Positions 1-64,000 of a DNA stretch of 64,000 nucleotides are shown piece by piece. The stretch comes from Blasia pusilla. Taxonomy: Eukaryota. Made by a program: the position numbers and the translations under genes. The stretch spans positions 43,152,001 through 43,216,000 of the forward strand of contig CM114271.1 in assembly GCA_050084515.1 (NCBI GenBank). The letters are read 5' to 3'. Position 1 is the first letter of the stretch. Every line of letters begins with the position of its first letter. The notes below the pieces were generated by a model. It saw only the letters and a program-made list of their open reading frames with translations, ran no database searches and had not been told where the DNA came from.

Positions 1-1606
1 TATTTTTTTCTCTTCAGCCCATTCCAGAATTTCATGTGATGTAATCCTTGGCGGTCGTGGTCTAGACTCACTCTCACCATTGAATCGAGGGCCATAAGGT
101 CGCCCTCTCCAAACATGGTCTAGTGGAAGATGTCTTCTATGACTGCCAAATATAGGCTTTCCACATTGTTTGGAGAAATCTGAATCCACATACGGTCCAC
201 ATACGGTACATGCAAGTTTTCCACCATGGCTTTGCCCTGAGATTGTGCCATAGGCTGGATAATCATTTATAGTCCATAAGATCATGGCTCTAAATTTGAA
301 CCCATGTGGTCTTTTCACATCGTGGAATTCAATTCCATTCCACAATTCCCTAAACTCCTCTATCAAGGGGGTCAAGAAGGTGTTGATATTCTCTCCATTC
401 ACACTCTCCTTACCAAGTATGATAAGAGCCAACATGATAAAAAACTTTTTTGTTTGAAGCCAAGGTGGAAAATTGTAGTTAACCAATAGTATTGGCCATG
501 TTGACCATGAGCTTGCCTTATCAAAGTATGGATTAACTCTGTCAAGTGCTAAACCAAACCTACAATTTCTACCCTCTATAGCAAAATCTGGGTACAAACG
601 ATCAATATGATTCCAAGCCTTGCTGTCCCCTGCATCTCTTACCATGCCATCCTTACTTTTGTTCTCAGAAGACCAACTCAATAACTCAGACAAGGCCCTA
701 CATACGCTGGATCCGCGGGATTACAGGGAAGTGTCTCAATACCTTATTTGGTACTAAAGACTTCCCGACTTGCTTGAACCTAGCATTCCCACACTTCGGG
801 AAAATTTCTACACCTTCCAAGTCCCCTCAAAATAGAACACAACCTTTAGGGCAGGCATGGATAGAGTTGTAGCTCATACCAAGTTTACTAATGAGTTTAT
901 TTGCTGCATAGTATGATGGTGGGACAAGATTTTCACATGGGAGTACCATCTTACGTAGGAGTTTCAATATCTCATCAATTACAATATTAGGGACCCCATG
1001 GGTCGTACCAATATTGAAAAGGAGCATAACAAATGCAAGTAAAGAAGTCTTGGCTCCAGGGAAGAGTGGCTTGCATGCTGCGGTAAGCTCATGAAAATCT
1101 GATGGAATATTTGGATCACTGGTTTCATTGAGGTTCCTGTTCTCTGTCCCACTTTCATCAACAACCATATCCTCATCATGGAGATGATCATATTCTCTAA
1201 AAATATCATTCAACATCTGGGGAACATCAATATCAACATCCAAATCAGGATTCTCTGGATGCGAGATTTCAGGTCTAACATAGGATTGCATAATGTGCTC
1301 ATGTTGCTCCTTGTCATTGACCTCTTGTTGTGTGAGCCACTCCTCATCTAAAGAGTCCCACTCCTCCCTAATTTTTGGAACTCGACAAAGATGAGATCGA
1401 CCATTTTTCCTTAGATGGTCTTCTACCTTTGCTAGTCCCAAGGTAGTTCCGCCCTTGCACTCTGTACAAGGGTATCTTTCCCTCTTCCTCCCCAGTTTGC
1501 GAGACTTATCGCACTCCCTTTGCCACAACTTATAGTCGTGTGCTTGGATTCTATGAGGATGTGTCAAATCCAACCAGACGTGAGCAGTCCTTTGTGGTAT
1601 CATCAC
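1..1606 (-). pseudogene. CACTA TnpD-type transposase (transposase-associated Zn region plus Transposase_21-like domain), disrupted, truncated by window edge
   Basis: ORF 827-1606 has CTECK..VEDHL and 'KLGMSYNSIHACPKGCVLF'. Downstream frames give 'LRHFP', 'AWNHID', 'FGLALD', 'WTINDYPAYG' with stops and frameshifts. Homologous to 58573-60286. Confidence 0.92.
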
Positions 1607-3621
1607 CCCTACGTCAAGTTAATAAGAATAGAGGTAAATGAATAAAGGAAATTATGGCATCCCATTGTTCCTAACATTATAAACATGGAAGTGAAAATGT
1701 TTCAGTATGGTGGATATCTATTGGAGCATAATATGTTGATTTCAATATAAATGAAGGGAGAATCCGTAATTATCTATGTACCTTGAGTATATCAAGTATA
1801 CCCCTCCAGGAAATATAAACCTCTCGTTGATATCCTTCTGTGATAGTGATAATTTGATCCTCTACAATCCGCAAATGAACTTTGACACACACCTTCACAA
1901 CATGACACATGCAGATGTCTTAAGTATATGCGTAGAGATTGTATCACGTGAATGATCAGATATAAATACGTCAATACAGTTTGAATACTATAAGGTGGTA
2001 TAAGATTTATTTTTCCCTAAGTCTATGTGCACTTCAAGTGATGATTTATCTATGATTTCAGAATTTCATACCATTTCCATGTCAAATGCCTTATATATTT
2101 CTTCATTTAAACATTGTAGCTTTAAGTTTTTTTGGGCAAATTATGCATTAAAAGAAAACCACAGAGTCAGAGGATTAGCCCTCATCGCTACATAACAAAA
2201 CCTGGTTCAATTTTTAGCCACATCACAACTCCACAAACACTTTGCTGCCCTGATTTTTTTGTCATCCAGAATACTGCATTTTGTGGTAAATTTTGCGTAA
2301 TATTGCATTCTATGTTGATGGTATGGTAAGATATAGAAAATCAAACCACTTGGCCTATCCATTCATGCAAAAATTGAAATCATCCGCATTTACATCAACT
2401 GGATAATGGCTTTCTATCCGATGTTGCTGGTCATTATAAACCAGTTTAAATCAAAAGTCAGTGTTCCAAAATAAGCTTTGAGCTCCACTTTCTCTACTAG
2501 CTCCCTCTTACTTCATCTCAAAATCTGGTATATATATCCAAAATTCCAATCTGTAGTCATTGGTGAAAATAGTTTCTCTATCACTTGTAATACATGAGTT
2601 CCTTAAAACCATCCTTTTCTGCCTTTTTAACAAAATGAAGTCAATCTCACTAAAAAATTTATAGAGTTTGAAAGTTCCAAACCTACCAAGCTGCTTTCCT
2701 AGAACGCCACCAAATAGGGCCACAACAAAAATGAGCACAACATGGGCAAAGACGACCACTCAGGTTCTCCCTACGATAACTAGTTGCGCTGCATATTCTC
2801 TCACCAGGAAGTCTCTCCATTCTCACAGAAGAGTACTCAAATCTGATTATACATGGTTTCCCAGAATATGCAATAGCTGCATGGATAAGAGCCAACGCTT
2901 TCCTAAATATGGGTGAAGAGTCCTCACTGACGACCATGCCATCAGAATCATGACAGATATGAAGGGTCATGATCTCTGCAACACCCATCATCAACCAAAG
3001 AAGGATGCAGTATCGATCCTCTTGCCTAGACACGAAATCAGAGACCGTCACATATACATGGCGTGCTTTTGAATGAAAGCGCCAATTCTCAATTCGTTCA
3101 TGTCAGGTCCAATACCAATAGTGACGTGAGTGTAAAGAACAAATCATCACTTGAACTTCAGTAGGTAGAATTTGGATGCGTTGAACCAAGGAAGGTTGTC
3201 TTTGATGTAGTCGTAGGCTGCCATGAAGTTCAATTTGTACATCAAGCGGTGGTTGGTCAACTGGATTCATCCTTCAGGGTAAAGTAGTGGTCCTCTGAAA
3301 AATACCTTGGAAAAGTATCGGGGAGAGTTGCACACAGGGAGAGCTACACACAGGTGATCGGTGGCGCTCACAACAGGAAGCAACAACTAGCTTTGAGTAC
3401 AAGTAGTACTGAATCCTGCATGGCTCGGAATCATAAAGCTTTGTCAAAATTTTCTTGAAGTACGCCATCAAAAGTGGAGCTCAAAACAACACGTAAAGCA
3501 ATAGACTTGGGAGAATAGACCTTAAACCAGAGAAGAGAGCTTGCAAGAAATTTTGAATTACGGGAAGAACCAGCAAAAAGACAATGAACAACCAATCACA
3601 GTAAATGATTCGTGATGGAGC

Positions 3622-4350
3622 CCAAAGAAATGGGATGGCTCTTTTGTAGGCTCTTCTCAACAAACACAGGAGCATCATCAACAGCTATAGCAGCAATAAC
3701 AATTAACACAACATCAACAACACTTACAACGACATTAGCAGCAACAGTTGATGCAACAACAACTACAGCAGGTTGCAAGGCAAAGTATGCAATCTCATAA
3801 ATGGGAGGGCTCTTTTGTTGGCTCTTCTCAACAAACACAAGAAAGATCATCTCTGACTACAAAAACAACAATAATTAACACAACATTAGCAGTACTTACA
3901 ATAGCATTAGTAGTAGCAAAAGGTTATACAACAAAAGCAACATCAATTACAGCAACAGCAGATGGAACAACAACACGACTAACTATAACAACTCCAACAA
4001 CAACTTTTACTTCAGCAGCAGGAACAGTAATTGTTGCAGCAAAAGCAACATCAATTACAATAGCAGATGATGCAACAATAGCAGGAGCAGTTACAGTAGC
4101 ACCAACAACAACTTTTACTTCAGCAACATGAACACAAATTGCTGCAGCAGCAACAAATTATACAACCAAAAGCATTATCAATTACACCAGTAGCGGATGC
4201 AACAGTAACGGCAGATGCAACAACAATAGGAGCAGCTACAACAGTAGAATCAAAAACTTTTATTTCAGCAACAAGATCAGTAGTTGTTGCAGCAGGAGCA
4301 ACAACAACATCAGCAGTAGCAAAAATATCAACAGCAACAGATGCAATTAC
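3622..4350 (+). pseudogene. Decayed poly-glutamine, repeat-built ORF
   Basis: One reading gives 'KKWDGSFVGSSQQTQE' and 'HKWEGSFVGSSQQTQE' plus three units starting AAAGCA(A/T)..TCAATTACA (about 3934, 4042, 4169; QKQHQLQQQ-type). At least 15 TAG/TAA stops sit inside the CAG/CAA runs. Confidence 0.6.
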
Positions 4351-5672
4351 ACAGATTTGATTGACCTCCAAGATCAGCTTGATGCAAGCAAGGTACTGAA
4401 GTGATAAATCTTCCTGCCATTCGTCTATATTTCATTTTCCAGACTGACCTGTAACGTAATGAAAGGATTTGGGGTGCTCACCAAGGAATTCAAAGAAGCA
4501 ATTGGAGATCTTAAATTTTAGCTTGAGACTCTTCTGGCTGAAGGATTTCTATGCCTCGAAATGCGCAGGCCACAATGAAGGAGAGACTGAAACAGAATAA
4601 AGAGTTGAGGGAAGAAGCCGAGAGGATACGTTGGGAGCTGCAGCGAATAACAGACGATAAAGAATAAAGGGCCAGTCAAGTGCAGGCTCTCATCAAGGAG
4701 AACATGCGGTACAAAAAAATGCACCGGGAAGTCTGCTGTTGAGCTTGAATTGATGAGCAGCAAAGCTGTCGCCCTAGAGGTAGTATTCGCTTACATTGTG
4801 AATTCTGTGAGTTAACGTTGGACATGAGATCTGGTAGAAATTGACCTTCATTCTTCAAGTTTTCCTTTGGTCGAGCTTTACTCCAAACCTGGTTGGTCTC
4901 TAACCATGATCGCATGAATGGAACAAGAAAATGATCCATGAGGTTGATTTTCCAGTTGAACTGATGCTTTCTAGGAAGGATACACGTCATAAAGTGAACA
5001 AATGAAGGCCTTGCAACAGCAATTGGACTTTGCGCACCAGAAGTTGAAGGTACGCACATGTCCAGTAGACTTTTACCAGTCAAGCTTCATTTGCACGGAA
5101 GGGTGTAGGTTTCTGAAGATTTGGAAACTTTATCTGGGTCCTTCTTCACCAAGCCCCGTACATTGCAATTTTACCACATGGTAGAGGCAAGAATAGCAGA
5201 GAACGAATGTAACGGGGACGAATAAAAAGGTAAACTGGAAGAAGTTCAAGAGAGACTTCGTGAAGCTGAGATAAAAATTCATGATGGGGAGCTTGTGAGA
5301 AGGAAGCTCCATAACACCATTTTGGTAACCTCTGTTCCACATTGGAGTCTCCTGCTATTTTCTGAATGCCATTTCGTCATGACTATCCATTACATGGTCA
5401 TTGATGAAGACGTCCTATATTGCGACCTCCTGTTTGTTTATAAGTCATGTGTCTGCCACCGATACCGGGTTTGGATCACTGATGAAGAGAAGGGAGTAGG
5501 ATAACTTTGCTGGATTGGAATACGCAGGAGCTCAAGGGCAATGTACGAGTGTTCTGCAGGGTGCGCCCTCTCATGCCTAACGAGGATGAAGGTTCTGTGT
5601 TAGACCCTCCCGTTCAATATCCCACTTCAACAGAGTTCGCAGGCAAGGGTATTGAACTCATTCAAAGTCAAG
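4351..5672 (+). pseudogene. Kinesin-14 (ATK/KatA-type C-terminal motor kinesin) gene fragment: coiled-coil stalk, neck and start of motor domain
   Basis: Spliced exons ~4351-4392 (DLQDQLDASK), 4569-4779 (ATMKERLKQNKELREEAERIRWELQRITDD...GKSAVELELMSSKAVALE; 1 stop, +1 A frameshift), 4975-5049 (EGYTS*SEQMKALQQQLDFAHQKLK), 5178-5324 (...[23 protein letters not shown]; acceptor reads CAC) and 5528-5672 ([17 protein letters not shown]...GKGIELIQSQG). [14 protein letters not shown](I/V)RVFCRVRP is the kinesin-14 neck signature. Confidence 0.9.
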
Positions 5673-5950
5673 GTCAGTGAGTGTGTTGGATCCCTTTGGA
5701 TTCTGTCATTGTCTCGCCTGTGATGAATCCGCACTTCCAGAAGTGGTCGACTCCATGGGAAGCGGTGTTGTTGTATTTTGGAGTTGATGTGGGACAATGA
5801 ACTCATGTGTTGTAGTACGTGGAATTTATATGAAACTATCTATATGTCAGGAGAAAGCATAAAGTTGTCCAAACTGAGGAGAATCATCAAGAATCCAACT
5901 TTCAGCTTGCTGAAGTACCTGGTACCTCTGAAGATGCACGAACTGAAGAA

Positions 5951-6900
5951 GTGGCAGAGACATTGCCAAGGAGATCCGGAAGAACGAGAACACCTATTGA
6001 CAGGTTGGGAGTTCATCATGAGAAACATGCTCACTCCTCAGTGGATGAAGAAGCTTGTCTTACTATGGATGGAGAAGATGAACCGAAAACACTTGCACAC
6101 GCTATGAGTAGACCTGATTGGAGCAAGTGGGAGATTGCCATTGATCAAGAGAAAAGGTCTCTTGCAAAGAATGGCACATGGGAGTGGACTGATCTACCCA
6201 AAGACAGGAGATCCATTGGTTGCAAATCGGTTTTCAAGATCAAGAGAGGAGCTAACAATGAAGTGGTAAAGTACAAAGCTCGTCTTGTAGCAAAGGGTTT
6301 CAATCAGCAAGCTGAAGTTGATTATACATAGACCTTTGCTCCTATAGCACGGTCTGGTTCCATAAGGTTGCTTTTAGCTCTAGCTGCTGAAGAAGATTGG
6401 GAGGTGGAGCAATTAGATGTGGAGATTGCTTTTCTAAATGGAGACCTAAAGGAAACCATCTACATGGATGTTCCAGATGGGTATGGTGGACATAGGGGCA
6501 ATGCATGTTTGTTGAAGAAGGCATTGTATGGTCTTAAATAGGCTCCAAGAGCCTGGTATGAAAAGTTGGACTCTTACCTTAGGGAACAAGGGTTTTGTAG
6601 AGCTCATGCAGATTTGAGTGTTTACTACAAAAATGGTATATTGTTTATTGCAGTGTATGTAGATGACCTCCTGTTGCTAGGCAAAAGTAAGAAAGAAATC
6701 CAGCAAGCAAAGGACAATCTTTGCTCAGTCTTTGCTATGACTATCATAGGCCCAGTGAAGTTCATTCTTGGAACTAAAGTTGAGAGGAACAGAGCAGAAG
6801 GATGGATTAGACTCAGTCAGACTCACTACGTTGATGCGATGCTGACAAGGTATAGAATGGCTGAGGAAAAGCCAATTTCTACTCCACTAGATTTACCCAC
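5951..6900 (+). mobile_element. Ty1/Copia reverse transcriptase fragment, no LTR visible
   Basis: PKTLAHAMSRPDWSKW..KNGTWEW, YKARLVAKGFNQ, QLDVEIAFLNGDL, LYGLK*APRAWY, VYVDDLLL, KPISTPLD. Confidence 0.9.
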
Positions 6901-7243
6901 GATAATCATTCTGTAAAATGAGTGGTCACCGTCGAACAATATATGTGATAGAGACGAGGATTTCAATAGACGAATAGCTCCTATTCATGAAGGAAATCTA
7001 TCGAATGTAATTGAGCAAAAACTCTCAATCCAATGTGGTAAGTAAGAGAAACTAACCCGTAAGCGCATTTGTCATGCCAAAACCCGCAGCCAGGGCTAGA
7101 GCTCAACCCTAGATCCTTGATCTCGGTACTCTGCAATGTAATGTTGCAGTGTGCTCCACATTCAGAACCATATCTCTCTACATTAGCATTCTCTCTCCGG
7201 ATCTGCCTCAACATTCTCTGTCTTCCTCGGGAAATAGCTCTCT

Positions 7244-7590
7244 CTATGCCTCGAGCTAACTTGCGCACTCTCTCCTCCTCGGGCTCACTCGATCATGCTC
7301 TCATGAGTTAGCTCTCCCTCTGATGCTTTAGCTCTCACTCACGCTAGCTAGCTCTCCCGCGTTTGCTCTCTTTGCCTTTGGCTCTACAGATGAGCTTGAT
7401 CTTGCCCTTGTTGTTAGCTTTCTATGCCTCAAGCTAACTTGCGCACTCTCGCATTAGGTCTCTCTCCTCCTCGGGCTCTTGTGCGTTAACTCTCACTCTA
7501 CCTTAGGCTCACTCACACTAGCTATCTCTCCCGCGTTTGCTCTCTTTGCCTTCGACTCTACATATGAGCTCGATCCCGCCCTCGTCATTT
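7244..7590. repeat. Imperfect duplicated blocks (~180 bp spacing) inside CACTA A
   Basis: CTATGCCTC(G/A)AGCTAACTTGCGCACTCTC at ~7244 and ~7422. CTCTCCCGCGTTTGCTCTCTTTGCCTT at ~7352 and ~7526. Confidence 0.75.
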
Positions 7591-7904
7591 GCCGCAAGCT
7601 TATTCTCTTCCTTAGGTATCGTCTTCGTTCGCAAAGCCTTCTTGTGAGTGACACTACTCTTGCCTCCTGTAGCTAAGATCCATCGCTCTTCATAAGATAA
7701 GTGTTTCTAGGACTTTTTCCCAACCCATCTACGAGCGAATTTTTTTTGGTGAATGATGTTTAATTCCATCAAGGTGGGAGTATTTTTGTTCATTTAGTTC
7801 AAAATAAAAGTAAAGCTGAAATCATTATTCTATTGAATTTTTTAATTATTAATAATAAATAATTAATATCACGTGTTAGAGTTTTAAAATAACTCAATTC
7901 TTAG

Positions 7905-8165
7905 CAAGTCATTTTGGGACATAATGGAGCCATATCCCAAAATTCTACAATGACTTAGTCATATTTTTATATGACTAAGATGTTAGTATTTGATGGAAAG
8001 ATATGACTACCATATGACTAAGGGACATTCTAGTCATACGTTTGAGTCATGAAAAACATCAGTCATATTTTATATGACTAAGGGACATTCTAGTCATACG
8101 TTTGAGTCATGAAAAACATCAGTCATTTTAGTTGTAGTCATAAAAGTCATGCTTTTCTTCTAGTG
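7905..8165 (-). repeat. CACTA terminal inverted repeat and subterminal ATGACT/AGTCAT array, including a 60-bp-period tandem duplication (8012-8126)
   Basis: Seen directly. The same motif fills both ends of CACTA B. Confidence 0.9.
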
Positions 8166-11100
8166 TTTGAAGCCCAACTTATAGTTGCGCTTCCCAAAAT
8201 AAATGAATAACGAGATATGGAGTATCGATCAGACACGCTTCATGCCCAATCAGCATCTGTGAATCCCTGTAATTAAAAACTCGGAGAAGGTTCAAATTAA
8301 AGCCCAAATTGAATAGAGAATTCACATATCGCATAATCCTCCTCATAGCATCAAGGTGAGGTTTTCGAGGTGCTTGCATAAACTGGCTCACTAGGCCAAC
8401 AACATAGCACAAATCTGGTCTGGTTATAGTTAGATAGATCAAAATTTCAACCATACGCTTGTACATATTAGAATCTGCAAGGAGCTCTCCTTCATCCACT
8501 CTTAGCTTCACGCTCTGGTCCAACGGTGTAGAGATTGGCTTACAAGCCGTCATACCATATTTTGAAAGCATATGAAGAGCATATTATCGTTATAGTAACC
8601 ACATGCTCTCTCCAACCTTGATAAACTCAATACCAAGGAAGTACTTGAGTTCTCTCAAGTCCTTCGTATCAAATTCTTCTTGTAACTTAAGCTTGACTTG
8701 TTGTATCATTTCTTCAATACTCCCAGTAATCAAGAGATCATCAACATACAACACAATGAGAACTGTATGATCTTGTCCTCTCAAGACATATAACGAGGAG
8801 TCAGAATCACATACCCTAAAACCCAACTCTTATAGGACGTATGTAATCTTGCCATACCAAGCTCTTGGAGCTTGTTTGAGCCCGTATAGAGCTTTCTTCA
8901 ACCTACATACGCGAAATGGAAACTTAGGATGCTCGTATCCAGGTGGTTGAGTCATATATACCTCCTCACATAGATCTCCATTCAAGAAGGCATTCTTGAC
9001 GTCCATGTGATGTAATCTTCACCTCTTACTTACTCCAAGTGCAACCACTGTTCTCGTAGTCGCCATCTTTGCAACAGGGCTAAATATTTCCTCATAATCG
9101 ATACCATATTGTTGTGCATAGCCCTTAGCCACCAATCTCACTTTGTATATGTTAATTGTACCATATTGATTGCGTTTGATTTTGTAAACCCATTTGCAAC
9201 CAATAGCTTCCTTACCGGAAGGTATATCAACCAACTCTCATGTTTGTTGATGTCTTAATGCAAGAAGCTCTTCCTCCATAGCTTCAATCCATTCGGCTTT
9301 ACTCGTAGCTTCTTCAAAACAACTCGGCTCCTGCTCTTGAAGGGTAGTCATCATATATGCATAATGTTTCGCAAAGAAACCTTCCTTTATGAATCTATGA
9401 ACTGGATGTGTAACTCTACTTCATCTACGAAGTTGTTGTTCAGAAGTAGATGCCTCTGACACCTAACTTGAGCTCTGACTAGTGTTAATAGACTGAATAT
9501 GTACTCTTCCCGTCCATGGACTGACAGATTTAATGGATGAATCGAGGACCTCTCCTAATCCTGCACTAGTACTTGGGGAAGTTGAAGACAATGTCTATTG
9601 GTTTATAGTCATATTCTCCCCCTCAATAGACAAGTTTAGAGGTGGAATAGGCTCAAATGGAGCATACCATGACTTTAGCTCATCAAAGACAACATCTCGA
9701 CTAATAATAAGATGCCTAGAGGATGGAATGTAGCACTTATATCCCTTAGTTCCATCAGCTTAGCCAATGAAGATACATCTTTCAGACTTGGGGTCTAATT
9801 TCTGACGTCTCTCAGAAGGAACATGAGCATAACAAATACATCCAAATACTTTCAAGAAGGAAAAATCAGGTTTACTTCCTGTGAAGACTTTGAATGGAGT
9901 TTTATCATGAACTCCTGCTGTTGGAGTTTGGTTGATTAAGAAGACCGCACATGCTACAGCCTCTGCCCAATACATATTAGGCATGTTCTTCTCATTCAAC
10001 ATAGCTCGTGCCGCTTCAGCAATATGTCAATTTTTCCTCTCAGCCACTCCATTTTGTTGTGGAGTGTAGTGGCAAGTCACTTGACGTTGGATGCCATTCT
10101 GACGTAAATAGTCATCAAACTCTGTTGAAAGATACTCTCCTCCTCCATCACAACGTAATTTCAGAATGTGTTGTTTAGTCTGCTTCTCTACCTTAACTCT
10201 AAATGTTTGGAACATTGAGAATACCTCTGACTTGGCTTTCAAAAAGTATACCCATATATACCTAGAGAAGTCATCAATACATAAAAAAAAGTATTGGAAA
10301 CCACTAAGGCTCTATTGTGATGTTGTCCACACATCACTGTGGATCAACTCCAATATCTTGGATGCTCTTCTACCTTGCTTTGGAAAAGGAAATCTAGCTT
10401 GTTTTCCAAATTGGCAAGCTGGACATACCTCTAACATAGTAGGACTCGCTAATTTAGGAAGTCCTATTACTATATTAGATGATGAAAGACTCTGTAATCT
10501 TTGAAGATTCATATGTCCAATTTTTTTATGCCACACATTTAGATCTGTGACTTGTTGGCCGGTTTGACCATACATTGTTGTTTGAATCTCTGGCATAGAA
10601 ACATCTAATTTGAACATTCTACTAGATCTAGTTCCTTTGGCTATCGTAGTCTGATCATCCATTATTTCAATGAAACAACCATGTGCGTTAAACTTCACTT
10701 GATAACCCTGTTCTACTATCTGTCCTACAGAGATCAGATTTCTTGCAATTATAGGAACATAGAGAACATTTCCAAGAGCACAAAGACCATCTGATGCTAT
10801 TGGAACTTTACCGGTATGCGTGATATGATGTTGAGTGTCATCTCCTGTGAGCACAATTGCAGGATCTTTCTCCGGCTCCAAACTACTGAACCATTTTGCT
10901 TGTGAGGTCATGTGATTTGATGCACCAGAGACAATGTACCAATCTGATTTCGAGTCTTTCTTGACCATTGCTCCCATATGATGAGTCATGACCAAAAGAT
11001 GCTCCGTTTGTGAATGTTGTTGTTCTTGGTACTGCTCTTGGTGTTGTTGCTCCACATAGTTTTGTTGCTGTAAGGCTCCTATTCTCATATCTGCCTTCTT

Positions 11101-12789
11101 CTTGAAGTAAAACTTTGCATAGTGACCCTTTATCCCACAGTAATTGCAAGATCCAGGGACCCTCTGCTGTTGACCTTGACCCCAACGGTTTCCACCATCA
11201 CCACCATGTGATTGTGTCTGGTACTGGTTCCGAGTTGATTGAGTGACATTATATTGAGTGTCTCTTCCTCCATATATTGGATATCCACCACGACCACGGA
11301 AGTTTCTGCCACGACCCCTGCCTCTGTTTGATCCATAACCTGCAAATAGCGCACTCTCTTCCAGACTAGACGAGCTACCGCTACCTACTAGGCGCATCTC
11401 TTCACTGATCAACAAAGGAACTAACTCTTGAAAGGTTGGATACTTCTCTCTCATAGAGATAGAGGTCTCAAAGGACTTGTAATCCTTTGGAAGGCCTTGA
11501 AGAGTGAATAAGATCATATCATCATCTTCTACTGTCACTCCAATGCTATTCAACTGATCAACAATATGTCTGATACTCAAAATATAATCATTGATGCTCT
11601 GCGATCCTTTCCTCACTTCGTTCAATTGATGTTTCAATTGAAGCTTTTTGGCCTTTGAAGATGTCTGGAACATCTTTTCCAATGCATCCCAGGTCTCCTT
11701 CGGAATATCAACATCTTGGATGTGACCTATCATTGGCAAACTGATCGTTATTGAAATGTAGTGGATTACTTGCCTTGCGCGTTTGTTCCAAGCGCGAAAA
11801 TTCAAGTGTGTTGAGTCACCTTCTGGCTTGGCCTCATCACCTGTGACAAGCTCCCATAGTTCTTGATCCATGAGAAATTATTTCATCCAAAATTTCCAGA
11901 CATTATAATTCTGCTTGTCTACCTTCTCGCCTATGATTGCCGCTCAGGGATACTCCATGATAAACGATTTCACTCACAAGAAATGTAATTTCAAGCTTTC
12001 TACTGCTCCAATTGAAGCATAGACCACTCTTACATAGAAATCGACCTGAAATTTGCCAAAATTGATCAATTGTATGAAAGAACTAGTAGAAATTGGCCCG
12101 CAGAGAGCAAACTGCACAACTTTTCTTCATTAGTTGCACTTTCCAACACTGAAATTGCTATTGCAGGATCTCAGAGTGTCAGAATCAAGCGATTTTGGGT
12201 GTATTGGAAGGCTCTCAATGAGCTCTACAAGAAAATTGGAACAAGTCTTTGATGTCATCAAAGCTGAAGTGGATCCTGATGGCTGAATCGACCGGAAAAG
12301 CCCTAAAAAATGCCTCCAAAGTTTTATCACCATCAAAGCTCCATTTGAAATTTGCACCCATTGAGCTTTGAATAAAATTTCCTTCTCCCGAACTGAAATT
12401 TTGCCTTCTCTTGCCTCTCTTCTCTCTTCAAACACCAAGAATTTCAAGTGATGTTCTCCTCCTGCTCTGATACCATGTGGAAAACTGCTAAACAAGCATA
12501 ATTGGTGGAAAACGGCTCTCACACACAGACACACCATCATGGAGAACGAAATTTTCAATGATAGAAGGAGTGGAGACTAGTCCTCTTCTCAATTATATAG
12601 GGTATGTACAAGCAACCCTAACCCTATCCTTAACCATAGTCGCGAGTTAGCCTAACTGTTATTAACTAACCCTAGTTAAGATAATCGTGCTTAACTGACT
12701 AACCAAGATTAAGCTTCCCTATCTCAAGTGAGTGCCTAATGTAGCAGTTCATGTGTCTCATAAGCTTGACTGTAACTCAATATTCAATA
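8166..12789 (-). mobile_element. Ty1/Copia LTR retrotransposon, 3' part displaced by the CACTA insertion; disrupted gag-pol ~11958 to 8169
   Basis: Gag UBN2-like region with degenerate zinc knuckle (CNYCGIKGHYAK), protease (SGASNHMT), GAG-pre-integrase, integrase (YTPQQNGVAERKN), RT (LYVDDLLI) and start of RNase H, in Copia order. PBS TGGTATCAGAGC at 12475-12464. Confidence 0.95.
12476..12789 (-). repeat. 5' LTR of the Copia element
   Basis: Starts TG on the plus strand directly after the tRNA-iMet PBS. Ends ...TTCAATA (probably CA mutated to TA) exactly where a Gypsy reading frame resumes. Confidence 0.7.
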
Positions 12790-14028
12790 CTTGAGAATGC
12801 GAGATGTCTTGTCATCTGGTGTTCTCTTATTTGAGGTATGCGATGGTATGGTTTGGAAGGATCATGTGCATAACTATGAGCCATGTCATCTTCCTAACAT
12901 TGAAATTATAGTTGATTAGAGCCTAGCCGTAATTGCTACATGCTTTTGTTGCATATTTTGTGGTTATGTCTGTGATGCAGTCACGATGCTAGTCTGTATG
13001 GGATATTCGAGAGGGTGGCACATGACATGTCTGATGCCACCTTTCAATAGGGTTCCTCATGGACGATGGATGTGCCCCAGATGTACATAGAGTAGATACT
13101 AAGTAGTTATAGATTCTGACTTGTGCCTCTAACATGAATGATAAGAAGACAACTAACGATTGGATCACATGACCATCCAACCTTTTTGCTCCTAACGTCC
13201 TAGAGATATATGTCATGATGCATAGGGATAGCTGGCTATCTAGAGTTTGAAGGACCTAACCACCAACTAGGGGAGCAATTGGAGATATTTTGGTACTCGA
13301 TTTTCTTGATGTTTAGATGTCATGAGTTAATATGGTATCTTGTTTGTTTGTGTGTGTATTTAGTGACAGCGATGTATATTGTGTAACGATGTGTATGCGT
13401 ACAACAATTGTCACGTCTTTTATGGATGGATCAACGAGTTTATAGAAAGGTGCCTTCAAGGATATTTGAGGGCACCTTCAGGAGGTTGAAGATGATCTGT
13501 TAAGGCCACGGGTAACCTGAGAGAGCAGGTTTCTCCTTCGTTTTGACTGATTTGGAGCTATATAGAGAAACTAAGTATTTCGCGTAAGTTGCCATTTTGA
13601 GTGGAATTAAATTTCTACTTTGGGAAATGGCCTTTGACCCCTACAGCAAGTTAAGAGCCAAGGAGATGACTTACGAGCATAGGTTACCGTATAGAAAGCT
13701 TGGAAGAGGGAAGGGGGTATACCCAAGGAGAGGGAGCTTTGGAGGTCATTCTTTCTTTGTTGAACCTCTTGGCATGAGGCAGTGGAGCTATGATCCTTCT
13801 TGCCTTGTGAGTAACCCAAGCCTCTCATTAGGAGAGTGGGTTTGGCTTGATAGGAGAGAGATGTAGAGTGTGCATCTTGTGAGAGACCTCGTTGAAAGAA
13901 TCTTGATTTATGGAGATATTTGGAACTCGATTGTCTCGATGTTTAGATGTTATGAGTTACAATGATATCTTGTATGTGTATTCGGTGACAACGATGTATG
14001 TTGTGTAGCGATGCCTGTAGGCACGACA
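12790..14028 (+). mobile_element. Ty3/Gypsy 3' end: integrase C-terminus with PHD finger (12791-13090), polypurine tract (~13269-13278) and LTR start TGGAGATATT (13280, repeated at 13911)
   Basis: LRMRDVLSSGVLLFEVCDGMVWKDHVHNYEPCHLPNI...CIFCGYVCDAVTMLVCMGYSRGWHMTCLMPPFNRVPHGRWMCPRCT* shows C4HC3 spacing with one Cys replaced by Tyr. AGGGGAGCAA precedes the LTR-like repeat, which also occurs at ~31373. Confidence 0.8.
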
Positions 14029-14029
14029 A

Positions 14030-14125
14030 AGCCCATTGATGTAAAGGCCATCCATATTCTTCTATATGTACATGGTGGAGAACAAACAACCACACATGAT
14101 GTGATAAGAGAGGAGGTAGCATGAG
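14030..14125 (+). mobile_element. Short fragment of CRE-like non-LTR element zinc-knuckle region
   Basis: KPIDVKAIHILLYVHGGEQTTTHDVIREEVA matches the knuckle region read at ~23170-23290 and ~41810-41900. Confidence 0.55.
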
Positions 14126-14540
14126 TGGATCGTACTATAGAGTACACCGTTGGGCAAGAGCATCTCATGTTCTATCTACTATACAAGCAACCCCTCATTG
14201 AAGAGTTGATCTTCTTATTGAGTGATGTGGTGCTTGTTGATCCAACATATTGTGACTTGGTATGTCAAGACTCGAACGGCACGTACTAAAGGTTTTGCAA
14301 TCAACGCAACCACAAGAATCAAGGAGTTTAGTTATATTGTGATACATACGACCAATGAATTTATTCTTTTTGGAGTGTAAGTATTTGGACACTTACATAT
14401 ATCTTTTGATACTTTCTTAGAAACATATTCCCACCACTCCCTTGAGAAACATCATCAGACCCCTTCTTGTAGTTCTCTATATGTAGTCACCGCTTATTTT
14501 CGGCAATGCATTTCAATGGCCTTGCAACGTGCACAAACTT

Positions 14541-17500
14541 TAGTGCACGGAGGGTAGTGGATAAAGGGGCGAGTGTGCAAGGTTCATCCAGCCGTCCCTT
14601 CTAGGGTGCGGATGATCGGACGGCAGTTCACAACTTTGCACTTCGAGAGTCGGGACTCGGGAGAGAGGGAGGCAGGGGTCGAATGAGCTCGAGGAATTTG
14701 CAACTCGAGCCTCGGCTTTCATTTTCTCCTCTCTCCTTCCTGAATGCTCGTGGCCGCGTCTCTGCTTACTCTTGCTCGCCGTGTTGCTCGTCGTCATCCT
14801 GAGCGCCTCGTTGTTGGCTGCTCGGTGTGCTTAGTGCTTACTCCTCGAGTCCTCACCGTGACACCGTCCTCGGTGCCTCCTTGCTCGTCGTCGTCTTGGG
14901 CGCCTTGTTGTTGGCTGCTCGGTGTGCGTAGTGCTTACTCCTTGAGTCCTCACCGTGACACCGTCCTCGGCGCCTCGTTGCTTGCTCGTCCTCGGCGCCT
15001 TCTTGCTCGCTCGTCCTCGGTGCCTCCTTGCTAGCTCATCATTGTCTTTACTCCTCACTGCTCTCCGCGCTCATTGTCATGATTGCTTAGTTCTTATTAT
15101 GTTCGCTCAATGCTCTATTTCTCTTGCTGCTCAGTCGCTAATTCACGCTGCTCCATGCTGCTCAGTTGTACTGCTTGCTGCCACCACACCGTAGGTGACA
15201 AAAAGTGGAAGAAATCGGAAGAAATCGGCTGTCGAACACACCTCATCGAGTTCCGGGAGTTGGACAGGCGAGTGTGACTCACTCAGAGTCTCAGACGCTC
15301 ATCCAAGCCTCATCCCTGTTGTAGGAGTTAGGGACTCGGAACTTGGGACTCGGGAGAGAGTTGGGGAGTGGGGACTCGATCCTCAATCCTCATGTGCTCG
15401 ATCTCACACCTCATTCTTGTGCCATTGCAATCCGGGAGAAGCCCGCACACACTGCATTCTCCTCCTACTCGCCGCTCGCTTATTTTCCTGTTTTCTCTCA
15501 AGAGTTAGGGAGTTGGGGCCCGAGGGAGTAGGGGTCAGGGACTTGGATCTCATTTGCACTCTTGTAGCTTGTCATTGTTGCTCTTTGTTGAATTTCAGGG
15601 AGCCTTTCATTGGTTCTGTAAACCCTTGAAACCGTCCGAGCCTAAACCCTTTACAAAGGGTTTCAAAGTAGTGAACTCTCAAAGTCCCTTATGGAGGATA
15701 TTTCGGCCAACAATGCATCTAGGGGTAAGAGACAAAAATCTCTCATTGATATGGGGTTTATGAAGAGGGTTGTTAGTGAACCAGCAGTAGAAACCAACTC
15801 ATGTGAGGAGATAGATTCTCCTTCAGATCTTGCCTCTTCAAAGATTGAAGAGAACAACATGCTTTGGAAAGACTCTTGGTATCGAGCTTTTGAATGGATT
15901 CAATTTGAGCCTCACACGGGGAGGGTATTTTGTAAAGTGTGCAAGGACTCAGGAGGGAAATCTATATTTGCCACATCCGGAGCCATCAATGTGAAGATTT
16001 CTGCCTTCACAGACCATGGTAAATCCAAGGAACATAAAAAAAACTGGCTTGGGCTCAGTATAGTGGTAGAAAAACTCTACAAAAAGCTATTGCAAGCACC
16101 AATAGAAACTGTGATTTAGCGGTGCTTAATCTTTTTCGAGGAGCATACTTCATGGCTAAGTATAATGTTGCATTTTCCTCATTCCCTGGTCTCTGTACAT
16201 TACTCAAATCTGGATCTATGATGCTCAAAAAATCGATGTATCAGGATGACAAGACATGTGCATATATGATAACATGTATTAGTTTGGTAATTCAAAGATT
16301 GCTTCTAGCTAGGGTTAGATTTAGTCCCTTTTACGGAATAATGGTAGATGAATCCATTGACATATCAGTAACAGGACACCTCGTTGCCTTTGTCACTTAC
16401 CTTGATGAAGGTCAAGTGTGCACCTCCTTCTTAGGATTGATCAAGGTTGAGAACAAGGATGCCGAGTCCATTTCAGATTGTTTAGTATCCTTACTTAGGG
16501 AATGGGAATTGGATTTTGAGAAGATGATTGGTTTTGGGTCTGATGGGGCCAACACTTTGGTAGGTACTAGGAATAGGGTAAGTGCTCGTTTGAAGAGGAA
16601 TGTTAATCCTTACATGACAAGCGTCCATTGTGTGGCACACCGGACAAACTTAGCTGCTCTTGGTACAGCAAAGAGCCCAGGGTGCAAGGAACTTAGTGAT
16701 GAGGTGGATAACATTTTGAATTCTATTGCATTTTATTTCAAGTAGAGTTCTAAGAGGAAGTCTGGTCTCTCTTCTCTACAAGAGGAGCTAAAAGATTCTA
16801 GGAAAGTCATGAAACGTTATCAGAAGGTCAGATGGCCTAGCAGGTGGCAAGCCGTTACCTCTTTATGTGATAGTTTAGAATCTGTCATGGTCTACTTCTC
16901 TACTGTGAATCCGAAGGAAGATGATGGGGTAGCTTCACATCTTCTAAAGAGGTTAAAGTCCTTCAAAATGATTTACATTTTATACTTTCTGGCTGACATA
17001 CTTCATTCTATGGCAATGTTGAGCAAGTTATTCCAAATGAAGTTTGTTGATATATCTAGCGTTGCTTCTATTGTTCACACTGAGATAGCACATGTTAGAA
17101 TGAATTATGTACATGAAAGTGTAGATATGAATGCCTATCTCATTTCTCAGTCTAGCGGTTTTCATCTCCTTCCGAACTATGATCCTAGTGATGGATATGT
17201 GCAGCGCTTGCAATCAGAGATAAGGGGTTCTTTCTTTCATTCAATCCAAATGGATAGGGATGTGACAGGAAAGGATATAGAAGAAGCTATTTTTTTTCCA
17301 AAGGAATTTTGGTGAGGCCATATGTGTAGCTTTGCAAGAAAGGTTTGAAGACAATAACATCATTGGAGGTTTTAAGATCCTCAATCCATCCCAAATGCCT
17401 TCTACCATATCTAGTTTAAGAGATTGGGGTGTGAGAGACTTGGAAATGTTGAGCTCTTTCTATGGACATGAAAAAACCTTGCATGGCAATGTGAAAAAGC

Positions 17501-18469
17501 CTCTTCTAGATGGTGCAGCCCTCAAGAATGAATTCGTGGCCTTCAAGATTCAGGCCATGACAGAATGGAAAGAGAAGTCCTTAAAGGACTTATGGTGTAT
17601 GGTAAGTGGTAGTCCGAGCGTGAAGGCTAAGTATGCTAATCTCTGTATTTTAGGTGATATAGCTAGAGTCCAATGTGTATCAACAGCATCATGTGAGAGA
17701 GCTTTTAGCATTAAGAATGTCATTAAGAATAAGTTAAGAAATAGCTTAACCCCTTATCACTTGGAAGCTTTGGTGAGGGTTAACATGGAGGGTCCAAATG
17801 AGAATTTTGATGTGGATAAAGTCCTCATTTCTGCTATGGACACATGGAAACAATCAAAGGAATAAATATTTATATATGTTAATCCAGAGTTGTACATTGT
17901 TCCTCCCGTTGTACTTGAAGTTGATGAGGAAGGTGAGCTTAACCCTGACCTTTCATCCTAGTTTCTCTATGACTTCATTTCATTTTGCAAATGCTTTTAC
18001 TAGTTATTCATTTTCTGTAATCAGACCCCTCCTACAAAGAAAGTTCATTGTAAGAATACTCCTTGTAGGAAGGGTTCTTAGCACCTCTGGCCCTCAACTG
18101 GTAGGGGGAATTCTGGTTCAACTCCAGCCAGACGTAATAAGGACGTGAACTGAAAGGCTAAGGAGGGTTCTTAGCACTTCCGGACCCCATTTGGGAGGGG
18201 GAATTTTGGTTCAACTCCAGCTTATAACCAGAACTAAACTGAAAAGTATAATGTGACAGCAAAAAACTGGCATGCCAACTCCAAGCCCATTAAAAAACTG
18301 GTGATTCAAATTACATGCAGGAAATAAACTGAGAAGGAAAAAAATCTTGGGCAAAAACGTGATAAGGTAAAAGTCTTAGGGGGTCGGCTGAGACAAATTT
18401 CAGAAAACCTGAATGTTTCACATAGTCCCGGTAAAAAACTGATCACTGAAAAATACTGTCCGAGCACTG
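14541..18469 (+). mobile_element. hAT-superfamily DNA transposon (putative limits)
   Basis: Imperfect TIR pair TAGTGCACGGA / TCCGAGCACTG around a hAT transposase. GC-rich tandem repeats at 14790-15030 and AAAAAACTG repeats near the right end. No matching 8-bp TSD, so the limits are uncertain. Confidence 0.55.
15691..17865 (+). pseudogene. hAT transposase (ZNF862/DUF4371-like, with TTF-type zinc finger and C-terminal dimerisation domain), frameshifted
   Basis: FEWI..RVFCKVCK..HGKSKEH, GIMVDESIDIS, GFGSDGANTLVG, SVHCVAHRTNLA, VRWPSRW, STASCERAFS...KNKLRNSL across four ORF pieces. Confidence 0.92.
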
Positions 18470-19421
18470 AATTCCACATCATAGCTGCCCGAGAAAATGA
18501 TGGCAAACACAAAATCATAAATGCCACGATTTTGATAACGTAGCTGGCCATGTTCGAATCATAAATGCCATGAGTTCGGATGAAGCAGCTGGCTATGTTT
18601 ATCATTGATAGCAAGGGAGGCGACAACTGGTCGCTAGCAGTAAACGCCAATTCTGCGATTGGATGGAGCCAGGACCCATCCCTCCAACCCGGATCACGGG
18701 AGAGCAATTACTGTTGAGTTCTAGCTCTATCGTAGGGGGATTGAATGCCGCAATCCGGATGCCCCACTGCCATGCGTGTCGACGCCATAGAATCTAACAT
18801 CCTGAGAGATCCTGGACAGTCCCTGATTTCCATTACGATCACTTCGGTCTATTCGGGGGGGGGACTTCGGGCAACGTGTGCGAGGCTTGGACAACGACGC
18901 CACGTGATTGTCCACCTCAGGCCAGGCTAAACTACGACTATGTCACCCGGAGACCTTCCGATCAGCGCATAGGGCGCGACCATCTTATAAATCGGTGAAA
19001 CTCCCTCAAGCTCTTTTCTCGCTCGGAAGGCCTGCTGTGATGATGCACACAGCAAACGCCATAACCTCTTCCGACATGGATGCAGAGGGAAATCTTTCCA
19101 TAGATTTAAGCTTGTAAGCTTCCGGTTGACGTTTCCATACTCACTTGGCAGTCTCAAAAAAGTTCGAGGCGAGAAAATTGTCGCCTGGTACTTATACTCC
19201 AATCTTATACTGACTGCCACAACCCACCTACTTTATATCCATTCTTCGCACATCACATAGTAGGAATGGAAGTTAAGCCCATGTGTCCCAGAGAAAGACC
19301 TTAGCTTTCCCGTCAGGACCGTATTTCATGTACATTTGGCTACTTCACTTCAAATACCAATCATGAATCTTCACCTATGACTAGCTGTGAGAAAGTGTTT
19401 CGTACAGTCGAATGATATTGA

Positions 19422-21680
19422 TCAGTGAGCCTTTAGAGCCTTTCGAGACTCCGCGTTCCAAAAACTCTTGATGTAATCACGTCTGCATTGCAAACCGAAT
19501 GGTGTATTAGTTTAGTGATACTGGTAGCCTAGAGCAGGACCACCACACACACCAGATCAATGTACACTGAGAAATGCCTCCGTACGTGGATTCCCCAAGA
19601 ACTGTGGAACAGAGGTAGACTACATGTTCAGGGCTCAAATTAGTTTATACGGCAACAAGAATAATTTTACAACGCGCATGTGGAGCTAGAATCACCTACA
19701 CTGGGCAGCGTAGCCTAAGGAACAGTGAGGAGAAACCTGATAGGATTGTCATCTTGAGGTCTATTGTAGGGCGTCCAGATCGGTTCTCCAACGAACAACC
19801 TTACAGCCTGCAAAATAAAGTTTGTCAGATAATAACAAATCAGAAGAGAAATAGGCAGGAGCGTAAATATCACCCAGGTTTATTCAACGCTTCTGATGGT
19901 TGTGAAATGACGGCCGAAAACTCTGCCACATGGTTCCAAGGCCATCAATGGAGAGAGAATGTAGTGGGTGTTGTAATGATCATGGAATTTAAAACGTACG
20001 AATTGATTAAAACCAGTGAGGAAGGAGTGGGAGTGCGTGATAACCAACAAATCTTCGGGGTGCACCCCGACGGAAAGATATGAGCTGGACGTGTGCCACC
20101 GATGATTCATAATACAAGGTAAAAAGAAGCAACACTGCAGGCAATTCCAGGCATAATTATCCGCCTTCACTTTTTTCCAAACATGAAGACATCCCATTCC
20201 GAACAATATCCAGGGGGGGGGAAACTTCGACGCTAGGTATCTCCGACTTGCAGTACCTCCCATTTCTACTTTCAAACAAAAGGACAGAACCACCCCATTT
20301 ACCATTTCTATACCTTGAGGTAGTTGTTTTCGTCAAGAGTGAACCGATGATATAAACCAGCTGGGAGAACAATCATATCCCCTTTCTTAGTCCATACACG
20401 AATCCAACGATCTTGAGAGTCCCTTACATCAAAATAACCTGGCGAAGACGGTTGAACGCGATGTCAGTTTTGCTCTTAGAGATTTCTCGATCTAAGACGG
20501 TATTTCTTGTAATCTACCTTCATAGAGATTGGTTACTCACCACTGCCGTCGATGCAGTATCTAATTTCTTCATCCGTATGGATATGTTCCTCATAGAAAC
20601 TCTTGATTTTCCGTTCATATTCGGGTAAAAGCTGCGGGGAAACGGTAATGATATCCTGCGCAAGCACAGATGCTTAACCCACACCATTCGGGCAGGCAAT
20701 AGAACTCCACAACACAGGCACGCCCAAAACGCAATCCTTCGAAAGTGGAAAGACTGACTCCGTTCCAATTACACCGATTAAGCTTTGAGACTTCAGCATC
20801 AAGGGAAGTCTAGAGTCATACGCCCTGCCCGGCCCGCTCAAGTAACAGACCTCTGCTATTAAATTGCTCATTGGGGTCCGACCGCCTCAGATTAATAAGA
20901 ATATAAAATCTGGCTGTAGGATTGGAGACCGCTGACCTGATAGCTGTAATTACGCTCTTTACGAATAGCTTCCAACTCAACGTCGTCTTCGACTTTATCA
21001 GCGTTCAGAAACCAGTGAAGAACTCCTAACTCTGAATCACCAGGCAAACAAAAAATAGCCGAATGGTAAGGGGAGGCAAGTGGTCGGTAAATGGCGAGAC
21101 TTTCAGTAAGGCACTGTACCCGCGCCGTTAAACTACGATAAAATGCTAATGAACCATCATCGTCATCATGCGGAAAGAAACTCCAACTGTATTGAACGAA
21201 AAATGTTCCAACCGCTCGGGATGAGTAGATGATCCACCTGCTAAAGCTTTCTCGGAAACCGGTTCATTTGGGACCAAACGGTGAGGCAAGCGCTGATCCT
21301 CTTTGGAATCATCCATGTACCAAGCCTCCAGTCCATGAGGATGAGGCTTCTCCGCATTATCCACAAGGGGCTTCTCGACATTCTGCGGACAATAGCAGTG
21401 AAAGACGAAAAGTTGAGATTTCGGAACCTGTCCTAAATCAATCCATCTGTCTGCCTCTGAATGATCTGAGCGATCTATCCCAAATATCAAACCAGAGATC
21501 TTATACACCACCCAAGCGTATGAAAAAATTGGGCAACGGTACCGAATTGAAAAGCCAAGTAGGGGAACAGGGAACGTAGGCCATGGGAGTCGTAGAAACG
21601 TATAAAAAATCACAGAAAAGAATGTTCTATGGTAGCAGGGCACCGCTCCCTACAACCAACATTTTTACCTGCAAATCCAT
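19422..21680 (-). CDS. ARD: Acireductone dioxygenase (methionine salvage pathway, cupin), 7 coding exons, 207 aa, intact
   Basis: Exons 21680-21669, 21382-21238, 21031-20937, 20655-20541, 20438-20314, 19807-19737 and 19482-19422, all GT-AG, total 624 nt in frame. Motifs [62 protein letters not shown]. The 12-nt first exon is the least certain. Confidence 0.95.
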
Positions 21681-22082
21681 GTTTCTCAACTTCGGTTTCC
21701 AACGTTTCCCAAGTACCACGGCCTCGGCGTATCAGTCACCAAACAGATTGTAGAGCTCTGTTTGATTTTAATCGAGGAACGCAAACAAACCCAGAACCTC
21801 TAGAAAAGGAAATACCAACAGCAAACCCCTCCGGCTCAAGTTCATTTCAGGCACATGTGAGGAATCGCCCACCTCGGTGCTCACTGGGACTAAGTAGCTC
21901 ACACGGCCGGGTGATGCGGTGGCCCTGTACCCAAGTTCGTCAAACGAATGCCTGATTTGAAACTGCCTGTGCCCATTTGTGCTTCCCGGCGAAACACGTG
22001 TCAATCATTCCAGTGTTATCCGCTGAGAACGGACAGTATAGATGGATCGGGGAAGTAATGGTACCACGCAATTAAAAATGGC

Positions 22083-22215
22083 CGAGGCTTCGGGACTTCG
22101 GAAGTTCGGAAGTTCGGAGTCCGGACTTAATTATAATACTATGTACGTCGAGGCTTCGGGACTTCGGAAGTTCGGAAGTTCGGAGTCCGGACTTAACTAT
22201 AATACTATGTACGTC
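22083..22215. repeat. 66-bp tandem duplication (2 copies, 1 mismatch) upstream of ARD
   Basis: CGAGGCTTCGGGACTTCGGAAGTTCGGAAGTTCGGAGTCCGGACTTAA(T/C)TATAATACTATGTACGT x2. Confidence 0.95.
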
Positions 22216-23139
22216 CAGGCCGTCGGCCTGGACGCGTTTCACCATACCTCCACCGTAGTCGACCATAGTAATATCGATTGCCGTATCAACTAAGATATGC
22301 TGTGATGCTCACGACCCCGCCATTGTCCAGGTTCAATGCATTCGAGGGCTATCGCCGTTGTCGTTTTTTTTAATCGGCGACTTGCCCCTCAGCATCCCCG
22401 CTTCCCGGGCGGCAAGTGCTCGGCAATGCGCGATCCTGGGACGAGAGGATATCCACATGGCGCTTCTTTTGGACGGAAAGCGCATGGGTCTCATGCTTTC
22501 ACACCAATCCTATGCTTCTTTCTCGTCTTCCGATCCGTGCCAGGTTCTTCACGTATGCTTTTTTAGGACTCCCGTAAAACTCTTTCCCGCGTTGGCAACG
22601 CCAGCGGCAGGACTAAAGGTGCTACGCTTTCTTCCTGACGTCGGGCCCCCCAGGCTTGAATAGACGTAGCGAAGACTCCGAAGAGAATAGACTTTCTACA
22701 TCGACTTCTTCCCCATGTATCTGCATTAGTGGCGTGATATTTAAGGCACCGAAGCATAAAGGCTTTCTTTTAAGTTCCTTACCCAAGTTCTTACCATTTT
22801 TCAGAGTTTACTTTACATCTTTTGTGCGTGTACCAATCGTTATTTTTTCTTTCCAACGCCGTGTGTTATGGTTACCGTTTGTTTATGGTAACAAGATACT
22901 GTGCGGGCACAATAGTTTTTTAATTATTTATTTTTCCTTACACCTAAGTATTGTTATTTAAATGTGGAGAGCAAATATTTTTAAGAAAGTATTACAAGAC
23001 GTGCTATGTTAGAACGCGGTGGATTAGCAACCACCATATCACTCAATATCTAAAAGCCACCTACAGACATAACAAGGTAGAAGGTTGTTAGAAGGTAATC
23101 CAACATTACCTCCTAGAAGGTAGGACATGTACCTCCTCT

Positions 23140-24662
23140 TACTCAACTATGTACATTGCAGTACAAGCCATTGATGCTATATCCTCTCTGATATATCATA
23201 TGTGGTCGTTCGATTTCCATCATATGCACATCGAAGAATATAGATAGCATTTGCATCAATAGGCTCCCGCATACACAATTTGGCACACCTAGTAGATAGG
23301 GATGAAGAAATCCAAGGTGTAACCTTGAAGTTGTCGGGAATACACTTCAAGGAAGACGAAATGGAAGAATGAGAGGATTGGAGTAAGCCATATCACCGCT
23401 CCTATACCTACACATGAACACATACGAGCTTGATGAGTATCAAAGGATGTATTACACAGAATGCTGGAAAATTGTACTTGGTGCAAATTCTCATAGATAT
23501 GCTCTTGAAGTTGATCTAGCCCTTTTGTAATCAATGAACAAAAAGGGGGTAGAATTACTTGTATAGCAAGAGGAAGAAGAGCTCAAAAAAATCTCAATTA
23601 TTCTTGGAATAATAGACGCACCTCTTTTACATGCGCAACGTGATCCATCAAGATAGGTGCATGTCGTTGGACAAACCTTGAAGTTATAGTCAAGGCAACC
23701 AAAACCAACCTCCCAAAAAAAGTTGATGGATCATATATGATTGAGGAGAAAAGCCTTTCACCTACAAAGAAAAAAGGAAATATAGCTTATCGTGAAGCCA
23801 AGACACCATTATCTCCCTCAAATATATTTGGATCAAGAAGTTGATCGAACGTTGCCATGATATAAGTGTCAAAAGAGGCCAACCGATAGAAGAATTTTGA
23901 ATTTTGAGAACAAGTACGAAGAAGATAGGAAGCCGAGACAATGTAGAAAATATTGAGAGAGAATCTCATGAGCTACTTGCAAATCCAATAGATGAGGTAA
24001 TAAATGAAGCCATTCTACATCTTTTAAGAGGGCATCATCCAAGAACTTAGAGATATAATCGATGAACTAAACTAGGATCCCAAAAACCCGAACCCCTTCG
24101 ATGCACATGGCAAAATTAGGAGTATATGGGATAAATGTTGAGGGAAGGCATGAAGACAACCATACCAAACATTTATAAGGTTGGACTTTGAGGTTTAAGA
24201 TAGAGAGTTACTCCACAAAATGGGTATAAGCAAGAACCACTTCACAAGGGAGACATATAATGTGGTATCATCAACAATAGAAGGGAAGAGACAAGCTGGA
24301 AATTCTTGGGTTGATGCTTGAAGTGCAAGAAAATATGAAATGGCTAAGAGTGAGCTACCCATATATGGGATCACCTTGATATTTGCCACAAGCTGATTGG
24401 AGAATCCTATATTCTCTAAAAGTAGCATGGTGAGAATAGATAATGGCTGTATTATTAATATATAAGGAGCGGACCAATGGAATGATATTCACAACTTTTC
24501 CTTTTGCAAAGAATAACTTCTCGAATATGGACGCACAAGAAACTAAATTGAATGTATTAGCCATATCAACTTGAATTGCTATCCATATTGGATGAATGTC
24601 AAGAGTGGACCGTAACCCAAAAATTACAATCTCACAACTACCAAGGGTAACCATTCCAAAAT
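23140..24662 (-). mobile_element. Degenerate CRE-like non-LTR retrotransposon (RT and zinc knuckle)
   Basis: GSCEIVIFGLRSTLDIHPIWIAIQVDMANTFN, GKYQGDP, FPACLFPSIVDDT, then a CVCG-PIDANAIYILRCAYDG-like knuckle, with frameshifts. Confidence 0.75.
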
Positions 24663-24727
24663 ATTAAAATTAGTGAGGAAATAAGTGGACGCTAAAATGA
24701 GGATGAACTTGCTCATTTATTTATGAG

Positions 24728-24730
<3 letters not shown>

Positions 24731-24774
<44 letters not shown>
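24731..24774. repeat. (AT)22 microsatellite
   Basis: Seen directly. Confidence 0.98.
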
Positions 24775-24777
<3 letters not shown>

Positions 24778-25008
24778 TTTATTTAATAGAATTTATTTTA
24801 ATGTCACTAAGATAAATCATTCACTTTGCTTATCATCATTAGGAGGCATCTTTCATTAATAGAATAGTGTGGAAAAGTTTCTATCTTACTTTATCTTAAA
24901 AAAATTGAAGAGAATTTGGTAGAAGATAATGATATATAATATTTTCACTCCTTTGAAACATGATATAGATTTTATTTTATTTCTCGTAGAAAGAAATTTT
25001 TGGTCACT

Positions 25009-25046
25009 TTGGAGATGTAAGAAAATTAATTTTCTTACATCTCCAA
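25009..25046. repeat. Perfect 38-bp palindrome
   Basis: TTGGAGATGTAAGAAAATT/AATTTTCTTACATCTCCAA. Confidence 0.97.
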
Positions 25047-25499
25047 TTTTCCAATGTGTGAGCATTCCTTGTTCATTACAGAATAGGTAGTCAATATAAG
25101 ATTCTTATCATATGTAACATGTGTGGCCGCCCCATAAGGAGCCCAAATTATAAATATTTCAATATAGATATAGTGTCACTTATATGTCAAGACTATGATT
25201 TAACTAGTTTGTGACTCAACATGCTCATGCTACACACACAAAAAGGATGCTTCTTTAAATATTTTTGTAAAGAATTTATTTGATAATTTTATGTAAATAA
25301 TTTATTGGGATTCCATATCCTTAATAAGTATCCCACTCCTCCAATCCTTGGTCTCAAATATTCTCTTCGGCTTTGTAACAACCTATACGTCTCATTCTTA
25401 AAGGAGAACTAATAACTCTTATGTCACAATTCAAAACTAATTGAAATACCAATTTTCTCAATCAGATTCGTTTTGAGGGAAAACTAATGTGCAAATCCA

Positions 25500-27281
25500 A
25501 AAACAAAACCACTAAACTTAACAACCATTGAAGGTTCCCTCAACAAGAATGAGACTTTTTCTTCACAAACTCTAATGCTACACTTTCTTAATATTGAAGT
25601 TCAACACCGACATCTTCATACATTCTTGCCCTTGTCTAAGCCATGAACATATACTTGCAACATAAGAGTTTGGTATGACTTAAGGATTCTACTAATTAAT
25701 TCTTGTTCCGTACAATTTTATAACCAATCTCTTTTGGTTCGATTCATTTGAAGAAGTCCAAATGAGCTGGATTTTGATATACTCACCGTTGTTCCTCATA
25801 ATTCTCTCTTTACAAACTTAAAACTAAGCCTTGTCAAAACATTTGCTATTCTTCACCACTGCAAATTGTGTACTTTTATTGGTAACACCACATGAGTATA
25901 TTCAAAAATCAACTCCATTCATCCAACACATACATGTATTTAAGAATAAACTTTATTCAATATCCAAGGCATACCTACATAGGGGATTCAAACTAAGTAC
26001 TTGGATCCTTTGACATGGTTTTTGTTTTGTCAAAGGATCTGATTAGCAATCTTGAAAGATAGCTTATCATCTTGCTATCCTACCTTAAATACTCTTGTTA
26101 TCACCTCTTCATCAAACAGTCATATCTCTTCACTAATCCTAATTTTTGTTGTAGCTGAGATCTTCGTAATCTTCTCTGCTAGCCATCTTAGCATTGGATA
26201 TTGAGTTGCTATTTCAACTTCCTATTCTTCTTAAGTACTTTTTTTATCTCATATGATGCTAACTTCTTCTCCAATTCACGAATTCTATTCACATAATGGG
26301 ATAGCTAGAAATCCAATTTATTCCTCAACGTCCCTATTCTCTTTATCTCTAATCTTAAGCTCTCAAGTCTCTAAACCATAAATTGCTAACTTCATCCACC
26401 ATGACCTTCTACAATATTGGCATCTGGATTTATCATTACTCCTCCCCACTTATCTTATAGTTCCATGATCTTCTTCATTCTCTTCACTATTGGTTCTTCA
26501 CAACATCTCTTCTTAACCAAACTAATGTGGCGATTGGAACGTCATCTCCTTCCACTAATTTTGTTGCTTCTACTTTAACTGGTTCTTCTTACCTACTTTA
26601 TACTCTCTTCCTCTTCCTTATATATCTTCTTACCACTAGAGTCAGATTCTTCTCCACTCTTTCTCCTATGTCTTTATTCCCTTCATCTAAAATTTTCACG
26701 TCATTCATGTTGATGATTTCCATCTCGACTTCCAAATAAGCTTGCAATTCTTCTTTACCACCCCAATCCTTTATAGCCTATAAATGTACTGGATAAACAT
26801 CCACATATATCATCATAATTCTCTATTCCAATAGATTTGTGAGTTGATGCACCTACACTACTCCAAAAATATACTACCCCAAATTAATAAAACACTCCTC
26901 CCAAGCTTGATGATAAAAATGCAGATCATTACCATGCACCTTGGAAGGTTGATTTGGACTAAAATTTCTTACTAGAAGCACTTGAACAAATAGCCTTAAA
27001 ATCTTGTTCAATAATATTCCTTACCTCATATCCATTGTGTTAGATCTCATAGGAGTTTTAAAGGAAAGTCCAATTTTCTTGATGATGGCTTCAACTTTGT
27101 ATACAATTCTTCTATTGCTCACACCATAAACCTCAACCCACATCTCTGCATTCAAATTTCTCAGTAGGAATCTAAATTCTTTGGAATTAACAATGATTTC
27201 TTGTTTGAATCTTCTCAACAAGTCATCGTGCACATACACATTGCTAGACAAATAAACATTCTTGTCACTAATCAAACACAC
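25500..27281 (-). pseudogene. Long decayed ORF of unknown family, probably a TE accessory ORF
   Basis: Frame of ORF 27021-27281 continues with scattered stops into an E/K-rich stretch. No recognisable catalytic motif. Confidence 0.3.
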
Positions 27282-27334
27282 AAAACTCTAGATTAAAAAT
27301 TCATCCCCGTAAATTAGACATATACGCAAGTATC

Positions 27335-28350
27335 TATCAAAATATCCCAATTGCCTCTTTAGCTAGTAGTTAGGTCCTTCTAACCCGATATAACCATGAA
27401 TCTCTACCTACTTATGACATACATCCTGATGATGCTAAGAGCAAGCAAAAGGTCAAGTTCTCATATGGCCCCATTGTTAATTGCATTCATGTCATCCATG
27501 TCACTTGGGAAAATCTAATTATTTGGCTACCTATCATCTGTACATTTGGGGCACATCTATCGTCCCCGAGAAATTTTAGCAAGAGATGGTGTCAAAAATG
27601 CCATTTGCCACCCTCTCCGGTATCCATGTATTATAGATCAACATTATAGTTGCGCTTCTAGAAAATCTATACCAGATGCACCTCAAGCTCCCAAGTACCA
27701 CTACCAATTTTGGATCAAAATGTGCCATCAATATTGGGAAGCTAATGTTGTGCGCATTCAATTTTGCACATGGTTATTCCAAACTATACCATCACGCCTC
27801 TCAAACAGAAGAATGAGAGATGGAAAATTTTTGCAACCTCTCCAAATGGTCAATAAACAATCGGAGAGGTTGCAATATTCCATTTAGAGATATTGGTTAA
27901 AATATATTGGCATTGTCTACTACACGTAGATATAGTCCCCCTAATAGAACCTTAGGATTTTCAATAGATAGCCTCATTCTTAAATGGTCGCATATCTCAA
28001 TGTGTCTCGATATTGTGCAATTGATAGATTCTCAAACGCCATGGGCATGGCTTTCCAAAACATCTCCTCCCTCAAGGAACATGTTTGCAACCACACATCA
28101 TGGTTATCAAGGTTCAACATCTCACTAGCATCATGATAAATGACAAGTGGCATGGGTAATCTAGCTCTCTTCCATAGAGCAAAACTTAAGGTGAAAGTGA
28201 TAGCAAGGATGCTTTCTTGCTAAATCTGTACCCCATTGGAAACAACGGCAATTGTAAGTTCCAATCTCCTAAGTGAATTAAAGTGACCTCTTTGCAAACC
28301 ATACTTGCGCAAACCCTCTTCAACGTATCAAAAACATGCTTGGCTAGACT
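27335..28350 (-). mobile_element. Second Gypsy integrase-PHD 3' fragment
   Basis: LRKYGLQRG..DWNLQLP..MGYRFS, KAMPMAFENLSIAQYRDTLRYATI, RDGIVWNNHVQN, RGWQMAFLTP..MCPKCT. Followed by GAAGGACCTAAC...GCAATTGGGATATTTTG, homologous to 13250-13292. Confidence 0.8.
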
Positions 28351-29351
28351 TGGCTAGATCATCATTTCATTGTCTCATGAAAAGAGGTTGAACAAAGATA
28401 GAACAAGCTCTCAATCTCTCTCTCTCCTTTGGTATACCCCTTCTCTCATTAGTAAATTGTGCACACAAGTCACCTCCTCAACCCTAACCTATAATATTGG
28501 GTCAAGGGCCATTTTCTCCAAATGTAAAAGCAGTTGTAGTCAAAATAGGGAGTTAATCAATATAGCTCCGAAGGAACTCAAAACATGAAACAACCTAAAA
28601 ACTCAAGTCATCCTAGTCCTCAATGTGTAATCCTCAACCCCCTATAATTAGGAGGTTGGTATTCAATTAGAAAATTTTGAGATAGAAGATAGTAAGATAA
28701 GAGAGATTCACTTAGAAAAACTTCTTCCAACTAATTTTTTCGTTTAAAAAGGGATGTATAATACGTGCAAAGCGGAAAAAAGGTTTTCAATTATTGAATT
28801 TTGTGAAGTAATAGGCAATCGATTCATCTCCAATGGGTTGTCCCACAAATTCATTCTTATTTTAAAAAATTGATACAATTTTGTAAGTTTTTTTTCCAAA
28901 AATTTTCATTTAGGCAACTAATTGTAGGCGACGGGTCTCCTTGGACGTAAGAAGGATATTTTCATAGCAAAATAGCTCCTATGAATTATGTAGTTGAAAA
29001 TTTCCAAAAAATATTTATTGTTGCAAGTTCAAAATTTACTATGCGTTGCAAATAGCTACATCTATGGCACTCACAATAGCATGGGATCGAGGAGAGAGTC
29101 ATGATCATGGGTCCAAGGGGGAGAGACCTTGGTGTGATCCACAAAAATTGGAACCTACATAAGCTAGTCGTAAGACTCGAAGGGCCACAGAACGGACGCG
29201 GAACTAATGCTAGTTGAGACGGGCATGTACCTTGAGATTAGCCACAGGTGAGAAAGGGCATAACTCCTTGAGGTGTGAGACCCTTGAAGTCAAGGGCAAG
29301 ACATAAGGAACATAGAATAAGTCAATAAGGAAAATACACCATGAGCATGAG

Positions 29352-30522
29352 CAAGATCGCTAAAAAATACACATGTTCGTCCATGGAACAAATATGACCA
29401 ACATATCATCTGCGTGGGTTTTTGGTATCCCAATGGCCCATGCGAGAACGGATGCACGCTCAGATTAAGGGAGGCGGGTAGGAATTGGTATGCATGTAGT
29501 TTCTACATTGTAGTCCTTTGCAAGCCTGCATAAGACCCACACAGGGCCCACAAGGCGGGTACGAGCCTACCTACATTATGAGGGCCTTGTTGGATTCTCA
29601 ACATTCACTTCTCTCAACATTATTGATATGATCGGCCCCCTTATATGAGGAGAAGCCTATATTGATAGTTCCGACTTAGACGTCGAAGGAGTCATACTAA
29701 TATGACGTAGGTGGTTTACGGAGTAGCGTTACTAGGATTATTTAATCCCATTTTCTTCATTTCTATGAATAGAAATGAAGAAAAATAGGTAAAAAACCCT
29801 AGTTTTCCGAGTAGTGAAATAGTCGAGAGCCGCATCAGTAGCGCATTCTCGTATGTCGAGTTATCTCCATGTTCAGGTTCCATCAAAGATCTTCTATGAG
29901 TGCACGGACAGACTAGGCCACTTTGTATCTCCAAGATTTATAATATATTTCAGTGATTTTGTCACATTCTGTTTTCTCACGGGCCAATATAGGCTTAGGA
30001 TGGGCTAGTGCATGCTACAAAATGGGCAACAAGTTCCTACTCGTTTCCCATTTCTCAGCGGCCGATCTTGGATCTATTTTGTGGGCGGGGCGGGCTCGAG
30101 TATGGGGCGCGCATATCCGGGTCTGCATGAAACACGAAGGGTGGCAAGAAAATTGTAAGATGTCAAACGTCGAGACTCAAGATGGACGATATCCACAAGG
30201 TTGCATATGGATAAAGTCCATGTTTACAAACATATCCATGTTCGTGGATTTATATGCATCCTATAGATTCATAGAAGGACTTGTCCATATGGGGCCCATC
30301 TCCCCTTCTTTCTCATCCCTCCCATTTTCCTTCATGATGTGCGGTTTCTTATTTCTTCCTTCTCTTACCTCCACTCCCTCCCCCCTTACTAGCATGCCCG
30401 CCCTATCCTTGCCTTCCACGATGAAGTATAAGTATGGGCCCCATCTTTTCCAATTCATTTTCGTGGAGAAGTCAAAACTTGCCTGTCTTAGGGACAGACT
30501 TGTCCATTTTTGTGCAACCATG
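29352..30522. mobile_element. Non-autonomous hAT-like element interrupted by a solo LTR
   Basis: Right end GACTTGTCCATTTTTGTGCAACCATG matches the TIR family at 45161 and 52493. Degenerate left end resembles 45161-45205. GCGGG subterminal motifs. No TSD found. Confidence 0.55.
29588..29981 (+). mobile_element. Solo LTR of the Copia family at 36185-41171, opposite orientation
   Basis: TGTTGGATTCTCAAC...GTTTTCTCACG is the reverse complement of LTR 40728-41171. Flanks GGCCT/GGCCA form a 5-bp TSD with one mismatch. Confidence 0.9.
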
Positions 30523-30629
30523 GCTACTTGTGAGATACAAAAAATATATATGGGCATGAGCTCCAAGGTGCATTTGGGGAGTTCAAAGTCAACATCTTAC
30601 TTCAAAAATAGGAATTATGAGTTTTGATT

Positions 30630-31038
30630 CAAACCATCTGCATTTTGGTTGAATATCCCAAGTCGATGGACCACTTGGAAATAATACTCTTCCAACAACA
30701 AAGTCCACCTTGCAAGCTTCCTTGTTAGCTATTAGAATCCATTAACCATTTCAATGGCTAATGATTTGTGATGAGAGTAAAGGAATTACCAAGAAAATAA
30801 CACTTGAAATGCATGACAACCCATACTACAACCAAACACTTTCCCGTGTATGAGTTGTACTTTGTCGTTGTAGAGATTTTTCAAGTAGTTAGCATAAGCA
30901 ATTGCAAATTCTCTAGCCTTATCATCATGTTAGGTGAGCATGGCTCTCATCTACTCCCAACAAGATCTGATTAGTATGCAATTGGAAAGGATGCCCCCTA
31001 ACTGGGCTCCTCAAGATAAGCACAGATGTTAATTGATC
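30630..31038 (-). mobile_element. Gypsy RNase H fragment
   Basis: HDDKAREFAIAYA, KYNSYTGKCLVVVWVVMHFKCY, FTLITNH*PLKWLM, KLARWTLLLEEY..VVHRLG..NQNADGL. Confidence 0.85.
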
Positions 31039-31169
31039 GTACGAGAGAGCATTTCAACTGCTTAAGGATCAATTAACATCTGTGCTTATCTTGTGGAGAC
31101 CAATTAGGGGGCATCCTTTCCAATTGTATACTAATCATATTTTGTTGGGACTAGGTAGGAGCCATACTC
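30936..31169. repeat. Long inverted repeat: ~103-bp arms (30936-31038 and 31067-31169), 28-nt spacer
   Basis: Arms align as reverse complements with scattered substitutions. Both derive from Gypsy pol sequence. Confidence 0.92.
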
Positions 31170-32147
31170 GAATGAGCTCTCTAGTAGAGCGCGTTCGCGG
31201 ATAGTGAGGACAACCTCAAGAGGTTGAGGATGGCATACTAAGAACATGGGTAACTTGAGAGAGTAGATTTCTCCTTTGTTTGGGCTCATTTGAGCCATAC
31301 AGACAAACTTACTATTTGGATAAGTTACTGTTTAGAGTATAATTGACTTTCCACTTTGGGAAGCTCATTAGTGGAGATATTTTGGTACCTGATCATCTTG
31401 ATGTTTGGATGTCATGAGTTAACAAGGGATCATGTATTTTTGTATGTATATTTGGTGACAACGATATATATATATATGCCCATGACATACATTCCAATTC
31501 ATTAGCAAGGAGAGCATTACCTATTGCATCATAATCTCTTGCATCATAAAGGGGAAATTAATAAAAGTCTTATACCATGATTCATCTATAGCCCATGGTT
31601 AAATGAGCACAATCACAATTTCAAATCCAAGAGGATATATAGACGAAAACGTATTGATTGAAAATAAAACCTATTTGTGAAAGAAAATGATAAGAGTAGA
31701 TATTTCAAAAATATATAAAAAAATCCTAGAAAAAATAAATTATCAAGAAAGATTCTATCAAGAGAAAATGAAAGATTAATTTTCAATAATTTTTCATTTT
31801 CTTCTCTTTTCAAAAGAATATTCATACAGAGAAAATTTAGAAGGCACTAAGTAGATCCTAATTCCCCTTAATTTTATTATGTTATGGAATTTTTGAATTA
31901 TGATATGTACATACTTTTATTTTTTAGATGATATCAATGTAGATCACCCAATTCAACCATTATAAAACTTGTACCAATAAAGATGGAAATAAGCATAGAT
32001 AGCTAGTTATTATTAATAAGGATAATAAAATTAATTATAACACATATTAAGAAAAATATGAGGATAAATTCTGGATGTTCATCACGATATTTTATGTGAA
32101 AATTTCATTCCTTTTTCCAAGAAATATAAAAGAGATGTATAAGTGAT

Positions 32148-32238
32148 CAATTTGATTTTGTAAGAAGAAATAGAAGGTTAAATTACATTAATCTTGTATG
32201 TAATTTAACCTTCTACTTCTTCTTACAAAATCAAATTG
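32148..32238. repeat. Fold-back with 41-bp arms, 9-nt loop, 1 mismatch
   Basis: CAATTTGATTTTGTAAGAAGAAATAGAAGGTTAAATTACAT / ATGTAATTTAACCTTCTACTTCTTCTTACAAAATCAAATTG. Confidence 0.95.
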
Positions 32239-32264
32239 TCGGGCAACATACACGGGAGTGTAGG

Positions 32265-32417
32265 GACTAATCATGTTGCACACAAATTTTTTTCTTGCTG
32301 CTCATAGAATATAAAATATTTTTTTGCTGCTCGTAGAGTAGGAAATTTTTTTGCTATCACATGTCAAGTAGAGAGGTGTTTGCAAATCAAGAAGGCATTC
32401 TCCAATAAAAATATAGA
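32265..32417 (-). mobile_element. Partial copy (5' part) of the non-autonomous Helitron family
   Basis: GAGAGGTGTTTGCAAATCAAGAAGGCA..AATATAGA shared with 32866-32914. No CTAG end seen. Confidence 0.6.
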
Positions 32418-32699
32418 TTTTCTTAAAATATCAAACTTTTAGAAACATAGTTGACTAAGAGGGGATAAGAACTAAGAGCATCTAATACGCGTATTAAGGA
32501 AAAATAGTAATAAAACATAAAGAAATCTAATATTAAGTTTTGTATTTTGCAAGGTACATGCATGTGGCTAAAGCAAATCAGAATAACGATTCTTTGGGGT
32601 TATCTCATTCTTTCATCCTTGAAGAAAAGATCTTTATAAGATGAAATGACGTAGAGTCTCTAATTTTAAATATATGATTGTGATGATAATACTTCAAGA

Positions 32700-32914
32700 C
32701 TAGTAAGGTGCCCGTGCGATGCACAAGAAATAAAAAATTATTTGAAGAGCTAGTGTATAGCTCGTGAAGTGAAGAGATTAATAATGTTGCACATAAATTC
32801 AATTTTTTTCTTATTGCCCGTAGCATATGAAACATTTTCTTACTGCCCAGTTGCCACGTGTCAAGGAGAGAGGTGTTTGCAAATCAAGAAGGCACTCTCC
32901 CATAATAATATAGA
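32700..32914 (-). mobile_element. Short non-autonomous Helitron (215 bp)
   Basis: Minus strand A|TCTATATTATTATGGGAG... then subterminal hairpin GTGCATCGCAC and CTAG|T. No TSD. Paralogue at 51341-51710. Confidence 0.8.
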
Positions 32915-35900
32915 TAAGATAATTACTATATTCAATCAAAATATCAATAAAATATCTTTTTTGAAATAGAAAATTAAGAATTTTTTGTCACAACGGATTA
33001 TTATTATTTTCAAGAGATATAGAGAATAAACATGATGAGTTGTCTATATTGATGAATGGGATGACCTCAAAGATAAGATGATTAAAATTTCTATTAAATT
33101 TTTTTAATAGATGACGCAATCTTTTGGATTAATTTTAGAAGGAATTTATTTATCTAATATAACTAGGCCTTACAACTTTACAAGTGCATGCATCTATTCA
33201 AAACCAAATTGAAAAAAGAGAGAAAATTACAGAATTATTTCATTTTCATTGGAACAAATATCGATACTTTACTATTGGAGGCCACTGGATAAACATTGAA
33301 TCTAGTCCATTTTATCATGAATAAGGGGACTATATTTGAAATTCACACAATTTTTTTTCATGAGGAAAAATGAATAGATCATTTCATTGGTCTACTACTC
33401 AAAGAAAAAAAAGAAAAAAAGTATTTTCAAATTTTAATTTTTTAATATTTACGTGATTACATGATTTATGCTCTACGAAGGAATTGAAACATTTTTTAAC
33501 TTAGTTTAATCAAAATAAAGTAAAATTTGAAAATGAAGGATTCTAACAAGAATAGAAAACAAGAAATAGATGTAATGTTTAGTCTGATTTTTATGAGTTC
33601 TTACATTATTTATTGATAAAAATTATATAGAGAACATTAGAATAATTATAGACTAATTTTATGGTTTATACTACATGAAAGTTATAAAATTAGAAAAGAA
33701 AATCAAAATTTTTCAAAAATACCTAGAAAGAAATTTGAACTGAAAAATTTACGTACTTCTATTTTCTATAAAGTAGGGACTCCATGTTTCTAAGAAATGG
33801 GGATTCTTAAATAAAATTATATAGCCAATTTAATCCTTATTATATGTCATCCTTTCAAATTCCACTTCTTCCACATAAATAGTACACCACGAATACATCA
33901 TTAATTGTGATGCAAATTTTCTCTCATTTTGATATGTTTCAATTCTTCTTCTTAAAAAAAATAGGTTACAACATCTAATCTTAAGCTTACTAAGCAAAGC
34001 AATCTCACAACTCACAGGTGTCATGCAGAATCATGCTTCTCCTTAGTCATAGTAGGATAACACATAAACTACTTCCTTCTAATACACTTTCTACTTATGC
34101 ACTATGAATTATATTGCATATGATCATCTTCTATAGATTTTTAATATTCAAGTGCCAATGTGTTGTCTTTTCTAACTTTCAACGTGTTCGTATGGACAAA
34201 CACCTTGCTACAAATACCAAAATCATTTCATATATCACAAGTATATCTAACACTTACATCTTCACATCTTTATGCTAATGAGAGGATTGATTGTTTCGTC
34301 TTGATGTGAAAATGTCTCTCAAAAAGTACAGTTTGAAATAAGTGATCCATTTTAGTGTGGTAAAGCTAACTCAAAGTTATTAAAAGGGGGCGATCAACTT
34401 GCAAGGCACTTACACGTATCTTACTAATAACATTAAACAACTCTCAATAATCACACAATCAAAATTTCTTCTTAAGCCTTAGAATTAAAAAAATTTAGTC
34501 ACAACAAACCCACATCATTAAATTTATTTTTTGAAGTAATAATTAATGCTTGTCATCGTAGGAATTAATCTAAATTACTTCGTGCATGTCACGTTCCTAA
34601 TTGGTTTTTCTCCAACTTATATAATCACAAATCTAATCACAGTAATTCTTAGTATATATTATGCCTACATATATATAAAGCCTAAGCAACTAATGTGGCC
34701 TCCACATCAGTTTGTTGCATCACCCATTCATAACTCTACAAGCATGCCCAAGGATGGAACTATTCTCGCATTTTCCTGGCATCATTATCTGCCACCATCA
34801 TCATTCTCTTGACTCTGACTCTATGGCATGAAGATTATTTCTGCCATCATATAACTAATGCAACACTATAAAAGCATAATACTATACTAAATGATAGAAA
34901 ATTATAGAGGTGGAGAACTACACCACCATGAAATTGCATGAGTGCAATACCCATGATCCTAAAGGTAATGCATACATGACCGTTATTCGATAATTCTTGT
35001 ATTTTTCCACATTTCGTAGTTGCATTCGATGGGCTAGATACTCATGAAAAGTGATTATTGGAGAATCAAATTTAAGGAATGATATTGAGACTTTACTAAA
35101 AGTATGACACTAGCAGCGACACCGCGAGATTAGGATAAGGGCTACCATGTTGTTGTTGTGGTTTGTGATTAATCTTCATATGGTGGTTGGGTTTGATATA
35201 TTATTCTACTTAATCACAAGCCATTTCTTTAGATTTGACGTCCTCTCAAATATAGTCATAGTTTTCTAGAAGACAAGAGAATGTAATATAAGGTTGCACA
35301 TGAGATCGAGATCAATATTCCAATAAACTTGCTTGACATAGACATAAGATGGAGACTTTAACAAAGCTAATTCAGCTTGCTAGCCATAGACGAGCCCATT
35401 CCTAGAACTCAAGTTTTCCAGTTATTAAGTTGATTGGTTCTACCTTCACAATCACCTCTTTCTTTTGTCTTGTTCAGAGAAATTACAATCTAGCAATCTT
35501 CATACTATGCAATGAGTTTACCTGCTAGAAAATGAGTTTACTAGTATTTTCCAAAGCCATGGGAAAGCTGGTCAATTTCTAGTCGCTAGCAACGATATAT
35601 GGAAGCCACTTCCTCAAGGAAGCTATGCCTAAGAGAGGTGATATATCAACGATAGTCATTGCAATAGTTATCATATCATATAGAATATTTTCCTTGTTAT
35701 CTCCAATAGAGAAACTCGATTAACTCCACCATTGTGGAGGTCTAGCTTCCAATATCTTGATCTCGCTGTGCTGGTGATAATGCAACATTGACAAATGATG
35801 GGCAATGTGGTTAAACTTACATGAAAATGGAGTGACATAAGAGAAATTTATACTTCATGCTACATCCTATGATCTAGTGATCTTAATCCTTTAGTCATGA

Positions 35901-36184
35901 TATCCCTATGCTTGGAAACTTCATCCTTGTTGGGACAATACCAAAGATTAATCTATACGCGTAAGTCTCTCTGAAGTGTTGACTGCAGACCTAACCCATT
36001 TACATAAATAATAGGCCTGGAAACATCCCATCACTTATTTGCGTGTCCCAATTGGTACATAAGGAGACCAAACCAAGGAGTACTTCTTTTTCCACATGCC
36101 TACTCCAAGGTGTGTGAAAGCGTGGAAAGTGGGTATCAGACTTTGGATATCTCAAATAGAGAGAGAAAATTTACATAAAAGGAT

Positions 36185-39100
36185 GATGAGAAAATAGAAA
36201 GTGACAAGATCACTAAAATCTTTACAAAACTTAGAGATACAAAGTGGCCTAGTCCGTCCGTACGCTCACAGAATAGCTTCGATGGAACTTGAATATGGAG
36301 ATAACTCGACCTACAAGAATGCGCTATCGCTGCGGTTTTTGACTATTTCACTACTCGAGAAACAAGGATTTTTCAACCTATTTTTCTTTGTTTCTATTAA
36401 TAGAAAGATTTGGCTAGGGACTGCACCCCCAGACCCCTGCGATGTATCAGGGTTTGATAATCCTACTAACGCTACTCCATAAACCACCTACGTCATATTA
36501 CTATGACTCCTTCGACGTCTAAGTTGAAAACATCAATCCAGGCTTCTCCTCATACAAAGGGGCCGATCAGATTAATGGTGCTCAGAGAAGTGGTTGTTGA
36601 GAATCCAATACCCCCCCTCAATATCCATTCTCAAGTGGACTACTGTCTTGGATCTATGCCGAGACCCTTCAGATGTCGGTGAAGCTGATCTCCGCTCAAA
36701 GCTTTTATGAAGATGTCTACACGGTTATCCTCTATTGGACAATAGACTTACTTCAAAACCTCTCTCTCGATCAATTCATGAACAAAATGATACTGGATCT
36801 CTATGTGCTTCGTACGAGCATGAAACACAGGATTATGTGTTATGGCAATGCAACTCTGATTGTCACACCACATTATAGTAGCACTTTCTGGTGCTTCTCC
36901 TATATCCTCCAATATCCATCTCAACCATACTGCTTCACAAGAAGCATAACAAGCCGCCTTGTACTCTGCCTCGGTAGAAGAAAGAGCCACTCTAGGTTGC
37001 TTCTTGCTGACCCATGATACTACACCTTATCCTACCAAGAAGCAATAACCCGAAACTGATATCTTAGAATCTGAATCTCTTGCCCAATCCGAGTCATAAA
37101 AAGCTATCATTTTCGTCCCTGCTCAATAGGTGATTCCATACTCTATAGTGCCTTTGATGTACTTCAACACATGCATCCCTGCCTTCCAATGGTTTTCACG
37201 AGGCTTAGTTGAGAACCTTCTCAACACTGCCACATCAAAGCTAATGTATGGTCTAGTGTTACACAAAAATATCAAATTGCCTATAAGCTTTCTATACAAC
37301 TTTTCATCTACCAATGGTGAAACATCCTCCATCGAGAGTTTCAACTCTACCTCCATTGGCGAGACCATTGCCTTACACTCGGTCATCACAAATGCCTTCA
37401 AGATTTCTCTAGCATACTTTTTCTCGGAGAGAAAATTAGAATGTGACTGTTGCCAAATCTCCAGCCCTACAAAGTAGTGCAAAAGACCTATATCTAACAT
37501 GCCAAACTCAGATTTCAACAATCCCTTCATTTCCTCTATTTTCTTACTGTGGTCTCCTGTGATGATCAGATCATCCACATAGAGGATTATCAACATATAC
37601 ATCCCATCTTCGCAAAACGTATACAAATTTTATTTTGACGGACTCTTGATGAGACCCTTCTCTCGGAAGAATGTATCTACTCGTTGATACCATACCCTTG
37701 GGGCTTGCTTCAACCCATACAATGCTCAATGAAGTAAACACACTTTCTCTTCTGATCAGAGTATCTCAAAACCTGGTGGTTGAGATACATACACCTCCTC
37801 CTTGAGACTCCCATTCAGAAAGGCAGACTTCACATCGTATTAGTATACATGCCAACGTCATGTTCCTCCAACCGCTAGAATAATTCGAATGCTTTTCATC
37901 CTTGCAATAGGAGCAAAAGTCTCATAGTAGTCAAAACCTTTGATTAGTGAACATCCTTGTGCAACCAACCTTGCTTTGAATTTATCCAATGTACCGTCCA
38001 ACTTGTACTTGGTCTTGTACACCCACTTGGTGCGTATTATCTTCCTGTCCTTTGGATTCTCAACCAAAGTCCAAGTTTCATTTCTCTGAATAGCGTCCAT
38101 CTCCATCTACATGGCCTATCTCCATTGAGGATGATCAAGGGCCTCATCTAAGCATGATGACTCTTCCACCTTCAAGACCTCTGTCATCAAGGCCATGTTG
38201 ACGAGATGTGCGGAAGCTTTATTCTGCTCCTCTAGTCTCTTGGATCTCCTTGGATGTGTAACAACTTCATCCATTTTTGGTGGATCCTTACCGTCCAAGA
38301 GCTATTTTATCCACTTAGGGTATGACGACTGTAGTGGAAGAGCAGGCTGGTCCTTGTAATCATCATCAAATTCTTCTTCTTGATGATCTGGTGTAATCAT
38401 TGGTGGTGTGCTCTGGTGGGTTATCTCTTTGTTTGAGGATAATGTGGAGGGACCATTGATATCCGCCACTTGATGAGGCTGTTCTTGGAACACCACATCA
38501 TGACTCACAAGCATCTTCTTTGCCTCAAGACGCCATAGGCAATAAGCTTCAGACTCATCACTATATCCCATAAAGATGCACTTTCTCCTCTTGGACTCTA
38601 GCTTGGTCATGGATGCTTCAGGAATATGTACAAAGCATTCACTACCAAAAGTCCTAAAATGTTGGATTGATGGTAGCTTACCTGAGTATGATTGATGAGG
38701 AATTAGGCCTTGCACTGACTTGGTAGCACTTCTATTTAGAATGTAAATGGCAGTATTAACAACTTCAGCCCAAAATCCTTCTATCAAACCTTTGCTTTCA
38801 TCATACATCTTGCCATCTCCACCACTGTACGGTTTCGACGCTAAAAAACTCCACTTTGTTGTGGTGTATGTGCCGTGGATAACTTTTGCTTGATTCCATG
38901 CTGCCCCAAATATTTGTTGAATTCTGTTGGTAAGAATTCTCCTCCTCGATCGGTATGAAGCTTCTGTACCTTCTTTCATGTCTCATCAGCTTGTGCAATA
39001 CTTTAAATTTTCCAAAAGCGCTTGCCTTATCACAAAGGAAATACACCCACATCTTCCTACTATAATCGTCAAAAACTAAAAAGAAGTAGGAAGAACCACA

Positions 39101-41171
39101 TAATGCCATTGTTCTCATTTTACCACAAAGGTCAGCATGAATCAGCTCCGGCGGAGCCTTTGCTCTATTGCTGGACTCTTGTGGAAATGGTTGTTGGTGT
39201 TGCTTGCCCATCATACAAAGCTTCACATGTATCTGAAACTCCAGAAATTGTTGGTAAATCAACAACCATGCCAGATTTCTGCATCTGACTTAGTAAGGGA
39301 AAGCTTAGGTGACCAAATCTTTCATGCGACAACTTGCTGCTACTAAGATCTGTACCAACACTTGTTGTGAAAGCATACAACTCGTAGATATTTGCACGTC
39401 ATATACCTTCACCCACTACTTTTCCATTGACATCCTCAATGACTACTCCAATTTTCTTGAAACAAACTTCTAGGTCACGATCACATAATACTGCTACTGA
39501 AATCAAATTACGCTTCAACTTTGATACGTACAATACATCAATTAACTTCTTTTCATCTCCTTTTTGTGAGACTAAAGAAATTGTGCCTTTCCCTTCTATA
39601 GGGCACTTTGCATTATTTCCAACAGTAACAACGATGGGCTCTTGTAGAGGCTGTAAGGAGCTATACCAATCCTTATGATTGGTCATATGCCTAGATGCTT
39701 CACTATCGAGCACCCATGCATCTTCACTCTTTGACTTAGTGGAATGCTCTGCCTGTGTGCAAAACTCTCCGATTGCTATCCAAGTATCTACTTCATATTC
39801 TCCTAGTTCTACAAAATTTCCAGACTCCTTCTTAGGTCTTAAACAACCGTTCTTCTTATCCTGACTCCTCTTTCTATAATCTTTGATAAGATGACTTAGC
39901 TTACCACAATAAAAGCATTTGAAGGCTTTCCTTGGAAATTTCTTCTTGATATTTGAACTGTAATCCTGATTTCTACCTCTCTGTACGTTGGCAGTAAATG
40001 CTACATCACTTTCCTCTCTTGGTTTGAAGCGCATTTCCTCTTCTACCAACATTGCATAAAATTGTTCAAAAGTAAGCGGCGTGGGTCTTACTTGAATATT
40101 CAATGCAATGACCAAACTATCATACCTTGGAGGAAAAATCCTTATGCATCGACGTGCCAAATCTTCGCTAGACTTTGAAATTCCTATGGACGCCATATGA
40201 TCTTGAAGATTCTTGATCCTTGTCAAAAATTGCTCTGCGCTTTCTCCTTCTGAAAATTTCTCGGACGTAAGCTAATTCTCCAAATTTTGAATCCGAGTCT
40301 CATTCCTCGTTTCATATTGATTCTTTAGAATATTCCATGCCTCAACAATAGTGGTTGTATGTTGAATGAGAGTCATGACAGAATCAGTTACATTTGTGAC
40401 AATGGCATGTAGAGCATCAACGTTTCTGTGTTTCCATGGCAGCAATATAATAGGATTCATATCACCAGATGAAGATGAAGATGCAAAACTCAAAGTAGCT
40501 TGTGGATTCGAATCGACCCCTGTGGCCGTCTCCCACATCTCAATTGATTCGAGGACAGTTCTCATTTTGAACTTACACAATGTATAGTTAGACCCATCTA
40601 ACTTCCCTTCACCCAGTGGAGGAGGGAGAGCAAAAACTGACGAAGAAGTAGCCATCTCTCAAGATTTTGTGCAAACACTCTAGATCGCCAGATATAAAAT
40701 ACTGGAAAACCTACTGCTCTGATACCATGTGAGAAAACAAAAAGTGACGAGATCATTGAAATCTTTACAAAACTTAGAGATACTAAATGGCCTAGTCCGT
40801 CTGTGCGCTCACACAAGAGCTTTGATGGAACCTAAACATGGAGATAACTCGACATACGAGAATGCGCTACCGCTACGGCTCCCGGCTATTTCACTACTCG
40901 GGAAACTAGGGTTTTCTTACCTATTTTTCTTCATTTCTATTAATAGAAAAATTTCTAGGATTATCTAATCCTATATTGCATAAGGGTGCCCTGCACCTTG
41001 ACGCAATATAGGGTTAGATAATCCTAGTAACGCTACTCCATAAACCACCTACGTCATATTATTATGACTCCTTCGACGTCTAAATCGAAACCATCAATCT
41101 AGGCTTCTCCTCATACAAGGAGGCCGATCAGATTTATGATGCTCAGAGAAGTGGATGTTGAGAATCCAACA
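36185..41171 (-). mobile_element. Structurally complete but decayed Ty1/Copia element (5' LTR 40728-41171, 3' LTR ~36185-36610)
   Basis: PBS TGGTATCAGAGC 40727-40716, PPT TTGAGGGGGGG 36621-36611. gag (KLDGSNY, CFYCGK), protease (LDSEASRHMT), integrase, RT (ILYVDDLII) and RNase H (ALSSTEAEY, HARTKHIE), with many stops and frameshifts. Confidence 0.96.
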
Positions 41172-41199
41172 TGATGGAGGAACCCATTGAAAGTACAAA

Positions 41200-42800
41200 A
41201 GAGGGGGACTCAAAAAATCAAGTACATGAGAGCCACATGCATGTGACTAGGAAAGAGAAAAGGATACGCTCCCCCCTATAAGCTAAACTCCATAGAATAC
41301 CAGCTATGCCTAGAGAAACATGACTACAACTAAGAGGGCCTCTAGCACCAACGTCTCCCATAGCTAGAGCACGTATATGAAAAGCCAATTAGCTTGGGCA
41401 CGTTGCAAAGCTATGGAGACTCGTTGCCTAAAGTAATGAATCATAGTAGCGAAAGAAACTCATTTCTCGACTGGAGATGATGACCGTAATCTATAAAGAA
41501 TGGGTCAAATGTCTCCCCTATAGCCTCATAAATTTGTATGACAAGGGGGATGAATCGATATTTGTCTTACAGTCGACAGTAGAGATGGGTCTTCTTCACC
41601 GTTGCTACCGTTACTCCTTGTAGGAATCTCCTTTGTGCCACCACATGAGTTTGCATAGACTCTTGTGTAGGATCCGTCACTACAACATTTGCTACCACCA
41701 CCTTAGCCTCATGAATCATATAAAGATCAACATGAATAAGAGAATCCCACATGAAATAGTGCTGCACTCTTTGCATGTGGAAGCCACTCTTGCGAGCAAT
41801 ATAGAACATGATATCTCACAAAATATCATGAGTGACAATCCTAGGCCTCTCACCCCCAACTAGACAATGTACCAAATGCACACCTAGAGGATCCACACTC
41901 CAAAAACTCTCATAGTGCGCCAAACCAACTACCGATGTTCGGAGAAGGCCTAGTTGGAACTGCATTGCTATGGTATAGGTAAGTGTTGAGATACAAAAAG
42001 CTAAATTGAGGGGGAAAACTCCCCACTTATGAGCGTGCTCCCTTAGTGGAGTAAGAGAAAATACGTGCCTGAATCTCCAAGGGAATTTCCCTATTTGACA
42101 TAATGCCTCTAAGAACTTCCTCAAAGTGGACTTCAATCAAAGAAGATTAGAGTCCAAACATACTAGAGATAACTAAAGAGGAGAAAGTGGAGAGAAAGAC
42201 TTTGGCCTCAACTAGAAGGGAATCTCTACATCCTTGAAGGGAAGATTATAGTGGGAAAAGGAAATCTTCAACTTGGGATACACAGTGTAGGAGGAATGGT
42301 CTACCCTAGCCATAAATCTAGAGCAAGGAATCGGGGCTCCAATAGCCCAACTCCCTAAAAAAGCCGAGGGTGCCACTAACTCAATTAAGAGAAGACCTAC
42401 TCCACCAGAGGAAACTGGCCAAGAAGGCTGTGTGTGAGCTGACTCCCTCATAGGGCACTCTAAAGAATTGGATCCTAAGAGTTCCCCAAACATATATAGG
42501 GTCTTCGTACCAAAGGATCTACAGAGGATAGAAAGATGACTAGACATCTAGACAATTCTAGTGAGATAACTACAATGTCGAGCCAAACAAGAGGAGATAA
42601 TGCCAAAGGCAACTTAACCAATCCTCATGAGATCATTGGGGTGGAGTAGATCCTTGGTAAGAGCCATTGAGATGAAACTCAAGACAAAGTCGTGGCTCCT
42701 AAGTGGGACTGCCAAGACATGAAGCCCACTAGTAGGTGTCATATATCCATCAAGCAAATAAAAGCCACATGCAAAAGCTATAAAGTCGACCGTTGGGGAA
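41200..42800 (-). mobile_element. Degenerate CRE-like non-LTR retrotransposon, C-terminal part (thumb, zinc knuckle, restriction-like endonuclease)
   Basis: PVSSGGVGL..APSAFLGSWA, SVDPLGVHLVHCLVGGER..HDIL, VVANVVVTDPT, KK..Y..RFIPLVIQIY. Confidence 0.75.
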
Positions 42801-44285
42801 GGATGTAGCCTCTAAAGGGCATCAATAGTAATAGCTAATGGAGATACCATGCCCATCAAGCCAAGAGGGCGAGCGACTAGCGAGTACTCTTAGGCTCGTC
42901 CAAGTGTCCTAAATCATGGCAACGTGGCTGCTACAAATCATCTGGGGAAAACAAAGTAAAGTGCTACCTCTAGCGTATGTCACGAACTTGTTGTGTAGAG
43001 ACTCCCAATCATCCCCTTGCAAACCCCCTAAAAAATACCTCAATCAGGCCACAACCTCTTTATGGCGAAGCCATATCAAAGTAGATAGAAAAAAGGGTCT
43101 ATCTAAGGAGAGAATGGCATGATAGAGACAACACTAAATCAACCATGGATAAAAAATAAAAAATTAGATGTCTAAGGGGGAAGGGTGTACACAAAGAAGG
43201 GAGAGGAGGGGGGAGGGAGGGGGTTCGGGATGATTTGGATGAAAAAAATAAGTAACATGGAGAGCATTCATTCATAAGACAAACCCTAATAAGATCAAGG
43301 ATCTAGAAAATACAAAAAAAATAAAAAATACTTCACTGTAAGAATCATGGTGCATATCAAAACAAAGAGCATGCCAAGCACTTCATTTCAGTATATGCTA
43401 TGACATGACATGACATCTTACCTCTCCTAGATTGCCTCCCTTCTTTTGGCCGCGCTTGTCCGTCATTCTAGTCTTCCATCCGCCACTTCACGCCCATCCA
43501 TTGTCCAAGGGAAAAACACAAGATACGAGAGACTAAGTGCCGACTAGTATTGTCAACATTGTCAACTGCCCGTTGTGAGAACTCTCTTAAATTTGGTGAA
43601 GGATATGGTGAATTTTTGAATGTTGAACAAGTGTGTGTAGACCAAGCAACTTAAAGTATGTGCTCCACTGAAAGTTCAATATTCAAGAATGAACAAGATA
43701 ACCAAGTGCAAAAATGTGCAGTAGAAGTGTAATGTTCTATTGCACTAGAATAGACTAGTTCTAGAGTGAGACCCCTAATGTTCACTCTCAATAGGAATCT
43801 ATATCTTTAGAAAACTTGACATAGTCATGGTTGTATTGCAATTTTGATGTGGAGGCAAGCATGAAATTGAGGCATTATGAAAATTTAAACCTTGTATTTT
43901 GATAATGGATTGTATGTAGCTATGGAATCATAGAGGGTTGGATTCCTATATGTTAGATAGATTCAAAAAGTATCGTAGAGCTAGAAAATAAAAAGGTGAT
44001 AACGCATTAGCATAGGCGTACGAAGCCTCCGAGAAGTCCCGAAAAATGCGAAGAAGACATCATCATCGGCGAGGCTCTTTGCACACAAGCTCTTCCTCAA
44101 AGGAGGAAGCGTCCCAAGAGGACGACATTGATAAGTCATTGAATCTGAATTATATACACTTAATAACAACTATTACAAGATAAACGACATCTTGACCTCT
44201 CTTTCCATATAATCATGATCCTCTTGGGGATCAAACTCACTAAATTACTGTAAAAAGATCAATTCTTATACCTCTTTTACATTAC

Positions 44286-44855
44286 AAGGTGTTATATTGA
44301 TGACATCGTAGTCTTTAGTGCCACGGTTGAGGAGCATGAGCGACATCTAGAGGAGGTGTTTTGACGATTGCAATTACATGGGCGCGCTGAAGCTACATCC
44401 TGACAATTGCAAGTTCTTCTACGACCAGATTGAGTACTTGGGTGATACGATATATCCAGGGGGCCTTGGTGTTCAGCAGACGAAGGTAGAGGCTATCTCA
44501 CGCATTCCACGCCCTAAAGATGTGATCCGTGTTCGCGCATTCATGGGATTGGCGAACTTCTATCGGCGGTACGTCAAGGGATTCAGTTCGATTGCGAAGC
44601 CGCTGACCTTGCTGACCAAGGTGGATCACGAGTGGCACTGGAGGGATGAGCAAGAGCAAGCATTTCAGGTGCTCAAGGAGAGGTTGGCGTCCATGCCAAT
44701 CTTGAGGAGACCGATCAGTGGGAGTCCTTTCCAGTTGCACACAGATTGGAGCATGTTGGGGCTTGGAGCGGTGCTCACCCAGCATGATGATGAGGGTAGA
44801 GAGTTCATGGTGGCTTACGCTAGGTGCTCGAACAACGCTGCAGAGGCGAAGTACA
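44286..44855 (+). mobile_element. Gypsy RT to RNase H fragment, relatively well preserved
   Basis: YIDDIVVFS, LKLHPDNCKFF, RAFMGLANFYRRYVKGFS, PFQLHTDWSMLGLGAVLTQ. Confidence 0.92.
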
Positions 44856-45160
44856 TGGTGGATAACAAATCATTTGGGATCCTATATATGTCATTATATG
44901 ATGAATTAGATAAAATTATAGAGCATGCTTCATCTTTAGTAAATTTTTTTTCATGGATGGTTCAAGTAGAATAGGGAAGAAACTTTTAAATAATCTTCTC
45001 CTTGCAAGTGACAGTAAGAATTGTATGAGGTATCGCTTTAGTTGTTCCATTATTTGGGCTAGTTGCTTCATTATTAGATGAAGGACGTAGAACACACTCA
45101 CATTTATGAATTTTGATGAAAGCTCTACTTGCAAGCTATGTGTTAATAAGGATGGAATAC

Positions 45161-45431
45161 CAAGGTTGTACAGAAATGGATAAGTCTGTCCACGGGACGG
45201 ATATGCCGCTGGGATACCCGCAGCCCGTATCTGCGCCCGTTGAGTCCCTAGTAGGCACCTGGGCTTGTGCGAGCCTGTCAAATCGGGGCCCAACCTACCA
45301 TATGCAGACCTTGCGTGGGCCACAAAACCGGTGCGGGCTCGACCAAGCAGGGTGCCTGCTACACGCTTGGCGGGTTTATATGCGGGTACCAAGACCCGCA
45401 TGGACATGGACTTTGTCTATGTGCAACCCTT
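45161..45431. mobile_element. hAT-type MITE (271 bp)
   Basis: TIRs CAAGGTTGTACA / TGTGCAACCCTT. 8-bp TSD TGGAATAC / TGGAATAT. CCCG and GCGGG subterminal motifs. Confidence 0.85.
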
Positions 45432-47289
45432 TGGAATATGTGTGATCCTAAAGGATTTGCTTATTATACGGGATGAGACACCTATGACTCATTGTCAAGC
45501 ATTTGAGGTTGTCAATTTTACTTTACATGATATCATGAGAGTGATTTCTCATGACATCAAGGATATACCATTTCTCATCATTTTTTGAGTGATTTTCTAC
45601 AACTCCTACTTGTTCGCCATGCGGATTTTCCAAGAATTATCCACGCCATTGTTTGGAGATCAGATGTATGATCCCATAATTAATTCCCATGTGAGGGTGA
45701 TGGAAGTTACTAGAAAATAAGTACGACAAACATGAGAGTTAAAAATTTTGGAAGGTAAGATATGTGTTCATTTAACAATTTTTTCTAATTGATTATTGAA
45801 GGTGGAAGAGAGCCAAACATTTATTTTACACATTACTTTTGGACATGATTTTTTTTGACTATTTTTTATTGAGTTAAGATAATAATTAAATGATCTTTTT
45901 GATACTATATGGGAATGATTTTAAAGGTTTCATGAGATAACTTTTTTGAAAGATACAATTATTCTCATATTGAGAAAGAGAGATATAAATGGCATAAAAC
46001 ACTAATTTCATGTAGTTATCTTTATGAGAGAATTTTTTTGAAATTTTTTTCTAACAAATATGTCTTCTATAGAAAATATACTTATGGTAATGGTCATTCC
46101 ACTCCAAATGCCATAATGAGTTATAATTTTCAAAAACATACTTGGCTTTCAAACTATTTCACATTATTTGTATTTGATGATAAATGAAATTAACATGCAT
46201 GTAACTACTAGGCCATAAATCATATTTTCGATATTTTATTTTATTTTTGAATAATTAATCCCATTTTTTGATATCCAAATTTTAATTCTCATGTGGTAAA
46301 ATTGATATCTATCTCGAAAATCATTAGTTAGATTTTTTCTTATCCTAGTAAATATCCAAAATTATTAATAGGATATTTAGTTATCCACTTGTCATTGATT
46401 GCGTTGTTAATATTACCAATTGTAACTCTTATTATTTAAGTTTTTCTCGACAAGGATTATCAATTAGTTATTTTTTCATCTCCAAATTAGCCGACTTTAC
46501 CATCTCAAATGTATTTCAATTTTTAAATAAAAGTTTCACACCTTCGATGGCCTCTGAAAATTATAAATTTTGAGAGTATATTTTTAGAGTCTATTAAGAA
46601 AAACCGCACAATAGTTAAGAAATAAATAGCATATAGAATCACTGATTACGAAAAGTTTCCCCTCCATCTATATTATTTTAGTTAACGGGATTATTTAGAA
46701 GCGGCTAGGCATTTTCAACTAATGTGATTATTTACCTACTTAACCATTAGGAAAATGCCATTTGAAAATTTTGAAATTTGGGAGATATTAAACCCTCTGG
46801 CTCATATTAGTTTTTATCAGAGCATGATTACATGAAATTCTTTTTCTTAAAGTATTTCATAGAAGTATCATGAAATCAGAAAAATGTTCGAAAGATTAAA
46901 AATTAATATTCTTCATGCAGTGGGCCGAGTTGATTTAAGCTCCCATCAGTAAAACATTCCTTCCCCATTTACGCAGTCTCTCCAAGATTTTGCAATAATC
47001 TTTAGATTTCAAAACTCTCGATTTCTCCGCTGAGCCTCATCGATTGTACTTCATAACGTCCATTTCTCGCATGTTTCGTGGAGATTGACATTACCATCCG
47101 TTTCCATGTCGTACGCTATTTTACTAGCAAGAACACCCCAAAAACGTCGGGATGAACGTCTTCACGTTTGTACCACGGCATGTGTAGGTCTACTGTCAGA
47201 ACTCGATAGGCTCAGTGATTTTGGTTTTTAACTGCCAAATCCGAAAGGGTTATCAAACGCATGTGCTTATGATACAGAGCAATACGGTA

Positions 47290-47331
47290 CTACGTCGATT
47301 ACTAGTAGATCTACGTCGATTACTAGTAGAT
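47290..47331. repeat. 21-bp tandem duplication
   Basis: CTACGTCGATTACTAGTAGAT x2. Confidence 0.9.
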
Positions 47332-48030
47332 CGACACGTAGCTTTTGGGTTTCAAGTTAGACATAGAACTGTTTCCGGAAGCATCTCCACTTTTGAACCA
47401 CAAGTCATGCGATTTAGCATTCATTTCGATGTCCGTGAGGATGGATACGCGCATATAGCATAGTCCAACTAGGAACACACGAAGATGTGATGACAACATA
47501 CATCTCCACGAAATAACCACCAACTGGCAGAGTTAAAAAAGGAAGATTTACATATTTTGTCCCAAGAGATACAAAATATACAAAACGCACGCTCCCGTTT
47601 TAACAGAAAGTTGAACCATCAGTTAGTAGTTCCAAAAACACATCAGTTAGTAATTCCAAACACAGAACAATCCGAAGAGATCTAAAATCCAGGTATCAAG
47701 CAACGAGTGCATAGGGAACTGCAGCCATCGACTGCTTTCCACTTGCGATATCCATTCCCTACGAGCCCAATCTCCCTACGCACCAGTATTTATAATTAGA
47801 GCTTGGAGCTGAGCGATGTGCCACTACCTACGTCCCAACGCTAACCACGTCCACATACTCTCCGTATCAGAAAATGGTTAGCATATATAGAAAAAACTGT
47901 CAACTTCGGAGCTTCTGGGGTTGTGACATCCTTCCGTATAGTTGTAAGGAACTGAACGAACCGATGTTGCAAACCACGACGCAGAACATACGCACGTAGA
48001 AAGAAAGCTCGATCATTCCTCCCCAAGTGC

Positions 48031-49653
48031 TCACGTTTCGTACTCATCGGTTCCGGCGGGAACAACCTCGGGGGAGGCGAAAATCCCGTCGTAGATAACA
48101 CCGGCGAGGGCACCTCCAATCAGGGGACCAACCCAATAGATCCAGTGATGTGACCATGACCAGTTCACAAGAGCCGGGCCGAAAGACCGAGCGGGGTTCA
48201 TAGAGGCGCCAGTAAATGGCACACCAATGAGATGGTTGGCAATGACGGTGAAACCGATCGCTAAGGGTGCAATAACTCCAACAGAAGCCTTCTTGGGGTC
48301 AACAGCAGTGGCATACACTACGAACACCAGCGCGAAGGTCAATACGATTTCAAGAATCAACCCTCCAATTACTGTCACTCCATATCCCAGAGTATGCGGT
48401 GGAACAGGCTGCAAAGAACACATATTAAGACTTCGTTAATTGAAGACGCGATTCGGACGCAGAAACGTATCAAACGTTGGCCGGGAAGCAAACTAACATG
48501 CACAACGTCTACTTGTAAAGTAGCTACAAGACATGCGGGAAGTAAGTAGGAAGTTAGCGCGCACCACGTCCAGTCGTAAAGCAACTAGAAAACGCATGCA
48601 GAACGTACTACTCAGCACATCTCCGAAACTAGATTTCATGATGCAAATGTGTATGACAGCATGAGAAGTAGAATGTAATTACCTGATGTCCGACGATGAC
48701 GAGTTTGAGCAGACCAGCGGCGAGAATTGCACCTAATATTTGTCCGATCCAGTAGATGAGCCCTCGGAGAACTGTGATTTGACCTCCGACCAAGAGGCCG
48801 AATGTAATCGCAGGATTGACATGACCTCCCGAGAGGTTCGCAGTGGCTGCCACGGTGATGACAATAGCTAGACCATTGGCAAGAGCGATCGCAACCAAGC
48901 CAGCTGCCGTCAAGTCACCCGCCGGATTGATCTTATCTACAGGGATAAAATTATTCCAACAAATTTAGATCGTATTACGTACCGACTCAGTTCACTCGTA
49001 TTATACCTCACGTTGCACAGCTCTAGATCTGGAACGTGGACACAATTTTAATTCGGCGACAGTGCGACTGCTGACTACAGCTCTGTCTGCGTCCAGATTA
49101 TCTTGAAGGAAGACTCGAAATGATTGCCGCTGATGAAGAAAGCTTTGTCCATAGACATATCTACTAAACATCGACAGGCTAAGCGATGGATATTAATCGG
49201 TTAGATTACGAAATAATCATCCAAAAGAATCAGCGAAATCCTTTGTAGAAGTTGTGAAGAGCTTCTGATGAAGCCATGATATCGTAGATCTCCCAGTAAC
49301 CGATAGTTCCCACAGATTTGAATATCTTAATGGGATGGCAAACGCTAAAACGCGAAGCAGGTTGAAAATCCCTGGGACGTAACATTTTTCACACATGCAC
49401 GAATCTGATTTACGCGTACATAATACTCTACCGGCCTACCACCATCAGATGCAGGACAATGATAAGCAAAAGAAACCCTCGCAATACTATTTAATATTTC
49501 ACAGATGTCCAAGTCCTTACTGAAAGCGGAAACTGATCCAACACCGATGAACACGAAAAGAAAGGTCGCTATGAACTCGGCGAATCCTGCTTTGAGGGCA
49601 TCAGGAGCTGTGGCTTCCTGACGCCGACCCAAAGCGACCTTGCCGATAGCCAT
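48031..49653 (-). CDS. TIP: Aquaporin, tonoplast intrinsic protein (TIP)-type MIP, 3 exons, 254 aa, intact
   Basis: Exons 49653-49521, 48936-48683 and 48408-48031 (GT-AG, 765 nt). [57 protein letters not shown]. Confidence 0.95.
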
Positions 49654-49794
49654 GGCTCTGCAAAGTCTCTTCGATCGCGCTCCGTACTGTACCTCTTCAC
49701 CGAAATTCCCGAGCTCCTTTGCCTTTGGACAAACTCGTCCGTGGGTGTTGTGGATTCGTTCTACAGTGCAGTGCAGAATGAAGGCCAGTGATAG

Positions 49795-49965
49795 ATAATT
49801 TATTTAAGAGGGAACTTACGCTCCGTCCGTCTGCCACGGTGGCTCGCAAAAGTACACGCCCAGGCTTGGAAGCTGTGGAGAGTCACGTGGCGTCCGTGTC
49901 AACTGCATGGCATTTGCATTGGTAGTTAGCAGAGTGTCTTGACCAGTTATGGTCTCACGCGTGGG
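49795..49965 (-). promoter_or_regulatory. Putative TIP promoter with TATA-like element and ABRE/G-box-like cluster
   Basis: TTAAATAAAT on the minus strand at ~49798-49807, CACGTGGC 49884-49891, CCGTGTC 49894-49900, CACGCGTG ~49956-49963. Motif matches only. Confidence 0.45.
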
Positions 49966-50110
49966 ATATATCCGGACCCACAAACCTAGTGCGGGTAGAT
50001 AATCGCCACGCACCCAATACAAAGCTTTCGGGGGTCACTACCATAACCGATTCTTTTCTACCCTGGGCGGTCTCGCACCAAATTTTTTCTTAATTTTTTT
50101 AATATATATA

Positions 50111-50137
50111 CTAGGTTGTTCTCGTGTCATACACGAG
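50111..50137 (-). mobile_element. Helitron-like 3' terminus (5' end not located)
   Basis: Minus strand CTCGTGT-ATG-ACACGAG hairpin followed by AACAAC and CTAG|T. Confidence 0.55.
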
Positions 50138-50899
50138 TTAATCACGAGTACATCTTGCATACCTTTGTTCTAAATTGGAGTTAATGACGAGTACATCTTG
50201 CATACCTTGTTCTAAATTTGTTAGATGTTAGATGGGATTAATTCATTAGATGCTAGAGGTGTCACAATAGAAAGCCATCCCTCGTCGAGGAGAGGGCCAG
50301 AATAATTTATAATATCAACATATATACACAAAATCAAAGGAGTGAGTTTTTTCCATATTCTGCAACCATAATTTTGGGGAGGGAAATTAATACGTCACTA
50401 GATTAAAAATGCTAAACTTAATGGAAAGAGTCAAAATGATATTAAATGGGCTTACATCTTCATTCATATATATATATATATAAAATCTTATGGTTGAGAA
50501 AGTTAAAGGGAATAACTTGTATTATGGTCTCTACAATTGGAATCTAGTTAGCACCCTAATATGATATAGAACATGGTGGTAGGAGAAAGAGAATCACATA
50601 ATAAGGCCTACTAGTAGGCGCCATAATTAATGACATTAGCACGATTGCGACCATGCCCATTAGTCTATTTTAACCATTTGAAGAAATAAATTTCCATCAT
50701 AATGAACAAAAATGGGGAAAGTAAATTTCAAAAGTACCTTCAAGTCTTATTTATTTGCAAATAAAAAATATTTGGACAGTGAGAAAAAGTTGAGTGAAAG
50801 AAGAACTTATAAAAATTGTGGAAAACACTCAACACCATCCTTTGAGCCTCCCAAATAGTGTTTTCTTTTGTGAAATAGAAGTAGTTGTGCATGAACGTG

Positions 50900-51880
50900 A
50901 CCCTTCATCCAATCTCCTCGCCCAGTGATGGCGCTTTTGAATGTTGCTAGTGTCACCACCTCTCCTGATCAATCACACCTCTAATAAACCAAACTAGTAA
51001 CGAGTTAATGCATCTCCGGACTTCCATTATGGTCTACAAGAAGCCAACTCCTCCCAATAATCCAAGGTAAGTCCATTTGCATACAATACTACTCCACCAA
51101 CCAAGATACTATAGGACTCTATCTTGGTCACTATTACCTTGATCTGCACCATGGACTCATTAACCAAATGCTTAGGTCTAGGCCTCACCACAATCTCGTA
51201 TAGGAGGATACACTACGTCGTATTAGCTTTTGCTAGTGACATTTGAACGCGGAATGAGAATCGCTCCACACCGACTAAGTTAGGCCCAAACCCATACAAG
51301 ATGCTTTCCCTAGCAACAAAGGTTGTGTTTCAATAAGATACAAGTAGTTGGTTTCCGTGCGATGCACATATTAAAAGTATCGCATAATTTTGATTTACCA
51401 TTCATAATATATAATTGAATTCGAATAATTCTTTTGTCTTAAACATCATATGATCTTATTGGTTAGAAAGGACATATGCCAAGATAGTATAGGCTTGTGC
51501 CATGCCCGAGTCTAAATCAATTCCTAAAATACTAATTAGCTCTCAAAATTCTTGATTGTCTTTTAGATCAATCTGGAGCAATCTTATAGGTCAAGAAAGC
51601 AAGCGATCTTATTGGTTTAGAAAGCAAGCGATCCCATTGACTGAAAATGCCACGTGTCAAGAGAAAAGGAGGTTGCAAAGCAGAAAGGCACTCTCCCATA
51701 ATAATATAGATGTGGAGAATAAACTCTATCTCCAAGACTAACCAGGAGGAAGATGTCAACTTAATTGGTTGTCCAACAACACCACTTCAAGTGTAACCAT
51801 GGCCAGCTCTATAGCAGGTCTAATTGGAAACCTCGCAGGTTTGGTAGCCGCAAGAGTAGGTCCATGAACTCCTCCATAAC
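50900..51880 (-). mobile_element. Degenerate Gypsy protease-region fragment split by a Helitron
   Basis: GDRVYSPH|ILL..QPLLLGKASCMGLGL..IKVIVTKIESYSILVGGVVLY..LDYWEE..CRP*WKSGD reads across the Helitron. Confidence 0.55.
51341..51710 (-). mobile_element. Non-autonomous Helitron (370 bp)
   Basis: A|TCTATATTATTATGGGAGAGTGCC 5' end identical to the 32914 copy. GTGCATCGCACGG hairpin and CTTG|T end. Flanks rejoin as continuous Gypsy sequence. Confidence 0.78.
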
Positions 51881-52129
51881 TATTTGAGGTTCAATCAAAT
51901 ATTTGTTACCAAATATTCAATACGGAATTTTTCCAAGGAAATTTATGGAATATTTAAGTTTTCAATTTCCATATATTAGGTAAAAAAAATGGATGACATG
52001 TCAGCAATGGGATGTCTGACAGAAAATTTGCAAAGTTTTCAGAAAAAAGTACTAAATATTTAGTTTATACAAAACCTTGCAACTAGATCTTATAATGAGG
52101 CACTAACATGAACTCCATGTTGACATAAA

Positions 52130-52493
52130 ATAGTGGTCAGCCAAAACACGGTATCCGACATACAAGGGTGCATGTGGGCAAAGTCCGTGTTTGTGGACAT
52201 GTCCATGTCCGTGGTTCTTATATCCGTCCTATGGAAGGACTTGTCCGTATGGGCTCCACCTTTCCATTCTTTCTCATTCTCCTTACTTGCCTTCGTATTC
52301 CATATTCCCCCATTTCTTCCTCCCTCCACCTCCACTCCCTCCTCGCTCATTGCTCTTCTCATCCTTGCATTGCCTTCCATCATGGACTAAAATTATGGGT
52401 CCCATCTCTTGGAATCCATGTCCGTGGACATGTCTAGACTTGTCTGTCCATATCCGTCTTAAGGAAGGACTTTTCTGTTTTTGTGCAACCATG
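52130..52493. mobile_element. Right-end fragment of the non-autonomous hAT-like family
   Basis: Collinear with ~30170-30522 and ends TTTTTGTGCAACCATG. Confidence 0.7.
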
Positions 52494-55400
52494 CCGACAG
52501 ACCTCCCAAGTTCAAAACATTCGAGGCATAAAATGAGGAAGCATAATACACGATTTTGGGCATCCTCGAAAAAGAACTCGACACACATAGACTCCTTTTG
52601 AACATGAACAATAATTTTTTTGGCAATCATTCCTATATTCCAAGGACAAGATCCGACCTCTAAGAACTTTGATCAAGACCCATCAATGGAGTCATCATCA
52701 GCTCCAATAAAGTGAATTAAAGAGGGAGCTTGGTCTGATTCTTTGCTTCTCCCTTGGCTTCTCCTCTTTATGGATCTAGCTAGGTCTAGCATTTCTCCAT
52801 GTGTAACCACGGTGGCTACCTTCATCTCTACGAGCCCGCACATCCATCTAGGATCCTCTGCATTTCTAGTTGCTTTAGAAGAGGTGAATATCACTGATTG
52901 GACATCATGTATACCATTGTTCTAGTCAACAATTGTAGTTGCTTGATTTGGATAGCCATCCAAGCCTCACAAATAGGGCCTTCCTCAACCCATTTAGATG
53001 GTGAGCCTCAACCACCTCTATGAGCATACCCACCATCTTGTCCTCTGATAAGGTCACTTGCTAGTCCAAAATAAACCACGCGTGGGACTTGTTGGGCATG
53101 TCCATCACTAGAAGGAAATACCCAATTTTATGACGTAAGAGCTAATGACTCATAAGCTTTTCATGGCTAGATGATCATAACTATGACTCTTGGAGTCATA
53201 ACTATTCCTTTCGATTCATATAGAGTCATTCATTGAGTTATGGAAGGTACATTGAGTCATGAAAATGTTTGCGACTTCTGGTCAAGAGTTTTAAATGGTC
53301 GAGACTTAAAATGGATGACTCCCATTTGGATTACGTGGCATGATTTTGTATTACATGGCATGGCGTGAGCAATCGGGTTTTTGGTTTGGCGCCAAGGGTC
53401 AGGAAGAGACGCAAGAGCCCAAGCGTCGGGTCGAGAAGGATGTTTGCACCAAGACTGCAGAGCTCACCTAGACTATAGAGCGTATAAGAAGAATATAGAG
53501 TGTTTAATCCCCGCGACCCTAAACAACCCTAAACGTGAGGGAAGAACGCAAGAAACCCTAAACCCACGAGGGAAAGTTGATTTTGAAGGTTCAGAAAATG
53601 GAGGAGATAGAGTGCACTTTGCTGAAATATGCAGGCAAGCAAAAAACTTAAGAATAATGAGTACACGGTTTTCGAAGATTTACTGAGCGCCATGCGCTCG
53701 TCTCTTGCCAATCTCCAATGGATTTTGACTCCCATGTGTGCAACCACTACCATGAAACACTCATCGTGCTTGTCAAAAGATAGTCAGAGAATGGGGTTAT
53801 GGCTCAGGGAAATAGTCTGATTTCTTTCGCCTCAAGCCGGTGGAGGAGGCGCCAATAAGGAGGCGGAATTGATATAATTGCGCATATAGACTGCTCCATG
53901 ACACTACAATTGAGGAGAAATTGTGGTCTCTCGTATATTGGGCTTGTTGCCATGAGCGCCAAACAAATTTTAGGGAGTGATTCAGCGAGGATGCAAAGGG
54001 ACAGAGGGGAGTAGCTCTCGTAGGGGAGCTCAGAAGGTGAGTCCGCAAGAGTAATATGAATGGGGTATGCATGTACTCTCAAAGGTACAACATCTCTACC
54101 GTGCATTTGCAGGAAGCATGGATCAAACTTTCAAGGGGTCAAGAGATTTGGTTTGTTCACTCTCCAACCCTTCTATCTATCCATGATGTGGAGTCTTGTC
54201 TTTCATTATCTGTACAGTGTAGATCTCAAGCTATTGCTTGCTTTGTGATTCGAGTTCTCACATCGACGCACATGGATTGAAGACTCTAATTGGGTCCACG
54301 GCGTGGTAGGTATCTCAGGATTACATTGGACCATTATAGGGATCTGGTCTCTCTGGCTATTGAATTTTGTAGGAGATCTATCTAGAGTGCAAAGGTGTAC
54401 TTCCAATGTGTGTGACATTTCCTTTGAAGCCTACCATGGCGGGGGGCACTGTAGAGAACGAGCATGCACAAGAGAAGATGACAAACTGAAATTACTAGTC
54501 TACCGATTGCAGGGCGTGCGCGCTATGAGATCCGGAAGTACTTTGGACCTTGGCGTTAACTAAAGATGAAGGTCTTTGTGATAGGTTCTGCAGATAAGCG
54601 GAGTTTAGATTAGATAAAAATCAAATGACACTCTATTTGTTAGTGCATTCACAAATTGACGATAGACAACCGGTGATAATAATTGCCATAGAAGCGACGA
54701 AACCTCAGCTTGCAAGTTGCAAATTATACCAGAGGGTATTGGAAGACACCTACTTCTTGTTAAATTTCTTGTATCTCCTCCGGTTCTATTCCTTTGATCT
54801 AGATCTAGATCAGCTATTCACCCTAGTGTGTATTCAAATACAAGACATATATATTGTATTGTGTAAAGAAATCAGCTATAGAGGAACTATGATTGGAAAA
54901 GGTATATATGCCCACCTTGTTGCTCTATTGAGTCAGTGCTATCTGCTGCATTTTGAAGCACTCAACTTCTACCAGGATGTTGATGCAATAAAGTACTGAA
55001 TGCCCCTTAGTGTTACATCTTCTAGCTCATATACTTCGGATCATCCACTTCTAGATGTTGTTTTCTCTTAAGCAGGGGAGCAGTAAGTTGGTCTAGTACT
55101 GATCCTTAACACTCATTTGTCTTTGATCTCAATTCTAGCCATTTGTACCCAAGCATGTTCCTCCTGCCCAATTTTCCCTATCCCTTGGCCTCCTTATGAG
55201 CTCCTTTCCAGCTTACATCTACCCCAAGTCTATGGTTCTTGTTGTATGTCTCTCACCCACGTCCAATTGATGCTTTGCAGAGGAAAGAGAGAGAATCAAT
55301 GAGTGAGTGATTATATTTTTGAAAGAGGAAGAGAAGAAGGAGATAGGAGAAGGAAATTGTAAGAAAATAGAGAGAGGAATCTAGAGAGATGCAACGCATT

Positions 55401-58400
55401 ATGTATGGAGTGTGCATACTATGTGAGGGTAGTTTAGTATATTGAGAACCACCATTGCTTACCAACTCGCTTATGCTGAGAGAGAAAACAGTGAAAAACC
55501 AATCACACATGTATTTCAATGTCTTAAGCCCTCCATGATGAGTTGTTGCCATGGTCAATATTGAACCACCAATGCCACCTTTCGCAAATTATCTGCTCCA
55601 ATTTCTCGTCGTACAATTTTTTTACTTAAATTTAACTGGGATTGCATGGATGTAGTAATTTCCCTGCTTCTATGTGTATTGTCCAGTTGCAAGAATGTGA
55701 TTTCCGTTATCTGAGGATAGGCAAAGTAAAAATGCTAGACTGGAGAACTATAAATGTCTCCCATCTATAAACACTTCAGATGTATTGTTTACTTCTCAAT
55801 GGTGCATCTTCCATGTTCAATGTAGAATGTTCGCTATTTTCCTCAATTCTGACTACACTTCAGATCAGTTGTACTCAAGAAACTAGAACCTATTGTAGAC
55901 TATTAATTAGCACTCTTGACTAGGACTCTTACTCTATGTATCAGACAACAAAAGACGTGCTTGTGTCTATTTAGAAACTATGTAAAGTTTAGTTTGATCT
56001 AAATCAGCAAGTATTACACTTTAAAAGAGAATTACAACAATAATAGGTAAGTGTGGTCTTAATAGGCACTGAAGAGGAAAATAAAAGATAAGACACACGC
56101 ACTATATGTAGTAAACAAAACACATAAGACGTGATTTAATACTTGCTAGTTCCAAATGCAGCAGTTGATAGGAATGAATGTGCACTCCTCACGTGACTTG
56201 ATAGCTGAAGCTTGGACTGAGTGTGAACTATAGTGATAGTCAATGGAGTCATTCAAAAGTATATGTACAGTGTTGATTAGCTTTCACAGAGCCATATTTA
56301 ATAGAGAGTCAACTTTTGCAATACTTGTTGATGGAGTGGTTTCAAGATTAAATGTGCACGGGTCATATGCTTTTAGAGCAGCAACTTTGAGCAATTGCAA
56401 ATGGAAATATTACAAATGAATTCAAAATCCGCATTTATATTACTTAGTGAACTGAAAATATACTTTTTTTCTCTCTATTTTATAAGTATAACAAACAGTC
56501 AATCTAGAGCATGCAGTTGATACTGTATATACTTCATAGTTACTTGGAATGCAGGCTCTCAGACTGGCTATACATTGGATGTGTTTTGCAGGTGAAGAAG
56601 GTAAAGAAGGAAAGTTCACAGGTACGTTAAAGTGTAGCCTTGTTTCTAAAGTATGTTGAAGAATTCACATCCTGCATTTTCAGATTCTCGATGATGTCCA
56701 TTGCAGAACTTATTTATCATGTCTATATTTAGCATAAGAGAACTTGCTCTCTGTATCATGAATGTTGTGCAAAGTAGACCAAGTAGTGACCATAGGTTTC
56801 ATTATAGCGCAACAACTTTGAACACATTCAGTAGCCCTAATGAATATAAGAGAGCTAGTAAGTAGCTGCTGAATGTTTCGAACAACTCTGGTGTTACCAG
56901 CTTAGATAATTCAACATATGCTCTTGCTATGGTGTTGTGAATTTTGTGCAGGAGACCAAGTAGTTTCATGGCTTCTTCCATGCTTTTGTGCTTGGCCACT
57001 ACTTTGGTTTTGGTATCCACTAATGGTTTCTCATCTAGCTCCCATAGTTCAGGCCCTATATAGAGAGAGAATGAGAGTGTACTTACATGGTAGTGCATGA
57101 TAGAGTGTGAGTGCTCACACTATCAATTCTGGTGTCACTTGCTTAGCAATACAGCATATGCTCTTGCTTTCGTGCTCTTGTATTATGAATTTTGTGTAAG
57201 AGCCTTAGTAGTGACCATAGGTTTCATCCCCAAAATGTCTCAAGGTGCAGGAGTTTTAGTTGTGTTTTCATCATGATGTTCTTCTTATTTTCATGGCTTC
57301 TTCCATGTTGTTCAACTGTGACTCCTTGCCTAGTGCTTTGCCATAGGTTTAATCTAGATCAAGCTGACACGTCCATCTTCCTTGCCAACATTTACATGGA
57401 ACCTACAAGCCCATCACTCCACTTCCCTGACCATGATTCATAATTCCATGTGCATTCAACATAGTCATCCAATGGGGACTCATTATGTTGATCACGTCGC
57501 TGACTCCATAGATTCCTCGCTGCCATCATACCCACAAGCCCAACCAGCCAATCCACACTAGTTTCCTAGTCAGGGTGCAGAAGAGTCTAGGTCCATTCTA
57601 CATATACACATATCCAACTCTTAAAACCTTTTCTGCTTCTCTTCCATTGGGGTTTTGGTATCTTAACCAATTTTCGTGGCCATGGTTTATAGTTCCACGA
57701 ATACATCTAGCTCTTAAACCATTCACCCAGCCAGTGATACAATCCTTAACGTCCACGACTTGAAACAAACCTTCTTATGTATCATTGTAGATCCCAAACT
57801 AATTTTGGTATATACATGCAGGTATTGGAATTTGTTGTGGAGGTTGTGAGGCTCCTTCCTTGTTGCCTTTTAAAAATATTAGGATTCTCCACGCTAGGAT
57901 TTTTACATATCCCAATTGCAAATAGGTATATAAAGTAGAGATGGGCCCCTCATAGGGTACGAAGCTGGTGTTAGCTGATTTGGATGGCAAGGTGATAACC
58001 ATGTTTCATGTTCAGTTAGGAGGATTAAGACATATGGAAAAGAGTGTAAATGGAAAGACTTTGAGTGATTAGCCTAAAAAGTCTACAATTCGATTGGCTC
58101 TAGAAGAGGAGGAGATTGAGTTGGAGAAAATTTGAGAAAGCAAGAAGAAGAGTCTGCCCAACATTATATTAATGAGACCATTAGTGCTCTAGAGGAGGAA
58201 CAAATATGGCCTGAAGAGGCCAAAGCATTAGCTTATTGGTAGGAATGTACTTGGGAAAAAGTACGTACAGACTATACTAAGCGTACAAATTTGGAGGACG
58301 AGTGGTTGCACAGAAACCTTAAGGATTGGTCTCCTAAGAAGTAAGTTTGTTTTTCAAAAATACATTATGCTTATATAAGGAGTAGACGCATTTCATGTTT

Positions 58401-58572
58401 GTAGATGTGAGACATAACAATCGTTGAAACTGACTGGATAATGTATGTATCTTGTGGTGTTGTAGTAGATAAGTGGAGCTTATAGTCTCTGAAAAATATA
58501 TATAGGTACTTTCATTCTCTTATAATTTTATCAAAATCTGAAAAAAATCACTCAACATAGACAACCACTTAA

Positions 58573-61500
58573 TTATCCGGATAGAATTTCACGACATGAC
58601 TTCAAACTTTGGCGTCGAGAGAAGGCTCGGGCTAGAAGGGATGGTATAAAGCGAGTTAGGTGTCCTTAGCTTGTAGTATATGCAAAGGACAAAGAAGTAT
58701 TTCCTTGCCCAAAGTGGAGGAACATTTATGAAAAAACCAACGTTCCTCTCTGTGTAGGATATGGAAAGGTAGAGAATAATGGGACTCATCTGATGATGAG
58801 TGGTTGAAACAAGATGAGCATGAGAGAATAGTTCATGAAGCCATTGTCATGAATATGCAAACCCATGATAGGCCAACAGATTTTACCAAATCTTAACCTC
58901 TAGCATACCAAGAAGGCGTAGACAACGAAGTTGATGCGCACATATTGTTGAATAAAGTTTTTTACCAATACGATGATCTTCATGACAAAGAAGTTAGATC
59001 TGATAGGGGGCAAGAGAGGGGAACAATGATCAGGTTGACATAGATGAAGACCCTAAAGATATGGATAACGAGATGGCTTATGCATGTAAGCCTCTCTATT
59101 TCGATGCTGGAGTATCAATGTTGGTATTTGTCATGCATCTTTTTAATATTGCAGGAGCACATAATTTAGCCAACGTAGCTATAGATGAACTTTTGAAGTT
59201 TCTTGGGAAGCATGTCTTGCCATTCAAAAACAATGTGCCGCAAAGTCACACCTAGCTAAGAAACTCATGGTGAAATTGGGGTTGATTTACGATACCATCC
59301 ATGATTGTCCACGTGGTTGCGTATTATTCCAATGGGATTTACATGCTCTTAATCAATGTCCAAAGCGCTATACACAAAGATTTAGACAAGTTGGAAAGTC
59401 ATTGGTACCTTGCAAAAATCTTTGTCATTTCCCAATCATTCCTAGATTACAACGCATGTTCACATCCAACATCTTGTCTGAGTTGATGTGTTGGGGTCCT
59501 CTTAACCAAAGCAGAGATGGTTTAGTTCGACATATAGCAGACTCCAGGGCTTGGAAGCATGTAGACCATATATATCCTGATTTTAGGAGTGAGAAGAGAA
59601 ATTGTATATTTGGATTAGCATTAGATGCGGTGAATCCCTTCTTGGAGAAGGCGAGTTCATGGTCAACTTGACCAGTGTTATTAGTGAATTATAATTTACC
59701 TCCTTGGTTGCAAACAAAAAAGTTTTTTATCTAGTTGGCTTTGATCATCCTTGGAAAAGAGAGTGTCAATAGTGAGAACATTGACACTCTCTTGGCTCCC
59801 TTCGTGGAGGAGTTTGCAAAGCTGTGGGAAGGTGTCGATTTCTATGATGTGAGGAAATTGGATGGACAAGTGAAATTCACCTTCAAAGCCTTGATTTTGT
59901 GGACCATCAATGACTACCCTGCATATGGGTTGATCTTAGGACAAAGCCATGGTGGAAAGCTAGCATGCATAGTGTGTGGGCCTCAAGTAGATTTCGATGT
60001 CACTAAAGAATGTGGCAAACCAATATTTCTTGGTCATCGTCGTTATCTCAAACAAAACCATCATTGGCGAGGGAGGAAGTATGGATCACTTTTCAATGGG
60101 AAAGGAGATTCTAGGCCACCTCCCACAAGGATTACAGAAATAGAGCATATTCGATGGGCAGAGGATAAAAAAAATACCATGAGAGAGGGGATAGAGAAGA
60201 CGGTCCTGCTGACCCTTACAAGAAAACCGGAGTTAAGCGTAGAGGCATCCTTTTTTCATTGCCCTATTGGCAAGTATCCTACTTGATTATAAGTTTTTGC
60301 ATTTTGTAAGGAAGATGTTTTTTTTGTTTATCGAAGTACACAGGATTTTTCCTTAACTATATGTAATTCGATAGCATTTATTGATTCAACATACCCTAGA
60401 CATCATGCATGTAGAGAAGAATATTTCTGAAAATGTTGTGAAAACACTATTTGGGATACATGATACATTCAAAGTGAGGCGAGATATGAAAAAAAGAAAA
60501 ATTCCATCCCACTTATGGCTAAAACCTCACCCTTCTAGAAGTGGAAGTATTGTCAAACCTGTAGCAAACTATGTTCTCTCCGCTAGTGAAATGGCCATTT
60601 TCTTGGGAAGGGTTGAATCTTTGAAAGTGCCAACTCGCGATAGTGGTGAGTTGAAAAAACTTGTGATGAAGAAGAGATTAGGCAACATGAAGTCTCATGA
60701 CTATCATGTATTTATCCAACAAATTTTACCTTTCTGTCTTCAAGGTCTTATGAGCAAAGATGTGAGAACCACGATTCTAAGATTATGTAGAGTTATGAGG
60801 AATCTTTCACAAAGAGTTTGGGACCGTATAGATTATCCCCAACTTCATGAAGACGTAGCTGTCACCATGTGTTTGCTTGAGATGCATTTTCCTCCAACCT
60901 TTTTTAATGTAATGACCCATCTGCTCATTCATCTAGTGGAGGAGCTAGACATATGTGGGCCAATAGCATGTAGATGGATGTACCCTTTTAAAAGGTATAT
61001 GGAAGTTATGAAATACGTGAGGTCAAAAAGCCCGCCTAGAAGCATGTATGTCCAAGGCCTACATTTTAGAAGAAGCTATGGATTTGTGACAGAGTATATG
61101 AAATGGTTTGAGCCAATTCATACTCGAGTATGGGATGATGGCGAGGAGGGTGGTGTGTCCGGGGAAGAACTAGAGGGTGCAGGAGTCCAAGTTTGACTTT
61201 CGCGATCTACTATCGACATAGCACATCAATAAATTTTGTATAATATCCAATGTATGGTGAAGTGGCATAAGTAAAGCCTCAAACCCTTCAACCCGTAGTG
61301 GCTTGCTTGCATTGCCAACTTCAAATGGCCACAACCAACCCTCATCCACACTGTTTGATAGAGGCTTATATTTTACAAGTTATTCGAACAAGAAAAGAAG
61401 AGAGACAACACCTTAGCAAATGTCTCATTTTTGGATTGGGTACGACAAGCCATCATCCACACCTCTCATAGACTTAAACAACCCCTTGACCAAGAGGCTT

Positions 61501-61944
61501 TTACCTTCTCTATACCCCAAATGAGCAAAGTGCGATCATACATAAGCATGAGAGCTTACGGGAATCATTATAGGATATATAGACAATGTTGGAACTATAC
61601 CCTTCTCTACATATGATAGCGGCATTGGAGCCATGTTTGTGGGTAATGACGATTTTAATCCATCATGCTCAAGGTGCTCTTATTCGTATGTAGGAGTGCT
61701 GGTTGACATTTTAGCTATTGATAATCAGATTTCTGGGGAGCGAGTAGTTCTTATGAGAGGTCGTTGGACTAGGGCTGATTGGTCATCTCGTAGACCATCT
61801 ATGAAGCGAGACAGCAAAAGGTTTATCCTTGCCAATTTGAGAGATGTCGAGCCAGACGATCATGAGCCTTTTGTCTTCCCTTTGCAAGTTGAACAAGTTT
61901 TTTATGGTGATGGAAGTGGATGGAGAGTGGTTTTGAAGAAATAA
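58573..61944 (+). pseudogene. CACTA TnpD transposase (Transposase_21, DUF4218 and DUF4216-like regions), disrupted
   Basis: IHDCPRGCVLF, HFPIIPRLQRMF, DSRAWKHVD, LWTINDYPAYG, LDIMHVEKNI, MKSHDYHVF, FPPTFFNVMTHLLIHL, RWMYPFKRYM, EPFVFPLQVEQVFY. Confidence 0.95.
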
Positions 61945-62159
61945 GCCCGATCTCATAGATGTTTTGCAAGAGACAAAGATGTAGCAAATGAAAATAATTT
62001 GGATTTCTCCGGATTAGAAATTCCTACTAATTTGCCTATAATTATACAACTTTCTTGTGTAGCTCCTAGTACAGAGTTAAGTGATGCTGAAATTAATATC
62101 TCGATGAAGGATTTGAGTAATGTGGATGTAGTGTTAACATTCTCTCTCTGAAACCTCAG

Positions 62160-62438
62160 TTGCAGGTTGGAGAAAAGTTTGATTTTATTGAACCGAGGAA
62201 TACACGACATGTTATCAGTCATGGGGTGGTTAGTGGTCTTCCGGGGAAAGATCGGTTCCATGGGAAGAAAATTCCCATAGGGACCCTCTCTTGTTGCTTG
62301 ATTGAGGCCATTGAGCCTAGTTTCAAGTTTGAGGAAGACGAGCCGCCACAATATGTTTTGGGTGATGCTGTACGATCAATTGTACTCTGGCCTGAAAAAA
62401 AATATGAGAAAGAGAGTAGAGTAATCTACTTCTATTAA
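62160..62438 (+). pseudogene. CACTA accessory exon (Tnp1/En/Spm-like C-terminal domain)
   Basis: VISHGVVSGLPGKDRFHGKKIP...VLGDAVRSIVLWP pattern after a TTGCAG acceptor. Confidence 0.6.
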
Positions 62439-63378
62439 ACTTGGTGTTCAGATTTGTACATTATGTTTTTTTTTAAAACTCTTCTCTACACCCTACAAGG
62501 GAATTTGAGCCATGTTTCTGCTTCAATCTTGACTTCAAAAGAGAAGTTGTGAAAAACACCACTTGACAATTGATTAAATTTTTTCTTCTCGATTGAGGTG
62601 TTAAATTCATATTTTTGGTTATTTACATTTCAAATTTCTGGTGAACTCCTTCTTTGAATCACTCATTGAATGGGGTTTAAATTGACATAGAAGCAAATGA
62701 AGATCTACTAGCACCTACTTGTCACACCATCAAAAATACCCAATCCACTTCAATAAATAGTTTGCTGGTTTATCCTTTAGGAAGAACATAAAGAGTCATT
62801 ATGGTTGCAATGCCCTCTCAGAGTGATTATAATCTAGTCAAATGATGACTCATGTGTCACATATGGCACAACTTTTTAGTCAATGAATTACTCTCCGAGT
62901 CATCACTTGAGTCATTAATTGTAGCTATGAGTCATACATATACTATTCACCAATAAATAAATGACTACATGACTAATTGAAGAGACTCAATGAATGATAT
63001 CATAAGTCATCATTAAGTCATGACATGACTTTATGAGTGATTGAAATTGTTTTGGGGAGTCATGAAATAACTCTATGAGCTACACTCTCATATCACTATG
63101 AGTCATTATGTGCCTCTGAAAATTTGTCAGAAATTTAAGTTGTTTGTCTTATTATCTATTTCGTACAAGTGACGTGTTACTCCACGTTGGACTGATGACA
63201 TGTAATACACCTATAAATTTTGTCCTTTTTTCCATGTCAGATACTACACACACTCACTCACGAGTCATTTATGTATGACTTGATTAAAATAAATGACTAT
63301 AGTCATGACAAATATGACTTGTCTTTTAAGAGTGGTGGATTCATGAGTCATGAAAGTCACCTTATTCTTCTAGTGCAT

Positions 63379-64000
63379 GGACAAGTCTATTTATATGCTA
63401 TCTTGCTTTTTAGGTTATGCATTGTAGAGTCCATCCTCTACTTCATCTAGCTTCATCCAAAGCACTCACAATCTTAAGATTTGCAAGTAGAAGATGTAGA
63501 TTGAGTCTCAAAGACTCGATCGATTGCGTGTTCCGTAGGTAGTCGAGAAGCCGCCAAGTGCTAATTGGGTCAAGTCTCCTTGAGTGCAAACTGTATCCCA
63601 ATGAAGCCTCTTCCCCAAGCCTTGACCAATATCCCCAAGTTTCTCGCCTATATTGGAGCGCGTCGATTAATTCCTCCAAGCACCTTCCTTAGCTCAAACC
63701 TAAAACATGGCCAAACACGCATCACGATTAGTTTTTGGTTCAAGGGCTTAAGAAGGTAGAGAGGAGAGCATCCCCCCACCATAGGTACTTCTAGAGTTCT
63801 CCATGAAAATTCTACCTTCCCAATTATCCCCCTTGGGCCCTTGATTTTGGCTCTCAACCCAAACGTGGTTTGCGACCTGCCGTCCACAGACCGATGTTTC
63901 ACTAGTTATCCATCAACATGGCTTGGGGGAAGCTTCTTGCAGCTTATGCAACTCTTGGCTCCCTAAACACATCTTGGATGTTGGATCCGCATTTCATGTG
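63379..64000 (-). mobile_element. Degenerate retroelement (probable Gypsy gag) sequence that CACTA B inserted into; continues at ~52620-53102
   Basis: The TSD joins the two flanks. Broken minus-strand frames lie upstream of the Gypsy protease fragment. Motifs are weak. Confidence 0.35.

Follow-up and report, generated by a model that had tools for sequence, protein, structure and literature searches.

The window analysed here, a stretch of 64,000 nucleotides from the liverwort Blasia pusilla, is densely packed with nested Copia, Gypsy, hAT and CACTA elements. Near its left edge lies one side of a CACTA (EnSpm) transposon, designated element A, and a complete second CACTA, element B, occupies the far end. 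At 4366–5672 on the plus strand, a broken, intron-containing partial copy of a host kinesin-14 gene, about 1.3 kb in length, has been confirmed. When the Marchantia KIN-14 protein P0002 (864 aa) was compared with the 64-kb window by tblastn, its residues 304–506 were matched in five collinear pieces (4366–4392; 4563–4779, as two HSPs in two frames; 4966–5052; 5166–5324; 5528–5677), with E-values of 1e-19 to 7e-26 for a database consisting of the window. Exon borders were placed with spliced RNA reads from one raw-read run of the same species, and these reads skip exactly four introns. The features that matter to the argument are as follows.

1–1618, minus strand: CACTA (EnSpm) transposase coding region, running off the left window edge (Pfam Transposase_21, tnp2, PF02992, at 1–720 on the minus strand, E 2e-61)
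2521–3360, minus strand: part of the CACTA core ahead of the transposase frame, which may hold 5' exon(s) (DNA depth 37–47, like the transposase)
3600–4365, no strand: CAA/CAG-rich minisatellite adjoining the kinesin piece (repeat families D1, D2 with a 108-nt unit in 3 copies, and D11)
4366–4392, plus strand: kinesin exon piece 1, partial (P0002 residues 304–312, 9/9 identical by tblastn)
4393–4568, plus strand: intron 1, GT..AG (RNA joint 4390>4567, cut 2 further right, 32 reads)
4569–4779, plus strand: kinesin exon 2 (TAA at 4665–4667; one extra A in the run 4712–4718)
4780–4974, plus strand: intron 2, GT..AG (RNA joint, 17 reads)
4975–5049, plus strand: kinesin exon 3 (TAA at 4990–4992)
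5050–5177, plus strand: intron 3, GT..AC, acceptor mutated from AG to AC (RNA joint 5049>5178, 22 reads)
5178–5324, plus strand: kinesin exon 4, stalk end plus the first half of the neck (TAA at 5223–5225)
5325–5527, plus strand: intron 4, GT..AG (RNA joint, 26 reads)
5528–5672, plus strand: kinesin exon 5, remaining half of the neck and start of the motor (tblastn, protein and PDB matches, Pfam)
5673–5840, plus strand: start of intron 5, donor GT at 5673 (from the sequence; no later kinesin exon in the window)
5841–6892, plus strand: internal Copia pol piece (linker and RT) without LTRs, a second cargo (Pfam RVT_2 at 5834–6331 and 6542–6916)
6893–7700, no strand: CT-rich stretch with repeats of about 174 nt (repeat families D5, D6)
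7701–8165, minus strand: CACTA 5' subterminal region and terminus (the minus strand begins CACTAGAAGAAAAG)
8166–8168, no strand: TTT, candidate 3-bp target-site duplication (from the sequence; one flank of element A within the window)
53106–63375, plus strand: element B, complete (ends CACTAGAAGG... and ...CTTCTAGTG; CAT flanks both, as a target-site duplication)

The five exon pieces, GT–AG introns and single mutated acceptor described in the first-pass annotation are borne out by the sequence together with the RNA joints. The range given there, 4351–5672, holds on its right side; on the left, homology begins at 4366, and the first 15 bases are CAA-rich flank. The left breakpoint (4365/4366) falls in the middle of an exon, and the right one lies somewhere within 5673–5840. 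Between them, the reading frame is interrupted by three TAA stops and by a frameshift from one extra A; one acceptor is lost, and there is no start context. Of the RNA reads, 25 of 29 lack the extra A (4713), as do 11 of 15 DNA reads and all X1 and X2 contigs covering the position. Open frames within intron 1 (4470–4560) were considered as coding and rejected, as the RNA joints place them in the intron. The open frame across exon 4 and intron 4 (5229–5504, near lengths), compared with public proteins, gave two candidates, neither of them significant.

Identity of the kinesin piece

The match to the Marchantia KIN-14/ATK-type kinesin amounts to 156 identical residues out of 208 aligned, and six other land-plant kinesins gave lower identities of 41–65%. 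The region covered comprises the end of the stalk, the neck and the first motor residues. In a protein search, the last piece (50 aa) matched 220 proteins at E≤0.01, the best of them from liverworts with E-values down to 3e-15; among the matches listed, every source-named entry is either a kinesin-14 or a generic "hypothetical" or "unnamed" protein, and the best named ones are KIN-14C, KIN-14D, KatA and a Marchantia "kinesin family member C1". The same 50 residues matched the necks of KIFC1, Kar3 and Ncd in the PDB, and exon 4 alone (32 aa) gave a chance-level PDB match only (E 1). Pfam Microtub_bd was found on exon 5 at E 1.5e-4, under the curated cut-off. The piece therefore runs from a coiled-coil stalk through a kinesin-14 neck into the start of a C-terminal motor, the arrangement of the source family. 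The ATK/KatA-type stalk, neck and first motor residues named in the first-pass annotation agree with the tblastn and protein searches, and the letters it gave for the neck and motor start are confirmed, divided between the end of exon 4 and the beginning of exon 5; that annotation had also made its reading depend on a kinesin-14 match, which was looked for and found.

Judged by its sequence, the source of the piece is an ATK/KIN-14C-type kinesin gene. The piece has the stalk end, neck and C-terminal motor start in common with the ATK1/KatA–ATK5 (KIN-14C/D) class of plant kinesin-14 proteins; unlike these, it holds only about 200 of some 860 residues, lacks the N-terminal tail and the motor core, and is broken in frame. 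In the window, tblastn with the rest of P0002 (residues 1–303 and 507–864) gave no convincing match but only three other rows, all at E 7–10, and the sole row within residues 507–864 has an E of about 7 and 25% identity. A complete open frame with a motor core (P-loop and switch regions) is absent from the piece in the tblastn comparison. For genome annotation, such pieces carry the risk of being called as kinesin genes or as split gene models.

Probable carrier element and proposed route of capture

Element A shows two features expected of a CACTA/EnSpm element, namely subterminal repeats in both orientations and a tnp2-type transposase. Its terminus at 8165, proposed in the first-pass annotation, is real: TAGTG occupies 8161–8165, with the subterminal repeats on one side and TTT on the other. 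The terminal 260 bases (500 scanned) contain ATGACT ten times and AGTCAT five times, together with a 60-nt tandem pair; AGTCAT clusters only at 7500–8165 and at both ends of element B. Compared with element B, the terminus agrees in its first 11 bases with the 3' end and in 9 with the 5' end. The minus-strand transposase reported at 1606, antisense to the kinesin piece, is equally real (Transposase_21, E 2e-61). Its N-terminal open frame lies at 827–1618 on the minus strand, and the coding region has 70% nucleotide identity to the element B transposase at 59473–60136. RNA from related copies covers 2521–3360 in transposase sense at a depth of 9–16. No Pfam match was obtained for the frames 827–1618, 2683–3102 and 6981–7292 on the minus strand or 3739–4131 on the plus strand. 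This copy of element A was shown to be inserted into a Copia element at 8165/8166, with 379 X14 reads from the adjoining Copia clipped at precisely this border (8166). The window covers one end of element A; the 3' end, the partner of the target-site duplication and the other Copia half lie beyond the left edge. The placement of the kinesin piece between the CACTA 5' end and the tnp2 transposase, antisense to the latter, is supported.

Element B offers a complete element for comparison. Its transposase begins at about 58570 on the plus strand, with DUF4218 at 60375–61196, and a long 5' region ahead of the transposase is common to both elements: 5.46 kb separate the 5' end from the transposase start in element B versus 6.56 kb in element A. 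No similarity is detectable between the two 5' regions. Comparison of 1–8300 with the rest of the window (blastn, tblastx) returned only the element B transposase and Copia RT similarity; neither the cargo nor the 5' region recurs within the window.

DNA depth was taken from X14 with both orientation columns summed. It is 37–45 over the element A transposase and 9.0–13.6 in the kinesin bins, where depth does not drop in intron-rich bins (13.6, 10.1) relative to exon-rich ones (12.5, 9.0). Elsewhere it is 14.5–16 over the minisatellite, 10–12 over 7001–7560 and 18.8 at the CACTA end. Reads at least 99% alike number 56 of 2975, or about 1x over 8400 bases. With an own-copy depth estimated at about 1, read depth suggests roughly ten copies of the cargo-bearing subfamily, a figure that rests on the share of reads at least 99% alike and assumes that the X14 genotype is that of the assembly; if the true per-copy depth were 4–5, only 2–3 copies of the fragment would exist, counting the parent. 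For the kinesin contigs, divergence from the window is 3.0–3.3%, against 0.7–2.0% for the listed CACTA-core and CT-rich contigs with depth above 10 (two lower-depth, diverged transposase contigs being excluded). Because of this larger divergence, the kinesin contigs might represent the parent gene or another lineage. Two observations at the left junction are suggestive only: an X1 contig (4339–4793, 15 other letters) begins within the CAA flank, 26 bases ahead of the breakpoint, and three X14 reads carry a variant at 4341–4354. For the second cargo, a 1601-nt X2 contig of depth 51 matches exactly the 1052 bp of 5841–6892 (32 other letters) and diverges from the window on both sides.

The probable reading of these data is that 4366–5840 is a dead copy, about 1.3–1.5 kb long, of a host KIN-14 gene, which was captured in the 5' region of a transposase-bearing CACTA, amplified with it and is now inert. 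The copied DNA begins inside one exon, continues through four introns and four complete exons, and breaks off early in a fifth intron. The kinesin piece, the 1052-bp Copia pol piece and the minisatellite would have been built into the long 5' region of the CACTA (EnSpm) element, which has the subterminal repeats on one side and the transcription unit of the element on the other, with the kinesin piece antisense to the transposase. The patchwork of unrelated pieces, broken within an exon, an intron and a pol gene, points to a multi-step process, most likely repair by filler DNA or template switching, or else the aberrant excision of adjacent elements. The cargo-bearing subfamily would then have multiplied, to judge from read depth, to roughly ten copies; for the present one, insertion into the Copia at 8165/8166 is shown.

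It is also conceivable, though unlikely, that the kinesin, Copia and minisatellite sequences are debris lying between unrelated CACTA remnants (7700–8165 and a 5'-truncated 1–3360), or that they arrived with another carrier or by segmental duplication. The window shows a single CACTA end of element A and is densely nested. The stretch around 3360–3640, where DNA depth steps from 43 to 23 to 16, could mark an element boundary. The k-mer graph branches close by, near 3281–3310, with X2 contig 12 stopping at 3310 and X1 contig 4 beginning at 3281, and among the pieces and loose ends listed no read or contig bridges a cargo junction under the 31-letter rule. However, an X1 contig runs unbroken across the depth step (3281–3743, 7 other letters); depth is similar (10–19) for cargo, CT-rich block and CACTA end; and the distance from the 5' end to the transposase resembles that of the complete element B. 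The first-pass annotation had noted that a CACTA boundary between 1606 and 4351 would place the fragment outside any element; the search revealed no cluster of the 8165-end subterminal motif there or anywhere else from 1606 to 7500. No signature bounding another carrier was found either: the best of 31 inverted-repeat pairs in 3000–8200 is 22 nt at 73%, LTR-like direct repeats marking a carrier boundary were not found, and a simple, crude scan of 3301–7750 for a Helitron-like 3' end gave 0 matches against a shuffle mean of 0.1.

Parent gene and state of the copy

The RNA reads that span the piece also reveal its parent. Thirty of them leave the window before 4365, with loose letters interpreted here as encoding the parent's preceding residues, and 29 continue past 5673 into letters interpreted as the parent's next exon (agreement 1.0 in both cases). 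Since the reads extend at both ends into kinesin sequence missing from the window, an intact, expressed parent gene exists elsewhere. This parent kinesin-14 gene is expressed normally. The introns of the piece lie at the parent's splice positions, so the piece was copied as DNA and not retroposed; it has been shown to be a DNA-level copy. The capture at the DNA level proposed in the first-pass annotation is upheld by the coincidence of these introns with those of the expressed parent, and the RNA-seq and intron comparisons it recommended yielded joints at exactly the four intron positions.

The fragment itself does nothing detectable, and it looks dead and silent. With its three stops, frameshift and lost acceptor, and no sign of transcription in one RNA run, it looks inert. 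In this run, antisense reads make up 7.8–8.1% of the RNA depth across the fragment in four bins, which equals the proportion of spliced parent reads that fall on the "wrong" strand (8 of 97), and the intron-rich bins reach only the RNA depth expected from their exonic part. Antisense or intronic RNA of the fragment was thus not seen in the run.

A working cargo was suggested in the first-pass annotation, either as a source of siRNAs or as a once-functional, dimerising stalk without a motor. More broadly, antisense RNA or siRNAs could act on the parent or shield the element. Such a role would fit the orientation of the piece, antisense to the CACTA transcription unit, and the transcription of related CACTA copies, and the authors of a Chenopodium study, in the part of the text available, cite a "camouflage" or epigenetic-conflict idea for captured fragments (PMC8978399). 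The siRNA proposal is nevertheless unsupported, as the antisense share of about 8% equals the wrong-strand share of the spliced parent reads in this run, and the stalk proposal likewise, given that the intron-rich bins do not exceed the depth their exons explain. In view also of the three stops, the frameshift, the missing start context and a parent that is expressed in the same run, a working cargo is very improbable. There is at best a slim chance of the extended scenario, in which a liverwort CACTA subfamily took an antisense piece of KIN-14, an essential spindle motor, to about ten loci and small RNAs tune the parent or blunt silencing of the element ("camouflage"). If true, a cargo feeding small RNAs would constitute the first worked bryophyte case of transposon gene capture with interaction with the host gene.

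That the piece is instead the decayed native locus, whether the original kinesin-14 gene itself or an old duplicate of the entire gene, broken up by inserted transposons, is extremely improbable. The retained introns and the many transposons around it would suit such a history, but the parent mRNA reads exit at 4365 and 5673 into sequence outside the window, the remainder of the protein has no convincing match in the 64 kb (three rows, E 7–10), the left break lies within an exon, and introns and exons alike stand at multi-copy DNA depth. A retrocopy, or processed pseudogene derived from kinesin mRNA, would account for nothing but the fragmentary nature of the piece and is refuted by the four introns at the parent's splice positions, with no poly(A) tract present.

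Comparison with captured gene fragments in other plants

In flowering plants, CACTA, MULE and Helitron elements are well documented as capturing gene fragments. Among the literature matches listed, no description of such capture in liverworts was found. As gene capture by a transposon, the cargo of element A is of an ordinary kind; the plant group is what is unusual. Should the full assembly bear out the present reading, the locus would provide a clean, datable case of the same capture process in bryophyte genomes.

The first-pass annotation had called the element Pack-CACTA-like. As defined in the available part of a study on the group, Pack-TYPE elements are non-autonomous (PMC8903248). Element A carries host coding-gene fragments, provided that it is continuous, but it is not free of transposase: because tnp2 is present (Transposase_21, within 1–1618 on the minus strand), it is not a Pack-CACTA in the strict sense. 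Compared with the Pack-CACTA and Pack-TYPE elements of Arabidopsis, rice and maize, as far as these are described in the accessible parts of the reports (PMC6379663, PMC8903248, PMC13317346), the transposase here lies 2.8 kb from the cargo, apparently in the same element, and only one end of element A lies in the window.

On wheat chromosome 3B, CACTA-mediated capture accounts for 140 events, mostly of fragments or pseudogenes, according to the portion of the report at hand (PMC4290129). Like these and the soybean element Tgm-Express1 (PMC1947982, likewise in its available part), element A is a CACTA with an intron-containing host-gene fragment, and such fragments are mostly pseudogenic. Part of the wheat and soybean cargo is transcribed or spliced into chimeric RNAs, whereas no transcription of the fragment was detected here in one run.

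Element A resembles the "Jozin"-type CACTAs of Chenopodium, which bear a transposase and keep pieces of captured genes in their 5' region, ahead of ORF1, as described in the text available from that study (PMC8978399). On the same partial basis, both systems combine tnp2/Transposase_21 with subterminal repeats, and both carry non-functional host exon fragments outside the coding sequence of the element, 5' of ORF1. Tandem-repeat arrays occur inside both, in the 5' region here and as satellites in the 3' region there. The host is a liverwort here and an angiosperm there; moreover, the present cargo is larger, its five exon pieces and four complete introns spanning about 1.3 kb, and is joined to a Copia pol piece. 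If confirmed, the locus would mean that autonomous-type CACTAs, and not just Pack-type derivatives, bear multi-exon cargo in bryophytes.

Kinesin-14 origin and parent gene

Five collinear, non-overlapping pieces at 4366-5672 (+) match residues 304-506 of P0002, a Marchantia KIN-14 protein of 864 aa, in a protein-versus-window comparison (local E-values 1e-19 to 7e-26). Taken together, the pieces share 156 of 208 aligned residues with the Marchantia kinesin, and identity to the six other kinesins compared is 64.5% (Riccia), 60.8% (Calypogeia), 56.5% (fern), 55.1% (conifer), 47.6% (moss) and 41.4% (lycophyte), so that the host is liverwort-like. The last piece alone (50 aa) retrieves 220 proteins at E<=0.01, the best of them at 3e-15; the matches listed with the source's name are kinesin-14s, including KIN-14C, KIN-14D and KatA, or generic "hypothetical/unnamed" entries, and in the PDB the necks of KIFC1, Kar3 and Ncd are matched. 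The kinesin-14 assignment of the first-pass annotation is thus borne out; of its range, 4351-5672, the right border holds, and homology on the left begins at 4366. For the rest of the kinesin, outside residues 304-506, no convincing match was found within the 64-kb window (other rows E 6.6-10).

Anatomy of the kinesin fragment, with borders set from the sequence and RNA joints
4366-4392, +, exon piece 1, partial
4393-4568, +, intron 1, GT..AG
4569-4779, +, exon 2
4780-4974, +, intron 2, GT..AG
4975-5049, +, exon 3
5050-5177, +, intron 3, GT..AC
5178-5324, +, exon 4
5325-5527, +, intron 4, GT..AG
5528-5672, +, exon 5
from 5673, +, intron 5, donor GT

Five exon pieces, GT-AG introns and one mutated acceptor had been annotated, correctly in every particular save the start. 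The fragment carries TAA stops at 4665-4667, 4990-4992 and 5223-5225 and one surplus A in the run 4712-4718 of exon 2, and the acceptor of intron 3 is lost.

One whole-genome run (X14), one RNA run (X17) and contigs of older runs (X1, X2), all under the same species label, were aligned to window 1-8400 at 80% likeness. RNA reads skip introns 1-4 precisely (32, 17, 22 and 26 reads, respectively). Thirty RNA reads depart from the window just before 4365, with loose letters that, on our own reading, encode the residues preceding this point in the Marchantia protein, and 29 depart behind 5673 into letters likewise read as encoding the next exon (...KHTFTFDKV); consensus agreement of the loose ends is 1.0 at each point. 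Because the introns are skipped, the kinesin runs on at both ends and the surplus A is absent from 25 of 29 RNA reads, these reads derive from an intact, spliced parent mRNA. An intact, expressed, spliced parent gene therefore exists elsewhere, with intron positions common to the fragment, which is a dead, DNA-level copy of the host's ATK-type kinesin-14 gene, broken mid-exon on the left and within intron 5 on the right. The earlier argument that introns imply DNA-level capture is upheld by their location at the parent's splice positions. A retrocopy is excluded by these shared intron positions, and the native locus by the separate parent mRNA and the absence of other kinesin exons from the window.

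The probable carrier element

The fragment was proposed to lie between a CACTA terminus at 8165 and a transposase, antisense to the latter, and both points were confirmed for this putative element (element A).

Layout of element A (internal pieces in element orientation)
8161-8165, +, TAGTG
7700-6893, CT-rich block
6892-5841, internal Copia pol piece, 1052 bp
between Copia pol piece and minisatellite, kinesin piece
4365-3600, CAA-rich minisatellite
3360-2521, stretch with the transposase's DNA depth and transposase-sense RNA from related copies
1-720, -, tnp2 transposase (Transposase_21, E 2e-61), N-terminal frame extending to 1618

ATGACT/AGTCAT repeats are dense in the ~460 bases before TAGTG, where a tandem pair of 60 nt also lies, and 379 X14 reads of the flanking Copia are clipped exactly at 8166, so that the insertion point is exact. 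The transposase begins 6.56 kb away from the 8165 end. The borders of the Copia piece are defined by a 1601-nt contig, unlike the window beyond both sides. Between the CACTA end and the transposase, no cluster of the subterminal motif of the 8165 end was found as another carrier's boundary, and no usable inverted repeat, LTR-like direct repeat or simple Helitron-like end marks off such a carrier.

A second, complete CACTA (element B; 53106-63375 (+), 10.27 kb) has the ends CACTAGAAGG... and ...CTTCTAGTG, a 3-bp TSD (CAT/CAT) and subterminal GAGTCAT/ATGACTC repeats at both ends. Its tnp2 transposase with DUF4218, at about 58570-62000 (+), is several times interrupted and shares 70% nucleotide identity with that of element A. 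It has the same orientation relative to the element's ends and begins ~5.46 kb in from the 5' terminus; no recognisable coding sequence lies in this 5.46-kb 5' region. Given this matching layout, a 5' end followed by a long 5' region and the transposase is normal for this CACTA lineage, and the kinesin piece sits antisense within the long 5' region of element A. Most likely, the fragment is cargo that a transposase-bearing, modestly multiplied CACTA carries in its 5' region.

Around a 55-base stretch in the transposase N-terminal region, most related CACTA copies differ from element A, as 42 and 36 X14 reads part from the window before 1335 and behind 1390, respectively, and X1 and X2 contigs do likewise. 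The window is plant-like and transposon-dense (Copia, Gypsy, hAT and two CACTA elements), and no intact host gene was found among the frames tested.

Other features of the window
8166-11900, -, Copia (gag, protease, integrase, RT) cut in the RT/RNase H region by the CACTA insertion; family very abundant (X14 depth about 490 at 8121-8400)
14600-15100, GC-rich block with 25-nt and 97-nt tandem repeats (families D3, D4), just upstream of the hAT remnant
15646-17865, +, hAT-type transposase remnants in several frames (zf-C17orf113, DUF4371 under the curated cut-off, Dimer_Tnp_hAT)
37123-40271, -, further Copia (gag, Pol_BBD, SH3_retrovirus)
44351-44974, +, Gypsy-type RT-RNase H fragment

Copy number and transcription

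X14 depth (sum of both orientation columns)
1-1680, 37-45
1681-2520, 21-25
2521-3360, 37-47
3361-3640, 23
3641-4480, 14.5-16
4481-5880, five bins, 12.5, 13.6, 9.0, 10.1, 11.7 (four kinesin bins; the fifth spans the end of exon 5, the beginning of intron 5 and 40 bases of Copia piece)
5881-7000 (Copia piece), 22-29
7001-7560, 10-12
7561-7840 (AT-rich), 4.7
7841-8120 (CACTA end), 18.8

Depth is no lower in intron-rich kinesin bins than in exon-rich ones, and the surplus thus reflects copies of the fragment in the genome. Of 2975 aligned X14 reads, only 56 are at least 99% alike, which amounts to about 1x across the 8400 bases. At several of the sites listed (the best-supported rows, a biased sample), 0 of 13-31 reads have the window's letter. 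The surplus A occurs in 4 of 15 DNA reads and is absent from the X1 and X2 contigs. These figures, an indirect calibration, suggest that each copy has a depth of roughly 1 and that the fragment exists in some ten copies. Were X14 of another genotype, with a per-copy depth of 4-5, the number of copies would fall to just 2-3. The gap at the surplus A is also missing from about 14% of RNA reads, which suggests alignment-end artefacts.

The minisatellite, CT-rich block and CACTA 5' end of element A have copy numbers similar to the fragment's, and the transposase core several times more. Among the pieces listed, there are two hints of a shared junction, both under the 31-letter bridging rule: three X14 reads with a variant at 4341-4354, and an X1 contig at 4339-4793 (with 15 letters unlike the window, followed by a jump to 5707) whose start lies 26 bases within the CAA flank. 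The kinesin contigs are 3.0-3.3% divergent from the window, against 0.7-2.0% for the core and CT-rich contigs listed at depth >10 (excluding two diverged transposase contigs, depth 4-7), and could therefore stem in part from the parent gene.

RNA over the fragment is almost all kinesin-sense. In four bins over the fragment, 7.8-8.1% of the RNA has the opposite orientation, as do 8 of 97 spliced parent reads; these shares being equal, the fragment's antisense signal is library leakage. RNA depth in intron-rich bins does not exceed what their exonic part would give; neither sense nor antisense transcription of fragment copies is shown in this one run. At 5881-6720, RNA reads are 97-98% alike (the cleanest with 2-3 differences) and mostly antisense to the Copia pol piece; this CACTA-sense RNA (depth 21-33 versus 4-12) stops before the kinesin piece. 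About 170 RNA reads match only a 52-base CAG/CAA-rich stretch at 4293-4344 and run on both sides into unrelated, glycine/arginine-like coding letters, probably from an abundant mRNA with the same low-complexity sequence rather than from the locus.

Probable capture and comparison with known systems

The patchwork of unrelated internal pieces, comprising an LTR-less stretch of Copia pol and a host gene with breaks inside an exon and inside an intron, has the look of capture into a DNA transposon. Such capture could proceed by filler or template-switch synthesis during repair or by aberrant excision of neighbouring elements, a model for Pack-CACTA in the excerpt of PMC13317346. As the pieces cannot have been genomic neighbours, more than one step would be needed. 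The Pack-CACTA-like reading of the first-pass annotation probably stands as CACTA gene capture; the strict Pack-TYPE label fails, since such elements are non-autonomous by definition (PMC8903248, in excerpt) and element A bears a transposase.

Among the matches listed, supplements aside, no paper reports CACTA or similar gene capture in liverworts; the capture is of a known kind, and its modest interest lies mainly in the host lineage. In the excerpt of PMC4290129, CACTA capture is frequent in wheat (140 events on chromosome 3B, mostly fragments); further comparison cases are soybean Tgm-Express1 (PMC1947982) and Arabidopsis Pack-CACTA (PMC6379663). The closest description, in the excerpt of PMC8978399, is that of transposase-bearing Chenopodium CACTAs, which, like element A, combine a transposase with captured gene fragments in the 5' region, there upstream of ORF1.
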